In this document: piece by piece, positions 1 to 64,000 of the stretch | Layout of the letters: each line of letters starts with the position of its first letter | Numbering within the stretch: position 1 is the first letter of the stretch | NCBI GenBank assembly: GCA_965215505.1 | Contig: OZ244065.1 | Coordinates: forward strand, 5,792,001 to 5,856,000 | From: Capsulimonadaceae bacterium | GTDB taxonomy: Bacteria; Armatimonadota; Armatimonadia; Armatimonadales; Capsulimonadaceae | Direction of reading: 5' to 3' | DNA: 64,000 nucleotides | Program-made: the position numbers and the translations under genes | Notes under the pieces: generated by a model | Told to the model about the DNA's origin: nothing | The model's input: only the letters and a program-made list of their open reading frames with translations | The model's database searches: none

Positions 1-214
1 CTTCCCGGAGGATCTCCAGCCCGTCCGCATCGGGGAACCGGAAGTCCAGCAGGACCGCATCAAACGCCTGCGACGTCAGACGCGCCAGCGCCTCCGCGCC
101 CAGGCCGACCTCGGTGATCTCGACCCCCAGGTCCGAGGCCAGCAGGGCGCGGCGGGCCACGCGGCGGTCGAGTTCGTCGTCGTCCACGATCAGGATGTGC
201 AGCGGTCGTTGCAT
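1..214 (-). CDS. Response regulator receiver-domain protein (runs off window edge)
   Basis: Manual translation from ATG at 214: MQRPLHILIVDDDELDRRVARRALL...FDAVLLDFRFPDADGLEILRE. Acidic pocket and phospho-Asp motif present. Not in the ORF track. Confidence 0.85.
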   Translation of the reverse strand, partial: MQRPLHILIVDDDELDRRVARRALLASDLGVEITEVGLGAEALARLTSQAFDAVLLDFRFPDADGLEILRE

Positions 215-234
215 GGTGGCTCTTTCCCGGCGGC

Positions 235-666
235 TCAAGGAAGCTCGTTCAGCATCCAGTACTTGTTCAGGGCGGCCATCGTCTCGGTGAAACTGCTCAG
301 GGTGAGCGGCTTTAAGATGTAGCCGGCGACGTTGAAGTGGTAGGCGTCCACCTTGTCGCGCTCCTCGCCGGACGTGGTCAGCACGACGACTGGGATGGGG
401 CGCAGGTCGCGGTCCGCGCGCAGCGCGCGCAGGAACTCGATGCCGTTCATCCTGGGCAGGTTCAGGTCCAGCAGGATGATCCGACGCTCGGCCGGACACG
501 CCGGCGGATCGCCCCCCCGCCTGCGTAGCATCTCCAGCGCCTCGATGCCGTCGCCCGCGACGTACAGCGGGCTGAGGATACCGTTCTTTTTGAAGGCCCG
601 CCGGACGTTCATCACGTCGAGTTCGTCGTTCTCAACCAGAAGGATGTTGAGCATCTGTTCCGACAT
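235..666 (-). CDS. Single-domain response regulator (Rcp1/CheY-like)
   Basis: ILLVEND, ILLDLNLP, VVVLTTS and YILKP receiver motifs. Confidence 0.9.
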   Translation of the reverse strand: MSEQMLNILLVENDELDVMNVRRAFKKNGILSPLYVAGDGIEALEMLRRRGGDPPACPAERRIILLDLNLPRMNGIEFLRALRADRDLRPIPVVVLTTSGEERDKVDAYHFNVAGYILKPLTLSSFTETMAALNKYWMLNELP

Positions 667-1810
667 GTCGCGCCTCCCTCCTGACGTCCGGCGCGGGGGC
701 GTCCGGCCAGGTGAAACGGAACGTCGCGCCCTCGCCTCCGCCGGACGTGATGCCGACCGCCCCCCCCTGGGCCTCGACGATCTTCTTCACCAGGGCCAGC
801 CCGACGCCCGTGTTCCCCCCCTTGCCCTGGGCGTCCAGTGTCTGGAAGATCGTCCAGATCCGGTCGTGGTACTCGGGCGCGATACCCGGCCCGTCGTCGG
901 CGACCGAGAACTCGTGCCACCGCTCGCCGCGCCTGACGCCGACATGGATGCGGCCTTCCGCCTTGTCGTGGTGCTTGATGGCGTTGCTCAGGAGGTTCTG
1001 GAAGACCTGCTGCAACTGGAGGCGCTGCGTGTGGACGGTGGGCATGTCGTCGTCCAGCGTGATGCCGATGCCCGGCGGCGGCGCGAGCAGGTCGATCACC
1101 CCGGTCAGCAGCGCCTTGAGGTCCACGGTCTCGGGGATGACTTCGGCCCGCCCGACGCGCGAGTATTGCAGAATGCCCTCGATCATCGCCTCCATGCGGC
1201 CCACCCGGTCCCGGAGCAGGTCGAACTGGCCGGCCACCTCGGGCGTGATCGCCCCGGCCAGGTCTTCCTCGATCCAGCGCGACAGGTTCGCGATGCCGCG
1301 CAGGGGTGCCCGCAGGTCGTGCGAGGTGATGTAGGCGAACTGGTCAAGCTCCGCGTTGCGCCGCTCCAGGGTCCGGGTCATCACGTCAAGCTCCGCCACC
1401 CGGTGGAGGAGCGCCTCCTCGGCCAGTCGGCGCGCGGTGATGTCCTCGTGGGAGACGACGGCCCGCGCGGGTCCGCCGCCGGGGAAGCGGGTCACTCGCA
1501 GGCTGAACCAGCACCGACGCGTCGGCGAATGGCACGGGTACTCCAGCCCGAACGTCTCCGCCTCGCCCGCGAGGACCGCGCGGATGCCGGACGCCGCCCC
1601 GCCCGCGTCTTCCGACCACTCGCCCGTCGCCGCGTCGCAAACGCGCAGATAGTTCATCCCCTCACCGATCGCGCTCCCGCCCGGCGAGTTCGCCTCGGTG
1701 TAGGCCCGCCAAGCGGCGTTGACCGCGAGGATTTTGCCCTCGCAGTCCAGGATCGCGATGTGGGCGGCCAGGCCGTCCATCGCCGTATGCGCCTGCTGCT
1801 CGGAGGTCAT
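632..1810 (-). CDS. PAS-domain sensor histidine kinase (HisKA + HATPase)
   Basis: FAYITSHDLRAPL H-box, QNLLSNAIK N-box, DDGPGI G1 and GVGLALVK G2. Start taken at ATG 1810, which overlaps the upstream stop (ATGA). Confidence 0.9.
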   Translation of the reverse strand: MTSEQQAHTAMDGLAAHIAILDCEGKILAVNAAWRAYTEANSPGGSAIGEGMNYLRVCDAATGEWSEDAGGAASGIRAVLAGEAETFGLEYPCHSPTRRCWFSLRVTRFPGGGPARAVVSHEDITARRLAEEALLHRVAELDVMTRTLERRNAELDQFAYITSHDLRAPLRGIANLSRWIEEDLAGAITPEVAGQFDLLRDRVGRMEAMIEGILQYSRVGRAEVIPETVDLKALLTGVIDLLAPPPGIGITLDDDMPTVHTQRLQLQQVFQNLLSNAIKHHDKAEGRIHVGVRRGERWHEFSVADDGPGIAPEYHDRIWTIFQTLDAQGKGGNTGVGLALVKKIVEAQGGAVGITSGGGEGATFRFTWPDAPAPDVRREARHVGTDAQHPSG

Positions 1811-3162
1811 AGCCTTGCCAGACAAACGCCCAGCAGGCCGAGGAACCGCTCGATCTCGTCCGGCGTCACGCTCAGGTTGGGCCGGGTGCGGATGCTGTCC
1901 GCGCCCGCGCCGAGCAGCAGCAGGTCGTGTTCCTGCAAGGCGATGTCGGTCAGCCGGCCCCGCATGGCGGGCTGGGCCAGCGTGAAGCCCTGATACAGCC
2001 CCAAGCCGCGCACGTTTCGGATGACGGACGGGAAGCGCCGCTGCAAGTCGCGCAGGCCGCCTGCGAGCTGCTCCCCACTCCGGGCGGCGGACTCGATCAG
2101 GCCCTCGTCCTCGACGACGCGCCACTCCTGGCAGAAGCGGACCATGTCGGCCAGGCCGCCGCCCCAGGTGCTGTCCAGGACGCCGATGTCGCCCAGCGGC
2201 TCGCGCATGAAGAGCGCGCCCAGGGCGAACTTCTTGCCGACGGCCACGGCCTCGGGCGGGTACGGCAGGTCGAACTGGTCAATGGCGAACAGGGTCCCGG
2301 TCGGCCCCGCCGAGGTCTGGACCTCGTCCACGCCCAGGCCGACGTCGTAGCGGTGGGCCAGCCGGGACAGGCCCCGGAACCACTCCGCCTGGGCGACCCT
2401 CTGGCCGCCCGCGCCCTGGATCGGCTCGACGATGATGCCGACGATCTCGTCCCCCCCGCGCGCCAGGATGCCCTCGATCATCTCCAGGCTCAGGCGGGTG
2501 CGGGCGTCATTCTCCCCTGGGGGCGCGTCGTTGTCCACGGCGGGGAAGGGCACCTTGATGTTGCCGGACGCGGCCAGCCCCTGGAAGTCCTGGGTCGCGA
2601 CCGGGTCCAGGGTCTGCGTGACCTGCAAGGCGTAGACGGTGCGCCCGTGGAACGCCTGGTCGAAGTAGAGGAAGCGGCGCGGGGACGATTCGCCGGCCGA
2701 CCCGCCGCGCCGCATCCGCCGGGCGTTGTGCCGCGAGAGCAAATACTTCAGCATGTTCTCGACGGCCTCGGCACCCGAGTTGACCGCGTACACCTCGCGC
2801 GTTGCCGTCCCGCACATGGTCTTGGGGGCCAGGCGGTACAGGAGGCGGTAGTAGTCCAGGCATTCGGCCGTCAGGAAATCAGGGTTGGCGACCTTGTTGT
2901 TGGCCGCGCGCGCCAGCCTTTGCAAATAGTCGGGTTCCTGGAGGCGCGGGTGGTTGTGTCCGATCAGCTTGGAGCCGTAGTACCCAGCCCAGTCGAAAAG
3001 CCGCTGCCCGTCCACGGTCGCGAGCGACATGCCCGCGCCGCCCGCAACGTCCAGGACGAACGGCCACGGGTGGTAGATGACGTAGCGCTGCATCTCGGCG
3101 ATCATCTCCCGGCTGCGCGGGCCGGGGTAGCGGGGGGCGGCCTCCGTGCTTTCTGTTTCCAT
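1807..3162 (-). CDS. Class III PLP aminotransferase, L-lysine 6-transaminase-like
   Basis: SGAEAVENMLK, FHGRT, EPIQGAGG, DEVQT, GKK and STWGG motifs. Start at 3162 follows a TGGCATAAT -10 box. Confidence 0.8.
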   Translation of the reverse strand: METESTEAAPRYPGPRSREMIAEMQRYVIYHPWPFVLDVAGGAGMSLATVDGQRLFDWAGYYGSKLIGHNHPRLQEPDYLQRLARAANNKVANPDFLTAECLDYYRLLYRLAPKTMCGTATREVYAVNSGAEAVENMLKYLLSRHNARRMRRGGSAGESSPRRFLYFDQAFHGRTVYALQVTQTLDPVATQDFQGLAASGNIKVPFPAVDNDAPPGENDARTRLSLEMIEGILARGGDEIVGIIVEPIQGAGGQRVAQAEWFRGLSRLAHRYDVGLGVDEVQTSAGPTGTLFAIDQFDLPYPPEAVAVGKKFALGALFMREPLGDIGVLDSTWGGGLADMVRFCQEWRVVEDEGLIESAARSGEQLAGGLRDLQRRFPSVIRNVRGLGLYQGFTLAQPAMRGRLTDIALQEHDLLLLGAGADSIRTRPNLSVTPDEIERFLGLLGVCLARL

Positions 3163-3241
3163 GTCTCTATTATGCCACATTTTCACCCTCTAGGCGGACA
3201 TGCGGCCTGCCGATACTGTTACCCATGAGGACACTCAAACC

Positions 3242-4108
3242 ATGAGGACATTCGGCATGAAGCGCAGGACGGACGGGGGAGGGGATGCGGCCCTGGCCGG
3301 GCGGCTGATCATCGTCACCGGGGCGTCCAGCGGGATCGGCTACGGCACCGCCCGGCGGCTGGCCCAGATTGAGGGCGCGCGCGTGGTCGCCGTGGCCCGC
3401 CGCCGCGTCTTCCGCATCGAGGCGCTGGCGACCCAGGTGCGCGAGCAGACCGGCGAGGAGCGCATCTTCCCGCTGACGACGGACATGGCGGACCGGGCGC
3501 AGGCCGAGGCCGTCATACATCAGGTGGAAGAGAAGTTCGGGCGCATTGACGGCTTCATCCACGCCGTCAACCGCGCCCTGAAGCTCGGCGCGCTGGACGT
3601 GAGCGACCACGAGTTCGACCTGACGATGCAGGTGAACGTCAAGAGCGCCCTGTACGGCGTCCAGGCCGTCGCCCCCGCCCTGCGCCGCCTGGGCGCGGGC
3701 GGGATCGTCATCTACAACCCGACGCCGCGCGAGACGGCGGAGTTCGTCGCCTCCGAGGCCGTCTACACCGCCGCCGCACACGCCCTTTCGGCCCTGACCG
3801 CAGGCTGGACGCGCCAGCTCGAAGGGTCCGGCGTCGGCGTCCGCGAGGTCACCCCGGCTCCGGACGGCGACGGAGCGGAGGCTGTCCCCGGCCGGTGTGG
3901 CGCGTCCCACGATGCCCTGCTGACGGCGGCCCTGCGCGAGACGCTCGCTCTGCCGGCAGCCACCCCGGCGGCTCCCCCTCGTCCCTCACTGTTCCAGTTC
4001 CGCCAGCCGCAGGAGAGCCGTCCGCCGCAGGAGAGTCGCCCCGCGCCGGAGGCCCGTCAGCCACAGGTCCTGCGCTCCCACGGCGGGTTGGTACTGACGG
4101 AATTTTAG
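3242..4108 (+). CDS. Atypical short-chain dehydrogenase/reductase (SDR) fold protein with low-complexity C-tail
   Basis: TGASSGIG Rossmann motif and FGRIDGFI. Active-site motif reads YTAAA instead of YxxxK. Start uncertain (3200, 3242 or 3257). Confidence 0.7.
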   Translation: MRTFGMKRRTDGGGDAALAGRLIIVTGASSGIGYGTARRLAQIEGARVVAVARRRVFRIEALATQVREQTGEERIFPLTTDMADRAQAEAVIHQVEEKFGRIDGFIHAVNRALKLGALDVSDHEFDLTMQVNVKSALYGVQAVAPALRRLGAGGIVIYNPTPRETAEFVASEAVYTAAAHALSALTAGWTRQLEGSGVGVREVTPAPDGDGAEAVPGRCGASHDALLTAALRETLALPAATPAAPPRPSLFQFRQPQESRPPQESRPAPEARQPQVLRSHGGLVLTEF

Positions 4109-4202
4109 CCGCCAGTACTTAAGGCAAAGAAGCGCGAACATTTCGCGGACTATTTACGTCTACTCCCTAACGGGGCGATTACGCCCCATACAGGAGAAAC
4201 CG

Positions 4203-4580
4203 ATGAAGTCACTACCGATCACACTGGCCGCCCTCACCCTCGGCCTGGCCGCCGCATCCGTGGCCCCCTCCTTCGCGCAGGCCGCGCCCGGCGCACACGG
4301 GCCAAAGGCACCCGGCATGAGGATGCAGAAGATGGCAGACGCCCTCGGGCTGTCCGACGCCCAGAAGGCGCAGATGAAGCCGATCCTCATGGGCGCCGCG
4401 CAGCAGCGGAAGGCGCTCATGGCAAACACGGCGCTGACGCCCCAGGCCAAGATGGACAAGATGAAGGAGATCGGCAAGAACGCCAACAAGCAGATGATGG
4501 CGGTCCTGACCCCCGCCCAGCGCGAGAAGCTGAAGGCGATGCGCCAGCAGCAGCGCGCCGCGAAAGCCCCCAAGGCCTGA
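4203..4580 (+). CDS. Spy/CpxP-family (LTXXQ) periplasmic chaperone
   Basis: Signal peptide, LGLSDAQK and LTPAQREK motifs, Met/Lys-rich; AGGAG RBS. Confidence 0.75.
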   Translation: MKSLPITLAALTLGLAAASVAPSFAQAAPGAHGPKAPGMRMQKMADALGLSDAQKAQMKPILMGAAQQRKALMANTALTPQAKMDKMKEIGKNANKQMMAVLTPAQREKLKAMRQQQRAAKAPKA

Positions 4581-4604
4581 GCCTTCTCTTGTTCCGCGTG
4601 ACAT

Positions 4605-4648
4605 CAGAACGCCCCTCCCTGCCCTCAACGGCAAGGCGGGGCGTTCTG
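4605..4648. terminator. Hairpin between convergent genes (probable terminator)
   Basis: CAGAACGCCCC...GGGGCGTTCTG inverted repeat. Confidence 0.6.
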
Positions 4649-4649
4649 T

Positions 4650-5423
4650 CTATTGGTAGTCCGGGTGGATGTCGTCCAGCGCGGGGAACTCGCGGCGGTA
4701 GGACAGCAGCGCCTCCCGGTCCAGACGCGCCGACAGGGTTCCCTCGCCCGCACCGCCGTCTGCAAGCGCCTCGCCGCGCGGGCCGAAGATCAGGCTCCGG
4801 CCGGGATAGCGCAGGCTCGGGTCGTCCCCGCAGCGGTTGACGCCGACCACATACGCCTGGTTCTCGATGGCGCGCGCCTTGAGCAGCGTCACCCAGTGGT
4901 CCACGCGCGGCTGGGGCCAGTTGGCGATGACGCAAAAGACCTCGGCCCCGAGCCGGGCCGCCCGCCGGAAAACTTCCGGGAACCGCAGGTCGTAACAGAT
5001 GAACGGCGCGACACTGAAACCCTGCCACTGGAAGACGACGACTTCGGAGCCGCGCCCGTAGTGCTGCGTCTCCCGGCCGTAGGAAAAGGGGTGCATCTTG
5101 GTGTAGCGCGCGGCCTCCTCCCCGTCCGTCCCGAAGAAGACCGCCTCGTTCCGGCCCATCCCGTCCGCGCCGGTCGTCACGACGCCCCCCAGCAGGCCGA
5201 TCCGATACTCCTGGGCCAGCGCGGACAGGAGCGCCTCGGTCTCGGCGTCGGACGTTTCCGACACCTCAGCGACGTCCATGCTGAAGCCGGTCGCCCACAT
5301 CTCCGGCAGGACGACCAGCGTCCCCGGCGCGGGCGGGGCGGCGGCCAGTATCCCCGCCAGCTTCGCATGGTTGGCTTCTTTGTTTTCCCAAACCGTGTCC
5401 GACTGCACCCCGAGGACGTCCAT
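4650..5423 (-). CDS. Carbon-nitrogen hydrolase (nitrilase superfamily), omega-amidase-like
   Basis: E-K-C triad in LPEMW, YTKMHPF and ICYDLRFPE; ARAIENQ. Confidence 0.9.
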   Translation of the reverse strand: MDVLGVQSDTVWENKEANHAKLAGILAAAPPAPGTLVVLPEMWATGFSMDVAEVSETSDAETEALLSALAQEYRIGLLGGVVTTGADGMGRNEAVFFGTDGEEAARYTKMHPFSYGRETQHYGRGSEVVVFQWQGFSVAPFICYDLRFPEVFRRAARLGAEVFCVIANWPQPRVDHWVTLLKARAIENQAYVVGVNRCGDDPSLRYPGRSLIFGPRGEALADGGAGEGTLSARLDREALLSYRREFPALDDIHPDYQ

Positions 5424-5424
5424 C

Positions 5425-6603
5425 TCAGCCTCCTCCCAAAATCGCCTGCAAGCCGCCGACGAGCCGCCCCACGCCTTCCGCAGCCTTCGCCTGTGGCAAG
5501 CCGCCGTAGGAGACGCGTAGGCAGCAGGCGTCTGACGGCCCGAAGTCCGTCCCCGGCATGACGGCGACGCCGTGTTCCCGGATCAGGCGCTCCACGACGG
5601 CCGTCGGGTGCCGGTCCGTATGCAGCCGCAGGAACAGGTAGATCGCCCCCTGGGACGGCGACACGTCGCACCGTCCGCCCAAGCCTTCCAGTTCCCCCAG
5701 CATGATCTCGCGGGTGCGGGCGAATTCGGCGATTCGCGGCGCGCGGAACGCCGCACCCGCCTCCAATGCCCCCAATGCGGCGAACTGCGAGACGACCGGC
5801 GGGCAGATCACGTTCGTCTCCTGCGCCTTCTTCACCGCCTCGTTCAGATGGGCGGGGATCACCAGGGACCCGATGCGCCAGCTCGCGAAGCCATAGGTCT
5901 TGGACAGCGTGTGCAGCGTGATCGTGTGCCCCTCGCTGCCGGGGATGCTGCCCGGCGAGAAGTGGCGCGCGCCGCCGTACACGAAATGCTCATACGCCTC
6001 GTCGCTGAGGTGGTAGATGCCCCGCGCCCGGCAGAGTGCATTCACGGCACCCAGCGACTCCTCGGAGAAGACGACGCCGGTCGGGTTGTTCGGCGAAACC
6101 GTCAGGATCGCCCGCGTGCGCGGCGTGATGGCCGCCTCCAATGCGTCAAGCCGCAGGCGGTACTCACCGTCCGTCGGGACAAGCACCGGCCGGCAGTCCG
6201 CCATCGTCACCGCCATCTCGTGGTTGAAGTAGTAGGGCGTCGGCAGGATGACCTCATCGCCCGGATCGGCGACGGCCAGCACGGCGTTCAGAAACCCCAT
6301 GTTGCTGCCCGCCGTGACCACGACGCGGCTGCCCGGCCCGATCTGTATGCCGTTCTCGGCCTCCAGCTTCGCCCGGAAGGCGTCTATAAGCGGGGGGATG
6401 CCCGACTCGGACTTGTACTTGTGGTTCTCGGGGTCGTCAAAGAACCGCCCTACCCAGTCCCGCGCCTCGGGCGGCGGCGCGTAGTGTACCACCCCCTGCC
6501 CCAGCGAGATCGTGCCGGGGTGTTCCCGGACGAGGGCGTTGACGGTGGGGATGTGTGACGGCGTCACCGCCTGCATCCGGCGGCTCTCTCGGAATCCATT
6601 CAT
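5425..6603 (-). CDS. Class I/II PLP aminotransferase
   Basis: ISLGQG, SPNNPTG, SDEAY and LSKTYGFASWRIG motifs. Confidence 0.9.
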   Translation of the reverse strand: MNGFRESRRMQAVTPSHIPTVNALVREHPGTISLGQGVVHYAPPPEARDWVGRFFDDPENHKYKSESGIPPLIDAFRAKLEAENGIQIGPGSRVVVTAGSNMGFLNAVLAVADPGDEVILPTPYYFNHEMAVTMADCRPVLVPTDGEYRLRLDALEAAITPRTRAILTVSPNNPTGVVFSEESLGAVNALCRARGIYHLSDEAYEHFVYGGARHFSPGSIPGSEGHTITLHTLSKTYGFASWRIGSLVIPAHLNEAVKKAQETNVICPPVVSQFAALGALEAGAAFRAPRIAEFARTREIMLGELEGLGGRCDVSPSQGAIYLFLRLHTDRHPTAVVERLIREHGVAVMPGTDFGPSDACCLRVSYGGLPQAKAAEGVGRLVGGLQAILGGG

Positions 6604-6615
6604 GTCCTGCCCTGC

Positions 6616-7164
6616 CTACCTGTTAGTCCAATCCACTGCGCCGTTCTGCTGGGACTGGATGCTCTTGTTTAGCTTGTATTGGAGATAGGCGGTGCCGAAC
6701 AGCCAGGTCCAGAGGCCGCTGAACCAGCGGCCGTCGCCCTTCTGTGCCCGCAGCAGGAGGTTGAAGCCGTTCCGTACCTGAAACGTGAGGAGCAGAGCCA
6801 TGATGCCGAATATCCTGTCCAGGCCGTTGGTCGCCGTCTCAAGGCCGGGGGCGCTGTCAATCATGCTCGCGACGTCCAGGCCCGCGCTGACGAACGCGAC
6901 CGCCAGGACGATGTTACCGTAGAGCATCACGACCTTCAGATCGGGCCGGACTATGTTCAGCGTCTGGTTCTGCCTCCTCAGCCAAAAGATCGCATAGATG
7001 CCGAGCGTGATGAGCGTCAGGAACAGGATCAGCCAGACGCTCTGCACGCGAAAATTGTTCAGAGCCGCGAAAGGTGAGGCCTCCGCCTCCGGGTACGGGG
7101 AGTTCATCGGCGGCGGCGGCCAGACGGCCGGTGCGGGTTGGAAATTGTTAGGGTCTTGATCCAT
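6616..7164 (-). CDS. Membrane protein (DUF4234-like)
   Basis: LTLITLGIYAIFW motif, several hydrophobic helices, YLQYKLN C-terminus. Confidence 0.6.
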   Translation of the reverse strand: MDQDPNNFQPAPAVWPPPPMNSPYPEAEASPFAALNNFRVQSVWLILFLTLITLGIYAIFWLRRQNQTLNIVRPDLKVVMLYGNIVLAVAFVSAGLDVASMIDSAPGLETATNGLDRIFGIMALLLTFQVRNGFNLLLRAQKGDGRWFSGLWTWLFGTAYLQYKLNKSIQSQQNGAVDWTNR

Positions 7165-7170
7165 GATGTC

Positions 7171-7241
7171 TCACTCTCTTTCCATCTGTGTCCGTTCCTC
7201 GAATGGCCAGGTCGGCAGTGGTTCGCGGGCGGCAGTCCAGG
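7171..7241 (-). pseudogene. Orphan duplicate of the 3' end of the ADP-ribosylglycohydrolase gene
   Basis: Translates ...WTAAREPLPTWPFEERTQMERE* versus WIAAREPLPTWPFEEQTSL* at the end of the intact gene. 7199-7241 matches 8812-8854 at 38/43 nt. Confidence 0.75.
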
Positions 7242-7281
7242 TGCGGTGAATGCAGCCGTATCATACACGGACTCCCGCGCA

Positions 7282-8796
7282 TCAGACCTTACCTCTGACT
7301 CTCCATTCGCGCACCAGAGCCTCCAAATCAGCATCAGGGTTAATCCGAAGTGCTTTTTCCAGCCGCGCCAATTGCGCCGATGTTGGTCTGATGAAGCTGC
7401 GATTGTACCCGGAGGACCAGCCGCGAAGCTGCTCGGTGGCCTGCTCTTGGATCAAAGCATCATCGTCTACAGCAGCCTCTACTAAGAACGGGATACCCTC
7501 CCATTTCGGCAGAGAAGCCAAAAGCGTAAGAATACCCCGCCGGGCATGGGGCTGGGCTTGAGTCCCAAACAGCCGCCAAAGCAGGCCATCTGCCAAAAGG
7601 CCCAGGCGGGGTCGGAGCGCCATACAAGCTTCACGCGTCACACTCGGTCGCTCGTCCGCCAGCAGGGACAAAATTACCTCGATCCGGTTGTCGCCATCCA
7701 GCCTGCTCACCGCCCGGACCGCCGCCCGCCGCACCTTCGCCGCCGGATGAGGAAGATAAGGCAGGATCAAACCGACATCCAGGGGTGTACCAGTTTCCCC
7801 CAAACCGCTGATCGCCGTGCTGAGTTCCGACGGTTGTACCGAGGTAGTCAACGTCTGCCGGTATAAGGCCGGGATGTCAAAGCGGCCCGAATTTTGCAGA
7901 TGGAAGCGCGCGATCCCGCGCATGGCGGCATTGGCATCAAGCAGGGCCGCCCTGAGTTCCGCCGGGGCGAGTTCAGGCAGACGTTCGAGGCAGGCATACA
8001 GCGCCTCACGGCGCACCGGCAGGGAAGCATCCTGCTTCATCAGTGGCAGCAACGCACGGAGCGTGTCATCGGGCAGCTTGACGCGGACGCAGTGGGCAGC
8101 ACTATGACGGATGACGGGGTCTGAATCAGCCAGCATCCGCATCACGCCTTCGGAAAGGCGGACGTCATCGGCCTCCCTCAGAACGCGGAAACACAGACGC
8201 CGGACCTGTTTCTGGGGCGCAGCCATGCCCTGCCGCAGGGCGGCATCGCATTCCGGCCGTTTCAGCAGAGCCGTGATCGCGGACAGCACCGGCTCATGTT
8301 CGTGTCGTTTCTGCCCCGCAAGATTGAACGCAAGCATGATGTTGCGGACAAACGCCTCCGCGTACCGGGGCGTCACCCGTTCCTGCACGGCCATCAGAGC
8401 GGTCTGGTACACAGGGGCTACCCAGTCGTTGAGGCGCAGGAGCAGGAAAGGCAGTTCCCGCCCGCCGGTGATCTGTGTCAACCGCCGCACCGCCAATTCG
8501 CGGATGTAGCCGCTCGGATGGAAGCTGACCAGGCCGACGAGTTCTGTAGGGCCCTCGGCTGTTCTCACAATCCTCTTCAGCTCATCGGGGCTGATCTTCG
8601 GCCACTGAGGCTCAGGCGGGCGGTATTGAGAGCCTTCACGCACTCTTTTGTCCAGGATGGCAAGTTCGGGCGGCGCAGCCTCTGCCATGTAGCGGATAAC
8701 CCGGTCCAAACTCTGAGGAACAGGAATGGTGAGCTGATGACCGTACCGCCTCCATGTCTCTTCTTCAGTCATAGTGACGACGCCCCGACCCGTCAT
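7282..8796 (-). CDS. HEAT/armadillo-repeat protein
   Basis: Repeated motifs such as DSDPVIRHSAA, DASLPVRREAL and HPAAKVRRAAV, plus LLRLNDWV. ATG at 8796 overlaps the upstream stop; the longer ORF-track N-terminus shadows the neighbouring gene. Confidence 0.75.
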   Translation of the reverse strand: MTGRGVVTMTEEETWRRYGHQLTIPVPQSLDRVIRYMAEAAPPELAILDKRVREGSQYRPPEPQWPKISPDELKRIVRTAEGPTELVGLVSFHPSGYIRELAVRRLTQITGGRELPFLLLRLNDWVAPVYQTALMAVQERVTPRYAEAFVRNIMLAFNLAGQKRHEHEPVLSAITALLKRPECDAALRQGMAAPQKQVRRLCFRVLREADDVRLSEGVMRMLADSDPVIRHSAAHCVRVKLPDDTLRALLPLMKQDASLPVRREALYACLERLPELAPAELRAALLDANAAMRGIARFHLQNSGRFDIPALYRQTLTTSVQPSELSTAISGLGETGTPLDVGLILPYLPHPAAKVRRAAVRAVSRLDGDNRIEVILSLLADERPSVTREACMALRPRLGLLADGLLWRLFGTQAQPHARRGILTLLASLPKWEGIPFLVEAAVDDDALIQEQATEQLRGWSSGYNRSFIRPTSAQLARLEKALRINPDADLEALVREWRVRGKV

Positions 8797-9719
8797 AGAC
8801 TCGTTTGCTCTTCGAATGGCCACGTCGGCAGCGGCTCGCGGGCGGCGATCCAGGCGTCGGGGATGCTGGCCGCGCCCGCCGACAGGGCGACGATGCCGCC
8901 GACCATGGCGCAGGTGGTGTCGCGGTCGCCCAGGCCGCTGACGGTCAGCCACAGGGCGTCCTCGTAGCTGCCGAGGTGCTGCCCGGCGCACCAGAGGACG
9001 AACGGCACGGTGTCCTGGGCGGAAACGCCGTCGCCATTGCCCAGGATGCGGGCGGCCTGGGAAACGCCGGTTCCGGGCGGAAGGTCGCGCGCCCGCTCGA
9101 TGCCGGTCCGCACATGGCTTTCCGGCACGAGTGTCAGGATGCCGCCCAAGAAGTCCGGCAGGGTGGGGCGGGGGCGCACGTCGCGCCACTGCCAGGCGAG
9201 GGCGGCACCGACGGCCACGGCGACCGCGCCGGCGGCGGCTTCGGGGTGGGCGTGGGTGACGATGGCCGAGTCGAACGCCTGCGACGCGGCCGTTTCCAGG
9301 TCGTCGGCGAAGTACGCGCCGAGGGGCGCGACGCGCATGGCCGCGCCGTTGCCGAACGACCCCTGCCCGCCGAAGAGGCGGCGCGAGAGGGACACCCAGG
9401 AGCCGGGCAGCCACATCATGGGCACGATGTCGTGCATGGCGGGGCCGTAGCCGCGCTGCGGGTCGTAATGCTCGGAAAAGCTACGGGCGAGGCGGTCTTG
9501 GTCCATCTCGCCGGTCTGCCGCAGGACCGAGACGAGGGATAGGGCCATCTCGGTGTCGTCCGTGTAGAGCCAGGGGCCGGGCGGTGCGACGCGCTTCGGG
9601 GCCATCTCCTCGACCGACCAGGAGAAGAACCGCTCGCCGAAGGCATCACCGACCGACAAGCCTTCCAGGGAGAGGGCGGCGCGGGCCAGGCGCGCGTCTG
9701 GGGTGTCGGGGATGCTCAT
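8793..9719 (-). CDS. ADP-ribosylglycohydrolase family protein
   Basis: VGDAFG, YTDDTEM, GNGAAMR, THAHP and GDRDTT motifs. Confidence 0.9.
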   Translation of the reverse strand: MSIPDTPDARLARAALSLEGLSVGDAFGERFFSWSVEEMAPKRVAPPGPWLYTDDTEMALSLVSVLRQTGEMDQDRLARSFSEHYDPQRGYGPAMHDIVPMMWLPGSWVSLSRRLFGGQGSFGNGAAMRVAPLGAYFADDLETAASQAFDSAIVTHAHPEAAAGAVAVAVGAALAWQWRDVRPRPTLPDFLGGILTLVPESHVRTGIERARDLPPGTGVSQAARILGNGDGVSAQDTVPFVLWCAGQHLGSYEDALWLTVSGLGDRDTTCAMVGGIVALSAGAASIPDAWIAAREPLPTWPFEEQTSL

Positions 9720-9762
9720 GGTCAGTGTACTCCTTACGCCCGTTTCCTGCGTTCGCGAAGGT

Positions 9763-11640
9763 TCAGGCGGCTCTCCGCCGCTGCTGTTCCAGATGGACGC
9801 TGAGGATGGCGATGTCGGCGGGGGTGACGCCGGGGACGCGGGCCGCCTGGCCGAGCGACACGGGGCGGACGCGGGTGAGTGTGTCCCGGCTCTCGTTGGA
9901 GAGGGTACGGACGGCGCGGAAGTCGAAGGCGGTCGGGATGGGGACATCCTCGCGGCGGCCCGCCGAGGCCACCTGGGCGGACTGGCGCTGTATGTAGCCG
10001 TCGTACTTGCAGCCGATCTCGACCTGCTCGGTTACGGCGCGCGGCAGGGGCTTTGCCAGAGGCGGCGCGAGGGCGGCGACCGTCTCATAGGTGACGCCGG
10101 TGCGCTTCAGGAGGTCGGACAGCGGGACGCGCTGGGAGACGGGCAGCAGGCCGTGCTCGGCCAGCCGGGCGTTGTCCGCGCCGCTGACGGGCGTGGTTTC
10201 GAGGCGGCGCGTTTCGGCGGCGATGGCGTCCCGCTTGCGGGTGAACAGGTCCCAGCGGTCGTCGGGGACCAGGCCGGCGGCGCGGCCCAGACCGGTCAGG
10301 CGCAGGTCGGCGTTGTCCTGGCGCAGCAGCAGGCGGTACTCGGCGCGCGAGGTCAGCAGGCGGTACGGCTCGTCCGCGCCCTTCGTCACCAGGTCGTCAA
10401 TCATCACGCCCAGGTACGCCTCGGAACGCTTCAGCACAAATGGGGCGCGGCCCTGAGAATACAGGGCGGCGTTCGCGCCCGCCATCAGGCCCTGGCCCGC
10501 CGCCTCCTCGTAGCCGGATGTGCCGTTGATCTGGCCGGCCAGGAACAGGCCGGGCAGGCGCTTGGTCATCAGCGCGTGGGTCAGCTCGGTGGGCGGCACC
10601 GCGTCGTACTCGACCGCGTAGCCGGGGACCAGCATGACGCACTTCTCCAGGCCGGGGATGGTGTGCAGGAACTCCAATTGGACTTCCGCGGGGAGGGAGG
10701 TGCTGGTGCCCTGGACGTAGAGCGAGTCGGTGTCCCAGCCCTCCTGCTCCAGAAAGACCTGATGGCTGTCGCGGGTGCTGAACCGGACGATCTTGTCCTC
10801 GATGGACGGGCAGTAGCGCGGCCCCAGGCCCTCGATCATGCCGCCGTACATGGCGGACCGGTGCAGGTTCGCCTCAATGACGGCCTTGGTCCGCTCGTTG
10901 GTGTAGGTCAGCCACGACGGCAGCAGGTTCGTTTTGTCCGTTTTCGTGTGCAGAAAGGAGAACGGCGGCGTCTCCGGCTCGGACTCGATGGGGTTCGTTT
11001 TCGCGAAATCCACCGTTTTTTTATCTATGCGCGGCGTTGTCCCGGTTTTGAGCCGCAGGGTGGGGAAGCCGAGGCCGCGCAGGGTGTCCGAGAGCGCGCC
11101 CGCCGGCTTCTCGCCCAGCCGCCCGCCGTCCGTCCGCTCCGTACCCCGGTGCATGACGCCGCGCAGGAAGGTTCCGGTCGTGATGACGACGCTCTTGGCC
11201 CGGTACGCCTCCCCCTCCGCCGTTCTCAGCCCCGTGACCGCGCCGTTCTTGACGACCAGGTCTTCGACCACGCCCTCGCACAGAGTTAGATTGGGGGCGA
11301 CCTCCAAGGTGTGCCGCATGGCCCGGCTGTAGGCGTCCTTGTCGCACTGAGCGCGGATCGCCTGCACGGCGGGGCCTTTGCCGGTGTTGAGCATCCGAAT
11401 GTGTGAGACCGTTTTGTCGGCGTTGACGCCCATCTGTCCGCCCAATGCGTCCACCTCACGGACGAGGTGGCCCTTGGCCGGGCCGCCGATGGAGCAGTTG
11501 CAGGGCATCAGCGCCACTTTGTCGAGCGACAGGGTCAGGCACAATGTCTGCGCCCCGAGCCGGGCGGATGCGAGGGCGGCCTCGGCCCCCGCGTGGCCCG
11601 CGCCGATGATGATCACGTCATAGTCGTACATCGGCATCAT
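9763..11640 (-). CDS. mnmG: tRNA U34 carboxymethylaminomethyl modification enzyme MnmG (GidA)
   Basis: [34 protein letters not shown] and TSRAEYRL motifs. Confidence 0.97.
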
Positions 11641-11930
11641 TTCTCGTCACGCGGCGCGGCGGCCGGGCGTAGGAACAGGAGCTTCTCCGGGCGCGGCTCG
11701 CGCTCGTTCCAAAGCTTCTCCAGCCTGCCGAGAGTTTTGGCCTTATCGTAGGCGTCTATGTCACCGATGACATGAACGGGGATGTGTATGAAGGTGTACC
11801 ACTCGGAGGTGCGCTCCTCAATCGCCCCGGTGTAGATTTTGAGACTGATCTTGCGGGCTTTCGCCTCAGCATAGAGCCAGTCTGCGATCTCTTGAAATAG
11901 CCCCTGCGATGTACTCTCTTTCAACACCAT
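11637..11930 (-). CDS. Small hypothetical protein (possible partner of the HEPN protein)
   Basis: 97-aa ORF, 6 nt after the HEPN gene; stop overlaps the mnmG start. Confidence 0.6.
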
Positions 11931-11936
11931 GATCTC

Positions 11937-12341
11937 TCACCTTTCCGGGAGGATGTCGCTCATAATCCGGACGATGTACCGGGAGTCTTTTCCGGCACGC
12001 TGCACACGGCTAGTTCCTATGATCTCGGCACCTTCATAATCAGCCGCAACCCGGAGACGGTACAGATCGGTCAGCCTTTGCGCCAGGTCATTCCGCCCAC
12101 TCCTGGAGCGGATCAGAGGCCGTAACTGGTCTTGTAAAAGTTGGGGCGTGTCAACATGGCTCCATGCCTCACGCCCTTCCGGTGGTGTCAGGCCCCGGTA
12201 CAGCAGCAAAGCCGTCACCGCCTGATAGGCGGCGTAGTAGTACCGGCTGGCGGCGGGACGCAGGCACCCGCCGGCCTCCGCGAGCCGCGCGGCCTCTTCC
12301 GACTCCCGCGCCATCTGCTGCCATAACTGCCAAGCGTCCAT
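11937..12341 (-). CDS. HEPN-domain protein
   Basis: ASRYYYAAYQAVTALL, WSH and LYRLRVAADY motifs; GAGGAG RBS. Confidence 0.8.
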   Translation of the reverse strand: MDAWQLWQQMARESEEAARLAEAGGCLRPAASRYYYAAYQAVTALLLYRGLTPPEGREAWSHVDTPQLLQDQLRPLIRSRSGRNDLAQRLTDLYRLRVAADYEGAEIIGTSRVQRAGKDSRYIVRIMSDILPER

Positions 12342-12375
12342 GCCTGCTCCTCGTCCGTGCCTTGTGTCCGCCTTT

Positions 12376-12384
12376 ATTATAGCA
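12376..12384 (-). promoter_or_regulatory. Extended -10 promoter element for HEPN-orf-mnmG
   Basis: TGCTATAAT on the minus strand about 35 nt upstream of the HEPN start. Confidence 0.55.
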
Positions 12385-12850
12385 CATCGGAGGGGTCGGG
12401 CTGGCCGGAGTCTGGTGCCCGCCGCCGCTCGTAGTTGCGGCGCAGGAAGGTGGCGGCGTTGGAGACGTCTTCCTCGGAATGGATGAAGAAGCTGACCCAG
12501 GCGGACTGCGGGAAGATGTGGTGCGGCAGCGCCTGGCCTTCCTGCACGGCCTCATCCCGGAGCGCCTTGCTGAAGGGGATGTCGAGCAGCCCGTTGCCGT
12601 GCAGGTGCCCGATCTCGCGGCGGCCCTGCGCGGTGTTGAGGACGAACTCGGTGCCGCCGAAGCGGTGCATCCGCGTCGAGACGTCGGGCCAGGACAGAAT
12701 AACGGTCTCGACGCGGTGCATGGCGGCCAGTCGTTCCCGGTGGAGCAGGGCAGTCTTTCCCATCAGGAGCGTGTCGAAGAGGGAGGGCAGGCCGGGGACG
12801 TGGCGCAGGGGGGAGAGGCGTCGGGCCGCCCAGGCCAGAACGTCGGTCAT
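12377..12850 (-). CDS. DUF5519 / luciferase-like domain protein
   Basis: HRFGGTEF, EIGHLHG and HHIFPQSAWVSF motifs; start MTDVL at 12850. Confidence 0.7.
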   Translation of the reverse strand: MTDVLAWAARRLSPLRHVPGLPSLFDTLLMGKTALLHRERLAAMHRVETVILSWPDVSTRMHRFGGTEFVLNTAQGRREIGHLHGNGLLDIPFSKALRDEAVQEGQALPHHIFPQSAWVSFFIHSEEDVSNAATFLRRNYERRRAPDSGQPDPSDVL

Positions 12851-12851
12851 G

Positions 12852-13934
12852 TCAGCGCCCCCCTGCCTGTTCCCGCTCGCAGTCCGCCTTGATGCGGTCC
12901 ATGACGCGGACATGCACCTGTCGGGCGATGCTGCCGGCCCACAGGTCGTAGTACCAGGACGGGTAGACATACAGCTCATACCAGGAGGTGCCGGTCAGGG
13001 TCGTGCTGCCGTCGCCGTTGTCCTGAAGGACGAACTGGCCGCGAAGGACGCGGGCGTGGCCCAGGATCTCGGGGTCGCGCGGCTGGTGGGTGATGTCGAA
13101 CGTCAGCCGCTTGCCCGGCTGCCACTCGACGATGCGCTCTTCGAAGACGCGGCCCTGGCTGAAGACGCACCGGCGGCTTGCGCCGACTCCCTGGCCCGAG
13201 ACGGTGGCCTGGACCGGGTAGGGGAGGCCCATCCTGAACAGCCAGAAGTCCGGCTTCTCCGTGATCACCGGCACGGCAGCCAGGTGCGTCCACACCTGGG
13301 CGGGCGGCGCGTGGATGACGATCCGGTCCGAGACGGCGTTCTCGTAGTGGTGCGGCGAGACCACGTCGAAGGCCAGGAAGGCCAGCGCGAGCGGGACGAG
13401 GGACAGGTTGAGGCGGCCGTTGGCGAACCCGAACAGCCACCGGCCCAGCAGGGCACCCAGGAAAACGAAGCTGAGGATCAAGGGGGACACGATGACCAGG
13501 CAGATCACGCCCTCGTGCATGAAGATGCCCGCCGTCACCAGGCCCAGGGCGTTGTTCACCAGCGAGTACAGGAAATACTCGGTCGTGGTCAGGGCAAGCC
13601 CCTTCCAGAAGAACGCCGTGACCAGGCCCATGACGAGCGGGACGAGGATGAAGTCGGAGGAGATCAGGACGCTGGCCGCATCCCCGTTGAGTCTGGTCAG
13701 CCAGAACCCCAGCCCGATGAGGCCCGCCGCCACGACGTTCGCCGCCAGAAGGCCCCCGGCGATCAGGCCGCGCTTCTGCTTGGCGACCGGGCCGACGGCC
13801 CGGCCGTCCACGACGGGTGCTACCCAGGCCGCGCCCTCCAGGGGCGTCACAACGGAGGTCTGGCAGTACGGGCAGATGATCGTGCCCGCCGTGACGGGCT
13901 GGCCGCAATGGGGGCAGGGGTGCGTGTTCTCCAT
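12852..13934 (-). CDS. Zinc-ribbon + multi-TM + SRPBCC/START-domain protein
   Basis: CPHC...CPYC, hydrophobic helices, IVIHAPPAQVW...ERIVEWQPGKRLTF. Confidence 0.7.
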   Translation of the reverse strand: MENTHPCPHCGQPVTAGTIICPYCQTSVVTPLEGAAWVAPVVDGRAVGPVAKQKRGLIAGGLLAANVVAAGLIGLGFWLTRLNGDAASVLISSDFILVPLVMGLVTAFFWKGLALTTTEYFLYSLVNNALGLVTAGIFMHEGVICLVIVSPLILSFVFLGALLGRWLFGFANGRLNLSLVPLALAFLAFDVVSPHHYENAVSDRIVIHAPPAQVWTHLAAVPVITEKPDFWLFRMGLPYPVQATVSGQGVGASRRCVFSQGRVFEERIVEWQPGKRLTFDITHQPRDPEILGHARVLRGQFVLQDNGDGSTTLTGTSWYELYVYPSWYYDLWAGSIARQVHVRVMDRIKADCEREQAGGR

Positions 13935-13981
13935 AGCCCATTATAGCAGAGGTTACCGCCGTCGAGCCACTTTGAATGTGT

Positions 13982-16900
13982 TCACTTCTCCATCAGCACG
14001 GCAGGGTCGGCCCCGATGAAGCCGCGCAGGCTCTCGACGTACTCAGGCTCCTCGGCCCGCTCGCACTGTGCCTGCGCCCGGCCCAGGCGAGCGGTCACGT
14101 CCTGGCGCAGCGCCGGAGAGAGGGGGTTGGGCTTGTTCAGGAAGTCGCGCAGGGTGCGGATGTGCCGCTTCCACAGGCGGACCTCGATGGCCTGCTGGGT
14201 CTGGAGGCGCTCCCGATACCAGTCGCTCCCCCACAGCGACTCGCGGGTGAAGAGGGCGCGGACGGCGGGGTCGTTGATGCCCTGTCCCTCATGCACGCCG
14301 TCGCGCATGACGTGGAGGAGGGCGTGGAGGGGCGGGCAGGCGAGGGCAATGGAGCCGTCATCGAAGTAGTTCTCGGCGATTCGCTTCTGGGTCGAGACGA
14401 TGTTGTCTATGCCGTCCACGAACGAGTCGAGGTCCTGCGTTTCGGGGCGCAGCATCTCACGCGTGAACACGTCGTTCGGGTTGTCGAAGACGATGCCGAA
14501 GAAGGTGCGGACGAAATGGGGCGTGATGCGCCAGCCCAGCCGGCTCGCCAGGACCGTCTTGCCCTCGTGTTCGAAGTCCTCCAGCTTTTCGAGGTAATTG
14601 TTCTCCAGGAGGTACTGCGGGTCGCGCTCCGCGACCTCCATGCGCGACCAGATCTCGGGGATGAGCAGGCTGATGTCGTGGTCCACGCGGAACTGGGGGC
14701 CGACGAAGCCGGCCGCCGTGGCGAAGGCGTTCGCGCCGGTCAGGATGTGTGAGACGAGAGCGTTGTTCAGGTCAATGATGGGGGCGAGGGCGTTGAACGG
14801 GCCTTTGGTCAGCGCGCCTTCGGAGCCGGTGCCGGTCGTTGACGGCGACTTGCCGGTGAGGCTGCTGATCAGCTCCATGAACAGCTCGGGCGTCTCCTGG
14901 TAGTGGACCGGGTTGTAAACGGCGAGCGACCGGATGCCCGGCTCGGGCGGGTTCAGGCGGCGGCCCGGCAGGACGGCGTTGACGGGGGCGGGCAGGGGCT
15001 GGTCGGGAGGGGTCTGCCGGTACAGCCGCATCCCGGTTTCGGACAGGTAGGCGGGCCTGGGGTCCTTCAGGTCGCCACGGATCTGGAGGTAGCGCGGGTT
15101 CTTGGTGGGCTTGCCGTCCACGATGCGCGGGTGGGCGGACGAGACGAAGAAGCCGGGCGTCTGGGCGGCGCGGCGGATGACGCCCTGCATGGGCGGGGTG
15201 AACTCGCTCAGGGTGACGGCGGAGGCGACCAGTTCCTGGGCGTCCTTCTGAGTCAGCGGGGCATAGTTGGAGAAGAAGTTACCCGGCAGGGCGAAATCGG
15301 CCTCGGTGAGCTTGTCGTACCCCCGATGGATGGCCTCGTCGGGCCGCTGGAACAGGCGGCGCTCGGTGTTCTCGACGACCTTGAACCCGGCGGGGCCGTT
15401 ATAGCGTGGGTTGAGGTTGTGCAATCGGTCGGCGGGGACAACGAGGGAGGCGGTGATGTCGTCTTCCAGTTGCAGCTTCTCGGCCGGGACGAAATCGGAG
15501 CGCAGGGTGAAGATGCGCCAGTTGCCATCGGCGGTGAAGCCGACACGGGCGTAGTGCGCGAGCAGCTTCTCGCCCCGGAAGCGGAGTTCATTGCCGGGCC
15601 GGCCGTTGACCAGGTCCACGCTGAAATGCGCGCGCCAGTCGTCGCCCATCTCGGGCTGGTAGAACCGCTTGACGAGGTAGACCAGCTCCTTGATGGTGAA
15701 CGGGATGGTGCCGAGCCACTGGTTGTACTCGGGCGTGTAGAGGGTCCCCGAGGGCGTGAGCAGCTTGATGACCGAGCCGAGCGAGCGCTCGGGGCTGAGA
15801 ATCGGGCGGCTGTCCCCACCCGCCCGGCCCCGGAACCGGTCCGAGTAGTCGCGGGTCAGGACGGCGGCCACGGCGTCCATGTCCTTGTGGAAGTCGGCGA
15901 TGAAGAACGGGGCGTGCATGATTGAGTCCGAAATGGACTTAGAGATTTCGGACTTGCCGCCGCCGGAGACGGTGGAGGGCTTGTGGCACAGTGTCCCTTC
16001 CGCCGTGGTCCCGACGAGCCGCCACTGACCCGAGTCGGCCTCCTTCTCCAGCCTTATCTTATAGCCCGCCGGGACGACGTAGGTGATCTTCGGGTCGAGC
16101 GGCAGGGCGTGCCGCCCGCTCAGGTTCTGCCAGCGGACGGTCTGCGTGTTCAGGTTGATCTCGACGTTCTCGGGGACGTAGTAGATGTCCGGGTGGCTCT
16201 TGTCAACGCCGTACCCCTCCTTCTGGATCTCCATCCGGTCGCCGAACATCCTTCGGACCTGCTCGAAGGTGTGCTTCGTCTTGGGCAGGTGCGTGGCGAC
16301 GCTAAAGAGCTTGCCTAAATCATATTGCGGGTGGACAAGGGCACCGCCCGCGTGTTCCTCCTCCACCATGCCGAGCAGGTTGGCGGCGAAGTTGATCTGG
16401 GTCTTGACCTCTTTCTTGCAGTAGCCGTAGTAGTTGTCGGCGATGACCGTCACCATGACGCCCTGGGCGTCCCGCGCGGTGGCTTTAAATGCGTCGCCGT
16501 TATTATAAAGCTCGTCGGGGGAAGCCCAGCACATCCGGTCGCGCTTCTGGCGGTCGGTGGCGTCATCGTGGTGGGGCAGGCCGAGCGACTTCTTGGTCAG
16601 GGTCGTCAGGTGGGGGGCGAGGATGACGTAGCCGGTGTGTCCGGTCCAGTGTTCGATGTCCAGCCCGGCGTCATTCTCGGGCAGGTGCGGGTCGCCGGCG
16701 TTGCCGAAGATGTTCTCGATGAAGTCCACATTGCTGACGAGGTTGCCGGGGACGAGGAAGCGCACCTCCATCGTCTTGCGCGGCGTCACGCCCGGCACGC
16801 CGGGGACGACGAGCGGGCGCGTCATCAGCGAGACGAACGTCTCGACCGGCTTTTCGCTCTGGGCCGTGAAGGGCAGCCGCAGCAGGGAGCGCGGGGCGTC

Positions 16901-17413
16901 CAGGGCGGCGCGCAGGAGGCCCGCGAAGGCGACCTTGGGGATGGCGACCTTGTCGTAGGGGATGGGTGCCCCGCCCTCCGCCACATGGAAGACGCCCTGC
17001 GTGGTCCTTCGGTCGCTCTTGGGGTTGTGCAGGACGCCCTGCCCGTGCCCCAGCCGGTAGGAGCTGACGATGTCCGACTCGAAATGGTCGTCGTCTTCGG
17101 GCAGGGACAGCTCGCGGGCCATGCCGAGCCGGTCCAGGATGAAGCTCTGACCCAGGCCGGGCAGCTTGATTGGCGGCTCGGGGGAAACGTCGGCCAGGTA
17201 GCGGTCCAGGAAGGCCTGCGCGCGGGCGTCCAATGGGCTAGGCTCGGCGTAAGACAACCGGATGCGCTCCTTGAGGTGCGCGACGACCTCATGGGGGATG
17301 GTGAGGCGCGAGACGAAATCGTCCCGGCCCATCTCGCCGCCGGAAACCATCAGCTTGAGCTTGATGTAGTCGTTGAGTTCCTGGCGCTCGGCGGTCGGGT
17401 CGGGGATTGTCAT
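13982..17413 (-). CDS. PPi-dependent phosphoenolpyruvate carboxykinase (PEP carboxytransphosphorylase, EC 4.1.1.38)
   Basis: 1143 aa with NYYGYCKKEVKTQ, EEEHAGGA, CHKPSTVSGGGKSEISK and TGKSPSTTGxGSEGALTKGPFN, as in PPi-type PEPCK. Confidence 0.85.
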   Translation of the reverse strand: MTIPDPTAERQELNDYIKLKLMVSGGEMGRDDFVSRLTIPHEVVAHLKERIRLSYAEPSPLDARAQAFLDRYLADVSPEPPIKLPGLGQSFILDRLGMARELSLPEDDDHFESDIVSSYRLGHGQGVLHNPKSDRRTTQGVFHVAEGGAPIPYDKVAIPKVAFAGLLRAALDAPRSLLRLPFTAQSEKPVETFVSLMTRPLVVPGVPGVTPRKTMEVRFLVPGNLVSNVDFIENIFGNAGDPHLPENDAGLDIEHWTGHTGYVILAPHLTTLTKKSLGLPHHDDATDRQKRDRMCWASPDELYNNGDAFKATARDAQGVMVTVIADNYYGYCKKEVKTQINFAANLLGMVEEEHAGGALVHPQYDLGKLFSVATHLPKTKHTFEQVRRMFGDRMEIQKEGYGVDKSHPDIYYVPENVEINLNTQTVRWQNLSGRHALPLDPKITYVVPAGYKIRLEKEADSGQWRLVGTTAEGTLCHKPSTVSGGGKSEISKSISDSIMHAPFFIADFHKDMDAVAAVLTRDYSDRFRGRAGGDSRPILSPERSLGSVIKLLTPSGTLYTPEYNQWLGTIPFTIKELVYLVKRFYQPEMGDDWRAHFSVDLVNGRPGNELRFRGEKLLAHYARVGFTADGNWRIFTLRSDFVPAEKLQLEDDITASLVVPADRLHNLNPRYNGPAGFKVVENTERRLFQRPDEAIHRGYDKLTEADFALPGNFFSNYAPLTQKDAQELVASAVTLSEFTPPMQGVIRRAAQTPGFFVSSAHPRIVDGKPTKNPRYLQIRGDLKDPRPAYLSETGMRLYRQTPPDQPLPAPVNAVLPGRRLNPPEPGIRSLAVYNPVHYQETPELFMELISSLTGKSPSTTGTGSEGALTKGPFNALAPIIDLNNALVSHILTGANAFATAAGFVGPQFRVDHDISLLIPEIWSRMEVAERDPQYLLENNYLEKLEDFEHEGKTVLASRLGWRITPHFVRTFFGIVFDNPNDVFTREMLRPETQDLDSFVDGIDNIVSTQKRIAENYFDDGSIALACPPLHALLHVMRDGVHEGQGINDPAVRALFTRESLWGSDWYRERLQTQQAIEVRLWKRHIRTLRDFLNKPNPLSPALRQDVTARLGRAQAQCERAEEPEYVESLRGFIGADPAVLMEK

Positions 17414-17429
17414 AGGGGGTTTGTTCCAT

Positions 17430-17479
17430 AAGAAAACAGCCCCCAGCCCCGGCGCGTGACTACGCCGGAGCCGGGGGCT
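17430..17479 (-). terminator. Intrinsic terminator after gltD
   Basis: Minus-strand 17-bp stem AGCCCCCGGCTCCGGCG/CGCCGGGGCTGGGGGCT followed by GTTTTCTT. Confidence 0.7.
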
Positions 17480-17514
17480 TCATCGCCTCGGCAGTGTGAT
17501 CTTAGAGCAGAATG

Positions 17515-18999
17515 TTAAGGCAGGCTCGTCTCGCCCATCAAATAGCGGTCGCACTCGCGGGCCGCCTCGCGGCCCTCGTTGAAGGCCCAGACGACCAGGC
17601 TCTGGCCGCGCCGGGCGTCGCCCGCCGCGAAGACACCGGGGAGGCTGGTCGTGTAGCGGCCGTACTCGGCCTTGACGTTGGAACGGGCGTCCCGCTCGAC
17701 GCCGAGCTGCTGGAGCAGGCCGTCCTCGGGACCAAGAAAACCCATCGCCAGAAGGACGAGCTGGGCGGGCGAGACTTTCTCCGAGCCGGGGACCTCGACG
17801 GGCACGAACCGGCCCTTCTCGTCCTTCTGCCAGTCAAGCTCGACGGTGTGGACCTCTTTGACGTGGCCGTCCTCGTCGCCGACGAACTTCTTGGCCGTGG
17901 TGCAGTAGACGCGCGGGTCATTGCCGAAGACGGCCAGGGCCTCCTCCTGGCCATAATCCAGGCGGTACACTTTGGGCCACTGTGGCCAGGGGTTGTCCAG
18001 GGCACGCGCCATGGGCGGCTTGGGCAGCATCTCGAGCTGGACAAGGCTGTGGCAGACGTGGCGCATGGAGGTCCCGACGCAGTCCGTCCCGGTGTCGCCG
18101 CCGCCGATGACGACGACGTCCTTGCCTTCGGCGGAGATGAAACCATGGTTCGGATCGCCGTCCAGGACGTTCTGGGTGTTGGCGGTCAGGAAGTCCATCG
18201 CGTAGTGGATGCCCTTGAGGTCGCCGCCCTCGATGCCGGACAGGCCGCGCGGCTTGGTCGCGCCGGTCGCGAGGATGACGGCGTCGAACTCCCTCATCAG
18301 CAGGTCAGCCGAGTAATCCTTGCCGACCTCGGTGTTCGTCAGGAAGGCAATGCCCTCCTGCTCCATCAGATTGACGCGGCGGTCTACGAGTTCCTTGCCC
18401 AGCTTCATGTTGGGGATGCCGTAGGTCAGCAGGCCGCCGACGCGGTCGCCGCGCTCGAAGACCGTGACAAGATGACCGGCCTTGTTGAGCTGGGCGGCGG
18501 CGCACAGCCCCGCCGGGCCAGAGCCGATGACGGCGACGCGCTTGCCGGTGCGCGACTCGGGCGGCTCGGGGACGATCCAGCCCTCCTCCCAGCCCTTGTC
18601 CACGATGGCGCACTCGATGTTCTTGATCGTGACCGGCGGCGCGCTGATGCCCAGCACACAGGCCCCCTCGCAGGGGGCGGGGCAGACCCGTCCGGTGAAC
18701 TCGGGGAAGTTGTTGGTCTTGTGCAGCCGGTCCAGGGCTTCGCGCCACAGGCCCCGGTAGACCAGGTCGTTCCACTCGGGGATCAGGTTGTTGATCGGGC
18801 AGCCGGACGCCATGCCGTTGAGCAGGGTGCCGGTGTGGCAGAAGGGGATGCCGCAGTCCATGCAGCGCGCGCCCTGTTCGCGCAGCTTCTTCTCGCCCAG
18901 GTGCAGGTGGAACTCTTTCCAGTCCCGGATGCGCTCGGTCGCGGTCCGGTCCAGGGGGAGTTCGCGCAGGTATTCAATAAAGCCCGTGGGTTTGCCCAT
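17515..18999 (-). CDS. gltD: Glutamate synthase small (beta) subunit
   Basis: [25 protein letters not shown] and GGGDTGTDC motifs. Confidence 0.97.
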
Positions 19000-19041
19000 G
19001 TGTGATTACCGTGTCTTCTAAAGTGGCTCTGCGGCCACAGC

Positions 19042-19086
19042 AACGATTCCAGTCCAGAAACGATCCCAGTCCAGAAACGATCCCAG
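19042..19086. repeat. 17-bp tandem repeat (about 2.6 copies) in the gltB-gltD spacer
   Basis: AACGATTCCAGTCCAGA / AACGATCCCAGTCCAGA / AACGATCCCAG. Confidence 0.85.
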
Positions 19087-19094
19087 AGGCGAAC

Positions 19095-22000
19095 CTAGCC
19101 GCCGCCCGCCCGTGCCGTGCTGCGCGCGTTGTCCTCGAAAGCCGCCAGCAGGGCCTCCTCGCCGCTCAGGCCGGACGCCTCGACGCGGGTGATGGCCTCC
19201 TGCATCCGCTTGTAGTCGTGCGGGATGACCTTGACGAACTTCGCCACGGTCTCTTCCCAGCGGTCCAGCAGGCCCCGCGCGTAGTCGGCGTTCGTGTACT
19301 CGACGTAGCGGCGGATCATCTGGCGGACCTCCTCGATCTCGGCCAGGTCTTCCATTCTTTCCAGCCCGACCATCTGCTTGTTGCAGCGGGTCGCGAAGTC
19401 GCCGTCCACGTCCAGGATGTAGGCGATGCCTCCGGACATGCCCGCCGCGAAGTTGCGGCCGGTCGCGCCCAGGATGATGACGCGGCCCCCGGTCATGTAC
19501 TCGCAGCCGTGGTCGCCGACGGCCTCCACGACGGCGTTCGCACCCGAATTACGGACGGCGAACCGCTCGCCCGCCCCGCCCCGAATGTAGATCTCGCCCG
19601 AGGTCGCGCCGTAAAGGGCCGTGTTGCCGATGATGATGTTCTCGCGCGGCACGAAGGTCGAGCCGGCGGGCGGCGTGATGACGATCCGCCCGCCTGACAG
19701 GCCCTTGCCGACGTAGTCGTTGGCGTCGCCCTGCAAGAGCAGGGTCATGCCGGCCGGGATGAATGCCCCGAAGGACTGGCCCGCCGAGCCGTTGAAGGTC
19801 AGCCGGATGGTGTCCTCGGGCATCCCCTGCGCGCCGTACTTCCGGGTCACCTCGCTGCCGACGATTGTGCCGACGACGCGGTTTGTGTTCTTGATCGGCA
19901 GGGTGGCTTCCACGCGCTCGCCGCGTTCCAGGGCCGGCTCGCACAGCGCGAGCAGGGAGGTGTTGTCCAGAGCGCCGTCCAGGCCGTGGTCCTGCTCCAT
20001 CTGCTTGTAGCGGCCCACCTCGTCACCGACCTCGGGCTGGTAGAACAGGTGCGAGAAGTCCAGGCCGCGCGTCTTCCAGTGGTCCACGGCCTTGTCCGCT
20101 TCCAGACGGTCGGTGTGGCCGACCATCTCCAGCAGGGTGCGGAAGCCCATGGCGGCCATGATCTCGCGGACCTCCTCGGCGATGAAGCGCATGAAGTTGA
20201 CCGCGTGAGCGGGGTCGCCGGTGAAGTTCTTCCTCAGTTCGGGGTCCTGGGTGGCGACGCCCACCGGGCAGGTATTCAGGTGGCAGACCCGCATCATGAT
20301 GCACCCCAGCGAGACCAATGGAGCGGTGGCGAAGCCGAACTCCTCGGCCCCCAGCAAGGCCGCGATGACCACGTCGCGCCCGGTCTTGAGCTGCCCGTCG
20401 GTCTCGACGGCGATGCGCGAGCGCAGGTTGTTCAGCACCAGAGTCTGGTGCGTCTCGGCAAGTCCCAGCTCCCAGGGGATGCCGGCATGCTTGATGGAGG
20501 TCTGCGGGGAGGCACCGGTGCCGCCGTCGTGGCCGCTGATCAGGACGACATCGGCCTTGGCCTTGGCGACGCCCGCCGCGATGGTGCCGACGCCGACCTC
20601 CGCGACCAGCTTGACGCTGATGCGGGCCTGGGTGTTCGAGTTCTTCAGGTCATGGATCAGCTCGGCCAGGTCCTCGATGGAGTAGATGTCGTGGTGTGGC
20701 GGCGGCGAGATCAGGCCGACGCCCGGCGTCGAGAAGCGCACTTTGGCGATCCAGGGGTAGACCTTGGAGCCGGGGAGCTGGCCGCCCTCGCCGGGCTTGG
20801 CCCCCTGCGCCATCTTGATCTGTAGTTCTTGGGCGTTGACGAGGTAGTGCGAGGTGACGCCGAAGCGGCCCGAGGCGACCTGCTTGATGGCGCTGGAGCG
20901 CGAGTCGCCGTTGGCATCAGGGATGTAGCGGGCGGGGTCCTCGCCGCCCTCGCCCGTGTTGGACTTGCCGCCGACGCGGTTCATGGCGATTGCCAGGGCT
21001 TCGTGCGCCTCGATGCTGATCGAGCCGTAGGACATGGCACCGGTCTTGAACCGCTTGACGATCTCGGTCCAGGGTTCCACTTCATCCAAGGGAATCGGGG
21101 TGGGCGCGAGCTTCAGCCCGAGCAGGCCGCGCAAAGTTGCCTTCTTCTCGAGCTGCTCGTTGACCAGGCCCGAATACTCCTTGAAGACGCCGTAGTCGGC
21201 GTTACGGACCGCCTGCTGCAACTTATGAACGGTCTGCGGGCTGAACAGGTGGTATTCGCCGTCCGCGCGCCACTGGTACTGGCCGCCGACATCCAGGGTA
21301 TGCGGGTGTGTGCCGCGCTCCGGGAAGGCGCGCGAGTGGCGGATGGTTGCCTCGCGGGCCAGGACATCCATGCCGACGCCGCCGATGCGCGAGGCGGTGC
21401 GGGTGAAGTAACGGTCAATGACGGAAGGGTGCAGGCCGATGGCCTCGAAGATCTGCGCCCCACAGTAGCTCTCGATGGTGGAGATGCCCATCTTGGAGAT
21501 GACCTTGACAATGCCCTTGACGGCGGCCTTGACGTAGTTCTTCTTGGCCGCGTAGGGCGTGATCTCCCGCAGCAGGTTTTCGCGGATGGCGTCGTCAATC
21601 GTTTCAAAGGCCAGGTACGGGTTGATGGCGGCGACGCCGTAGCCGACGAGCAGCGAGAAGTGATGCACCTCGCGCGGCTCGCCCGATTCGAGGACCAGAC
21701 CGATGCGCGTCCGCGTCCCCTGCCTAATCAGGTGGTGGTGCAGGCCCGCGCAGGCCAGCAGGGCGGGGATGGGGGCGTTGTCGTGGTCAATGCCCCGGTC
21801 GGACAGGATCAGGATGTTCTTGCCCAAGGCGATGGTGGCGTCGGCCTCGGCGCAGAGCCGGTCCATGGCCGCCACCAGGCCTTCTGCCCCTTCCGAGGCT
21901 TTGAACAGGATGGGCAGGGTCACGGACTGGAAGCCGGGCCGGTCTATCTGCCGCAGCTTGGCGAGGTCGTCGTTGGTCAGGATCGGCGAGTCGAGCGCGA

Positions 22001-23693
22001 TCAGGTTGCAGTTCTCGGGGCCGGGGTCCAGCAGGTTCCTTTCGGACCCGATGCTCATGGCCGACGACGTGACGATCTCCTCGCGGATGCAGTCGATGGG
22101 CGGGTTGGTGACCTGGGCGAAGAGCTGCTGGAAGTAGTTGAACAGGGACTGCGGCTTGTCCGAGAGGACGGCAAGCGGCGTGTCCGTGCCCATCGAGCCG
22201 ATGGCCTCGACGCCCAGCCGGGCCATGGGCGCCATCAGGATACGCAGGTCCTCGAACGTGTAGCCGAAGGCCTGCTGGCGCTGCAAGACGGTTTCGTGCG
22301 TCGTCGTCGGCACGTCGGTCGGGTCCGGCAGGTCGGAGAGCCTGACAAGATTCGCGTCCAGCCACTCGCGGTAGGGGTTCTCGCGGGCGATGCTTTCTTT
22401 GATCTCCTCGTCGGCGACGATGCGGCCCTCGGCCGTGTCCACGAGGAACATTCGGCCCGGCTGCAAGCGGCCTTTGGACAGGACGCGCTCGGGCGCGATG
22501 TCCAGCACACCGACCTCGGAGGCCATGATGACCAGGTCGTCCTTGGTGACGTAGTAGCGCGAGGGCCGCAGGCCGTTCCGGTCCAGGACCGCCCCGATCT
22601 GGATGCCGTCGGTGAAGCCGATGGAGGCCGGCCCGTCCCACGGCTCCATGAGGCAGGAGTGGTACTGATAAAACGCCTTCTTTTCCGCGCTCATGCTCTC
22701 ATGGTTGGACCACGGCTCCGGGATCATCATCATCATGGCGTGGGGGAGCGACCGGCCGGAGAGCGTCAGGAACTCAAGGCAGTTGTCGAACCTGGCCGAG
22801 TCGCTGCCCTCGTCGTTGATGATCGGCAGCATCTTGGGCAGGTCCTCGCCGAACAGGGCCGAGGCGAACTGCGACTCGCGCGCCCGCAGCCAGTTGACGT
22901 TGCCCCGGATCGTGTTGATCTCGCCGTTGTGGGCGATCATGCGGTAGGGGTGCGCCCGGTCCCACGACGGGAAGGTGTTGGTGCTGAAGCGCGAATGGAC
23001 CAGGGCCAGCGCGCTCTCCATCTCGGGGTCGGCAAGGTCCGGGTAGAACTCCTCGACCTGTTCGGGCATCAGCATCCCCTTGTAGATGAGGGTGCGGGCC
23101 GAGAGGCTGGGGATGTAAAACTTGTCGCTGCCGCCGTAGCCTTCCTTGCGGATGGTGTGGGCGGACCGCTTGCGGATGACGCACAACTTGCGCTCGAAGT
23201 GCAGGTCGTCGGTGATGCCCGCGCCGCGCCCGATGAAGAACTGGCGGATGACCGGCTGGGCGGCGATCGCCGTCTCGCCCAGCGTGGAGTTGTCGGTCGG
23301 CACGTTGCGCCAGCCGAGGAACGTCTGCCCTTCCTGCGCCGTCACCGCCTCTAGTATCTCCTCACAGGCCTCGCGCGTGGCGGCGACGGGCGGCAGGAAG
23401 GCCGTGCCGACGCCGTACTGTCCGGCGGGGGGCAGGATGACACCCGCCAGTGCCATCTCGCGAGCGAGGAAGGCGTGCGGGACCTGGAGCAGGATGCCCG
23501 CGCCGTCGCCCGAGTTCGCCTCGCTGCCGCAGGCGCCCCGGTGGGCGAGGTTCCGCAGGATGGTCAGGGCCTGGCTGATGATCTCGTGGGATTTTTTACC
23601 TTTGATGTTGACGACGAATCCTGCGCCGCAGGAGTCATGCTCGAAATCCGGGTCATATAGCCCCTGCTTGGGGGGCAGGCCAGTGGGTTTCAT
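19095..23693 (-). CDS. gltB: Glutamate synthase large (alpha) subunit
   Basis: EHDSCG N-terminal nucleophile, [17 protein letters not shown] and [12 protein letters not shown]. Confidence 0.98.
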
Positions 23694-23879
23694 CGCGGGA
23701 AAGGTCCTCTTCTAAGTCAACGATCAAGAAAGGTCGGGAAGTGCAGCGGAACGGTAACAGGACGGTACAGGAGGGGTCGGCGTCCGCCGGGCTGGTCCTC
23801 CGAAGGTCTGAAAGGGCCGGTCCAGCCGCGTCTCTGCGGCGAGGTTCGCCACGCGGGGGAACTCCCGCTTGGGACGTGA

Positions 23880-23909
23880 ATTATAGCACAATTGTCGGCC
23901 CGGCGTCAA
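23880..23909 (-). promoter_or_regulatory. Sigma70-type promoter for gltBD
   Basis: TTGACG-N18-TATAAT with extended TG on the minus strand. Confidence 0.65.
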
Positions 23910-23981
23910 CGCCCCGGCTTGGGCGGTTTCTGCGCGGCCGGGGGGAACGCCAATCGCGCCGGAACGGGTAGAATGATGCAT

Positions 23982-25019
<1,038 letters not shown>

Positions 25020-25057
25020 GGTTCATCGCCTGCGCCGGAAGGCCGCGCCACCGATCA

Positions 25058-25256
25058 CCACGGGTTGAAACCCGAGGCTAGGAAGTGCCCAGCGTCCAGG
25101 GGACGCAAGAGTCAGCATGGGAGCGTAGGGGCGGGGTCCCCCCGCCCTCCTATCTGCGCCCTCTGCTTCCTGTCCTGTGTCCTTGCCGTATCCTATGTCC
25201 CTGTCTTAACGTCCGCTGGACAGTGGGCACTTGGAGCCTCGGGTTTCAACCCGTGG
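25058..25256. repeat. Nested palindromic REPIN-like element 1
   Basis: Perfect 22-bp terminal inverted repeats CCACGGGTTGAAACCCGAGGCT, inner arms, and central GTAGGGGCGGGGTCCCCCCGCCC at 25125-25147. Confidence 0.8.
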
Positions 25257-25307
25257 CGAACGCTGCCGTTACCAAATTTATCCCCGCATCAGGAGAGTTC
25301 GCCCGCA

Positions 25308-26738
25308 ATGTTGTCAATGACGCGACTGCACCCCTTCACCTTCTCATTGCGGCTTTTCGCCGCGTTCGCCTTCCTGCTGGCTCTCACCCCAGCCCGCGCC
25401 GCCGAGACGGACTGCCTGGTCCGGGACCCGTCCACAATCGTCAAGCGCGGCGACACATACTGGATCTATGGGACGGGGCGGGGGACCGAGCAGTTCTCCT
25501 CCAAAGACAAGCTCCACTGGCTCGACCGGGGTTCCGCCCTGCCCACGCCGCCGGACTGGCTCGCCAAGGCGTCGCCTGAAAGCAAGAACGAGGTCTGGGC
25601 ACCCGACGTCCACTTCTATCACGGCAAGTACTGGCTCTATTCGGCCTACTCGCACTGGGGCACGAACAATTCGGCCATCGGCCTGGCGACCAGCACGACG
25701 CTGGCACCGAACTCATGGGTGGAGCAGGGTCTTGTGGTCGCCTCCCATGACGGCGGGGACGTCAACGCCATTGACCCGTGCATCTTCGAGGACGCGGACG
25801 GCAAGCCGTGGCTGTCCTACGGCTCCTATGTGTCGGGAGTCAAGCTGATCCGGCTGGACCCGGACACGGGGCTTGCCTCGGCGACCGACAAGACGCTCTA
25901 CAGCATCGCCGCCCGGCAGTCCGGGCCGGGCGCGGCGGTCGAGGCCTCCTACATCACTTTCCACGACGGGTACTATTACCTGTTCGTCAACTGGGACGCC
26001 TGCTGCGCCGGGTCCAAAAGTAACTACAACATCCGCATGGGCCGCTCCCACGCCGTCACCGGACCCTACCTGGACAAGAACGGCAAGGACATGGCGCTTG
26101 GCGGCGGGACGCTGTTCCTAGGCGCGGTCCATGACAACGGCACCGGACGCCCCCCGGACGAAGAGGTAGGTCCGGGCCACGTCGGCATCCTGCACGACGC
26201 CGACGGCGACTGGCTTTCCACGCACTACGAGTGGGCGCGGGACAAGAAAGGCGCGACCACGGTGAACGTCCAGCGCCTGGCCTGGGACGGCGACGGCTGG
26301 CCCCGCGCCGTCCTGGACCCCGGCCCGTACCGGATGGCCTCGTTCCTGGCGACTCACGACCTCCTCACCGTCTCGGGGCCTGCGGGGAACGCGGCGCTTC
26401 AGACAGGGCCGGACGTTGGCGGCGGGCCTCAGCAGTGGACGCTCGGCTACCAGGGGGACGGCTATTATAGCCTCCTGAGCGGCGGCAAGGCGCTGAGCGT
26501 GGCCGGCGACAGCACGGAGCCGGGGGCGAAGCTCACGCTCGCGCCGTTCACCAAGCGCGACTCGCAGCTCTGGTTTTTGGGGCAGAATGACGACGGCACA
26601 TACACGGTCTCTTCTAAGAACAGCGCCAAGGCGCTGGTGCTGGACATCGCCAACTGCGCCCTCAACGACGGGGCCTCGGTCGGGGAATGGTCGTCTCTAG
26701 GCAACGACTGCCAGAAATGGTCGTTCCGCCGCCACTGA
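25308..26738 (+). CDS. Secreted GH43 endo-arabinanase-like glycoside hydrolase with C-terminal ricin-B lectin domain
   Basis: Signal peptide, RDPS, WAPD, NAIDP, VEASYI, GPGH and QxW repeats. Confidence 0.85.
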   Translation: MLSMTRLHPFTFSLRLFAAFAFLLALTPARAAETDCLVRDPSTIVKRGDTYWIYGTGRGTEQFSSKDKLHWLDRGSALPTPPDWLAKASPESKNEVWAPDVHFYHGKYWLYSAYSHWGTNNSAIGLATSTTLAPNSWVEQGLVVASHDGGDVNAIDPCIFEDADGKPWLSYGSYVSGVKLIRLDPDTGLASATDKTLYSIAARQSGPGAAVEASYITFHDGYYYLFVNWDACCAGSKSNYNIRMGRSHAVTGPYLDKNGKDMALGGGTLFLGAVHDNGTGRPPDEEVGPGHVGILHDADGDWLSTHYEWARDKKGATTVNVQRLAWDGDGWPRAVLDPGPYRMASFLATHDLLTVSGPAGNAALQTGPDVGGGPQQWTLGYQGDGYYSLLSGGKALSVAGDSTEPGAKLTLAPFTKRDSQLWFLGQNDDGTYTVSSKNSAKALVLDIANCALNDGASVGEWSSLGNDCQKWSFRRH

Positions 26739-26746
26739 GGCCCGGC

Positions 26747-27280
26747 ATGAGCATCCTGCAAAGCGGCCTCGGCCCTTTGGTTCTGGAACCAGCCCGCCCG
26801 GAAGACCTTCCGGTCGTCATGGGCATCCTCGACGAGTGCGCCGCCTGGCTGCATTCGCGCGGCATCGCGCAGTGGGCCTTGCCGCAGCCGCCGCACGAGT
26901 GGGAGCGGATGGGAGTCCAGATCGCGCTCGGGCACGTCACTTTGGTTCGCCTGGAAGCAGACAGGAGCCTCATCGGCACCCTCCGTGTTGAGTGGGAAGA
27001 TACTGAACTGTGGCCGGATGACCCTCTTGGGGGCGGCTATGTGCATTCCCTCGCCATCCGCAACCATGCCCGAGGGCACAAGGTGGGCGAAAGCCTTCTC
27101 CGGTGGGCGCAGGAGCAGATCGCGAGCCGAGGCCGGAAGTACATCCGGCTCGACTGCTGGGCGGAGAACTTGCAGTTGTGCCGCTACTACGAGGGCCTGG
27201 GGTTCCGGCGGTGTGGGGACTTCCAGCGGGGGGCGTGGAGCGGGGCGCTGTATGAGAAAGAGGCTTCGCCACGGGGCTGA
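26747..27280 (+). CDS. GNAT N-acetyltransferase
   Basis: YVHSLAI..HARGHKVG, IRLDCW and YYEGLGF motifs. Confidence 0.85.
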   Translation: MSILQSGLGPLVLEPARPEDLPVVMGILDECAAWLHSRGIAQWALPQPPHEWERMGVQIALGHVTLVRLEADRSLIGTLRVEWEDTELWPDDPLGGGYVHSLAIRNHARGHKVGESLLRWAQEQIASRGRKYIRLDCWAENLQLCRYYEGLGFRRCGDFQRGAWSGALYEKEASPRG

Positions 27281-27444
27281 ACCCTCGTGCTTTGGTAAAG
27301 CGACTCCCCGCCTTCGCGGGCAGGGGAGGGCGGGGGATTAAAGAGGGCGGGGGGACCCCGCCCCTACACGGTCATGTCTTCGCCCGCTCTTCGCCCGCGA
27401 AGGCGGGGGCTTGCAAGGCTAAAGCACGGGGGTTCAGCCCCGTG
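27270..27444. repeat. Nested palindromic REPIN-like element 2
   Basis: CACGGGGCTGAACCCTCGTGCTTT...AAAGCACGGGGGTTCAGCCCCGTG, inner CCCCGCCTTCGCGGGC arms, central GGGCGGGGGGACCCCGCCCCTAC. Confidence 0.8.
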
Positions 27445-27508
27445 AAACCCACCGAACCCTTTCCGCACGCACCACCGTTATAACAGCATCCACTGCCGGA
27501 GGTGCAAG

Positions 27509-28186
27509 ATGCGGAACTATTTCAATCGTGTGACAAAGCGCGTCGGGTTCACGCTCATCGAACTGCTGGTCGTCATCGCCATCGTGGCCGTGATCGCCGC
27601 CATCCTGTCCCCCGTCTTCGCTTCGGTGCGGGAGCGGGGCCGGCGGACGGTCTGCCAGAGCAACCTGAAGCAGATCGCGATTGCCATGCAGCAGTACGTT
27701 CAGGACAATGGCGGGGTATACCCACCAGACAACGCTCCAAGTCCGGATCCATATAATAGCGGTTGGCAGTACGCAGTCTACCCCTATATAAAAGACACGC
27801 AGGTATTCCGCTGCCCCGATAGCCACAATATAGGGGGCGGCCTGGAGTCCATAGACTACGACTATTTTTACGCCCGCCTCAACACGGTACTCCCACCGGT
27901 CGACGGCCTCAGCCATCTGATAGGTGCCCACGAGAATTCGCTGGCCACTCCTGCTACCATATACTTGAACTCAGACGCTACCTGGGAGAGCAACGTAGAC
28001 GGAAAGTACCATGACGGCCGACTTGTCCTCCGGACCTCCTGTGGTCACTCTTGGGCTGGAAGCACACTGCACTCCGGCGGCGGCAACTGGTCCTATGCCG
28101 ATGGTCACGTCAAGTGGCTGACGCCGGAAGAGGCCGGGGAAGTCGAATGCCTCAACGGTCCCTTGTCGCCCCCCTTCAAGAACTGA
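27509..28186 (+). CDS. Prepilin-type N-methylation domain protein with H-X9-DG motif (DUF1559-like)
   Basis: GFTLIELLVVIAI, CQSNLKQI and HSGGGNWSYADGHVKW motifs. Confidence 0.9.
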   Translation: MRNYFNRVTKRVGFTLIELLVVIAIVAVIAAILSPVFASVRERGRRTVCQSNLKQIAIAMQQYVQDNGGVYPPDNAPSPDPYNSGWQYAVYPYIKDTQVFRCPDSHNIGGGLESIDYDYFYARLNTVLPPVDGLSHLIGAHENSLATPATIYLNSDATWESNVDGKYHDGRLVLRTSCGHSWAGSTLHSGGGNWSYADGHVKWLTPEEAGEVECLNGPLSPPFKN

Positions 28187-28197
28187 CTAACGCACAA

Positions 28198-29634
28198 TTG
28201 CCGACAGCCGATAACAACCAAGCGAGCCTGCGTTTCCTGCCTAAAGTCCATGCCCTGCTTGGAACCGAGGCGGCGCGGGCGTTGCTGGCAGACCTGCCGC
28301 GCCCGGTCGTCCTGGACGAAGTGCGGGCGGAGGTAGACGCCCTGCGCCGGAAGGTCCTCGCGGGGCAGGCCACGCCGCCGTTCGATGAGGCGGACATCTT
28401 CGCGGCGATCCGGGAACGGCTGGCGGCGAACGATCTTCGGCGCTTGCAGCGGGTCATCAACGCCACGGGCATCGTCATCCACACCAACATGGGCCGCGCG
28501 CCCATGGCCGAGGCGGCGGTGAAGGCGGTGGCGAGCGCCGCCCGCAACTACTCAAATCTGGAACTAGATCTGGCGACCGGCAAGCGCGGCGGGCGGGGCG
28601 GGCAGATCGGCGACTTGCTGCAACGCCTGACAGGGGCGGAAGCGGCCCTCGTCGTCAACAACAATGCGGCGGCGGTGCTACTGGCCCTGACGGCGGCGGC
28701 GTCGGGCGGCGAGGTCGTCATCTCGCGCGGGGAGCTGGTAGAGATCGGCGGCGGCTTCCGCGTCCCGGACGTCATCGCGCAGAGCGGGGCGCGGCTGGTG
28801 GAGGTCGGGACGACCAACAAGACGCGGATCGGGGACTACAAGCAGGCGATCACGGCGGACACGAAGGTCTTGCTGAAGGTCCACGCCAGCAACTATCGGA
28901 TTGTCGGCTTCACGCAGGAGGCATCGCTGCCGGAGCTAGTGGCGCTGGGCCGGGAACACGGGCTGCTGGTCATGAACGACCTGGGCAGCGGCGCATTGAT
29001 AGACGTGACGCGCTACGGCCTGCCCTATGAGCCGACCGTCGCGGAGACGATCAGGGCGGGCGTGGACATGGCGATGGTCAGCGGCGACAAGCTGCTGGGC
29101 GGGCCGCAGTGCGGCATACTCTTGGGCCGCGCCGCGCCAATCGCACGCATGGCCTCGCACCCGCTGTTCCGTGCCTTGCGGGCAGACAAGCTGACGCTGG
29201 CGGCGTTAGAGGCAACGCTGAGGCTCTATGAGGATGAAGAGCGTCTGACCGAGACGGTTCCCGTCCTGCACATGCTCTCGCGGAGCAAAGAGGAACTGAC
29301 GCGCCGCGCCCGTCGCCTGCGGAACGCCCTCGCCAAGATGTCCGGCCTGGAAACGCGCCTGACAGACGGCGTCGGCTACACTGGCGGCGGCGCATTGCCG
29401 ACGGTCCCGCTGCCGACGAAGCTGGTGCAGGTGCGGGCCGAGGCGATGAGCGTGGAAGAACTGGCCTCGGCACTGCGTCGGCACGACCCGCCCGTCATGG
29501 GGATGCTGGCCGACGGCTGGCTCGCCCTCGACGTGCGGACGGTGCGTGAAGACGAGATGCGGGAGCTTATCCAGGCGGTCCGAGACGTCACGGGGAACCA
29601 GCCTAACCACCTGGCGGTTGAAGCGGCAGAATGA
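28198..29634 (+). CDS. selA: L-seryl-tRNA(Sec) selenium transferase SelA
   Basis: VINATGIVIHTNMGRAP, ELVEIGGGFR, EVGTTN and SGDKLLGGPQ motifs. Start uncertain; TTG at 28198 chosen. Confidence 0.93.
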   Translation: MPTADNNQASLRFLPKVHALLGTEAARALLADLPRPVVLDEVRAEVDALRRKVLAGQATPPFDEADIFAAIRERLAANDLRRLQRVINATGIVIHTNMGRAPMAEAAVKAVASAARNYSNLELDLATGKRGGRGGQIGDLLQRLTGAEAALVVNNNAAAVLLALTAAASGGEVVISRGELVEIGGGFRVPDVIAQSGARLVEVGTTNKTRIGDYKQAITADTKVLLKVHASNYRIVGFTQEASLPELVALGREHGLLVMNDLGSGALIDVTRYGLPYEPTVAETIRAGVDMAMVSGDKLLGGPQCGILLGRAAPIARMASHPLFRALRADKLTLAALEATLRLYEDEERLTETVPVLHMLSRSKEELTRRARRLRNALAKMSGLETRLTDGVGYTGGGALPTVPLPTKLVQVRAEAMSVEELASALRRHDPPVMGMLADGWLALDVRTVREDEMRELIQAVRDVTGNQPNHLAVEAAE

Positions 29635-31526
29635 AGCACATCACGGTCGGCGTTGCGGGCCACATCGACCACGGCAAGACGGCCCTCGTCCGCGCCCTGA
29701 CGGGGACGGAGACGGACCGGCTCAAGGAGGAGCGGGAGCGGGGCATGTCCATCGTGCTCGGCTTCGCGCATCTGGCGCTGCCGGGGGGAGAGGTGGATCT
29801 GATTGACGTGCCCGGTCACGAGCGGTTCGTCAAGACGATGATCGCTGGGGCGACCGGGATTGACGCGGCCCTGCTGGTGGTCGCGGCCAACGAGCGCGTC
29901 AAGCCGCAGACCGTGGAACACGTCGCCCTGATGGGGCTGCTGGGCGTCGAGAGGGGCTTGGTCGTCGTGTCCAAGTGTGACCTGGTGCCGGACGAGGACG
30001 AGCGGGCGCTGGTTGCGGAAGAACTGGGCGAGTTCCTGCACGGTACGTTCCTGCGCGATGCGCCGTTGCTGTTCGCCTCGGCGATTACCGGCGAGGGGCT
30101 GGACGGGATCACGGCGGCATTCGAAGACCTGCTGGCCCAGGCCGAATCGCCGCGCCAGCAGCCGTACTTCACGCTGCCCGTAGACCGGGCGTTTACGATC
30201 ACCGGGCAGGGGACCATCGTCACGGGCACATTGCGGCGCGGGCCGGTGCGGGTGGGGCAGACGGTGGAGATCTGGCCGGGCGGGCTGAGAGCTGAGGTGC
30301 GGGGCCTGGAAGTCCACGGGCGGGCGGTCACGACCGCGCCGCCCGGCTGGCGCACAGCGGTCAACCTGCGCGGGGTCAAGAAGGACGACATCACGCACGG
30401 CGACACGCTGGCGACCGTCGGCGCGTTGCGCCCGACCCGGTTGCTGGACGCCGAGCTGACGTTGCTGTCTTCCGCCGACAAGCCGGTCAAGCGCGGTCAG
30501 GCCGTCGTCCTGCACTTCGGGACGAGCGAGCTGACGGTGCGCGTCTATCCGCTGGGGCGGCCGGAGATCGAAGCGGGGGCCACGGCGTTCGTTCAGTTCC
30601 GGCTGGCCGCAGACGCCGTTGTTCCGACGGGTGAGCCGTTCGTTATCCGCGCGCCCTCGCCGGTCGAGACGGTCGGCGGGGGACGGATCGTAGACCCATG
30701 CCCGGTCAAGCATACGCACGTTGATGAGGCCGTTCTGCGCGCGGTGCAGGTGCTGGCACACGGCACCCCGGAGGAGCGGCTGCGCGAGAAGCTGCGCGCG
30801 GCGGGGCCGGAAGGGCGCGACGCACGGCAGATCGCGCTCGATATAGGTATCGCCCCCGAAGCGCTGACGCCCGCCCTGCCCGCCGTGTTCTGTTCGGGCG
30901 GCCTGGTGCTTGACCCGGACGTGTTCAGCGTATTGCGGGGGCAGACGCAGGCTCTTATCGCACAGTTCCACGCCGCCCACCCGACGCGGCGGGGGATGCC
31001 GCAGGAGGAGCTGCGCCGCCGCCTGCCGCGCGCTCTGAGACCGGCGGCTTTCCACCATCTGCTGGAAGACCTGACGGCATCCGGTACGCTCCAGACTCTG
31101 GATGGACTCGTGCGGCAGGCGGGCTACTCGCCCGAGGCCGCGCTGTCCGCCGTCGAGCGCGGCATCGCCCAGGAGATCGAGGCCGAGTTCCGGGCGGGCG
31201 GCCTGAAGCCGCCCGACATGGACGCCATCCTGAAGAGCGACCGGCGGCGCAAGAGCCTGTACCACTTCTTAGTCGAGGCGGGTGCCCTGGTCCCGACGAC
31301 GGAGCGTAGCTCCAACAAGACGGTCGTGTTCCACCGAGACGCGCTGGCCGAGGCCGAGCGTCTCCTGCGCGATGCGCTCTCGGGGGGCGAGGGGCAGACA
31401 GTTTCTCAGCTCAACGTCGCGCTGGGCACGACGCGGAAGTTCTCGATTCCCTTGCTGGAACACATGGATAGCCTCGGCGTGACGAAACGCACGGGCGACG
31501 TCCGCCTCTGGAACGGGAGGGGGTGA
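29631..31526 (+). CDS. selB: Selenocysteine-specific elongation factor SelB
   Basis: GHIDHGKT, DVPGHE and SKCD GTPase motifs; C-terminal LGTTRKFSIPLLEHMD winged helix. Confidence 0.95.
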   Translation: MKHITVGVAGHIDHGKTALVRALTGTETDRLKEERERGMSIVLGFAHLALPGGEVDLIDVPGHERFVKTMIAGATGIDAALLVVAANERVKPQTVEHVALMGLLGVERGLVVVSKCDLVPDEDERALVAEELGEFLHGTFLRDAPLLFASAITGEGLDGITAAFEDLLAQAESPRQQPYFTLPVDRAFTITGQGTIVTGTLRRGPVRVGQTVEIWPGGLRAEVRGLEVHGRAVTTAPPGWRTAVNLRGVKKDDITHGDTLATVGALRPTRLLDAELTLLSSADKPVKRGQAVVLHFGTSELTVRVYPLGRPEIEAGATAFVQFRLAADAVVPTGEPFVIRAPSPVETVGGGRIVDPCPVKHTHVDEAVLRAVQVLAHGTPEERLREKLRAAGPEGRDARQIALDIGIAPEALTPALPAVFCSGGLVLDPDVFSVLRGQTQALIAQFHAAHPTRRGMPQEELRRRLPRALRPAAFHHLLEDLTASGTLQTLDGLVRQAGYSPEAALSAVERGIAQEIEAEFRAGGLKPPDMDAILKSDRRRKSLYHFLVEAGALVPTTERSSNKTVVFHRDALAEAERLLRDALSGGEGQTVSQLNVALGTTRKFSIPLLEHMDSLGVTKRTGDVRLWNGRG

Positions 31527-31533
31527 TGACGCG

Positions 31534-32580
31534 ATGGCAGACGAGAAGCTGCGCCTGACGGAGATGGCCTCCTCGGCGGGTTGAGCGGCGAAGCTTGGTC
31601 CGGGGGACCTGAACGCCGCAGTGAAAGATTTGTTCGTTGACGTGCCGCGTGACCCGAACGTCCTGGTGGGCTTCGGCACGCTGGACGACGCCGGCGTCTA
31701 CCGCCTGAGCGAGCATCAAGCCCTCGTGCAGACGGTGGACTTCATCACGCCGGTCGTGGACGATCCTTACGCCTACGGCGAGATCGCCGTGGCGAACGCG
31801 CTTTCGGACGTCTACGCCATGGGCGGCCTGCCGCTGACGGCCCTGAACGTCGCCTGCTTCCCGTCCGGCCTGGACCCTGAAATACTGAACGGCATCCTGC
31901 GCGGCGGCCTATCGAAGTGCCTGGAAGCGGGCGTTGCGCTGATGGGCGGGCACACGGTTGATGACCCGGAGATCAAGTTCGGCCTGTCCGTGACGGGGAT
32001 GGTAGACCCGGCGCACGTTTGGACCAATGCGGGCGCGCGGGTGGGGGACTCCTTGATCCTGACCAAGCCGCTCGGCGTCGGCGCAATCACGACCGGTATC
32101 AAGCAAGGCGTCGCGCCTGCCGACGCCGTGGAAGCCGCCTTGACGTCAATGCGGACGCTCAACCGGGCCGCGCGGGACGTCGTGGCGACGGTCGGCCCGC
32201 GCGCCTGCACGGACGTAACCGGGTTCAGCCTGCTCGGCCATTTGTACCAGATGCTCCGTGCGTCGGGCGTATCGGCCCGCGTCCATGCCAGCCAAGTGCC
32301 ATTCCTGACTGGTGCGCTGGATTTGGCGCGTCAGGGCGTCAGTCCGGGCGGGGCGGGGCGAAACCGGGACTACTTCGCCGCGCACGTCACGGTCGCGGAG
32401 GGTATTGAGGGGGCCATCGTGTCGCTGCTGTACGACCCGCAGACGTCGGGCGGTTTGCTGGTTTCGGTGGCGGGGGATAAGAAGAATGTTCTACTCGCCG
32501 CGCTGACGGCGGCGGGCCTCTCGGCGGCCCATGTCGGGGACGTGACGGAGCCGTCTGCGGGCCGCGTTTTCGTAATATAG
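31534..32580 (+). CDS. selD: Selenide, water dikinase SelD (selenoprotein, Sec17)
   Basis: MADEKLRLTEMASSAG-TGA(31582-31584)-AAKLGP continues in frame into DDAGVY, QTVDF and DPQTSGGLL. Confidence 0.93.
31585..31619 (+). promoter_or_regulatory. Bacterial SECIS-like hairpin in selD
   Basis: GCGGCG..GGTCC-GGG-GGACC..CGCCGC directly 3' of the UGA. Confidence 0.7.
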
Positions 32581-32582
32581 AT

Positions 32583-32675
32583 GGAGGCGTTTGGGGTCTG
32601 GTGGCCCTCCTGGTCTTCAAAACCAGTGACCCGCATCACGCGGGTGGTGGGTTCGATTCCCATCCGCTTCCGCCA
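32583..32675 (+). tRNA. selC: tRNA-Sec (anticodon UCA)
   Basis: 6-bp D stem, CTGGT-CTTCAAA-ACCAG anticodon arm (TCA at 32617-32619), long variable arm, GGTTCGATTCC T loop, encoded GCCA end. Confidence 0.95.
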
Positions 32676-32681
32676 AACAAT

Positions 32682-33545
32682 ATGCTCCCCGAAAACACAC
32701 AACAGTCTGGTACCGTCAAGACGATGCCCGTCGCGCGGCTGCGCGACGGGCATCTGGCTGAGGTTGATGACACGCTCGTCGTCGAGGAGCCGCTGGAGAT
32801 TCGTCTGGGGATGGAGCGGTTCACGGTCACTATGCGGACGCCGGGCAATGACTTCGCGCTGACGCGCGGCCTGCTGCTGACCGAGGGCGTGATCGGCTGC
32901 GAAGCCGACATCGGCCAGATCCGCTACTGCGATACGGGCGAGGCGGCGGACACGGACATTCCCAACATCGTCACCGTACAGCTCAAGACGCCGCCGCTGT
33001 CCGAGAAGCTCTGGCAAAGGACTTTGATGGCGGGGACGAGCTGCGGCCTATGCGGCAAGGCGGCCTTAGAGGCCGTCGGGATGCAGACGTGCCCGCTGCC
33101 GCCTCCTACTCTGCCCATGTTGAGCCGCGAGACACTGCTGTCGCTGCCGCATACACTGCGGCGTCATCAGGCGCTTTTCAAGCAAACGGGGGGCCTGCAC
33201 GCGGTCGGCCTGTTCGACGCAACGGGGGATTGCCGGTGCGTCTTTGAAGACATCGGACGGCACAACGCTACCGACAAGGCCATCGGCTTCGGTGTGGAGC
33301 AGGGCTGGCTTCCTTGGGAGGGTGCCGAGCCACTGATCCTGCTGGTCAGCGGCCGGGCCTCGTTCGAGATCACGCAGAAGGCGCTCATGGCCCGCATCTC
33401 CGTCGTCTGCTCCGTCTCCGCCGCCTCCACGCTGGCGGTGGAACTGGCCCAGGCCAACAACCAGACGCTGGTCGGCTTCCTGCGCGACACGGGCATGACG
33501 GTCTACACGGGCGGCAAACGGCTATCCCTCGCGCCCGATGCCTAA
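32682..33545 (+). CDS. fdhD: Formate dehydrogenase accessory sulfurtransferase FdhD
   Basis: VEEPLEI, TMRTPG, SCGLCG, TGGLH and EDIGRHNA motifs. Confidence 0.93.
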
Positions 33546-34103
33546 CGCATCGGCGACGCGGTTGATGTAGTTGAACCAGGACGTGATGAGTGTAATCTGC
33601 AAGATGCCCTGGTCATCGAAGCCCACGGCGTGCAGGCGCGCGTGGTCGTCGGGGCTGACCTTCGTGGCGTCCTTCGTGACCTTGACGACGTAGTCCAGCA
33701 TCACCCGGTCCTGCTCGCTGATGGGTGCGGTTCTATAATCCTGGCGCAGTGCTTCCACGAAGCCGTCATCCAGGGTGACTCGACGCAGAAACTCTGCGTG
33801 CGAAACCGTTCAATAGAAACACCGGTTGGTGACGGAGACGGTCGTGGTGATCATCTCCTGCTGCCGCCGCGTCAGCGGCAGGTCCGGGGACATCAGCGCG
33901 CCGAAGGTGGAGAAGGCGTGAAAAAGGGCGTCCGGGATGAGCGTGTGTGACGCGACGATGTTGGGCATGTCCGTCCGCCCCGCCTCGTCCGTCCCCTCGA
34001 CGGGCGTGGCGTACTCGGCGGGATAAAGCTCCCGCTGCTTGCCCATCAGCTCCCCCAGCCGCTCGTCGGCTTCGGACATCGGGACCGTTTTGATCCAGGC
34101 CAT
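33522..34103 (-). CDS. AhpD/carboxymuconolactone-decarboxylase-family peroxidase-related selenoprotein (CxxU)
   Basis: ORFs 33810..34133 and 33522..33758 join in frame across TGA 33812-33810: [18 protein letters not shown]...[13 protein letters not shown]. Confidence 0.85.
33779..33803 (-). promoter_or_regulatory. SECIS-like hairpin in the AhpD-like gene
   Basis: Minus-strand TCG-C-ACGCAGA-GTT-TCTGCGT-CGA; loop begins 17 nt after the UGA. Confidence 0.7.
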
Positions 34104-34131
34104 GTGGTGTTCCTTCCGTTTAACGTACTCC

Positions 34132-34160
34132 ATCCTATCATAAGCAGGCGTTTACGTCAA
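34132..34160 (-). promoter_or_regulatory. Sigma70-type promoter for the AhpD-like gene
   Basis: TTGACG-N17-TAGGAT with extended TG; supports ATG 34103 as the start. Confidence 0.55.
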
Positions 34161-34251
34161 GCATTGCAGCGGGAGTGGAGCGATCCTCTGCTGGGTCCGG
34201 GCCTGACGAACGGGGACGGACAACAAAAGGGCCTTTCGCATCACGCCAAGT

Positions 34252-36336
34252 TCAGAGGAGGTGGCGGCTCAGAAACCGCTCGTAAAGCCCGCAGCGCGGC
34301 GCGGCTTCGCGCGGCGTGTTGCCGGTCACGACGCCCGCCGTCCGCAAGCGGAAGAATCTGTCCGGTTCCGGCGGCTTCCGGTCCCGCAGCAGGCCGCGCA
34401 GGCTTTCGGTCATCTGCGGATCCTGGGTGACGGAGATCAGCAAACGCCGCAGATGATCGCCGAATATCCCTTCATCCCGGTCCGCCCCCGCCTCCAGCGC
34501 GGCAAAGTCGAGGCCGGCCATGGCCATCTCGTTCAGGCCGCAGGCGCAAAGGGCAGGCTGTCCGCCGGTCAACGCCTGGAAGCCGGACAATTCCCGTGCG
34601 TTTCGGAGCGGGCTGCCGTGCCGTCGGTTCAGGTCCGCCACCTGGTCCGCCGTGAAGTCCAGCAGGAAGAGGCGCGTCCCCACGTTGAACGGGGATTGGT
34701 TGAGGTCCGAGATGAACAGGTGTGCCTCGGTGGCATAGGCGATGACAAGGGTGAGGCGGCTCCACGGGTCTGCCGGAACGAGGGTCCTGCGGTTGTGCCA
34801 GGAGCGGAAGAGGCCGAACACGTCGCTGCCGTAACCGCAGTGGAACAGGCGATCCACTTCGTCCAGACCCCAGACCAGCGGCGCGTCCAGCCGCTCCAGG
34901 ACTTCCCGGCGAAGGAACCGCTCGAAGTTCATGTTCGGACTCCGATACTCGCTCCAGGAAGCCGGGTCGTAATCCAGGCCGATCTCGTCGGCGATCATCA
35001 CGGTCAGACACCGGTAAAACGACTCCGGCGAGTGAAGGTATTCCGCGTTGAAGGTCTGCAAGTCCGTCAGGATAGTCCGGACCCCGGCGGCTCGGGCTTG
35101 GTGCAGCCCTCGCGCCAGCATCGAAGTCTTGCCGATCTGCCGGGAGCCTTTGAGCAGCACGATGCCATCCCGGCGGGCGATGGCCGCCCGGAGATCGTCG
35201 TCGGCGTCCCGGACGACATAGAAGGCAGAGTCGAGGGGGACGGCACCGCCGGCAGACCCGTGCCGCGGCGGGGCGGAAGGCTCCGGTTCGGGCGGCTTCT
35301 TCATTGCGGCATCAAGTTCTTTCAGCGCAGCGTCCAGGTCCGCCACGAGCCGCACATCGTCCTCGGGGCCGTTCCAGGCGATATACATCAGCGGATCAAG
35401 GATCGCGCCCAGCGATTGTGGCAAGGCTTCCGTGAAGGCGACGCGCACCGGCAGCAGGCGCGGCCGTCCTCCTCTTGCCCAGAGGGCGGCGTGGGCCGTT
35501 TGGACCTCGAACTCGAACATCTCACTGCGGACGGATGCTTCCGAAACGAGCACGATCACGGCCTGGGCGGATTGGATCTGCCTCTTGATCTCCGCCGCCC
35601 ACTCGACCCCGATCGCGATGTGCCGGTCGATGAACAGCGAATGGCCGTGGGCGCTCAGCTTGGAATCGAGAAGGGCCACGACCCCCGCATCCGGCGCGGC
35701 ATGACGCTTGTACAAGATGGCCACGCGCCCCGGCTCCGGCCCATCCTCTGCCACGACTTGCGGGACAAGTCTGTCCGGCAGACCGGTCTTACCAACGTCC
35801 GGCGTGTGGAAGTTGAACAGGCGCACCGTCGTCCCATGCTTGACCTCATACTCGCCTAGATAGGATAAAAAAGCGGCCCAGTTCTCATATTCGCTGATGA
35901 CGTCGGCGAAGCTATGGGACATGAGGATGTGGCCCGCATCTCCGAAGCCCATCACGCGCTCCGCGAGATTGATTCCGCTGCCGGAAACATTATCCTGTCC
36001 ATGAATGTCCGGCTGTCGGGTGACAGGGCCGCTGTGCAGTCCCATCCGCAGGGGCAGGTCCGGGCGCGTCCGCAGAGCGAGGGCGACTTCGCAGGCGCAC
36101 TGGAGCGGGGCGCGTGGGTCACGGAAGAAGATCAGCGCCAGGCCGTCCCCCTGGTCGCGGCAGATCAGGTCCCCCTCTCCCTCAGCGCGCCGGTATTCGG
36201 GGGTCTGCTGCACCCTCTCCCGGAGGCCCTGGACCTGCCGTGCCTGTGCCTCCATGGGCAGCCGGGAGTGGCCGACCAGGTCCATGAAAAGAACGTGGGC
36301 CATCTCCGTCGGGATTCGTGTCGGTTCGTCCGTCAT
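34252..36336 (-). CDS. Class III adenylate/guanylate cyclase - TIR - AAA_35 (STAND-like) ATPase fusion
   Basis: Cyclase: LFMDLVGHS, QGDG, LRMGLHSGPV, GINLAERV. TIR: FIDRHIAIGVEW...SEMFEFEV. ATPase: GSRQIGKTS, WGLDEVD, SPFNVG, TGGQP. Confidence 0.85.
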   Translation of the reverse strand: MTDEPTRIPTEMAHVLFMDLVGHSRLPMEAQARQVQGLRERVQQTPEYRRAEGEGDLICRDQGDGLALIFFRDPRAPLQCACEVALALRTRPDLPLRMGLHSGPVTRQPDIHGQDNVSGSGINLAERVMGFGDAGHILMSHSFADVISEYENWAAFLSYLGEYEVKHGTTVRLFNFHTPDVGKTGLPDRLVPQVVAEDGPEPGRVAILYKRHAAPDAGVVALLDSKLSAHGHSLFIDRHIAIGVEWAAEIKRQIQSAQAVIVLVSEASVRSEMFEFEVQTAHAALWARGGRPRLLPVRVAFTEALPQSLGAILDPLMYIAWNGPEDDVRLVADLDAALKELDAAMKKPPEPEPSAPPRHGSAGGAVPLDSAFYVVRDADDDLRAAIARRDGIVLLKGSRQIGKTSMLARGLHQARAAGVRTILTDLQTFNAEYLHSPESFYRCLTVMIADEIGLDYDPASWSEYRSPNMNFERFLRREVLERLDAPLVWGLDEVDRLFHCGYGSDVFGLFRSWHNRRTLVPADPWSRLTLVIAYATEAHLFISDLNQSPFNVGTRLFLLDFTADQVADLNRRHGSPLRNARELSGFQALTGGQPALCACGLNEMAMAGLDFAALEAGADRDEGIFGDHLRRLLISVTQDPQMTESLRGLLRDRKPPEPDRFFRLRTAGVVTGNTPREAAPRCGLYERFLSRHLL

Positions 36337-38804
36337 TATCGCTTTTCGCTTTTGTGTGTAGGAAGAAGGTGTCCGAAGACGAGATCACCTGGCGAAGATG
36401 TGTTCACGTCTCCGGGTCTGATCGGCTGACCATGATCATCCCGACCATCGGGTCCGACACTGTAGAGCAGATAAGTATCTCCTATTGTGGTGTAGTGAAG
36501 AGGGGCACTCCAGACGGACTCGTCGTCGCTGTCAAAAGGATCATCGGGCAGGATCTTGAGGTAGGTTGGCTTAAGCTGGTAGAGGGTTTTCGGGTAGTGG
36601 CCTGATGCAAGGCGGTATGCTCTGAGTGCGGCAGCCATTAGAAGGAGCCTTGTCCTAGTCTCACTCGCCGTGTCAATTAGCCATAAAAAGCTTAGGGGGA
36701 GCGTGAAGCCGCTGCTGATCATACCGCCGGGTGCATCAGGTACAGTCACCTCCTTCCGCAAGGTAGAGCCATATTGGTTTTTGCGCGTCAGTTCAATGCA
36801 AGCGTCAGCATATTGTGTAACCTCTGCCATTGCAGCCCGCTTGCTGCTCGTCATGAGTTCCATCCTCACGCCCACTCGCACCCAGACGAAGGGTTCTGTA
36901 TCTTTGGGAAGTGTGGCGGACAATCCGGAATTTTCGTCCCATTTCCATTGATTCTCCCAGTGCCTCCTATAATAAGTGTCCCGCCAATGTGGACTGTCAA
37001 ACAGTGCCATAAGATCGCTCTCTGTCTGCCATTTGTCCTCTCGCAGGGTTTCCCAGAAGGGGAATCTTGTCTGAAAAAGAGATGTGAGGCGACCGGTCAC
37101 GGCGTTAGCCTGGGAGATGCTGAGGTGGCTAATGGTCTTCTCCAGCGCGCGCTGCCCGATTGCTTCAAAGGCCACTCCGATCTCCCGATTTACGAGGGGG
37201 CCATTTTCCATGACACGCTCACCGAGGGCAATGGCATCCAGGTCGCTCTGGGCGGCGGCCCCCCAGTCTCCACGGGAAATCCTTACTTGTCCTTCCAATA
37301 CCAGTAATCTAGCAAGTGAACGGTAGTCGGCCACAGCACTGTCCCACGCCATGTGTCGGAACCCGTGTACCAGCCCGAGACGCAGCCAATGCAGGGCTGC
37401 CGCATTACGCTGGACCATGTCAGCCTTGTCCTGCGGCGCTATGGGTTCGTCAGCCCCGGCGTAAGCCTCGTCGACTTCGGTCGCACTGGTAAGCGACCGC
37501 ATGGCATTTTCAAAGTCGTCATAGGCGTTTGGGACTGGAGCGGTGCGTTTTGGAATCGTAACGACCGGGTCACGATCAAGCCAGGCACCGCCGCCGAACC
37601 AAACGGTGCCGAGAAGCAGCACGGTAACCGCCAGGGTCCGCGAGACGCCTTTCCAGAAGGCGACTCGCTGCCGGCGCAGTTCCGCCCCCGGCATGACCGA
37701 TCTGATCCAGGCCCGGTCGAAGACGCGGGCGTAGATGCGGTTGCGGACCCGAAGGCATCCGGCCTCATCGCCTGCGATGCCGGACAGCCGCAGAAGACCT
37801 GCGCGCGGGTCGGCCTCGGCGCAGAGGATGCGCCGCCGGGAATACCGAAGGCGGCGATAGAAGTCCAGCAGGCCGGCCAGGTCCGTGTCACTCTCCAGCA
37901 GTCGGCGGCGGACGAATGCCAGATTGCCGTCCTGCTCCGGCGACTCCTGCGTGAAGAACAATGACCGGCACAGGCGGTCCACGTTCGGAGCCGCCCCCGC
38001 CGCCACGGCCTCACAGAGCCGCTGCGTGAGGTACGGGTGTCCCCCCGTCCAATACAGAACGCGCCGCAGCCGTCGGCTCCCCGTGCGCCGGTCCCGGCCC
38101 AGGCCGGCGGCGAGAGGAGCGGCTTCGTCGGCGGAAAAGTCTGTCAGCTCGATGCGCCGGCCGATGTTGAATGGCGTCGTTTTCGTGTCCTCAACGAGTT
38201 CCGCCGGCGAGGCCACACCCAGCATGCAGAACGTCAGGCGCGCGAGAGACGGGTCATGCGCCCGCTGATTGAAAAAGGCACGGACGGCGGCGAAGAACTC
38301 ATCGGTGGAGAAAGGCAGCGAGCGGACGGCATCTATCTCATCCACGAAGATGACGAGCGGGGAACTACAATCAGGGAGGACGACTTTGCGGATCACCAGC
38401 TCAAACCCCTGGAGGGGACCCCGCTGCCGGTTCCGATCCCAAAACCCCTCGATCTCGTCTTCCAGTCCCAACTGCTCGCCGAGCATGCTCACGAGGCCTT
38501 CGTACCACTGCGCGATGCTCACCTGCCGCCCGACGGTCGTCAGGTCCAGGATGGCCACACGCACCCCGGCTTCCTCAAGCCGCGCCTTCGTGCGGACCAT
38601 CAGCGAAGACTTGCCGACCTGCCGCGTGTCCAGGATATAGCAGAACTCACCCCGAAGGAGCGTCTGTAACAGGACGTCGTCCGCCTGCCGCTCGACGTAG
38701 GAGGGTGCGCCCGGATGGAGTGTCCCGCCGGAGACGAAAAAGGGGCCGGCGTTCTGGAATGGCTGCGAAAGAGAAGGGACCCCGGAATCTGTACTGGTAG
38801 GCAT
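36336..38804 (-). CDS. AAA_35 ATPase - transmembrane helix - extracytoplasmic domain with GspG-like C-terminal motif
   Basis: SYVERQAD, TRQVGKSS, IFVDEID, TPFNIG and TGGHPYL; TM helix TLAVTVLLLGTVWFGGGAWL; C-terminal AYRLASGHYPKTL..LPDDPF..LYSVGPDGRDD. Confidence 0.8.
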   Translation of the reverse strand: MPTSTDSGVPSLSQPFQNAGPFFVSGGTLHPGAPSYVERQADDVLLQTLLRGEFCYILDTRQVGKSSLMVRTKARLEEAGVRVAILDLTTVGRQVSIAQWYEGLVSMLGEQLGLEDEIEGFWDRNRQRGPLQGFELVIRKVVLPDCSSPLVIFVDEIDAVRSLPFSTDEFFAAVRAFFNQRAHDPSLARLTFCMLGVASPAELVEDTKTTPFNIGRRIELTDFSADEAAPLAAGLGRDRRTGSRRLRRVLYWTGGHPYLTQRLCEAVAAGAAPNVDRLCRSLFFTQESPEQDGNLAFVRRRLLESDTDLAGLLDFYRRLRYSRRRILCAEADPRAGLLRLSGIAGDEAGCLRVRNRIYARVFDRAWIRSVMPGAELRRQRVAFWKGVSRTLAVTVLLLGTVWFGGGAWLDRDPVVTIPKRTAPVPNAYDDFENAMRSLTSATEVDEAYAGADEPIAPQDKADMVQRNAAALHWLRLGLVHGFRHMAWDSAVADYRSLARLLVLEGQVRISRGDWGAAAQSDLDAIALGERVMENGPLVNREIGVAFEAIGQRALEKTISHLSISQANAVTGRLTSLFQTRFPFWETLREDKWQTESDLMALFDSPHWRDTYYRRHWENQWKWDENSGLSATLPKDTEPFVWVRVGVRMELMTSSKRAAMAEVTQYADACIELTRKNQYGSTLRKEVTVPDAPGGMISSGFTLPLSFLWLIDTASETRTRLLLMAAALRAYRLASGHYPKTLYQLKPTYLKILPDDPFDSDDESVWSAPLHYTTIGDTYLLYSVGPDGRDDHGQPIRPGDVNTSSPGDLVFGHLLPTHKSEKR

Positions 38805-38945
38805 GGTTTCCCCGGCTGATGTTATAGGGTGATGATACGGGACGACGGCCTATGGCATTGAAGGCAGTATATCCGGGTAGTGTGACCACATTCGGCGGGG
38901 TTCGGTGTGACAAAAGACACACGCTACCCTAAGCAGGTGGTCACG

Positions 38946-40400
38946 CTAAGCCGGGTGTTTGAGATGGCTGAGTGCGGCCATCGCGGCGTAGTATCCCCCC
39001 ATGCCGTGGACGCCGCCGCCGGGCGGGGTGGCGGAGGAACACAGATACAGGCCGGGGACGGGCGTAGACCACGGCGTCCAGCGGGCGATGGGGCGGGTGA
39101 ACAATTGCCGCCAGTCCTGGATGCCGCCGTTGATGTCCCCGCCGATGTAGTTGGCGTTGTACCGCTCCATCGCCGACGGGCCGATGGTGTGCTTGGCGAG
39201 GATGCGGTCCCGGAAGCCCGGTGCGAACCTCTCGATCTGCGCCTCGATGCGGCCCGTCATGTCCACGGTGCAGCCGTTAGGGACGTGGCAGTAGGCCCAA
39301 ACGGTGTGCTTGCCATCGGGGGCGCGGGTCGGGTCAAAGAGGCTCTGCTGGGCCAGCAGGATGTAGGGCACGTCCGCGACCTCGCCGCGCGCCGAGGCCC
39401 GCTCGGAGCGGCTGAGTTCGGCCCGCGTCGCGCCCAAATGCACGGTCCCCGCTGAGGTCACTTCGGGCGACTTCCAGGGGACCGGGCCGTCCAGGGCATA
39501 GTCCAGCTTGAACGCCCCCATGCCGTAGCGGTAGCGGCCCAGCCGCGTCCGGTAGCCGGTGGGCAGCTTGTCCCCGGCGATCTTGACGAGCTGGCGGGGC
39601 GTGATGTCGCCCATGATGACGCGCGACGGCGGCAGGTCATCCAGCGACTTCACCTCCCGCCCCGTTTCCACCTTGCCGCCCAACGATTCCAGGTGCGCGA
39701 CCAGGGCGTCAATGATCTTCTGGGACCCGCCGCGCGGGAACGGCCAGCCGACCGCGTGGCCGGCGATGCCCAGCGCCATGCCAAAGGCGGCGCTCGGCGA
39801 CTGTTCCAGGGGCAGCATCGAGTGGGCGGCCATGCCGGAGAAGAAGCCCCGCGCCCGGCCCCCCCGGAACGCGGCTTCGGTCAAGGCTTGCGAGGACAGA
39901 ATCGCCTTCAGGCCGAACCGCGCCAGGCCGAACGGGTAACACGCCAGCCGCAGCGGCTCGCGCAGCGCCCTGGAAGTCTCCTCCCAATCGGGCACGAGCG
40001 GCCCCATCAGGCGCGTGTAGTTGTCGGCGTCCGCCCCCAGCGTCGCCGCCGTCTCTTCCACCGACTGGTACAAGAGTGCGGGCGGCCCGTCGTCAAATGG
40101 GTGTGCCAGGGCGGCGGGCGGCTGTATCCACTCCAGCCCATGCTTTTCGAGCGGCAGCGTCCGAAAGAACGGCGACCCGTAGCCGAGCGGGTGGATGGCC
40201 GAGCAGATGTCGTGCGTGAAGCCAGGCAGCGTCAGCTCCGCCGACCGGCAGCCCCCGCCGGGGGTGTCCTTGGCCTCGACCACGAGGACGGAATGGCCCT
40301 CCTGCGCGAACCGGATGGCGGCGGCCAGCCCGTTCGGGCCGGAGCCGATGACGACGGCATCATAGTCTTGTGCTGATGAGCGAGCAGCAGATGGTGTCAT
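38946..40400 (-). CDS. Phytoene-desaturase-family NAD(P)/FAD-dependent oxidoreductase
   Basis: IGSGPNGLAAA, HDICSAIHP and TPPGGGVHGM motifs. Confidence 0.88.
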   Translation of the reverse strand: MTPSAARSSAQDYDAVVIGSGPNGLAAAIRFAQEGHSVLVVEAKDTPGGGCRSAELTLPGFTHDICSAIHPLGYGSPFFRTLPLEKHGLEWIQPPAALAHPFDDGPPALLYQSVEETAATLGADADNYTRLMGPLVPDWEETSRALREPLRLACYPFGLARFGLKAILSSQALTEAAFRGGRARGFFSGMAAHSMLPLEQSPSAAFGMALGIAGHAVGWPFPRGGSQKIIDALVAHLESLGGKVETGREVKSLDDLPPSRVIMGDITPRQLVKIAGDKLPTGYRTRLGRYRYGMGAFKLDYALDGPVPWKSPEVTSAGTVHLGATRAELSRSERASARGEVADVPYILLAQQSLFDPTRAPDGKHTVWAYCHVPNGCTVDMTGRIEAQIERFAPGFRDRILAKHTIGPSAMERYNANYIGGDINGGIQDWRQLFTRPIARWTPWSTPVPGLYLCSSATPPGGGVHGMGGYYAAMAALSHLKHPA

Positions 40401-40846
40401 GTCAAGTGTTCTAAATCGCTGAGGTCTTTCAGCCTGCCGCTGGCTTGCTTGTTGACCTTGAGGCTGTCCATGTCAATCACGTTTATGGGTACGCCGTCCA
40501 TAAGGATCACCTCGCGCTTCAGCCAGCAGTCAGTGAATTCTACGCCTGAGATGCTGGTAAGCAGTTCAATCCGCAATGGAGGGTTGCCCATGCGGATGAC
40601 ACGATCTGCCTGCAAAAATACCCCCACGGCGATATCGTCGCTTGAGAACCCGAAGCCGCGCAATGCAGCCGCCACTCCCTGTGCGTTGTCTTCGCTACGC
40701 GCTATCCAGATGTCCATGTCGCCCGTAGCACGGGGGTAGCCGTGGTGCCCGACCGCGTAGCCCCCGACCAGAAGATACTCAACGCCGTTCTCGTTCAACA
40801 ACTTCAAGAAATCTTTGAAGTCGGTCGGTAGAAGGATCGTAGCCAT
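40397..40846 (-). CDS. Nucleotidyltransferase-fold protein (DUF6036-like)
   Basis: VGGYAV..HGYPRATGDMDIW and K.ASGRLKDLSDL motifs. Confidence 0.8.
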   Translation of the reverse strand: MATILLPTDFKDFLKLLNENGVEYLLVGGYAVGHHGYPRATGDMDIWIARSEDNAQGVAAALRGFGFSSDDIAVGVFLQADRVIRMGNPPLRIELLTSISGVEFTDCWLKREVILMDGVPINVIDMDSLKVNKQASGRLKDLSDLEHLT

Positions 40847-40991
40847 ACATCACCTGCCGCATCAATTCGAGCGCTTCCAGCCTTGCCTGGGGAGACTGGG
40901 TTTTCCAGTAGTCCGCCTCATCTGACGGGTCATGGAGCGAAACGATGGACAGGCTCGACTTGTCCATCTTTAGAGTATCACGCAGAGACAT
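40779..40991 (-). CDS. Small (70 aa) partner of the nucleotidyltransferase
   Basis: MSLRDTLKMDK...DYWKTQSPQARLEALELMR; overlaps both neighbouring genes. Confidence 0.65.
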   Translation of the reverse strand: MSLRDTLKMDKSSLSIVSLHDPSDEADYWKTQSPQARLEALELMRQVMYGYDPSTDRLQRFLEVVERERR

Positions 40992-41589
40992 TTTTGTCCT
41001 CCCCGACTGCGCTGGGTTCGTCCAGGGAAACCTTGTCATAGACCTCCGATAGGGGCAGGGAGCAGCCGAGAGAGGGGAGGAACAGGCTGGCCGCCAGCCC
41101 CTCCACGGCCCTGAACTTCCAGGAACCATCGTCCTGCCGGACGTACTGCTCGACGCGCGCCTTGTTCTGGGAAACAAGGATGTACTCTTGCAGCGAGTCC
41201 AGCCGCCGATAGTGCGCCCACTTCTCGCCCCGGTCGTAGGCTTCCGTCGTGGGCGACAGCACCTCGAACAGCACCGTCGGGTTGATGATGCTGTTCTTGT
41301 CGAGCGGGTGCCGGTGCTGCTCCCCGCAGACGACCGACACGTCCGGGTGCGTCATCAGGCCCGACTGCATGATTGTCACGCGCAGGTCGCTGTTGAAGAC
41401 TTGGCACGGCTCGCGCTTGAGCAAGTTCCCCATCTCACGCCCTATGTTGTTACCGATGGCACTATGCTCAGGGCTGCCGCCTGCCATCGCGAAGATCTGG
41501 CCGGACAGGTATTCGCTCTTGAACTCGGAGGTTTTTTCCAGTTCTATGTACTGTTCAGGCGTGTAGAATGGAACGGGTTGGGCCGACAT
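40978..41589 (-). CDS. Uma2-family (PD-(D/E)xK) endonuclease-like protein
   Basis: MAGGSPEH, HPDVSVVC, EVLSPTTEAYDRGEK and QEYILVSQ motifs. Confidence 0.9.
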   Translation of the reverse strand: MSAQPVPFYTPEQYIELEKTSEFKSEYLSGQIFAMAGGSPEHSAIGNNIGREMGNLLKREPCQVFNSDLRVTIMQSGLMTHPDVSVVCGEQHRHPLDKNSIINPTVLFEVLSPTTEAYDRGEKWAHYRRLDSLQEYILVSQNKARVEQYVRQDDGSWKFRAVEGLAASLFLPSLGCSLPLSEVYDKVSLDEPSAVGEDKNVSA

Positions 41590-41634
41590 ATTTATGCCTC
41601 AGTATTTGGCGTCATACAGCGGCTGCAAAGGGAG

Positions 41635-41769
41635 CCATGCCCTGAAGGGCACGGCTAACCGGCGCAGACGCCGAGAACTACCGCTTCGCGGCAGTGGGAA
41701 AAAGGTACTAGCCCCGCGAAGCGGTGCTTGTTGGCCGAAGGCCGTCTAGCCGTGCCCTTCAGGGCATGG
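41635..41769. repeat. Nested palindromic REPIN-like element 3
   Basis: Perfect 23-bp terminal inverted repeats CCATGCCCTGAAGGGCACGGCTA; inner ACCGCTTCGCGG/CCGCGAAGCGGT. Confidence 0.8.
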
Positions 41770-41774
41770 TTTTC

Positions 41775-42125
41775 TTAGCACAATGCCAAGCTGTTCCACT
41801 CTGTCAGCTTCGCTTTCATCTGCGGCTCTGACCTGAAACCCACAAGTAGTTCATGGAGGAAGCCGTTGAAAATGCAAACCAGCGTCGGCGTAGTCAGCAC
41901 ATCCCATTCTCTTGCGAGCGGCCAATTTTGCTCCTGGTCAAGATCCATCGCGTAGAAGCGCAGGCTTGTGTGGCCCTCGCGCATTCGTTGCAGCCGGGCA
42001 TCAAGGCTCCGACTGGTTGGGTCCCAGACCGCCCAGAGTAGGATTACAATTACACAGCCGCTTCCAGCCGCCTGACTGAAGCTCTCTGCTTCAATGACTG
42101 GCAGAGACGGGACATACGTTTCCAT
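41775..42125 (-). CDS. Thioredoxin-fold protein lacking CxxC
   Basis: LWAVWDPTSR in place of FWAxWCGPC; MDLDQE, TTPTL cis-Pro and LVGFR. Start is 42125 or 42158. Confidence 0.65.
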   Translation of the reverse strand: METYVPSLPVIEAESFSQAAGSGCVIVILLWAVWDPTSRSLDARLQRMREGHTSLRFYAMDLDQEQNWPLAREWDVLTTPTLVCIFNGFLHELLVGFRSEPQMKAKLTEWNSLALC

Positions 42126-42299
42126 GAAAGCAGCCTTATGGAACAAGTACCACGCCACTCATCGGCATTCCTGCATGATTCTCCCATAGATGATCATGCC
42201 GTCTTTCCGATTAACGGCGACAAAAAGAGGGTAGAAGCCGTAATAACCACCTGCAATATTCCCCAGTCCTTTTGAAAGTCGGAAAGGCATTCATCCACC

Positions 42300-45200
42300 A
42301 TGTTCAAACTGCCACTCTTCTCGTCCAGCGGCGGCGATGGGAAGAAGCGCCAGGCCCAGCCGTTCAGCCGGATGACGCAGCACAAGGAGTCGCGGCTCGA
42401 AGGCGCGACCGTGACCGAGAGCGTCTGCCCCTACTGTGCGGTCGGGTGCGGCCAGCACATCTACACCAAGGGCGGCCAGATCATTGACATCGAGGGCAAC
42501 CCGCACTCGCCGATCAATGAGGGGACGCTATGCCCAAAGGGCGCGAACGTCTTCCAGCTCGCCCGCAACCCGCACCGGGTCAAGCATGTCCTGTATCGCG
42601 CGCCCTATGCGACCGAGTGGGAGCGGAAGCCGCTGGAGTGGGCGATGGAACGGATCGCGCAGAAAGTCCACGACGCCCGCGAACGTGGCTGGACCGAGAA
42701 GGACGACCAGGGCCAGACGATCAACGCCGTCCGCAACATCGGAACGCTGGGCGGCGCGACACTGGACAACGAAGAGAACTACCTGATCAAGAAGCTGTTC
42801 ACGGCGGGGCTGGGAGTGCTTTCCGTCGAGAATCAGGCGCGCATCTGACATTCTGCTTCCGTGCCCGGTCTGGGCGCGACATTCGGCCGCGGCGCGGCCA
42901 CACAATACCAGCAGGATCTCGCCAACAGCGACGCCATTCTCATCATGGGTTCCAACATGGCCGAGGCGCACCCGGTCGGCTTCCGCTGGCCGATGAAGGC
43001 CAAAGCCAAGGGCGGCAAGATCATCCATGTGGACCCCCGCTTCACGCGCACCTCGGCGATGGCCGACCTGCACGTCCAGATCCGGGCTGGCTCGGACATC
43101 GCGTTTTTGGGTGCGCTGGTCAACTACGTCTTGACCCAAGAGCGCTGGTTTAAAGAGTATGTGCTGGCATATTCCAACGCTTCCACGATCGTGGACGAAC
43201 GGTTCCAGGATACGGAGGCGCTGGACGGCCTGTTCAGCGGCTACGACCCGGAAACACGCTCCTACGACCCTTCCGAGGGCTACTGGAGTTACAAGCAGCC
43301 GGAGGGCGAAGACAAAGGCGATGGCGACGCTCGCGGCAAAATGTCCGGCAACTCGAACGGAGTCCACGGGCCGGGCATCCAGGGCGGGGCCAGTACGCAC
43401 AACTCCCCCCAGGGCCAGTCCACGGAGTCCAAGGCCGGGTACATCGAGCGCGACGAGACTTTGCAGGACCCGAACTGCGTCATGCAGCTTTTGCGCCGCC
43501 ACTTCGCGCGCTACACGCCTGAGATGGCCGCCGACATCTGCGGCTGCACCCCGGAGCAGGTCATCAAAGTCGCCGAAACCTTGTGCGACAATTCGGGCCG
43601 GGAGCGCACCAGCGCCCTCGTCTACGCGGTCGGCTGGACCATGCACACGACCGGCGTCCAGATCATCCGCACGGCCAGCATCCTCCAGACTTTGTTGGGG
43701 AACATGGGGCGGCCGGGAGGCGGCATCATGGCCCTGCGCGGCCACGCCAGCATCCAGGGATCTACGGACATCCCGACGCTCTACGATCTGCTGCCGGGTT
43801 ACCTGCCCCAGCCGACTTCCGAGCCGTCGCACGATACGCTGGACTCGTATGTGAAATACGAGGGCCTGCCGACCGGCTATTGGGCCAACTTCAAGGAGTT
43901 CATCGTCAGCCTGCTCAAAGCCTATTACGGTGAGGCGGCCACGAAGGCGAACGACTTCTGCTACAACTGGCTGCCGCGTCTCGACGACGACTACTCGATG
44001 ATCCTGGCCTTCCAGCGTATGGCGAAGGGCGACTTTGAGGGTTACTTCCTGTTCGGCCAGAACCCCGCCGCCGGGTCGGTCAACGCCAAGGTCGTCCGCG
44101 AAGGCTTGCGGAACCTGGACTGGCTCGTCGTCGCCGACTGGTTCGAGACGGAGAGCGCCGTCTTCTGGAAGAACGACCCGACCGGGCCGCCGCCTGAGCA
44201 AGTAGCGACCGAAGTGTTCTTCATCCCGGCGGCTTCATCCCCGGAGAAAGAGGGGACGCTGACCAACACGCAGCGGCTCATCCAATGGCACGACAAGGCT
44301 ATTGACCCGCCGGACGACTGCCGCTCGGACCTGTGGTTCCTGTACAACCTGGGCAAGCGACTAAAAAAGCTGTATGAAGGCTCGACGCAGTCGAAAGACC
44401 AGCCCCTCCTGCACCTGACCTGGGACTACGATTACGATGAGCATCCACTGCTGCCGGACGGCACGTCGAGCCGCATCGAGGGCGAGCCGGACGCCTTGAA
44501 AGTGCTTCAGGAGATCAATGGCTACCACACGACCGAGGTAGACCCGGAGACTGGCAAGTGGAAATTGCTGTCGGGCTTCTCGGACTGCAAGGATGACGGC
44601 ACGACGGCCTGCGGCGGCTGGATCTATTCCGGCGTCACGCCCGCGCCAAATGTCAACCGCGCCCGCGACCGGGTCCGCACGCCGGACAACCCGCTGGACC
44701 CCAAATGGGGCTACGCCTGGCCTCATAACCGGCGCGTCCTGTACAATCGGGCCAGCGCGGACCCCGAGGGTAACCCCTGGTCGGAGCGCAAGAAGCTGAT
44801 CTGGTGGGACAAGGCCGAGAAGAAGTGGACCGGCGACGACGAGCCGGACTTTGAGCCGGACAAGGACCCCGCCTACCGCGCCCCCAAAGACGCCGTTGGG
44901 ATGAAGGCCATTGACGGCGATGCGCCGTTCATCATGCACCCGGACGGCCTGGCCTGGCTGTTCGCGCCCGGCGGGACTAAGGATGCGCCGCTTCCGACCC
45001 ACTACGAGCCGGTCGAGTCGCCAGTCCGCAACCTGCTCTACAATGCGACGCAGGACAACCCGACGACGCGCTATTTCGCCGACCTGCCGGGGAACCAATT
45101 GGCGCGCTACCCGGAGGATGATTTCCCGGTCGTCGCCTGCACCTTCCGGCTGACGGAACACTACCTGAGCGGCCCGATGTCGCGGTTCAACTCGTGGCTG

Positions 45201-45674
45201 AACGAGCTGATGCCTTCCATGTTCATCGAGATCGGCCCGGAACTCGCCGCCGAGCATGGCATTTCGAACGGGGACTGGATGACCTGCGAGTCGAAGCGGG
45301 CGAAGATCGAGGCCCGCGCCCTGGTGACGCGGCGCACCAAGCCGATGGTCATTGACGGCAAGACGATCCACCAGGTCGGCATCCCGTTCCAGTGGGGCTT
45401 CGCGGGCGAGGTGGTCGGCAGCAGCGCCAACGACTTGACCTCGCTCGTCGCTGACCCGAACGTGACGATGCACGAGGCGAAGGTCTTCGCCTGCCGCGTC
45501 CGCGCGGGCCGGGCCGACGACCAGCCGCGCGAGCCGACGGCGAAGATGGAGCAATGGGCTAACCGTGAGCCGGTCCCGGACACGCCTGCGGGCGCACAGC
45601 CCGAGGGCCATTTGGGGAGGCACTTGCGTCAGGACGGGCCGACCATCGGCCCCGTAGAGAAGAAGCAACCATGA
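42300..45674 (+). CDS. Selenocysteine-containing formate dehydrogenase alpha subunit (Mo/W-bisPGD)
   Basis: CPYCAVGCG...LCPKG Fe-S motif; ENQARI-TGA(42846-42848)-HSASVPGL in frame; ALRGH. Joins ORFs 42300..42848 and 42861..45674. Confidence 0.93.
42861..42877 (+). promoter_or_regulatory. SECIS-like hairpin in fdh alpha
   Basis: GTGCCC-GGTCT-GGGCGC starting 12 nt after the UGA. Confidence 0.65.
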
Positions 45675-46522
45675 TCCAACTAGAAATGATGCAGAGCCTG
45701 GGCAACGCCTTCCCGCCCCGGCGGACGGAGGTTCCAAGCCCCGGCCCGGACGGGCAGGACCAGATGGGCTTCTTCACCGACACCAGCCTTTGCATCGGCT
45801 GCAAGGCCTGCGAGGTCGCCTGCAAGCAGTGGAACCAACTGCCCTCGGACGGCTTCAAGTTCACCGGGAACTCCTACGACAACACGGAGGCGCTGTCGGC
45901 GACGACTTGGCGGCACGTCGCGTTCCAGGAGCAGATCGGCGAAACGTCGTCGCGGTGGCTGATGATGAGCGACGTCTGTAAGCACTGCGAGGATGCGCCC
46001 TGCGTCCAGTCCTGCCCGACCGGGGCGCTGATCTATAACGAGTACGGCAACGTCTACGTCCAGGATGACATTTGCAACGGCTGCGGGTACTGCGTCTCGG
46101 CCTGCCCATTCGGCGTGATCGGGCGCTCCTCAGAAGACGGCCACGCCCACAAATGCACACTCTGTTATGACCGCCAGAAGGGCGGGATGCAGCCCGCCTG
46201 CGCCAAAGCCTGCCCGACGGCGTCCATCCAGTTCGGGCCTGTGGACAAGCTCCGGGAACACGCCCGCCAGCGCGTCGAGGACCTGCGCGCGCAGGGCAAC
46301 GACAGCGCCTATCTTTATGGGGCAGAGTCGGTTGGCGATTACGGAAGCCTGAATTCGTTCTTCCTGCTGGAAGACCACCCGAACCGCTACAACCTGCCGG
46401 AAGCCCCGCCGCAGCCGCTCAAGACGCAGAACAAGCGCTACGCGGCCAGCCTCCTGACGGGGCTGGCCTTGACCGCGCTGGCGGGCCTGTTCCTGGCGAA
46501 AGGGGCGAGTGATGCCGCCTGA
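45671..46522 (+). CDS. Formate dehydrogenase iron-sulfur (beta) subunit with C-terminal TM helix
   Basis: CIGCKACEVAC, CKHC..APC..CP, CNGCGYCVSACP and CTLC...PACAKACP. Confidence 0.92.
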   Translation: MIQLEMMQSLGNAFPPRRTEVPSPGPDGQDQMGFFTDTSLCIGCKACEVACKQWNQLPSDGFKFTGNSYDNTEALSATTWRHVAFQEQIGETSSRWLMMSDVCKHCEDAPCVQSCPTGALIYNEYGNVYVQDDICNGCGYCVSACPFGVIGRSSEDGHAHKCTLCYDRQKGGMQPACAKACPTASIQFGPVDKLREHARQRVEDLRAQGNDSAYLYGAESVGDYGSLNSFFLLEDHPNRYNLPEAPPQPLKTQNKRYAASLLTGLALTALAGLFLAKGASDAA

Positions 46523-47618
46523 GACAGAGACGCGGGGCCGCTGGGACGCCGTGGACGGCATCCCGGTCAACAAGACACCCGACGACATAACGCCCTTCGA
46601 GCAGACCTTGAAGCAGAAGCCTTTCACCGAGGGCCTGCCCGCTTTCAGCACGGGCGACAAGAAGGACGGCACTCCCGCCTATTACGACATCCCGCTGCTG
46701 AAAGCGCCGGTCTGGACGCACGAGGTCGGCATCTACTTCTTCCTGGGCGGCATGTCCTCCAGCGCGTTCAGCATCGCGCGGATGGCGGACCGCTTCGGGC
46801 GGGGCAAGTACCGGAACGTGACGCAGGTTGGCACGACGATCGCCGCCCTGACGGCCCTGCCCTGTGCGCCACTGCTGATCTGGGACCTCGGGGACCGCAC
46901 CCGGTTCCATCACATGCTGCGCGTCTGGAAGCCCTCCTCGCCGATGAACCTGGGGAGTTGGACGCTGACCGTTTACACCCTCATGGGCGGCATTGCCGCC
47001 CTGCGCGAGTTCCTGCGGGTCCTGCGGAAAGACGCGCCGCTCACCGGAACCGCGAGGGCGGTGGACGAAACGGCGGGCCTGGTCGCCGACGGCGTGGGCG
47101 TCCCACTCGGCCTGTTGCTGGCCGGCTATACGGGCGTCCTGCTGTCCACGACGGCAAACCCGCTATGGAGCCGCAACTCCTGGATCGGTGCCCTCTTCAG
47201 TGCAAGTGCTGTCGCGGCTGGCTCGGGGGCCATCAAGCTGTCCCTGGAGGTGCTGGGGCAGGAGGGCGCGGCGACCGAAGCATTAGGAAAGGTCGAGTCG
47301 GCGGCCCACGCCGTCGAGGCCGTCTGCCACGCCGGGTTCTTGGCGCAGGCCGGCCCGCTGGCGAAGCCGCTGACGCAGGGCGAGTTCAAGCACGAGTACC
47401 TGTGGGGCGCGATTGGGGCGGGGATCGTCCTGCCGGAACTGCTGAACTGCATTCCCGCGCCCAAGCCCGCAAAACGCTGGCTGACGGTCGCGGCGGGCCT
47501 CGCCGCCCTGGCCGGCGGCTTCGCCCTGCGCTCGGCCTTCGTCGCCGCCGGCAAGCCCGCCGCCGACGACCCGGACCTATCCCGTCTGGCGACCGGCGAG
47601 AGAGGCGGCACGGCATGA
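46509..47618 (+). CDS. NrfD/PsrC-family membrane anchor subunit
   Basis: W..EVGIYFFLGG, LIWDLG..RF.HML, SPMNLGSW and YTGVLL motifs. Confidence 0.85.
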   Translation: MMPPETETRGRWDAVDGIPVNKTPDDITPFEQTLKQKPFTEGLPAFSTGDKKDGTPAYYDIPLLKAPVWTHEVGIYFFLGGMSSSAFSIARMADRFGRGKYRNVTQVGTTIAALTALPCAPLLIWDLGDRTRFHHMLRVWKPSSPMNLGSWTLTVYTLMGGIAALREFLRVLRKDAPLTGTARAVDETAGLVADGVGVPLGLLLAGYTGVLLSTTANPLWSRNSWIGALFSASAVAAGSGAIKLSLEVLGQEGAATEALGKVESAAHAVEAVCHAGFLAQAGPLAKPLTQGEFKHEYLWGAIGAGIVLPELLNCIPAPKPAKRWLTVAAGLAALAGGFALRSAFVAAGKPAADDPDLSRLATGERGGTA

Positions 47619-48013
47619 AAGTCCGCTGGAACCGAGACAGCGTCCGCCTGCGTATCACACCTTCGGAGATGGCGATGATCCTGGGCGGCGAACAGGTCGC
47701 GGAGGAGCTTTGTTTCCCCGGCGGGGCGGCCTGGCGGATCGTCGTCAATGCCGGGCCGCAGACCGCCCTTGCCTCGGAAAGCAGCGCCGCAAGCGTCGCC
47801 CTCTCGGCGGAGGACCGCGAAAAGCTTGCCGAGCCGGACGCCGAGGGCGTCTACCTTCAGGCTGGCGGCCTGCGCTACTACATCGAGAAAGACTTCCCGT
47901 GCGTCCACAAGCGCGGTGCCGAGGCATTAGAACCGGACACGGAGACGTTCGTCCCCCCGGCGGGGTTTGAAGAGCGTAAGTTAGAAACGGAGACGGAGAT
48001 AAATGGCGACTGA
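47615..48013 (+). CDS. Hypothetical protein at the end of the fdh operon
   Basis: MKVRWNRDSVRLRI...YYIEKDFPCVHKR; ATGA overlap with the NrfD-family gene. Confidence 0.65.
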   Translation: MKVRWNRDSVRLRITPSEMAMILGGEQVAEELCFPGGAAWRIVVNAGPQTALASESSAASVALSAEDREKLAEPDAEGVYLQAGGLRYYIEKDFPCVHKRGAEALEPDTETFVPPAGFEERKLETETEINGD

Positions 48014-48410
48014 TCTGGTACGCTGGGGCTATACGCCGGACGGCGACGGTGGGCGTGACAGCGAGAATGAGAAAGAGGACGAGTGGAACCGGCCCCCGGT
48101 TGAACCGCGCCCGCACCGGCGCTCCGGCCCGATCCATGATGGCCGCAGTGAGTTCGGCGCGCGCCAGGCGGACCGGGAAGCTGCCGACGCGCAGGCGCGG
48201 GGCGATGTCTCCTTCGCCAAGATGCGCGAGGGAGACGCCGCCGACCTGCGCCAGAGCCGCTGGGACTGGGGCGATGCGCGGACGTGGATATGGATCGTCG
48301 GCATGTGCCTCGCGTTTCTGCTGGTCAACATTCTCATCTACTATATGCCCTATGGCCGTCACAACCAAAACGACGGGACCAATCCGACGCCCACCATCCG
48401 CGTTTACTAA
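48003..48410 (+). CDS. Hypothetical single-TM protein
   Basis: Hydrophilic N-terminus, WIWIVGMCLAFLLVNILIYY helix; GGAG RBS. Confidence 0.55.
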   Translation: MATDLVRWGYTPDGDGGRDSENEKEDEWNRPPVEPRPHRRSGPIHDGRSEFGARQADREAADAQARGDVSFAKMREGDAADLRQSRWDWGDARTWIWIVGMCLAFLLVNILIYYMPYGRHNQNDGTNPTPTIRVY

Positions 48411-48449
48411 CCCCGCTTGATGCCCTTCCGCCCCTTCGATTAGGTCCTC

Positions 48450-50096
48450 TTGGCGGGAGGCATCTCGCGTCACTTCCGGGGTGCTGCTGTTCTACCTCGG
48501 TTCCCCGTGAACGCGCGCTCCCTTTTCCGGCAGAAGGAAACCGGGACAGCCGCGCCGAACGATGTGACAGTGTTATCTTCCTCCCCTTCAGAGCCTTTGT
48601 GGGACAAGCGGGCCTGGTTCCTCGGCCTGCTCCTGAGCAACCTCGCCGGTCTGCTGCTGTTCTGCGCCTGCTACCCGACCTCCCGCCGCTTCCTGGAGTC
48701 TGCTTTTCCCTACTCGGTGTTCGGCTTCGATACCGATGACTCGCTTGGCATAGTAGGCGTAGGGCTTGGCATGATCTTTGCCCCTGCGATCATGTCAGGT
48801 ATAGCAGGCCGCTTTTACGCACTTTGGGGGCTGCTGCCATTCCCCTTGTTCTCTGTATGGTTTTCTGCCGCTGCCGTCGTTGCCTATGTGCCCATAGATT
48901 TAGACGGCAGCGTCGTTCTTTCAACAGCAGTGATCTGCTGGGGCGTTTCTTCATGGCCTATCTCTCTGGTCCGGTATTACCTCCAGCGCCACCGTAAAAT
49001 CGCGGTGCCTACCGCTCGCTCCGCCTTCGAGCCGCCGCCCCGAAGCCGTTTTGCTGCCACCAGTGTCACTGCCGCATTTACCGCGATCACACTCCTCGGC
49101 TGGTACAATCTCAAACACCCTGCCTCCCTTGGAGTCAATGCCCGTACTTCTTGGCGGCTCGGAGCGGAGGCTCATGTCCCTCTCATTATAAATGACAGGA
49201 AGGTTTACATGAATGCATGGTTCGGTGGCAAAAAAGAAGTCTGCCGGTTGGATACCGGCATGGACACAGTTGAGTGGTCGAAAAGGTTACACCTTCGGGG
49301 AAACCCGACCAGGGAGTATGGACAAAGCTGTGACCCAACAGGAAGTTGTGTTGATACCCAGACCGTCATACTGCCGGATGTTCGCATCGGAAATTATGGA
49401 GTGGCCGACCTGCCGACAGATGCCATAGGGATTGACCTGAACCCGCTATCAGTCTTTCGTCCGACCGACGTTAATCCTGAAGTGACGCTTGGCAACGCCG
49501 CTTTCATTCAAACCGTGATGACGGTAGATTACCGGAACAGGGAGTTGACCCTCCGCCCATCCAAATACAACTTCATGCAGCATCTGAAGGAAGGGGATCG
49601 AGTCTTACAGATGCGTTGGGCGACGGACGATGGGGATAACAACCAGGAGCGCAGGCTTTACGGCTGGCCCGCCGTTCGGGTATCGGTTGACGGGGCTTCT
49701 TTCTGGTGTACCCTGGACACAGGATGGGATGGACCGGAACTCGGCCTGACGGGAGATTTCATGAAGCGCCATCCTTCCGTCGGGGGAGCTAAACACGATC
49801 TATTCCAGTTCGGCGCGATGCACGGCTCCGCACAGGTGGAGCGCCTCCACGACCTCAACGTCACCCTCCCTTGTTCCTGGCCGCCGCACACGGCTCCTCT
49901 CCCTCTGCGAATGGACGGCCTGGTCACGCCGACGCTCTATGGAGGTGATGGGGTGATCGGCCTCGCCCTGATGAGGCGCTACCGCATCACGATAGACTAT
50001 CAAAGGGGGCGCGTCCTGCTGGAGCCTTACGCACAGGACGGGCTAGGCCGGAAGCAGGAGAAGGCAGGGCCGAAGCCGAAACAAAAGGCCATATGA
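48450..50096 (+). CDS. Membrane protein with two retropepsin-like aspartyl protease domains
   Basis: N-terminal TM helices; LDTGM...TLGN..F...TVDY and LDTGW...GVIG..LM...TIDY. Start uncertain. Confidence 0.7.
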   Translation: MAGGISRHFRGAAVLPRFPVNARSLFRQKETGTAAPNDVTVLSSSPSEPLWDKRAWFLGLLLSNLAGLLLFCACYPTSRRFLESAFPYSVFGFDTDDSLGIVGVGLGMIFAPAIMSGIAGRFYALWGLLPFPLFSVWFSAAAVVAYVPIDLDGSVVLSTAVICWGVSSWPISLVRYYLQRHRKIAVPTARSAFEPPPRSRFAATSVTAAFTAITLLGWYNLKHPASLGVNARTSWRLGAEAHVPLIINDRKVYMNAWFGGKKEVCRLDTGMDTVEWSKRLHLRGNPTREYGQSCDPTGSCVDTQTVILPDVRIGNYGVADLPTDAIGIDLNPLSVFRPTDVNPEVTLGNAAFIQTVMTVDYRNRELTLRPSKYNFMQHLKEGDRVLQMRWATDDGDNNQERRLYGWPAVRVSVDGASFWCTLDTGWDGPELGLTGDFMKRHPSVGGAKHDLFQFGAMHGSAQVERLHDLNVTLPCSWPPHTAPLPLRMDGLVTPTLYGGDGVIGLALMRRYRITIDYQRGRVLLEPYAQDGLGRKQEKAGPKPKQKAI

Positions 50097-50788
50097 TCTT
50101 GAGGAAACACTTCGGCCCCTCGGGCCTGCTGTTGGTCGGCGCGCTGTGCGGCCTGTTTGGCGCGGGCTGCCGCACGGGGTCGCAGCCGGAGGGGGGGACG
50201 GCCCAGGTGCGGCTGATCAATGCCGTGCCGGACTCGGGGGGGCTGAACGTCTCCGCCGACGGGCGGCGCGTCTGGACGCGGGCGCTGTTCCGCAGCAGCA
50301 CCGGCTACCAGGGGGTCAATGCCGGAACCTACCCGGTGCGTCTGGATTCTGCCGCGTTCGGCGCGACGCTGCTGGTGCGGCCCATTTCGTTTGAAAAGGG
50401 CCACGATTACACGGTGCTTGTCCTGGGGCAGATGCGGAATGGGGGGAGGCCGGTGGAGGCGCAGGTGGTGGAGGACGACACGCCGGGTCGGGTCGAGCAG
50501 GGCAAAACGACCCTGCGGCTGGTCAACGCGGCGTTGGGGCTTGAGCCGGTGGATTTGGTCGTCAGCAACATCGTCGGCCTCCAGAACGTCGCCTACGGCA
50601 AGCGCAGCCCGGCCCTGACGCTGGACGGCGGCTCTTACGACCTGAAAATCGTCCCCGCTGAGACGCCGGACACGCTAGTCGGACCGATCACACTGCGCCT
50701 CGAACCGGGCCGCGCCTATACGCTGGTCGTGATGGGCCGGGCATCCGACGGCACACTCAGCCTGGAAGCCTTCCCGGACGCCCCGTGA
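50093..50788 (+). CDS. DUF4397-like lipoprotein
   Basis: Lipobox-like FGAGC; two repeats, VRLINAVPD and LRLVNAA. Confidence 0.7.
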   Translation: MILRKHFGPSGLLLVGALCGLFGAGCRTGSQPEGGTAQVRLINAVPDSGGLNVSADGRRVWTRALFRSSTGYQGVNAGTYPVRLDSAAFGATLLVRPISFEKGHDYTVLVLGQMRNGGRPVEAQVVEDDTPGRVEQGKTTLRLVNAALGLEPVDLVVSNIVGLQNVAYGKRSPALTLDGGSYDLKIVPAETPDTLVGPITLRLEPGRAYTLVVMGRASDGTLSLEAFPDAP

Positions 50789-50791
50789 AAA

Positions 50792-50815
50792 GGGCGCGAT
50801 GAATCACGCCCCTAC
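50792..50815 (-). repeat. Isolated GTAG-type REP
   Basis: GTAGGGGCGTGATTCATCGCGCCC on the minus strand; near-identical copy inside the element at 52.2 kb. Confidence 0.75.
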
Positions 50816-51114
50816 TTGCCGCGCTCGATGTAATCGCAGACGCGGCGGTAGGACGTGGTCAGGTAATCCGACATCAGCAGCTCACGGCTGCCCTCGTAGT
50901 ACCACTTCGTCCGCTCGCCCAGGTTCTCGTCGGGATCGCCGATCTGATAGGTCGCGATCTCGCGCGGCAGGGCGTAGGCGCGGCCCGTTGCCTGATCCAC
51001 GGCTTTGAAGGCCGTCTTGAAGATGTGGTCCTTGTCCTTGAAGTTTTCGTCCCAGGTCATCGTGACCTCGTAGTCGCGCCCGTCAACGCAGTGGTATCGG
51101 CTTTTCTTTTCCAT
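50812..51114 (-). CDS. Hypothetical protein (100 aa)
   Basis: GC3-biased codon usage, AGGA RBS, follows the CoA-binding gene. Confidence 0.65.
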   Translation of the reverse strand: MEKKSRYHCVDGRDYEVTMTWDENFKDKDHIFKTAFKAVDQATGRAYALPREIATYQIGDPDENLGERTKWYYEGSRELLMSDYLTTSYRRVCDYIERGK

Positions 51115-51123
51115 AATGTCCTA

Positions 51124-51528
51124 CTAGTTTTGAAACTTTGCGGTCCGCAGCAGCACCATGATGCAGGGGCCGCCGGAGACGACCTGGATGCCGCTCGCGT
51201 GGCAGGCCGCGACCGCCGCTTCCGACTCCGCGCCGGGCTGCATCCAGACCTTCGTGATGCCGAGCCGGGCGCACTCCGCCACGGCGGCCTCGGTCACGGG
51301 CGGCGGGACGACCATGACTGCGGCCTGGGGCGTCTGCGGCAGGTCTGAGAGGCTGGGCCAGCACGGGTCGCCGTCCACTTCGGTCGCCCTCGGGTTGACG
51401 GCCAACGCCGTCTTGCCGGCGGCTTTGAGCGAGCGGTAGACGAGGCAGCCGTACTTGTCCGGGTCGCGGGACGCGCCCACCACGGCGAACAAGTCCGCCG
51501 CCAGGATGGCCTGTATTTCGGGTGTCAT
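51124..51528 (-). CDS. CoA-binding protein (YccU-like)
   Basis: AVVGAS, VNP, VWMQPGAE and PCIMV motifs. Confidence 0.88.
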   Translation of the reverse strand: MTPEIQAILAADLFAVVGASRDPDKYGCLVYRSLKAAGKTALAVNPRATEVDGDPCWPSLSDLPQTPQAAVMVVPPPVTEAAVAECARLGITKVWMQPGAESEAAVAACHASGIQVVSGGPCIMVLLRTAKFQN

Positions 51529-51623
51529 GGGTTTGGTCGCTCGCCGGCGGAACTGAAAGTGCTGCCTTGATGGTATCCTTTTTGGGGGGATGTTGTCAAC
51601 CCCTCTTCTTTAGGAGTATCCCA

Positions 51624-52166
51624 ATGCATTCGCCTCGCCCCTTTGTTGCCCTTGCCGCGCTCTCGCTGGCCTGGGCCGTCCCCGCCGCCGCCCAGCAGAT
51701 GATGACCGCCCCGCCGCCCCCGCTGCCTGCGGGGACGCGCGCCCCGGCCTTCACGACCAAGACATTGGCGGGCAAGCCGCTTTCCCTGCGCGACCTGCGG
51801 GGGAAGGTGGTCCTGCTGGACTACTGGGCGACCTGGTGCGGGCCGTGCCGCATGGCGACCCCGACCCTGCGCGGCTTGCAGCAGAAGTTCCACGGCCGGG
51901 GCTTCAGCGTGGTCGGCATGAGCATGGACCAGGCCGACACGCTGGCCCAGGTGAAGCCGTTCGTCAAGGCCATGCACATCACCTACCCCGTCACCGTCGG
52001 CCTCGCCGCCAACAACCGCGCGCAGGCCGCTTATCACGCGGACGCGCTCCCCTCGCAGTATCTGATTGACAAGAAGGGCGTCGTCCGCTGGAGCCAGGCG
52101 GGTTACTCGGTGGACGAAGGCAAAGAGCTGGACGGGATGATCCAAAGGCTGCTGGCGGAGCGGTGA
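51624..52166 (+). CDS. TlpA-family thiol-disulfide oxidoreductase
   Basis: Signal peptide, LDYWATWCGPC and LPSQYLID; AGGAG RBS. Confidence 0.9.
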   Translation: MHSPRPFVALAALSLAWAVPAAAQQMMTAPPPPLPAGTRAPAFTTKTLAGKPLSLRDLRGKVVLLDYWATWCGPCRMATPTLRGLQQKFHGRGFSVVGMSMDQADTLAQVKPFVKAMHITYPVTVGLAANNRAQAAYHADALPSQYLIDKKGVVRWSQAGYSVDEGKELDGMIQRLLAER

Positions 52167-52177
52167 GTGGGGGGCGT

Positions 52178-52350
52178 TTTCCACGGGGCTGAACCCCCGT
52201 GCTTTGATAGAGCAAGCCCCCGCCTTCGCGGGCGAGGATACGCAACAGCCAAGACCGGAGAAAGAGGGCGCGATGAATCGCGCCCCTACTCGGATGCCCG
52301 CGGAGGTGGGGAGTCGCAAGGCTAAAGCACGGGGGGGCAGCCCCGTGAAA
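52178..52350. repeat. Nested palindromic REPIN-like element 4 (same family as element 2)
   Basis: CACGGGGCTGAACCCCCGTGCTTT...AAAGCACGGGGGGGCAGCCCCGTG, central GGGCGCGATGAATCGCGCCCCTAC. Confidence 0.8.
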
Positions 52351-52383
52351 ACAGAGAGGGCACCGGCATCACTGCCGATGCCC
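52348..52383 (-). terminator. Intrinsic terminator of the YncE-like gene
   Basis: Minus-strand GGGCATCGGCA-GTGA-TGCCGGTGCCC followed by TCTCTGTTTT. Confidence 0.6.
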
Positions 52384-52408
52384 GCTGTTGTTTTAACCGT
52401 GAAGCCGG

Positions 52409-53491
52409 CTAGGGTGCGAAGTCCAGTACCACATAGGAGCCGGGCACGACGCCCCGGCGGCCACGGCGTGGCGGCGCTGCCCCGGCGGCGGGCGCGGCGG
52501 CGTCGGCGGGCGGCGCGGGCTGCTCCGTCGCCGTCATCAGATAGACGTGGTGCGTCTTCGGGTCCAGCGCCATCGTGCGCGCGCCGGCTTGGGTGGGGAC
52601 CGTCGCCACCACCTTGAACAGATTTGCCCCAGTCTCCTGGACCACGTTCAGCGTGCCGTCCTCGCCGTTGGGGCTGAAGGCAACGCCCAGGGACGGATCA
52701 AAGGCGCTGGCGTCGGGGCCGTTGCCGATGGGCAGCGTCGTGACGATCTTTCCCGTGTCGGCGTCCAGCACCGTCATCTTCTGGTTGCTGCACACCGAGA
52801 AGACGCGCCTGGTCTTCGGGTCCATCGAGATGCCCGAAGGGCCGTCGCCCGGCGCGATGGACCAGGAGTTCTCCACCTTGAGCGTCTTGGCGTTGATCGC
52901 CGCCACCTCGCTCTTGTCCTCGATGTTGTTGTAGATCATGCCCTTGCCGTCCGCGACGGCGTACTCGGGGCGGCCCGGCAGCGTGACCGTGCCCAGCACC
53001 TTGCCCGTCGCCCCGTCAATGGCGGTCGCGTCGTTGCTGCCGCCGTTGAAGGTGAAGACGCGCTCGGTGGCCGGCTCGAAGATGATGCAGTCCGGGTTGG
53101 TGCCGACGGGAACCTCGGCGACCTTGGCGAGCGTCTTGAGGTCGAAGATGGTGACGGTGTTCGCGCGGCCGTTGGAGGTGAACCCGTGCCCAGACTTGGG
53201 ATCAATGGCGATGCCGTGGACGCCGGACGTGTTCGGGACGTCGCCTACGACCGTTCCCGTGGTCAGGTCCACCACGTTGACGTGGTTGGAGCGGCTGACG
53301 TAGAGCCGCTTGGCCGCGCTGTCGAGCGAGAGGTAGTCCCAGCGTCCGTCCCCGGTCAGGGTGATCTTGCGGGCGAGGTGATAAGAAGGGGCGGCTGCCG
53401 GGGCGGCGAGCAGGGGGGCTGCCGCGCCCGCCAGGAGCGCGCCGCCGGCCAGCAGCGCCGCCGGTGGCGCGTGGTGGAAAAATGTTTTCAT
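52409..53491 (-). CDS. YncE/YVTN-family secreted beta-propeller protein
   Basis: Signal peptide, GRWDYL, HGIA, repeated VGTNPD/IGNGPD blades, GARTMALDP. Confidence 0.85.
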   Translation of the reverse strand: MKTFFHHAPPAALLAGGALLAGAAAPLLAAPAAAPSYHLARKITLTGDGRWDYLSLDSAAKRLYVSRSNHVNVVDLTTGTVVGDVPNTSGVHGIAIDPKSGHGFTSNGRANTVTIFDLKTLAKVAEVPVGTNPDCIIFEPATERVFTFNGGSNDATAIDGATGKVLGTVTLPGRPEYAVADGKGMIYNNIEDKSEVAAINAKTLKVENSWSIAPGDGPSGISMDPKTRRVFSVCSNQKMTVLDADTGKIVTTLPIGNGPDASAFDPSLGVAFSPNGEDGTLNVVQETGANLFKVVATVPTQAGARTMALDPKTHHVYLMTATEQPAPPADAAAPAAGAAPPRRGRRGVVPGSYVVLDFAP

Positions 53492-53599
53492 AAAGGGTGG
53501 GCCTTTCAAAAGCGTGTCATGACCGACACCGTGATTATGACAGGCCCAGATTAGAATGGCATGAAACCCGCGCCAGGCGGCGTGAGGGTCCGGCAGAGG

Positions 53600-53959
53600 T
53601 CAGCGGGTCGGGTCATCCAAATGCCGTGGCAGCTTCGTCAGGGCAAAGGCCGACGGGTCGGTGTCGCTCGCGACTCGGTTGTAAGCCTGGACTGCTTCCT
53701 GGGTGAGCCTCCAGCATTCCGGCGTGAAGGGCGGCCGGCCCTCGGCCAGACGGCGCTGGTAGAGGCGATACTCGGCCTGGAGGTACACCGTCATGGACTT
53801 GTTGCAGTTGGCCGGCTTCGGCTGGGGGCCGTCCCTGAAAACAACCTCTTGGGGGATGCGTGGCCCGCTCCGGTGGGACTGGAAGGCCATGCCCAGCAGA
53901 AGCATACCGAGCGCGACCGGCACGAACAGCGCCGAGAGGGTGGGGAGGCTCGGGCGCAT
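53600..53959 (-). CDS. Hypothetical exported or membrane-anchored protein
   Basis: N-terminal hydrophobic helix and two Cys. Start uncertain. Confidence 0.45.
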   Translation of the reverse strand: MRPSLPTLSALFVPVALGMLLLGMAFQSHRSGPRIPQEVVFRDGPQPKPANCNKSMTVYLQAEYRLYQRRLAEGRPPFTPECWRLTQEAVQAYNRVASDTDPSAFALTKLPRHLDDPTR

Positions 53960-54064
53960 GATGTTTCGAGGTGTCATGCTTAGATTGACCCGCGATTGGC
54001 GAATTAGTTGCATTCCGACCGGGAGTGTACGCCGCCCTCGAGCCTCCTACCGCTAGTGCCGCCC

Positions 54065-54093
54065 TTGACAATCGGCCCCAAGTCTTGTATACT
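54065..54093 (+). promoter_or_regulatory. Near-consensus sigma70 promoter of murA-mreB
   Basis: TTGACA-N17-TATACT. Confidence 0.75.
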
Positions 54094-54200
54094 AGGACGA
54101 ACCCATCGTTACTGACTAGATATTGACCGGTGATCGCCCCCATAACCCCTGCCCGAAATGAATCACCGGCGACACGCGCCCCGAGCAGGAGGACCCGCAT

Positions 54201-55544
54201 TTGCAGAAGATAGAAACCGTCGGCGGACGACGCCTGGAGGGCGAAGTGTGCCTGAGCGGCAGCAAGAACGCCACCGTCGCCATCCTCGCCGCCGCCCTGC
54301 TGCCGGCAACCGGCCAGACTGTACTGAAGAACGTCCCCCGCATCAGCGATGTCCTGACACTGCTGGACATCTTGAAGTACCTCGGCGTCGGCGTTGACTT
54401 CACCGATAACGTCGTCACCCTCGACTCCACCGCCCTCGCAACCTCCGAAGCCCCCTACGAACTCATCCGCAAGATGCGCGCCTCGTTCCTCGTGCTGGGG
54501 CCGCTGCTGGCCCGCTTCGGCACGGCGCGCGTCGCCCTGCCCGGCGGCTGCGACATCGGCGCGCGCCCCGTGGACTACCACGTCAAGGGCCTGGAGCGGC
54601 TCGGCGCGCGGACGACGGTCGAACACGGGAACGTCGAGGCGGTCATCCCGCACGGCCTGCACGGGGCGGACATCTACCTGGACCGCAGCAGCGTCGGAGC
54701 GACCACGCACCTGATGACGGCCGCCGCCCTGGCGGAAGGGGTGACGACCATCTCCAACGCCGCCCAGGAGCCGGACGTCGTGGCGACCGCCGACCTCATC
54801 AACCTGATGGGCGGCCGGGTGCGCGGGGCGGGGACGAAAGAGATCACCATCGAGGGCGTGAAGTCGCTGCACGGCGCGGAATACACCATGCAGACCGACC
54901 GCATCGAGGCGGGGACTTTTGCCGTCGCCGCCGCCATCACGCGCGGCGACCTGTTCATTCGGGGCGCGGTGGAAGAACATGTCCAGCCGATCATGCGAAA
55001 ACTGGCCGAGGCGGGCGCGGCCGTAAACTACAACGACGACGGCGTGCGCGTCCGGGTGGCGGCGAACCAAGTCCTGAACGCCATCCGTATCACTTCCAGC
55101 CCGTACCCAGGTTTTCCGACCGACATGCAGCCGCAGTTCGCCGCCATGCTGACCATGGCGAAGGGGACCTCGACGATCACCGAGACGCTCTTCGAGCGGC
55201 GCTTCAAGTACATTGACGAACTGGCGCGCATGGGTGCCAACATCAAGACCGAGGCCAATGCGGCGATCATCGAGGGCGTCACGCGCCTGACGAGCGCCCC
55301 GGTCGCCGGGTCGGATTTGCGGGCGACGGCGGCCCTCGTCCTCGCCGGGCTGGCGACGGAGGGGCGGACGGAGATCACCGGCATCCAGTTCCTGGACCGC
55401 GGCTACGAGGGCTTTGAAGCGAAACTGCGGGCCGTGGGCGCGCAGATCGAGCGCACCGGTGACGTGAGCGGGGCCGTCGGCAAGGGCCACCCCGGCAACG
55501 GCACCGGGGCGGCCAAGCGGCTGGCGACGGGGGCGGCCTCCTGA
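54201..55544 (+). CDS. murA: UDP-N-acetylglucosamine 1-carboxyvinyltransferase
   Basis: SGSKNA, MRAS, LPGGCDIGARP, PGFPTDMQ and DLRA motifs; TTG start after AGGAGG. Confidence 0.96.
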   Translation: MQKIETVGGRRLEGEVCLSGSKNATVAILAAALLPATGQTVLKNVPRISDVLTLLDILKYLGVGVDFTDNVVTLDSTALATSEAPYELIRKMRASFLVLGPLLARFGTARVALPGGCDIGARPVDYHVKGLERLGARTTVEHGNVEAVIPHGLHGADIYLDRSSVGATTHLMTAAALAEGVTTISNAAQEPDVVATADLINLMGGRVRGAGTKEITIEGVKSLHGAEYTMQTDRIEAGTFAVAAAITRGDLFIRGAVEEHVQPIMRKLAEAGAAVNYNDDGVRVRVAANQVLNAIRITSSPYPGFPTDMQPQFAAMLTMAKGTSTITETLFERRFKYIDELARMGANIKTEANAAIIEGVTRLTSAPVAGSDLRATAALVLAGLATEGRTEITGIQFLDRGYEGFEAKLRAVGAQIERTGDVSGAVGKGHPGNGTGAAKRLATGAAS

Positions 55545-56554
55545 TGCGTTTCAGCCAGGACATCGGCATTGATCTGGGAACGGCCAACGTCCTGGTTTAT
55601 GTGCATGGTAAGGGAATCATCATGCGGGAGCCGTCCGTGGTGGCGATGGACGTCAACAGCCGGAAGGTCCGCGCGGTCGGCGAGAAGGCCCGCGAGATGC
55701 TGGGCCGCACCCCCGTCAACATCGTCGCCGTGCGCCCCATGACCGAGGGCGTCATCGCGGACTACACGACGACGCAAAGGATGCTGGAACACATCCTGCA
55801 CAAAGTCTGCGGCGTCAAGCGCCTCTTCAAGCCGCGCGTCCTGCTCGCCGTGCCCTCCGGCGTGACTTCGGTCGAGCAGCGGGCCGTCAAGCAGGCGGCT
55901 CTTGCGGCGGGCGCGGGCGAAGCCCTGACCATCGAGGAGCCGATGGCGGCGGCCATCGGGGCGGGCCTGCCGATCTCCTCGCCCGGCGGGAACATGGTGG
56001 TGGACATCGGCGGCGGGACTACCGACATCGCCGTGCTGTCGCTCGACGGCATCGTGCTGTCGCGCAGCCTGCGGATCGGCGGCATGAAGCTCGACGACGT
56101 CATCATCCGCCACATCCGCCAGGCCTACAACCTGCTGATCGGCGACCGGACGGCCGAGGAGATCAAGATCGCCATCGGCAGTGCGGTCGGGCAGCGTGAG
56201 GAGACGGCCATGGAGGTGCGCGGGCGCGATCTCCTCAGCGGCCTGCCCCAAACCGTCACCGTCACCTCAGAAGAGATCCGCGAGTGCATGGCCGAGCCGA
56301 TCAGCCAGATCGTCAGCCGGGTCAAGAACGTGCTGGAAAAGACGCCGCCCGAGCTGGCCTCGGACATCATCGAGCGCGGCATCGTCCTGACCGGCGGGAC
56401 CGCCCTGCTGCGCGGCCTGGACATCCTGATCGCCCAGACCGCGAACGTCCCCACCCGCGTCGCCGACGACCCCCTCTCCTGCGTCGCCCTGGGCACCGGC
56501 ATGGCTTTAGAGCAGCGGCGCGGCATCACCGAAGACCTGCTGGCGGCCGCCTGA
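55544..56554 (+). CDS. mreB: Rod shape-determining protein (MreB/Mbl)
   Basis: IDLGTAN, EEPMAAAIGAG, DIGGGTT and TPPELASD motifs. Confidence 0.93.
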   Translation: MRFSQDIGIDLGTANVLVYVHGKGIIMREPSVVAMDVNSRKVRAVGEKAREMLGRTPVNIVAVRPMTEGVIADYTTTQRMLEHILHKVCGVKRLFKPRVLLAVPSGVTSVEQRAVKQAALAAGAGEALTIEEPMAAAIGAGLPISSPGGNMVVDIGGGTTDIAVLSLDGIVLSRSLRIGGMKLDDVIIRHIRQAYNLLIGDRTAEEIKIAIGSAVGQREETAMEVRGRDLLSGLPQTVTVTSEEIRECMAEPISQIVSRVKNVLEKTPPELASDIIERGIVLTGGTALLRGLDILIAQTANVPTRVADDPLSCVALGTGMALEQRRGITEDLLAAA

Positions 56555-56562
56555 CGTCCCGC

Positions 56563-56598
56563 TGAAAAAGGGCGAACCTTGTGTTCGCCCTTTCTTCA
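56563..56598. terminator. Bidirectional intrinsic terminator
   Basis: AAAAAGGGCGAAC-CTTGT-GTTCGCCCTTTCTT between convergent genes. Confidence 0.8.
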
Positions 56599-56627
56599 TG
56601 TCTGCCCCTCTTTTATCGCCGTGGCTC

Positions 56628-58598
56628 TCACACCCCCGCCGTCTTGTCACCCGCCGCCTTCTCCGCCAGGTGCAGGACGATGGGCTGCTTGCGGAGGGTG
56701 ACGATCTTCTCGTGCTGGGCCTTGGCGGCGGCATAGTCGGCGGGCGCGATTAGGCCGGGGTGGGACGTGACCGTCAGCTTGACGGTCAACGTGTTGCCGA
56801 CCAATGTGACCGTCTCGTCGAAGGAGCCGAGGGCGGTCTTCTCGTGGATCTCGTCGGGCTTGTCTTCCAGGGTGTAGCCCGCCGGCAGGGTGATGATCTG
56901 GTCATCCTCGGCCTGGTCGGTGGCAGCCTGGTAGATCGGGAAGGTCCGGTCCGCCCGGTCGTAAGGGGCGCTTGTCATGTCCTGGCCGTTCAGGATGAGC
57001 AGGTGGCCGGTCTTGACCGCCCACAAGGGGGCATGGAACTTCAGGTCGAAGACGACCGGCTTATCGCGGTCCCCGGTGGGGCTGAGGGAATAGTCGGAGA
57101 GGGTGGCGTTGGGGCTGAAGTGGCTGACCATGTTCTGGAAGCCCGGCTTCACCTGCGCGTCCTGGAGGCCCCGGAAGGAGACCCGCGCGCCCAGGCCGCT
57201 GTCGCCGTCCAGGTGGATCGTCGTCCGGCAGTCCGCGCTGCCGTCGGCGTGCAGGTCCACGTTCGTGATGGTCGTCTGCCGGTTGTCTCCGGGCCCTCCG
57301 GTCGGGATCGTCTCGAACGTGCCCGTGCCGTCGCGGACCACGAAGGCGTCCACGCCCCGGTCGCCGCCGGGGATCTGGCCGAAGGGGCACATCTCCGCCG
57401 TCGAGTCGAACCAGTACGGCTTGCCGTCGATGTCGGCGCGCACGATGGCGTGGTTGAAGAAGTAGGGGGCGGCCAGCTTGTCATGCACCGGCTGGATGTT
57501 GCCCGCGCCCAGCAGGACCGGCCAGGCGGTCTTGATGCCCGCCTCGTGCAGCATGGTGACCAGCAGAGTCGCCATGTCCTTGCAGTCGCCGTACCGGTTG
57601 CGGCAGACTTCGCCGGCGGGGTGGGGCTGGAAGGCGGACAGGCCGAGTTCCAGGGCAACGTACCGGGTGCGGCCCTCGACCCAGTAGTAGATGGCCTTGG
57701 CCTTCTCGGTGTCGGTCGTCTTTCCCGCCGTCAAGGTCTTCACCGTGTCCCTGATCTCGGGCGAGACGGCCATCTGGCCCGCCGCCAGCCCCTGATACCA
57801 GTGCGAAATGCTCTGCCAGGAGGGGATCGTTGACATCTCCACGGTGGGCAGGAAGGTGGAGGCGGGCGGCATCATCGGCTCGGGCACGATGGGGGCCAGG
57901 TTCTCCATCTTCCAGACGTAGGTCTTGCGCGCGCCGTCCGCCGACGGGGTTTCGGTCGCGACCATGCCGGACGTGTTGTGCGGCAAAGTCTGGATCTTCA
58001 TGGAGGCGGGCGCGCTCAGGGTCATCTTGCTGAGGACGACCGGGTCCACGCCGTCGCGGAAGGTCCACTGCTCGCTGTACTGGCCGGGCAGGAAGGCCCG
58101 CGTCGTCGTCCGGGTGTAGACGTAGTCAATGATGACGCCGTCCTCGACGCCGGGCATGGAGACGCCGATGTCCTTGGCGTCGTCGTACATGGCGAATTCG
58201 GAAAACGGTGCGGTCTGGTGGATGTCCCCGCCGCTTGCCGTTAGGACCGTGCCGTCCGGCTTGATGGTGCGGGCGTGAAGATTGGTAATCTTCTCGTTCG
58301 AGGCGTTGAACGGGATGGACAGCTCGGCCTTCTCGTGGCCACGCTGGTTGAAGATTTTGAACGTCTCGTGCGTCACGTCCGTGCTGGTGCCGTCGGCGTT
58401 CAGCTTGGCGACGCTCTCGTCGCGCAGCGTGATGGCCGAGGCGTCCGGGAAAGCGGCCGCCGCCGGCGCGGACTTGACGAGCGCGGCGGCGGACACGTCG
58501 AAGGCCGGCGCGGGCGCGGGCAGGGCGGCCGGCGCGGCGTGGGCCGCGAGCAGACCGGCGACCGAGAGCGAAAACGCGAGAACAGGCCGATTAGGCAT
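56628..58598 (-). CDS. DUF3857 + transglutaminase-like domain exported protein
   Basis: Signal peptide; C-H-D triad in YGDCKD, FNHAI and WFDST. Confidence 0.85.
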   Translation of the reverse strand: MPNRPVLAFSLSVAGLLAAHAAPAALPAPAPAFDVSAAALVKSAPAAAAFPDASAITLRDESVAKLNADGTSTDVTHETFKIFNQRGHEKAELSIPFNASNEKITNLHARTIKPDGTVLTASGGDIHQTAPFSEFAMYDDAKDIGVSMPGVEDGVIIDYVYTRTTTRAFLPGQYSEQWTFRDGVDPVVLSKMTLSAPASMKIQTLPHNTSGMVATETPSADGARKTYVWKMENLAPIVPEPMMPPASTFLPTVEMSTIPSWQSISHWYQGLAAGQMAVSPEIRDTVKTLTAGKTTDTEKAKAIYYWVEGRTRYVALELGLSAFQPHPAGEVCRNRYGDCKDMATLLVTMLHEAGIKTAWPVLLGAGNIQPVHDKLAAPYFFNHAIVRADIDGKPYWFDSTAEMCPFGQIPGGDRGVDAFVVRDGTGTFETIPTGGPGDNRQTTITNVDLHADGSADCRTTIHLDGDSGLGARVSFRGLQDAQVKPGFQNMVSHFSPNATLSDYSLSPTGDRDKPVVFDLKFHAPLWAVKTGHLLILNGQDMTSAPYDRADRTFPIYQAATDQAEDDQIITLPAGYTLEDKPDEIHEKTALGSFDETVTLVGNTLTVKLTVTSHPGLIAPADYAAAKAQHEKIVTLRKQPIVLHLAEKAAGDKTAGV

Positions 58599-58688
58599 GG
58601 GAAGTCCTTTCGAGAAAAACCGCAGGGCTGCCTTGATATACGGTAGAATCCATGACGGTGTTACCAGGCCACGGCGACAGGTGCCCGG

Positions 58689-59264
58689 TCATAGACCGGG
58701 TGAAGGACGCTTGAGGCGCGTGAATAGTTCAATGAGCGTCGAGATGCTGGTTATGGCCACCAGGAGGATGAGGCCGAGCATGAGGGTAAGCATTCCCAGC
58801 GGGAGGACGTAATCAACGATCAGTCCACTCAGGACCCCCTGACTGCTGAGGACCTGGCGGCGGCAAAGGATTCTGTACAGGTAGGCCCCCGCCGTTATGA
58901 GAGTGACGAGCAAAAAGCCCATGCCGATGTAAAGGGTGCTTGAGTCGATCCCCCCCGTGTGGTGCATCCGCCGAAATGCCTCCCCCTTGCGGAGCCAGAC
59001 GATGCCACCGAGCGAGTTCAGCCCCGAACACACCAGCCCGATCAAAAACATCTTCGATAGGAGCTGCTGATGCGTCATGCAGAAATGCAGCCATACTGGT
59101 TGTGGGGCGGACGGCGATGTCGCTCTTACTGACGACATGATGGGGAACGAAAGGAGGAGAAAGATGATGAACGTGGCGGCCGGGACGATCAACAGCACCA
59201 AAGGGACCCACGCGCTCTTTGACCGTGGCCTGGGACTGCTTTGAGTCTGCCGTAGCTCCCGCAT
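58689..59264 (-). CDS. Hypothetical 4-TM membrane protein
   Basis: Four hydrophobic segments; GGGGAG RBS before ATG 59264. Confidence 0.55.
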   Translation of the reverse strand: MRELRQTQSSPRPRSKSAWVPLVLLIVPAATFIIFLLLSFPIMSSVRATSPSAPQPVWLHFCMTHQQLLSKMFLIGLVCSGLNSLGGIVWLRKGEAFRRMHHTGGIDSSTLYIGMGFLLVTLITAGAYLYRILCRRQVLSSQGVLSGLIVDYVLPLGMLTLMLGLILLVAITSISTLIELFTRLKRPSPGL

Positions 59265-59280
59265 GATCTGCTTCTCCCCG

Positions 59281-59636
59281 CTAATCAGGCCGGCGCGGCG
59301 ACGGTGGCCATACGCCCTGCTGCTCTTCATCCGTTCCGAAGCCGAGCGCCTCGGCAGACTTGATCTCCCGCTTGTAGCGGCTGTAGCGGCCATACCTCCA
59401 CACGAGGGCGAGACAGGAAGCCGCCAGGGCTGCAAACGGCTCCAGCCGCGTCACGTTCCAGACATTCCAGCCGGAAGCGTGGAAGTCGTCGGCACAAATG
59501 ATGGCAAACGCACACCCCGCAGCGCTAAAACTGATGGTGAATAGGATCAACGATCCGAGATCGCCGTCCCTCGGAGACAGTCGCCGTATTTTTTCCCTTC
59601 AACGATCAGGGGCCTGTTATCATGTCGCCTTGCCAT
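59281..59636 (-). pseudogene. Small membrane-protein gene interrupted by a frameshift in an A6 run
   Basis: MARRHDNRPLIVEGKK (ATG 59636) would join IRRLSPRDGDLGSLILFTISF... if one A were added at 59589-59594. Confidence 0.4.
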
Positions 59637-59687
59637 AGTCAGGTCCCATTAGCCCTTTGGCGGAGGTTTCACGACGGAGCGCAAGGA

Positions 59688-59843
59688 CTAGAGGACCAGC
59701 CCGGTCCAGCCGACAGCCATGACGTACTCGTACCATCCTGGTGCGCTCTTGCCGCGCAGGTGCATCCCGAGAGCATCCGCGATGCTGATCAAGGCCACAA
59801 TGGTGACGGCGATGGACGACAGCAGTTGTTCACGCGGCTTCAT
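59688..59843 (-). CDS. Small 2-TM hypothetical protein (51 aa, possibly truncated by TAG)
   Basis: MKPREQLLSSIAVTIVALISIADALG...WYEYVMAVGWTGLVL*; below the ORF-track size cutoff. Confidence 0.35.
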   Translation of the reverse strand: MKPREQLLSSIAVTIVALISIADALGMHLRGKSAPGWYEYVMAVGWTGLVL

Positions 59844-59931
59844 GCATCAACCCCCCTGTCCGCCGCAGGCGACCCATGGACGCGCAGGCACGGCGCGTAC
59901 CGCCATCGGTGGTCTCACGCCCGGTGCCTCA

Positions 59932-60873
59932 TCACCCGGCCCGCGTGATGTTGTCTATTTTCCACCCTTGCGCCGTCTTTACCCAATGCTGCACCCAGTA
60001 GTAGCTGACACTCATGTCGGCGTCTTTCCCGGCCCCTTTGAACCTCTCCTCGACCAATGCCGCTGCCGTGGTCGGCTTGACGAAGAACTTGTTGACCGTG
60101 AGGAAATAGCCGGGGAACTCCTTCATTATCTCGTGAATCTGACCGGCGAGTTTCAGGGAGGCTTGATGGCTCAAGACTTCGCCGTCATCGGTGCAAGTGA
60201 AGCCTGGCGTCAGAAGTGACCGGAAAGCCGCCTCGTCGTGGTGTTTCAGGGCGTCGAGGTAGGGGTCATACAGGTCCCGCACCGGGCCGGAGGCCGGGGG
60301 AGTGCCGAGGTCCGTGCCCATCACGGTCGTGTTGAGCGTCAGGGGAGTGTCCGACGACGAGCCGAAGGAGTGCGTCATGATAGGGGTAGGGCCTTTGATT
60401 TCCGGCGGCCTCTGATCGCTCGCCACCAACCTCCACCCCTGCGGCGTTTTTCGCCAAGTCTGCGTCCAGTATCGCGTTGTCACGACCGTCGTTTCAGGGT
60501 CGAGCTTCCGGCCCGCCGTTTCTACCGTCAGGGCGACCGCCGTATTCCTTGTGAGCGTCACCTTCGGGATGTTCACATAGAAAACGCCGTCCTGCAAGCC
60601 CTTCAAAGGCTGTTCCAGTGCCGCAAACGCCTCTTGGCCCTTGTAGTTTTTGCCGTCAAGGCTCAGTATGAAATCCGGCGAGGTGATCTTCTGAAGCCCG
60701 GCTACGCCATGCTCCTTGACTCCCTGTTCATAAACGTAGTATGCGGACGCGACGAATCTGCGGACTGCGGGGCGGCCGTTGTTGCCCAAAGAAAGTAATG
60801 CGGCTGTGGCAGGCAGGGTACTCCCTGACAGGATGAGCCAGAGCATCAGGGTAATTGAGGATTTCGCTTGCAT
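59932..60873 (-). CDS. Exported protein with two NTF2-like (DUF4440/SnoaL) domains
   Basis: Signal peptide; duplicated TSPDF/LTPGF and QTWRKTPQGWRL/QHWVKTAQGWKI; AAGGA RBS. Confidence 0.75.
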   Translation of the reverse strand: MQAKSSITLMLWLILSGSTLPATAALLSLGNNGRPAVRRFVASAYYVYEQGVKEHGVAGLQKITSPDFILSLDGKNYKGQEAFAALEQPLKGLQDGVFYVNIPKVTLTRNTAVALTVETAGRKLDPETTVVTTRYWTQTWRKTPQGWRLVASDQRPPEIKGPTPIMTHSFGSSSDTPLTLNTTVMGTDLGTPPASGPVRDLYDPYLDALKHHDEAAFRSLLTPGFTCTDDGEVLSHQASLKLAGQIHEIMKEFPGYFLTVNKFFVKPTTAAALVEERFKGAGKDADMSVSYYWVQHWVKTAQGWKIDNITRAG

Positions 60874-61040
60874 CTGTCTTCCTTACTGCCGAGCGTCAAC
60901 TTTCGGGGAGGAGAGGGACCCACGGAGGGGTGCCGGTCTTGACGGAGTAACATGAAAGCGCGGGTGACGACCAAGGAACCGGTCATCACCCGCCGCGAGC
61001 CTTGTTACAGCGCTGTCACAAACCGGCGCGGGGGTGCCTG

Positions 61041-61069
61041 ATTATGGCACGGGTGGGGCTGGCTGTCAA
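61041..61069 (-). promoter_or_regulatory. Sigma70 promoter upstream of a structured 160-nt leader
   Basis: TTGACA-N17-CATAAT with extended TG on the minus strand. Confidence 0.7.
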
Positions 61070-61150
61070 GAGGATGCTAACTGCTGTACGGACGGCGCAG
61101 CTAATCACCGCATCACCCTATAGGCTCCATGCAACGAGAGATGCAGCTGT

Positions 61151-62839
61151 TCAATGCCCCCCGCCCCCGCCGCCGGGCGGGGCCTTCTTGGCTTTGCCTA
61201 GCAGCAGCAGCGCGGGGGTGGCGAGGACGAAGGTGATCCCCAGCAGCAGGAAGGCATCGTTATAAGACATGGTGGCGGCGTTGACCTGGACCACGCGGTC
61301 TATCGAGCGCACCGCCACCTGATGCGCCCCAGTCGCGCTGAAGCCCGCCGAGGCGAAGTGGGCGGCGGCGCTGGCCTGGCGGCTCAGGAAAGCCGCGTTG
61401 CCGGGAGTCAGGTAGGAGACGATGTTGGCGCGGTGATACGCCTCCTGGTTGGAGATGTAGGTGTTCAGGTAGGCGATGCCGAACGACCCGCCGAGCTGCC
61501 GGGCAAGGTTGATCAGTCCGGACGCCTGCTGGATCTCCGGCCCCTTTAATGCCGCGAAGACGACGAAGTTGATGGGGGCGAACAGGAAGCCCAGCCCCAG
61601 CCCGCGCACGATCAGGCCGATGCGCGTGTCCGGCTCGCCCGACTGCGGGGTCAGGTGGCCCAGCATCCACATGGAGGTGATAAAGATGCCCATGCCGAAG
61701 AGGATCAGGACGCGCGGGTCCACCAGCGGCTTCGCGCCGTTGAGCGCGCGCCCGCAGAACATCGCCGCCGCGCCGGTCGCCAGCCCGCCGGGCAGCAGGA
61801 CCAGGCCGGTCGCGGTCGGGCTGAAGCCCAGCACGTTCTGGACGAACATGGGGAAGATGAAGACCCCCCCGTACAGGCCGAAGCCCAAGGCGAGGAACAG
61901 GACCAGGCCCGCCGTCAGGTCCTTGTTCTTCAGAATCCGGAAATTGACGATCGGGGCCTTGTTGCGGGGCGACAGTTCCCAGGCCAGCATGGCGGCGAGC
62001 GTGACGGCGGCCAGGATGGACAGACGGACAATCCCGACGCTGTTGAACCAGTCGTCCCGCTTGCCTTCCTCCAGGACGTACTGCAAGGACCCCAGGCCGA
62101 CGGTCAGCAGGGCGATGCCAGGGACGTCGATGGGCGGGGCCTTCCCCTGGTTCGGCGAGTCGTGCAGGAAGGTCACGACCAGGAAGGCGGAGATCAGCCC
62201 GATGGGGATGTTCACGAAGAAGATCCAGGGCCAGTTATAATTGTCGGTGATGTAGCCGCCGACGACAGGCCCCAGGGTGGGGGCCATGACGATGCCCAGG
62301 ATGAACAGGGCCTGTACGACCCCCTGTTGCTCCTTGGGGAAGATCTGCCGCAGAGTGGCCTGGCCCGTCGAGAGCAGGGCCGCGCCGCCCGCGCCCTGCA
62401 AGATGCGCCACGCGATGACCTCGTTCAAGGTGCGCGACGTCCCGCAGAAGAACGAGGCGACGATGAAGATGATGATGGAGGTCGTCAAATAGTTCTTGCG
62501 CCCGAAGCGCAGCGACAGCCACGCCGTCATCGGCAGGATGATGACGTTGGCGAGGATGTAGGCCGTCGAGATCCAGGCGATCTCGTCGGTCGTCGCGTTG
62601 AGGTTGCCGGCCATCTGGGGCAGGGCGACGTTGATGATCGTCGTGTCCAGCACCTCCATGATGGCCGCCGTGATCAGACCGATCAGGATGATCCACCGAT
62701 ACGGGTCCGGGGGCGCCGCGCCCGCCCCACCGCCCTGCGGACCGCCGCCCTGTTGCTGACCGCCCTGCGCGCCGCCACCCCCGCCGCCTCCGTGCGGCTG
62801 GGGGCGGCGGTCCCGCCCGTCAAGTACCTGTGTTGCCAC
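61151..62839 (-). CDS. DHA2-family MFS efflux permease (EmrB/QacA)
   Basis: MEVLDTTIINVALP, WRILQGAGG, GPVVGGYITDNYNWPWIFFVNIP. Confidence 0.92.
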   Translation of the reverse strand: MATQVLDGRDRRPQPHGGGGGGGAQGGQQQGGGPQGGGAGAAPPDPYRWIILIGLITAAIMEVLDTTIINVALPQMAGNLNATTDEIAWISTAYILANVIILPMTAWLSLRFGRKNYLTTSIIIFIVASFFCGTSRTLNEVIAWRILQGAGGAALLSTGQATLRQIFPKEQQGVVQALFILGIVMAPTLGPVVGGYITDNYNWPWIFFVNIPIGLISAFLVVTFLHDSPNQGKAPPIDVPGIALLTVGLGSLQYVLEEGKRDDWFNSVGIVRLSILAAVTLAAMLAWELSPRNKAPIVNFRILKNKDLTAGLVLFLALGFGLYGGVFIFPMFVQNVLGFSPTATGLVLLPGGLATGAAAMFCGRALNGAKPLVDPRVLILFGMGIFITSMWMLGHLTPQSGEPDTRIGLIVRGLGLGFLFAPINFVVFAALKGPEIQQASGLINLARQLGGSFGIAYLNTYISNQEAYHRANIVSYLTPGNAAFLSRQASAAAHFASAGFSATGAHQVAVRSIDRVVQVNAATMSYNDAFLLLGITFVLATPALLLLGKAKKAPPGGGGGGH

Positions 62840-62846
62840 TGCGCGC

Positions 62847-62876
62847 TCCCGTCCTTCTATCCCGTCCTTCTATCCC
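62847..62876. repeat. 13-bp tandem repeat in the emrA-emrB spacer
   Basis: TCCCGTCCTTCTA x2 followed by TCCC. Confidence 0.7.
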
Positions 62877-62891
62877 TGCCTCGTCTGTACT

Positions 62892-64000
62892 CTAGTCCTT
62901 ATGCCGGCCCGTGCTCACGTCAATCGTGGCGACGACGGACATGCCCTGCCGGAGATTGTGGATGTCGTCTATCCGGGCGTACTTCTTGTCGTCGCCGTCA
63001 TTGGCCTTGTCCAGCTCGATGCGGACGGGGATGCGCTGGACGACCTTGGTGAAGTTGCCCGTCGCGTTATCCGGAGGCAGCAGGGCCTCGGTCGCGCCGG
63101 TCGCCTCGTTGATGCTCTGCACATGGCCTTTGAAGACGCGGCCGGGGAACGAGTCCACCTCGATCTCCGCCGACTCGCCGGGCTTGACGTCGCGGAGCTG
63201 CGTCTCCTTGAAGTTCGCCGTGACGTAGACATAGTCGCCCTGGGTGATGGTCACCACCGTCTGGCCGGGCGAGAGGGACGCCCCGACGTTGACCGCCTTC
63301 TTGACCACCGTGCCGTCGGCGGGCGAGGGGATCAGGCAGTCGTTCAGAGTCACCAGGGCGTTCGCGAGCGCGGCCTTGGCCGAGTTCGCCTGGGCGCGGA
63401 AGGTGTTGATCTGGTCCCGGCGCAGCGCGATCTGCGTCTTCCCGGCCTGGGCGGTGGCGAGGTCGGCCTGCGCGCCGGAGTTCTGGCCCAGGTTGCCGAC
63501 GACGTTCGCCTGCTGGATGCCGATCTGGGACAGGTTGGCGCGGGCGATGCCAAGCCCCGCCTGGGCGACCTGGACGTTCTGGTGGAAGGCGTCGGCGGCC
63601 CGCTGGGCGGCCCGGAGCTGGGCTGCCGCCTGGGCGACGTTCGCGCGGGCGGCGTTCACCTGCGAGTGCGCCTGGGCCGCCTGGTAGCGCGAGGCGTCGA
63701 GCTGCGACTGCGCGCTGGTGGCGGCTGCCGCGGCGGCGTCATACTGCTGGGGCGTGACGGCCTCCTGGCGGACCAGGACGGCGTAGCGCTTCTGGTCGTT
63801 GGACCTCTGGATGGCGGTCCCAAGGTAGCCCGCGATGGTCGAGTCGGCGGCGTCGGCGGCCCTCTGGGCGGTGCGGACCGTCTGCTGCTGGGCGTTGACT
63901 GCCGCCCGCGCCGTCTGCACCTGGGCGTCATACTGGGCGGCCTGCTGGCGGGCCTGCTCCACCTGGCTCTCGGCCTGGCGGACCTGGTTCCGGACCTGAC
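62892..64000 (-). CDS. HlyD/EmrA-family membrane-fusion protein (5' end outside window)
   Basis: Long coiled coil, ANFKETQL, LLPPDNATGNFTKVVQRIPVRI. Confidence 0.92.
   Translation of the reverse strand, partial: QVRNQVRQAESQVEQARQQAAQYDAQVQTARAAVNAQQQTVRTAQRAADAADSTIAGYLGTAIQRSNDQKRYAVLVRQEAVTPQQYDAAAAAATSAQSQLDASRYQAAQAHSQVNAARANVAQAAAQLRAAQRAADAFHQNVQVAQAGLGIARANLSQIGIQQANVVGNLGQNSGAQADLATAQAGKTQIALRRDQINTFRAQANSAKAALANALVTLNDCLIPSPADGTVVKKAVNVGASLSPGQTVVTITQGDYVYVTANFKETQLRDVKPGESAEIEVDSFPGRVFKGHVQSINEATGATEALLPPDNATGNFTKVVQRIPVRIELDKANDGDDKKYARIDDIHNLRQGMSVVATIDVSTGRHKD

Follow-up and report, generated by a model that had tools for sequence, protein, structure and literature searches.

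Two adjacent genes in the window (the whole stretch of 64,000 nucleotides analysed, from contig OZ244065.1 of a Capsulimonadaceae bacterium) may function as a single unit, an NLR-like receptor split between two paralogous, STAND-like P-loop NTPases of the AAA_35 family. This is the reading that we tentatively favour. Gene 1 would be the sensor, with a cytoplasmic ATPase, one membrane-spanning helix and an outer domain of 413 aa, helical-repeat/pseudopilin-like in character. Gene 2 would be an effector lacking a sensor domain, in which a class III nucleotidyl cyclase and a TIR domain precede an AAA_35 module of its own. The AAA_35 domains of the pair represent two subtypes with opposite architecture, here termed S for the sensor type and E for the effector type.

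A first-pass annotation of this DNA had described the two genes as coupled by a TAATG overlap, and both reading frames and the overlap were recovered (Table 1). The junction reads ...CGA TAA TG ACG..., with a single A serving both the gene 1 stop codon and the gene 2 ATG; a GGGGA motif lies 5-9 nt upstream of the gene 1 ATG. The locus contains promoter-like and terminator-like sites in numbers no higher than in shuffles, and an NCBIfam search returned nothing above its cut-offs. In the 6.18-Mb genome the AAA_35 genes are exactly these two, one E and one S. In two genomes of the same genus, the genes that flank their slot, fdhD and a FAD oxidoreductase gene, are separated by 0.6 kb and 1.8 kb, and one of these genomes has a prepilin-type ORF and a transposase-like ORF inside the slot. 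A 107-aa ORF beside the pair matches the CMD profile below threshold, and only over its initial 40 positions. A full-length homologue of gene 2 was found in 1 of the 23 other genomes of the genus searched; with this distribution and a variable slot, the pair is accessory in character.

Table 1. Features of the two-gene locus, in window coordinates
Feature	Position	Strand	Basis
Gene 1, S-type (sensor) protein, 822 aa	36336..38804	minus	ORF and AAA_35 match
Cytoplasmic AAA_35 NTPase, S subtype, gene 1 residues 1-385	37650..38804	minus	Pfam residues 27-268; Walker motifs
Predicted single membrane helix, gene 1 residues about 387-409	37578..37646	minus	Hydropathy, flanking charges
Predicted extracytoplasmic domain, gene 1 residues 410-822	36339..37577	minus	Topology, structure model
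Gene 2, E-type (effector) protein, 694 aa	34252..36336	minus	ORF
Class III nucleotidyl cyclase domain, gene 2 residues 1-190	35767..36336	minus	Family profile, model, conserved residues
TIR domain, gene 2 residues about 205-325	35362..35724	minus	TIR_2 match, invariant E277
C-terminal AAA_35 NTPase, E subtype, gene 2 residues 364-690	34267..35247	minus	Pfam match
TAATG stop/start overlap of gene 1 and gene 2	36334..36338	minus	Direct sequence reading
Variable slot housing the pair, between fdhD and FAD oxidoreductase gene	33512..38970		Flank comparison

Both proteins had been assigned to the same ATPase family with intact Walker A and B motifs, which agrees with our results. AAA_35 (PF14516, Pfam cut-off 27) matches gene 1 with E 5.2e-30 (104.8 bits) and gene 2 with E 3.8e-68 (230.2 bits), and the translations contain RQVGKSS and IFVDEID in gene 1 and RQIGKTS and GLDEVD in gene 2. 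The residues G64, K65, S67, E156 and D158 of gene 1 are invariant in 92 S-type sequences; the Walker motifs of gene 2 are likewise conserved in 106 E-type sequences. No NACHT or NB-ARC match was found in either protein, only weak matches to AAA_16/AAA_22, and for the ATPase part no solved relative emerged at E <= 0.01. As a lead only, the protein-atlas neighbours include clusters with nSTAND1 in 13-17% of their members. The closest full-length relative of gene 1 is P0122 with 71% identity, and its residues 15-400 share 43-58% identity with 27 S-type genes of related genomes. Relatives of gene 2 at E <= 0.001 number 1009 among the 8000 candidates scored, and the E-type ATPase alone is found in 1428 clusters (50% identity) at E <= 1e-30.

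The transmembrane helix and the extracytoplasmic domain of about 410 aa proposed earlier for gene 1 are likewise predicted here. The helix has a Kyte-Doolittle value of 1.75 over 19 aa, with RRQR..K..R before and DRD after it, and a membrane segment follows the ATPase in 90 of the 119 listed S-type relatives. The outer part is predicted to consist of helical repeats and then a pseudopilin-like end (structure model with pLDDT 87.7). It has no Pfam family at E <= 0.01. The T2SSG (PF08334) match of gene 1 reaches 15 bits, under the cut-off of 21, and the protein departs from a GspG pseudopilin both in this score and in its hydrophobic helix, which is internal and lies behind the ATPase instead of belonging to an N-terminal prepilin cleavage/methylation motif. 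Relatives of the outer domain are membrane-anchored proteins of 450-530 aa, several with T2SSG matches, of which the stand-alone protein P0255 (29 bits) is the one above the cut-off. A Foldseek search of the outer domain against the PDB gave no match at E <= 0.001, and a VIA-align wide search gave Z <= 8.9, below what is meaningful for helical repeats, all to generic or designed helical repeats; the S-type profile search against the PDB was swamped by the WD40 repeats of relatives. N-terminal C..C motifs had raised the idea that the stand-alone relatives are anti-sigma factors, which was rejected as neither zf-HC2 nor another N-terminal Pfam family was found in 10 of them. In this genome, no family match was obtained for the ORF lying upstream of the two paralogues.

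The N-terminal part of gene 2 matches Guanylate_cyc (PF00211) only weakly and partially (E 0.0036, 17.4 bits, residues 91-168, below the Pfam cut-off of 21.9). Its identity as a class III cyclase stands despite this score because the family profile and a confident model agree. A profile of 73 homologues finds the solved cyclases 3mr7 (E 6.7e-13), Rv1900c (4.7e-11) and Ma1120 (4.8e-10), and the AlphaFold2 model of residues 1-200 (pLDDT 92.6) matches the cyclase domain of Rv1900c (1ybt) with a Foldseek E of 1.6e-11 and TM 0.70/0.80, among 188 PDB matches at E <= 0.001. Across 106 homologues D19 is kept in 105, D64 in 106, N123 in 103 and R127 in 106; from knowledge of the family we take the first two to be the metal-binding Asp residues and the latter two to be the transition-state Asn and Arg. 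The cyclase with both metal Asp residues and an N-x3-R motif described at first reading is thus confirmed in its sequence features. The non-canonical base-specifying positions described with it are seen only in part as a family trait. Aligned to Ma1120 and Rv1900c, the Lys site is R60 and the Asp site N116, and the canonical pair, taken as Lys/Asp for ATP and as Glu/Cys-type for GTP, is absent. In a set of 73 sequences N116 is conserved at 90% or more, but R60 is particular to this protein: position 60 in the family is Leu in 73/106 and Arg in 7/106.

The TIR domain that follows was recognised by TIR_2 (PF13676) with E 1.9e-16 and 61.1 bits (residues 212-323, Pfam cut-off 28). Its putative catalytic Glu, noted at first reading in the motif EFEV, is E277 and is invariant in 106/106 homologues. 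The single TIR sequence found no match in the PDB, so that a profile was required; the profile matched the solved structures 6wt6 (4.9e-6), 7uxr (5.9e-6) and the SARM1 TIR (8e-5) and aligned E277 with the Glu of their W..(F/Y)E motif, which we take to be the catalytic Glu of TIR NADases.

If the two proteins work together, a ligand or a disturbance of the cell envelope would alter the nucleotide state of the sensor ATPase, which would recruit or nucleate oligomers of the effector ATPase. This proximity would pair the cyclase domains, which in class III enzymes work only as dimers. The TIR domains would likewise be packed into an NAD+-cleaving assembly, and the output would be a cyclic nucleotide and/or NAD+ breakdown. 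The setting is most likely a response to conflict or threat, abortive-infection-like in kind, and this is the least secure step of the proposal.

The composition of the two subtypes bears on this last step. E-type proteins carry effectors at the N-terminus and the ATPase last, and in 145 of 149 representatives the distance from the end of the domain to the C-terminus is 15 residues or less; in the S subtype the ATPase comes first and the sensor after it, and in 106 of 119 listed relatives the domain begins 40 aa or less from the N-terminus. Among the 74 E-type representatives scanned for N-terminal modules, 42 have TIR, 22 BTAD, 6 a protein kinase and 5 an OmpR-type module. It is conceivable, if somewhat unlikely, that the same two-protein receptor serves housekeeping signal transduction, in which the outer domain would sense an environmental or envelope cue, the second messenger made by the cyclase would regulate physiology, and the TIR domain would be mainly an oligomerisation or regulatory module. 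The BTAD/SARP, kinase and OmpR-type heads are typical signalling outputs rather than killing effectors, and the outer domains of S-type relatives are typical periplasmic modules (PEGA, PD40, LolA-like). The cyclase subtype of gene 2 also occurs on TPR, PD40, kinase and NB-ARC-TPR proteins, one of the last in this very genome with 51% identity. Several genomes carry many E/S pairs, in the manner of two-component systems, and in one genome of the same genus a single S gene lies between a SARP-AAA_35 gene and a cyclase-TIR-AAA_35 gene. The failure of PADLOC to match the pair points in the same direction. However, the invariance of the TIR Glu and the position of TIR as the commonest partner domain argue for enzymatic use, and the patchy occurrence within the genus, the variable slot and the plasmid, recombinase and transposase contexts of such genes also speak against a housekeeping role. 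So does section 5 of Chakravarti et al. (bioRxiv 10.64898/2026.08.12.744502), which assigns fusions of cyclases with STAND NTPases to a clade predicted to be immune ('immune clade 1').

The first-pass annotation had made its proposal depend on conservation of the pair as a unit, and the two subtypes are repeatedly adjacent. Matches occur in 26 of 151 genomes sampled across the phylum. At a distance of up to 6 kb, an S-like match accompanies 31 of the 54 E matches in these 151 genomes, and an E match accompanies 32 of the 52 S-like matches. The remaining 23/54 are an upper bound on unpaired E genes because some lie at contig ends, and one E match scored as lone turned out on inspection to be paired. 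In 40 loci chosen for holding both types, S precedes E in 15, E precedes an abutting S gene in 23, and the two genes converge in 2. The partners also co-diverge in a partner-specific manner: the distance matrices of E and S correlate with r 0.793, a value reached by 0 of 2000 global shuffles and by 0 of 2000 within-genome partner swaps (mean 0.657, sd 0.048). Overlapping E-then-S pairs are annotated on plasmids from two other phyla, namely on the Abditibacteriota bacterium plasmid AP024153.1, between two xerC genes, and on the Ca. Chlorohelix plasmid NZ_CP128401.1, and as judged from such annotated sequences the two-protein module recurs across several bacterial phyla.

Pairing is less regular for the particular architecture of gene 2. 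Two cyclase-TIR-AAA_35 loci are cut by contig ends and 16 are informative; in the 6-8 kb of flanking sequence retrieved to either side, an S-type gene is present in nine of the latter (the window, L003, L061, L064-L067, G036:C581 and G038:C70) and absent in seven (L001, L056, L058, L059, L060, L062 and L063), which counts against obligate pairing. Gene 2 might then suffice as a single-protein receptor, and gene 1 would be either a modulator that it can do without or a family member that lies next to it but acts independently. Two of the lone loci, L058 and L062, adjoin a gene for a beta-propeller protein without an ATPase, and such neighbours suggest other ways of sensing. We nevertheless regard self-sufficiency as distinctly unlikely, given that the ATPase is the last domain of E-type proteins, which lack a sensor of their own (the 145/149 above), that the co-divergence is partner-specific, and that among the genomes with an E match in the 151-genome table G045 alone has no S-like row. 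The stop/start overlap here and in the two plasmid records, and the presence of exactly one E and one S gene in this genome, likewise argue for the pair.

The structure prediction suggested at first reading for the pair as a complex lends weak support to binding between the S and E ATPase modules. With S residues 1-385 and E residues 345-694 the score was 0.60 against 0.00 for the best control, with at least 69% of contacts agreeing between runs and a partner pLDDT of at least 81. This passes the support mark, which was reached by 58/80 solved complexes and 2/110 mismatched pairs; at scores <= 0.60 it was reached by only 7 of the 80 solved complexes and by both mismatches. Likeness alone may account for the pass, since both chains are oligomerising NTPases and paralogues of each other.

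Variation between strains in four coded runs comprises 16 synonymous and 6 non-synonymous changes in gene 1 (pN/pS 0.13), and 5 synonymous and 9 non-synonymous changes, with no stop and no frameshift, in gene 2 (pN/pS 0.61); on these few sites, constraint is weaker on gene 2 than on gene 1. In one of the runs, X7 at depth 8, 2 nt are inserted into gene 1 after 36610. That the two genes are the decaying remains of a transferred element and have no present function, as this insertion, the higher ratio in gene 2 and the variable slot beside the 107-aa ORF might suggest, is highly improbable in view of frames intact over 822 and 694 codons, catalytic motifs that are all intact, the low ratio in gene 1 and near-identical copies of the stretch in runs of several studies.

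The earlier impression that the architecture belongs to no named system is upheld. PADLOC matched no family to gene 1, gave weak single-domain matches for gene 2 and recognised no system in the pair. Literature searches by family and domain names found no paper on an AAA_35 E/S pair or on PF14516, and term searches of PMC7159879 and PMC13581612, among them the main text of a 2026 Nature survey of bacterial STANDs, did not find 'AAA_35'. The members of 'immune clade 1' resemble gene 2 in having a class III cyclase N-terminal to an oligomerising NTPase; in section 5, however, that work names NACHT and AP-ATPase fusions rather than AAA_35, and describes neither a TIR domain between cyclase and NTPase nor a separate membrane sensor, both of which the pair is predicted to have.

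Pycsar and Pucsar likewise combine a cyclase and a TIR NADase-type domain within one system, but theirs are separate proteins in which a diffusible cNMP reaches a cNMP-binding domain, whereas both domains are here fused to an ATPase. Pfam found no cNMP-binding domain or 3-TM effector in gene 1, gene 2 or the five neighbouring ORFs, and no Pycsar model was among the PADLOC results. For Thoeris, the ThsB model reached only E 0.062 with gene 2, ThsA had no match, and no SIR2 or Macro domain was found by Pfam in the five flanking ORFs. No CD-NTase was matched in either protein by PADLOC, and the sole CBASS-related match is the TIR sub-domain (SAVED_TIR, E 5.8e-5, gene 2 residues 204-295). Single-chain STAND defence proteins (Avs, bNACHT, TIR-STAND) share the effector/NTPase/sensor logic and a TIR effector activated by oligomerisation; each of them is one cytoplasmic polypeptide and senses phage proteins within the cell, whereas effector, NTPase and sensor are here split over two proteins instead of being joined with sensor repeats in one. 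AfsR-type SARP-STAND-TPR regulators are one chain with an NB-ARC-type NTPase and resemble this family in SARP/BTAD or wHTH heads on an NTPase, but the present pair has enzymatic heads (cyclase and TIR) and a pseudopilin-like outer domain.

Sensor/helper NLR pairs are known from NAIP-NLRC4 and from plant paired and NRC-type NLRs, and it is to these that the pair most plausibly compares in its working, by analogy and not by membership. In both cases there are two paralogous NTPases, a sensor without an effector and an effector without a sensor, with adjacent and co-evolving genes. They differ in the NTPase family and in the sensor, which is here predicted to cross the membrane and face outward. 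More speculatively, and fairly unlikely in our estimation, AAA_35 E/S pairs as a whole might form a large, hitherto undescribed class of two-protein, membrane-spanning NLR-like receptors, in which an outward-facing sensor would nucleate polymerisation of a TIR/cyclase helper ATPase. The pseudopilin-like domain might then report phage attack on, or disturbance of, a pilus or secretion machinery, and the class would correspond in bacteria to NAIP-NLRC4 or to plant sensor/helper NLRs, with the difference that signalling would run from the outside in.

To our knowledge, the bacterial NLR-like (STAND) immune proteins described so far are single chains in the cytoplasm, where they recognise phage proteins once the phage has entered. 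A split system, if true, would add two principles to prokaryotic signalling or immunity, namely the division into a transmembrane sensor ATPase and a separate effector ATPase, and sensing at the envelope. The family is large and its E-type heads are modular (TIR, cyclase, kinase, SARP), and the fusion of a TIR domain to a cyclase with non-canonical base-specifying positions makes gene 2 a candidate source of new nucleotide signals.

Gene 1 and gene 2 are best read as a receptor split into a sensor and an effector whose STAND-like ATPases are paralogues; its cyclase and TIR heads both belong to kinds requiring oligomerisation for activity. Each protein matches AAA_35 in Pfam (E 5.2e-30 for gene 1, 3.8e-68 for gene 2). 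Gene 2 also matches TIR_2 (E 1.9e-16), and its Guanylate_cyc score of 17.4 bits is below the 21.9-bit cut-off. PADLOC placed gene 1 in none of its families and returned only weak single-domain matches for gene 2 (Aga_TIR 3.6e-6, SAVED_TIR 5.8e-5, PDC-S01 3.2e-4, ThsB 0.062), and the NCBIfam search gave no match over its cut-offs. From the ORFs and these searches we therefore conclude that the domain make-up stated in the first-pass annotation is correct and that, as it supposed, no named defence system fits the pair; the TAATG coupling it described is present in the sequence.

Features of the pair and its surroundings (window positions)
Feature	Position	Strand	Remarks
Gene 1	36336-38804	minus	ORF, 822 aa; S-type (sensor)
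Gene 2	34252-36336	minus	ORF, 694 aa; E-type (effector)
TAATG overlap	36334-36338	minus	gene 1 stop and gene 2 start with one common base
Stretch holding the pair	33512-38970		fdhD to FAD oxidoreductase gene, 5.46 kb
ORF, 107 aa	33810-34133	minus	CMD (carboxymuconolactone decarboxylase) profile match under cut-off, confined to profile positions 1-40
tRNA-SeC	32583-32675		selenium locus, with selB-like and selD-like ORFs and fdhD
In-frame TGA	42846-42848		links two formate dehydrogenase ORFs; reads ...ENQARIUHSASV... (TGA=U)
Small accessory genes	40397-41589	minus	between oxidoreductase and formate dehydrogenase

The E/S pair is conserved as a unit. AAA_35 matches of the E or S type occur in 26 of 151 genomes sampled across the phylum. 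At a distance of up to 6 kb, 31 of 54 E matches there have an S-like neighbour and 32 of 52 S-like matches an E neighbour; one E match scored as lone turned out to be paired, and among the tabulated matches G045 is the only genome with an E match and no S-like one. In 40 loci, fetched for holding both types, all ATPases fall cleanly into E or S; S precedes E in 15, E precedes S in 23, where the genes abut, and two are convergent. The distance matrices of the two types correlate with r 0.793, a figure inflated by kinship among the genomes, which was reached by none of 2000 global shuffles and by none of 2000 within-genome partner swaps (mean 0.657, sd 0.048), the latter control being a partial remedy. 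The unit proposed in the first pass thus holds for adjacency and co-divergence, but not throughout: cyclase-TIR-AAA_35 loci have an adjacent S gene in nine cases and in seven none in the 6-8 kb of flanking sequence retrieved on either side (two are cut by contig ends), and some unpaired loci adjoin a beta-propeller protein without ATPase. In one genome of the same genus a single S gene has a SARP-AAA_35 gene on one side and a cyclase-TIR-AAA_35 gene on the other, which suggests that one sensor may serve two effectors. Complex prediction, a check proposed in the first pass, scored the ATPase modules of genes 1 and 2 at 0.60 against 0.00 for the best control, and lends weak, model-based support to their association.

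The two subtypes differ in architecture. The E-type ATPase of gene 2 matches 8293 clusters of a 50%-identity library at E <= 0.001 (1428 at E <= 1e-30) and forms the C-terminal part of 145 of 149 representatives; the 74 of these that were scanned carry TIR_2 (42), BTAD (22), Guanylate_cyc (9), protein kinase (6) and OmpR-type (5) heads. Of 119 listed gene 1 relatives, 106 have the S-type ATPase at the N-terminus and 90 have a hydrophobic segment after it, beyond which lie variable domains (WD40, TPR, PEGA, PD40, FGE-sulfatase, LolA-like). The other 13 (693-1323 aa, most about 1300 aa) have 315-399 residues ahead of the ATPase. Among the matches listed, P0126-P0133 and similar proteins continue from the ATPase into TPR and PD40 repeats without a hydrophobic segment; such long proteins could represent a form of the system that is soluble or fused. 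Walker A and Walker B, reported intact in the first pass, are kept in both subtypes. The 73-homologue profile of gene 2, which spans the ATPase part, found no solved relative of the E-type ATPase at E <= 0.01, and matches of the S-type profile to solved structures are dominated by WD40 repeats.

The class III cyclase of gene 2 is genuine, and sequence and model make it look active. The same 73-homologue profile matches the solved class III cyclases 3mr7 (6.7e-13), Rv1900c (4.7e-11) and Ma1120 (4.8e-10), and the AlphaFold2 model of residues 1-200 (pLDDT 92.6) has the Rv1900c cyclase domain as its top Foldseek match (E 1.6e-11, TM 0.70/0.80). In a set of 106 sequences (gene 2 and 105 homologues of 650-770 aa, drawn from 119 listed non-self proteins) the expected metal aspartates and N-x3-R motif are near-invariant (D19 105/106, D64 106/106, N123 103/106, R127 106/106). 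The base-specifying positions are non-canonical, as had been noted: R60 replaces Lys (Leu in 73/106 of the family) and N116 replaces Asp (conservation of at least 90% among 73 sequences). The second Glu of the EFEV motif singled out earlier, E277, is invariant (106/106); a TIR-only profile matching 6wt6 (4.9e-6), 7uxr (5.9e-6) and SARM1 (8e-5) aligns it with the Glu of their W..(F/Y)E motif, which we take to be catalytic. Outside the window, the genome encodes a 922-aa cyclase-NB-ARC-TPR protein (L125:1245-4013, minus strand). The cyclase domains of this protein and of gene 2 share 51% identity, and one genome therefore carries the same output module on two different NTPase families.

Gene 1 has one hydrophobic segment (residues ~387-409), with basic residues before and acidic residues after it, a charge pattern consistent with an ATPase inside and a C-terminus outside. 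The membrane helix and outer domain of about 410 aa claimed earlier thus correspond to this segment and a predicted C-terminal domain of 413 aa, for which no Pfam family and no specific match in structure searches was found. Its model is confident (pLDDT 87.7) and shows helical repeats, then one long helix and a small sheet. Relatives of this domain, recorded from Chthonomonadaceae, Capsulimonas and Armatimonas, are proteins of 450-530 aa that have a hydrophobic anchor at the N-terminus; several have weak T2SSG (pseudopilin G) matches, one over cut-off. These sources make Armatimonadota the probable phylum of the genome. The same genome holds two tandem stand-alone paralogues of 446 and 496 aa outside the window (L124:3203-6118, minus strand); upstream of them are a 187-aa ORF with no family assignment and a sigma-70-type gene.

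Genes 1 and 2 are the sole AAA_35 genes of the genome, and a search of 23 further genomes of the genus found a full-length gene 2 homologue in one. The interval from fdhD to the FAD oxidoreductase gene measures 0.6 and 1.8 kb in two syntenic relatives. In one of the two, a same-genus genome (L089:1141-2337), the equivalent slot contains an ORF of 128 aa whose N-terminus is of prepilin type (GFTLIELLIV...), together with an ORF of 236 aa that by eye appears transposase-like. The 107-aa ORF stops right where the Cys motif of the CMD family would be expected, and could be a gene cut short at the insertion edge. A selenium locus flanks the pair (29631-33545 and 42300-45674). The accessory genes include a Uma2-family endonuclease gene (E 7.5e-33), also present in both syntenic relatives, and a sub-threshold DUF2204 nucleotidyltransferase-like ORF of 149 aa with a small ORF just upstream. 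Across the pair, contigs of four coded runs show 36 differing sites (gene 1: 16 synonymous, 6 non-synonymous; gene 2: 5 and 9). At 36610 (gene 1 codon 732) one contig of run X7 (depth 8) has A>C and a 2-nt insertion that would put the final 90 codons of gene 1 out of frame; this is strain variation or else an assembly error.

For a receptor of this kind we infer binding, ligand, products and biological role. A function in conflict or defence is favoured by the invariant residue of TIR chemistry and by a mobile, patchy distribution; an Abditibacteriota bacterium and Ca. Chlorohelix have plasmids with annotated overlapping-gene pairs, adjoining recombinase or transposase genes. Ordinary signalling is favoured by the SARP, kinase and OmpR heads of E-type proteins and the periplasmic-type sensor domains of S-type proteins, and the two roles are close rivals for the pair.
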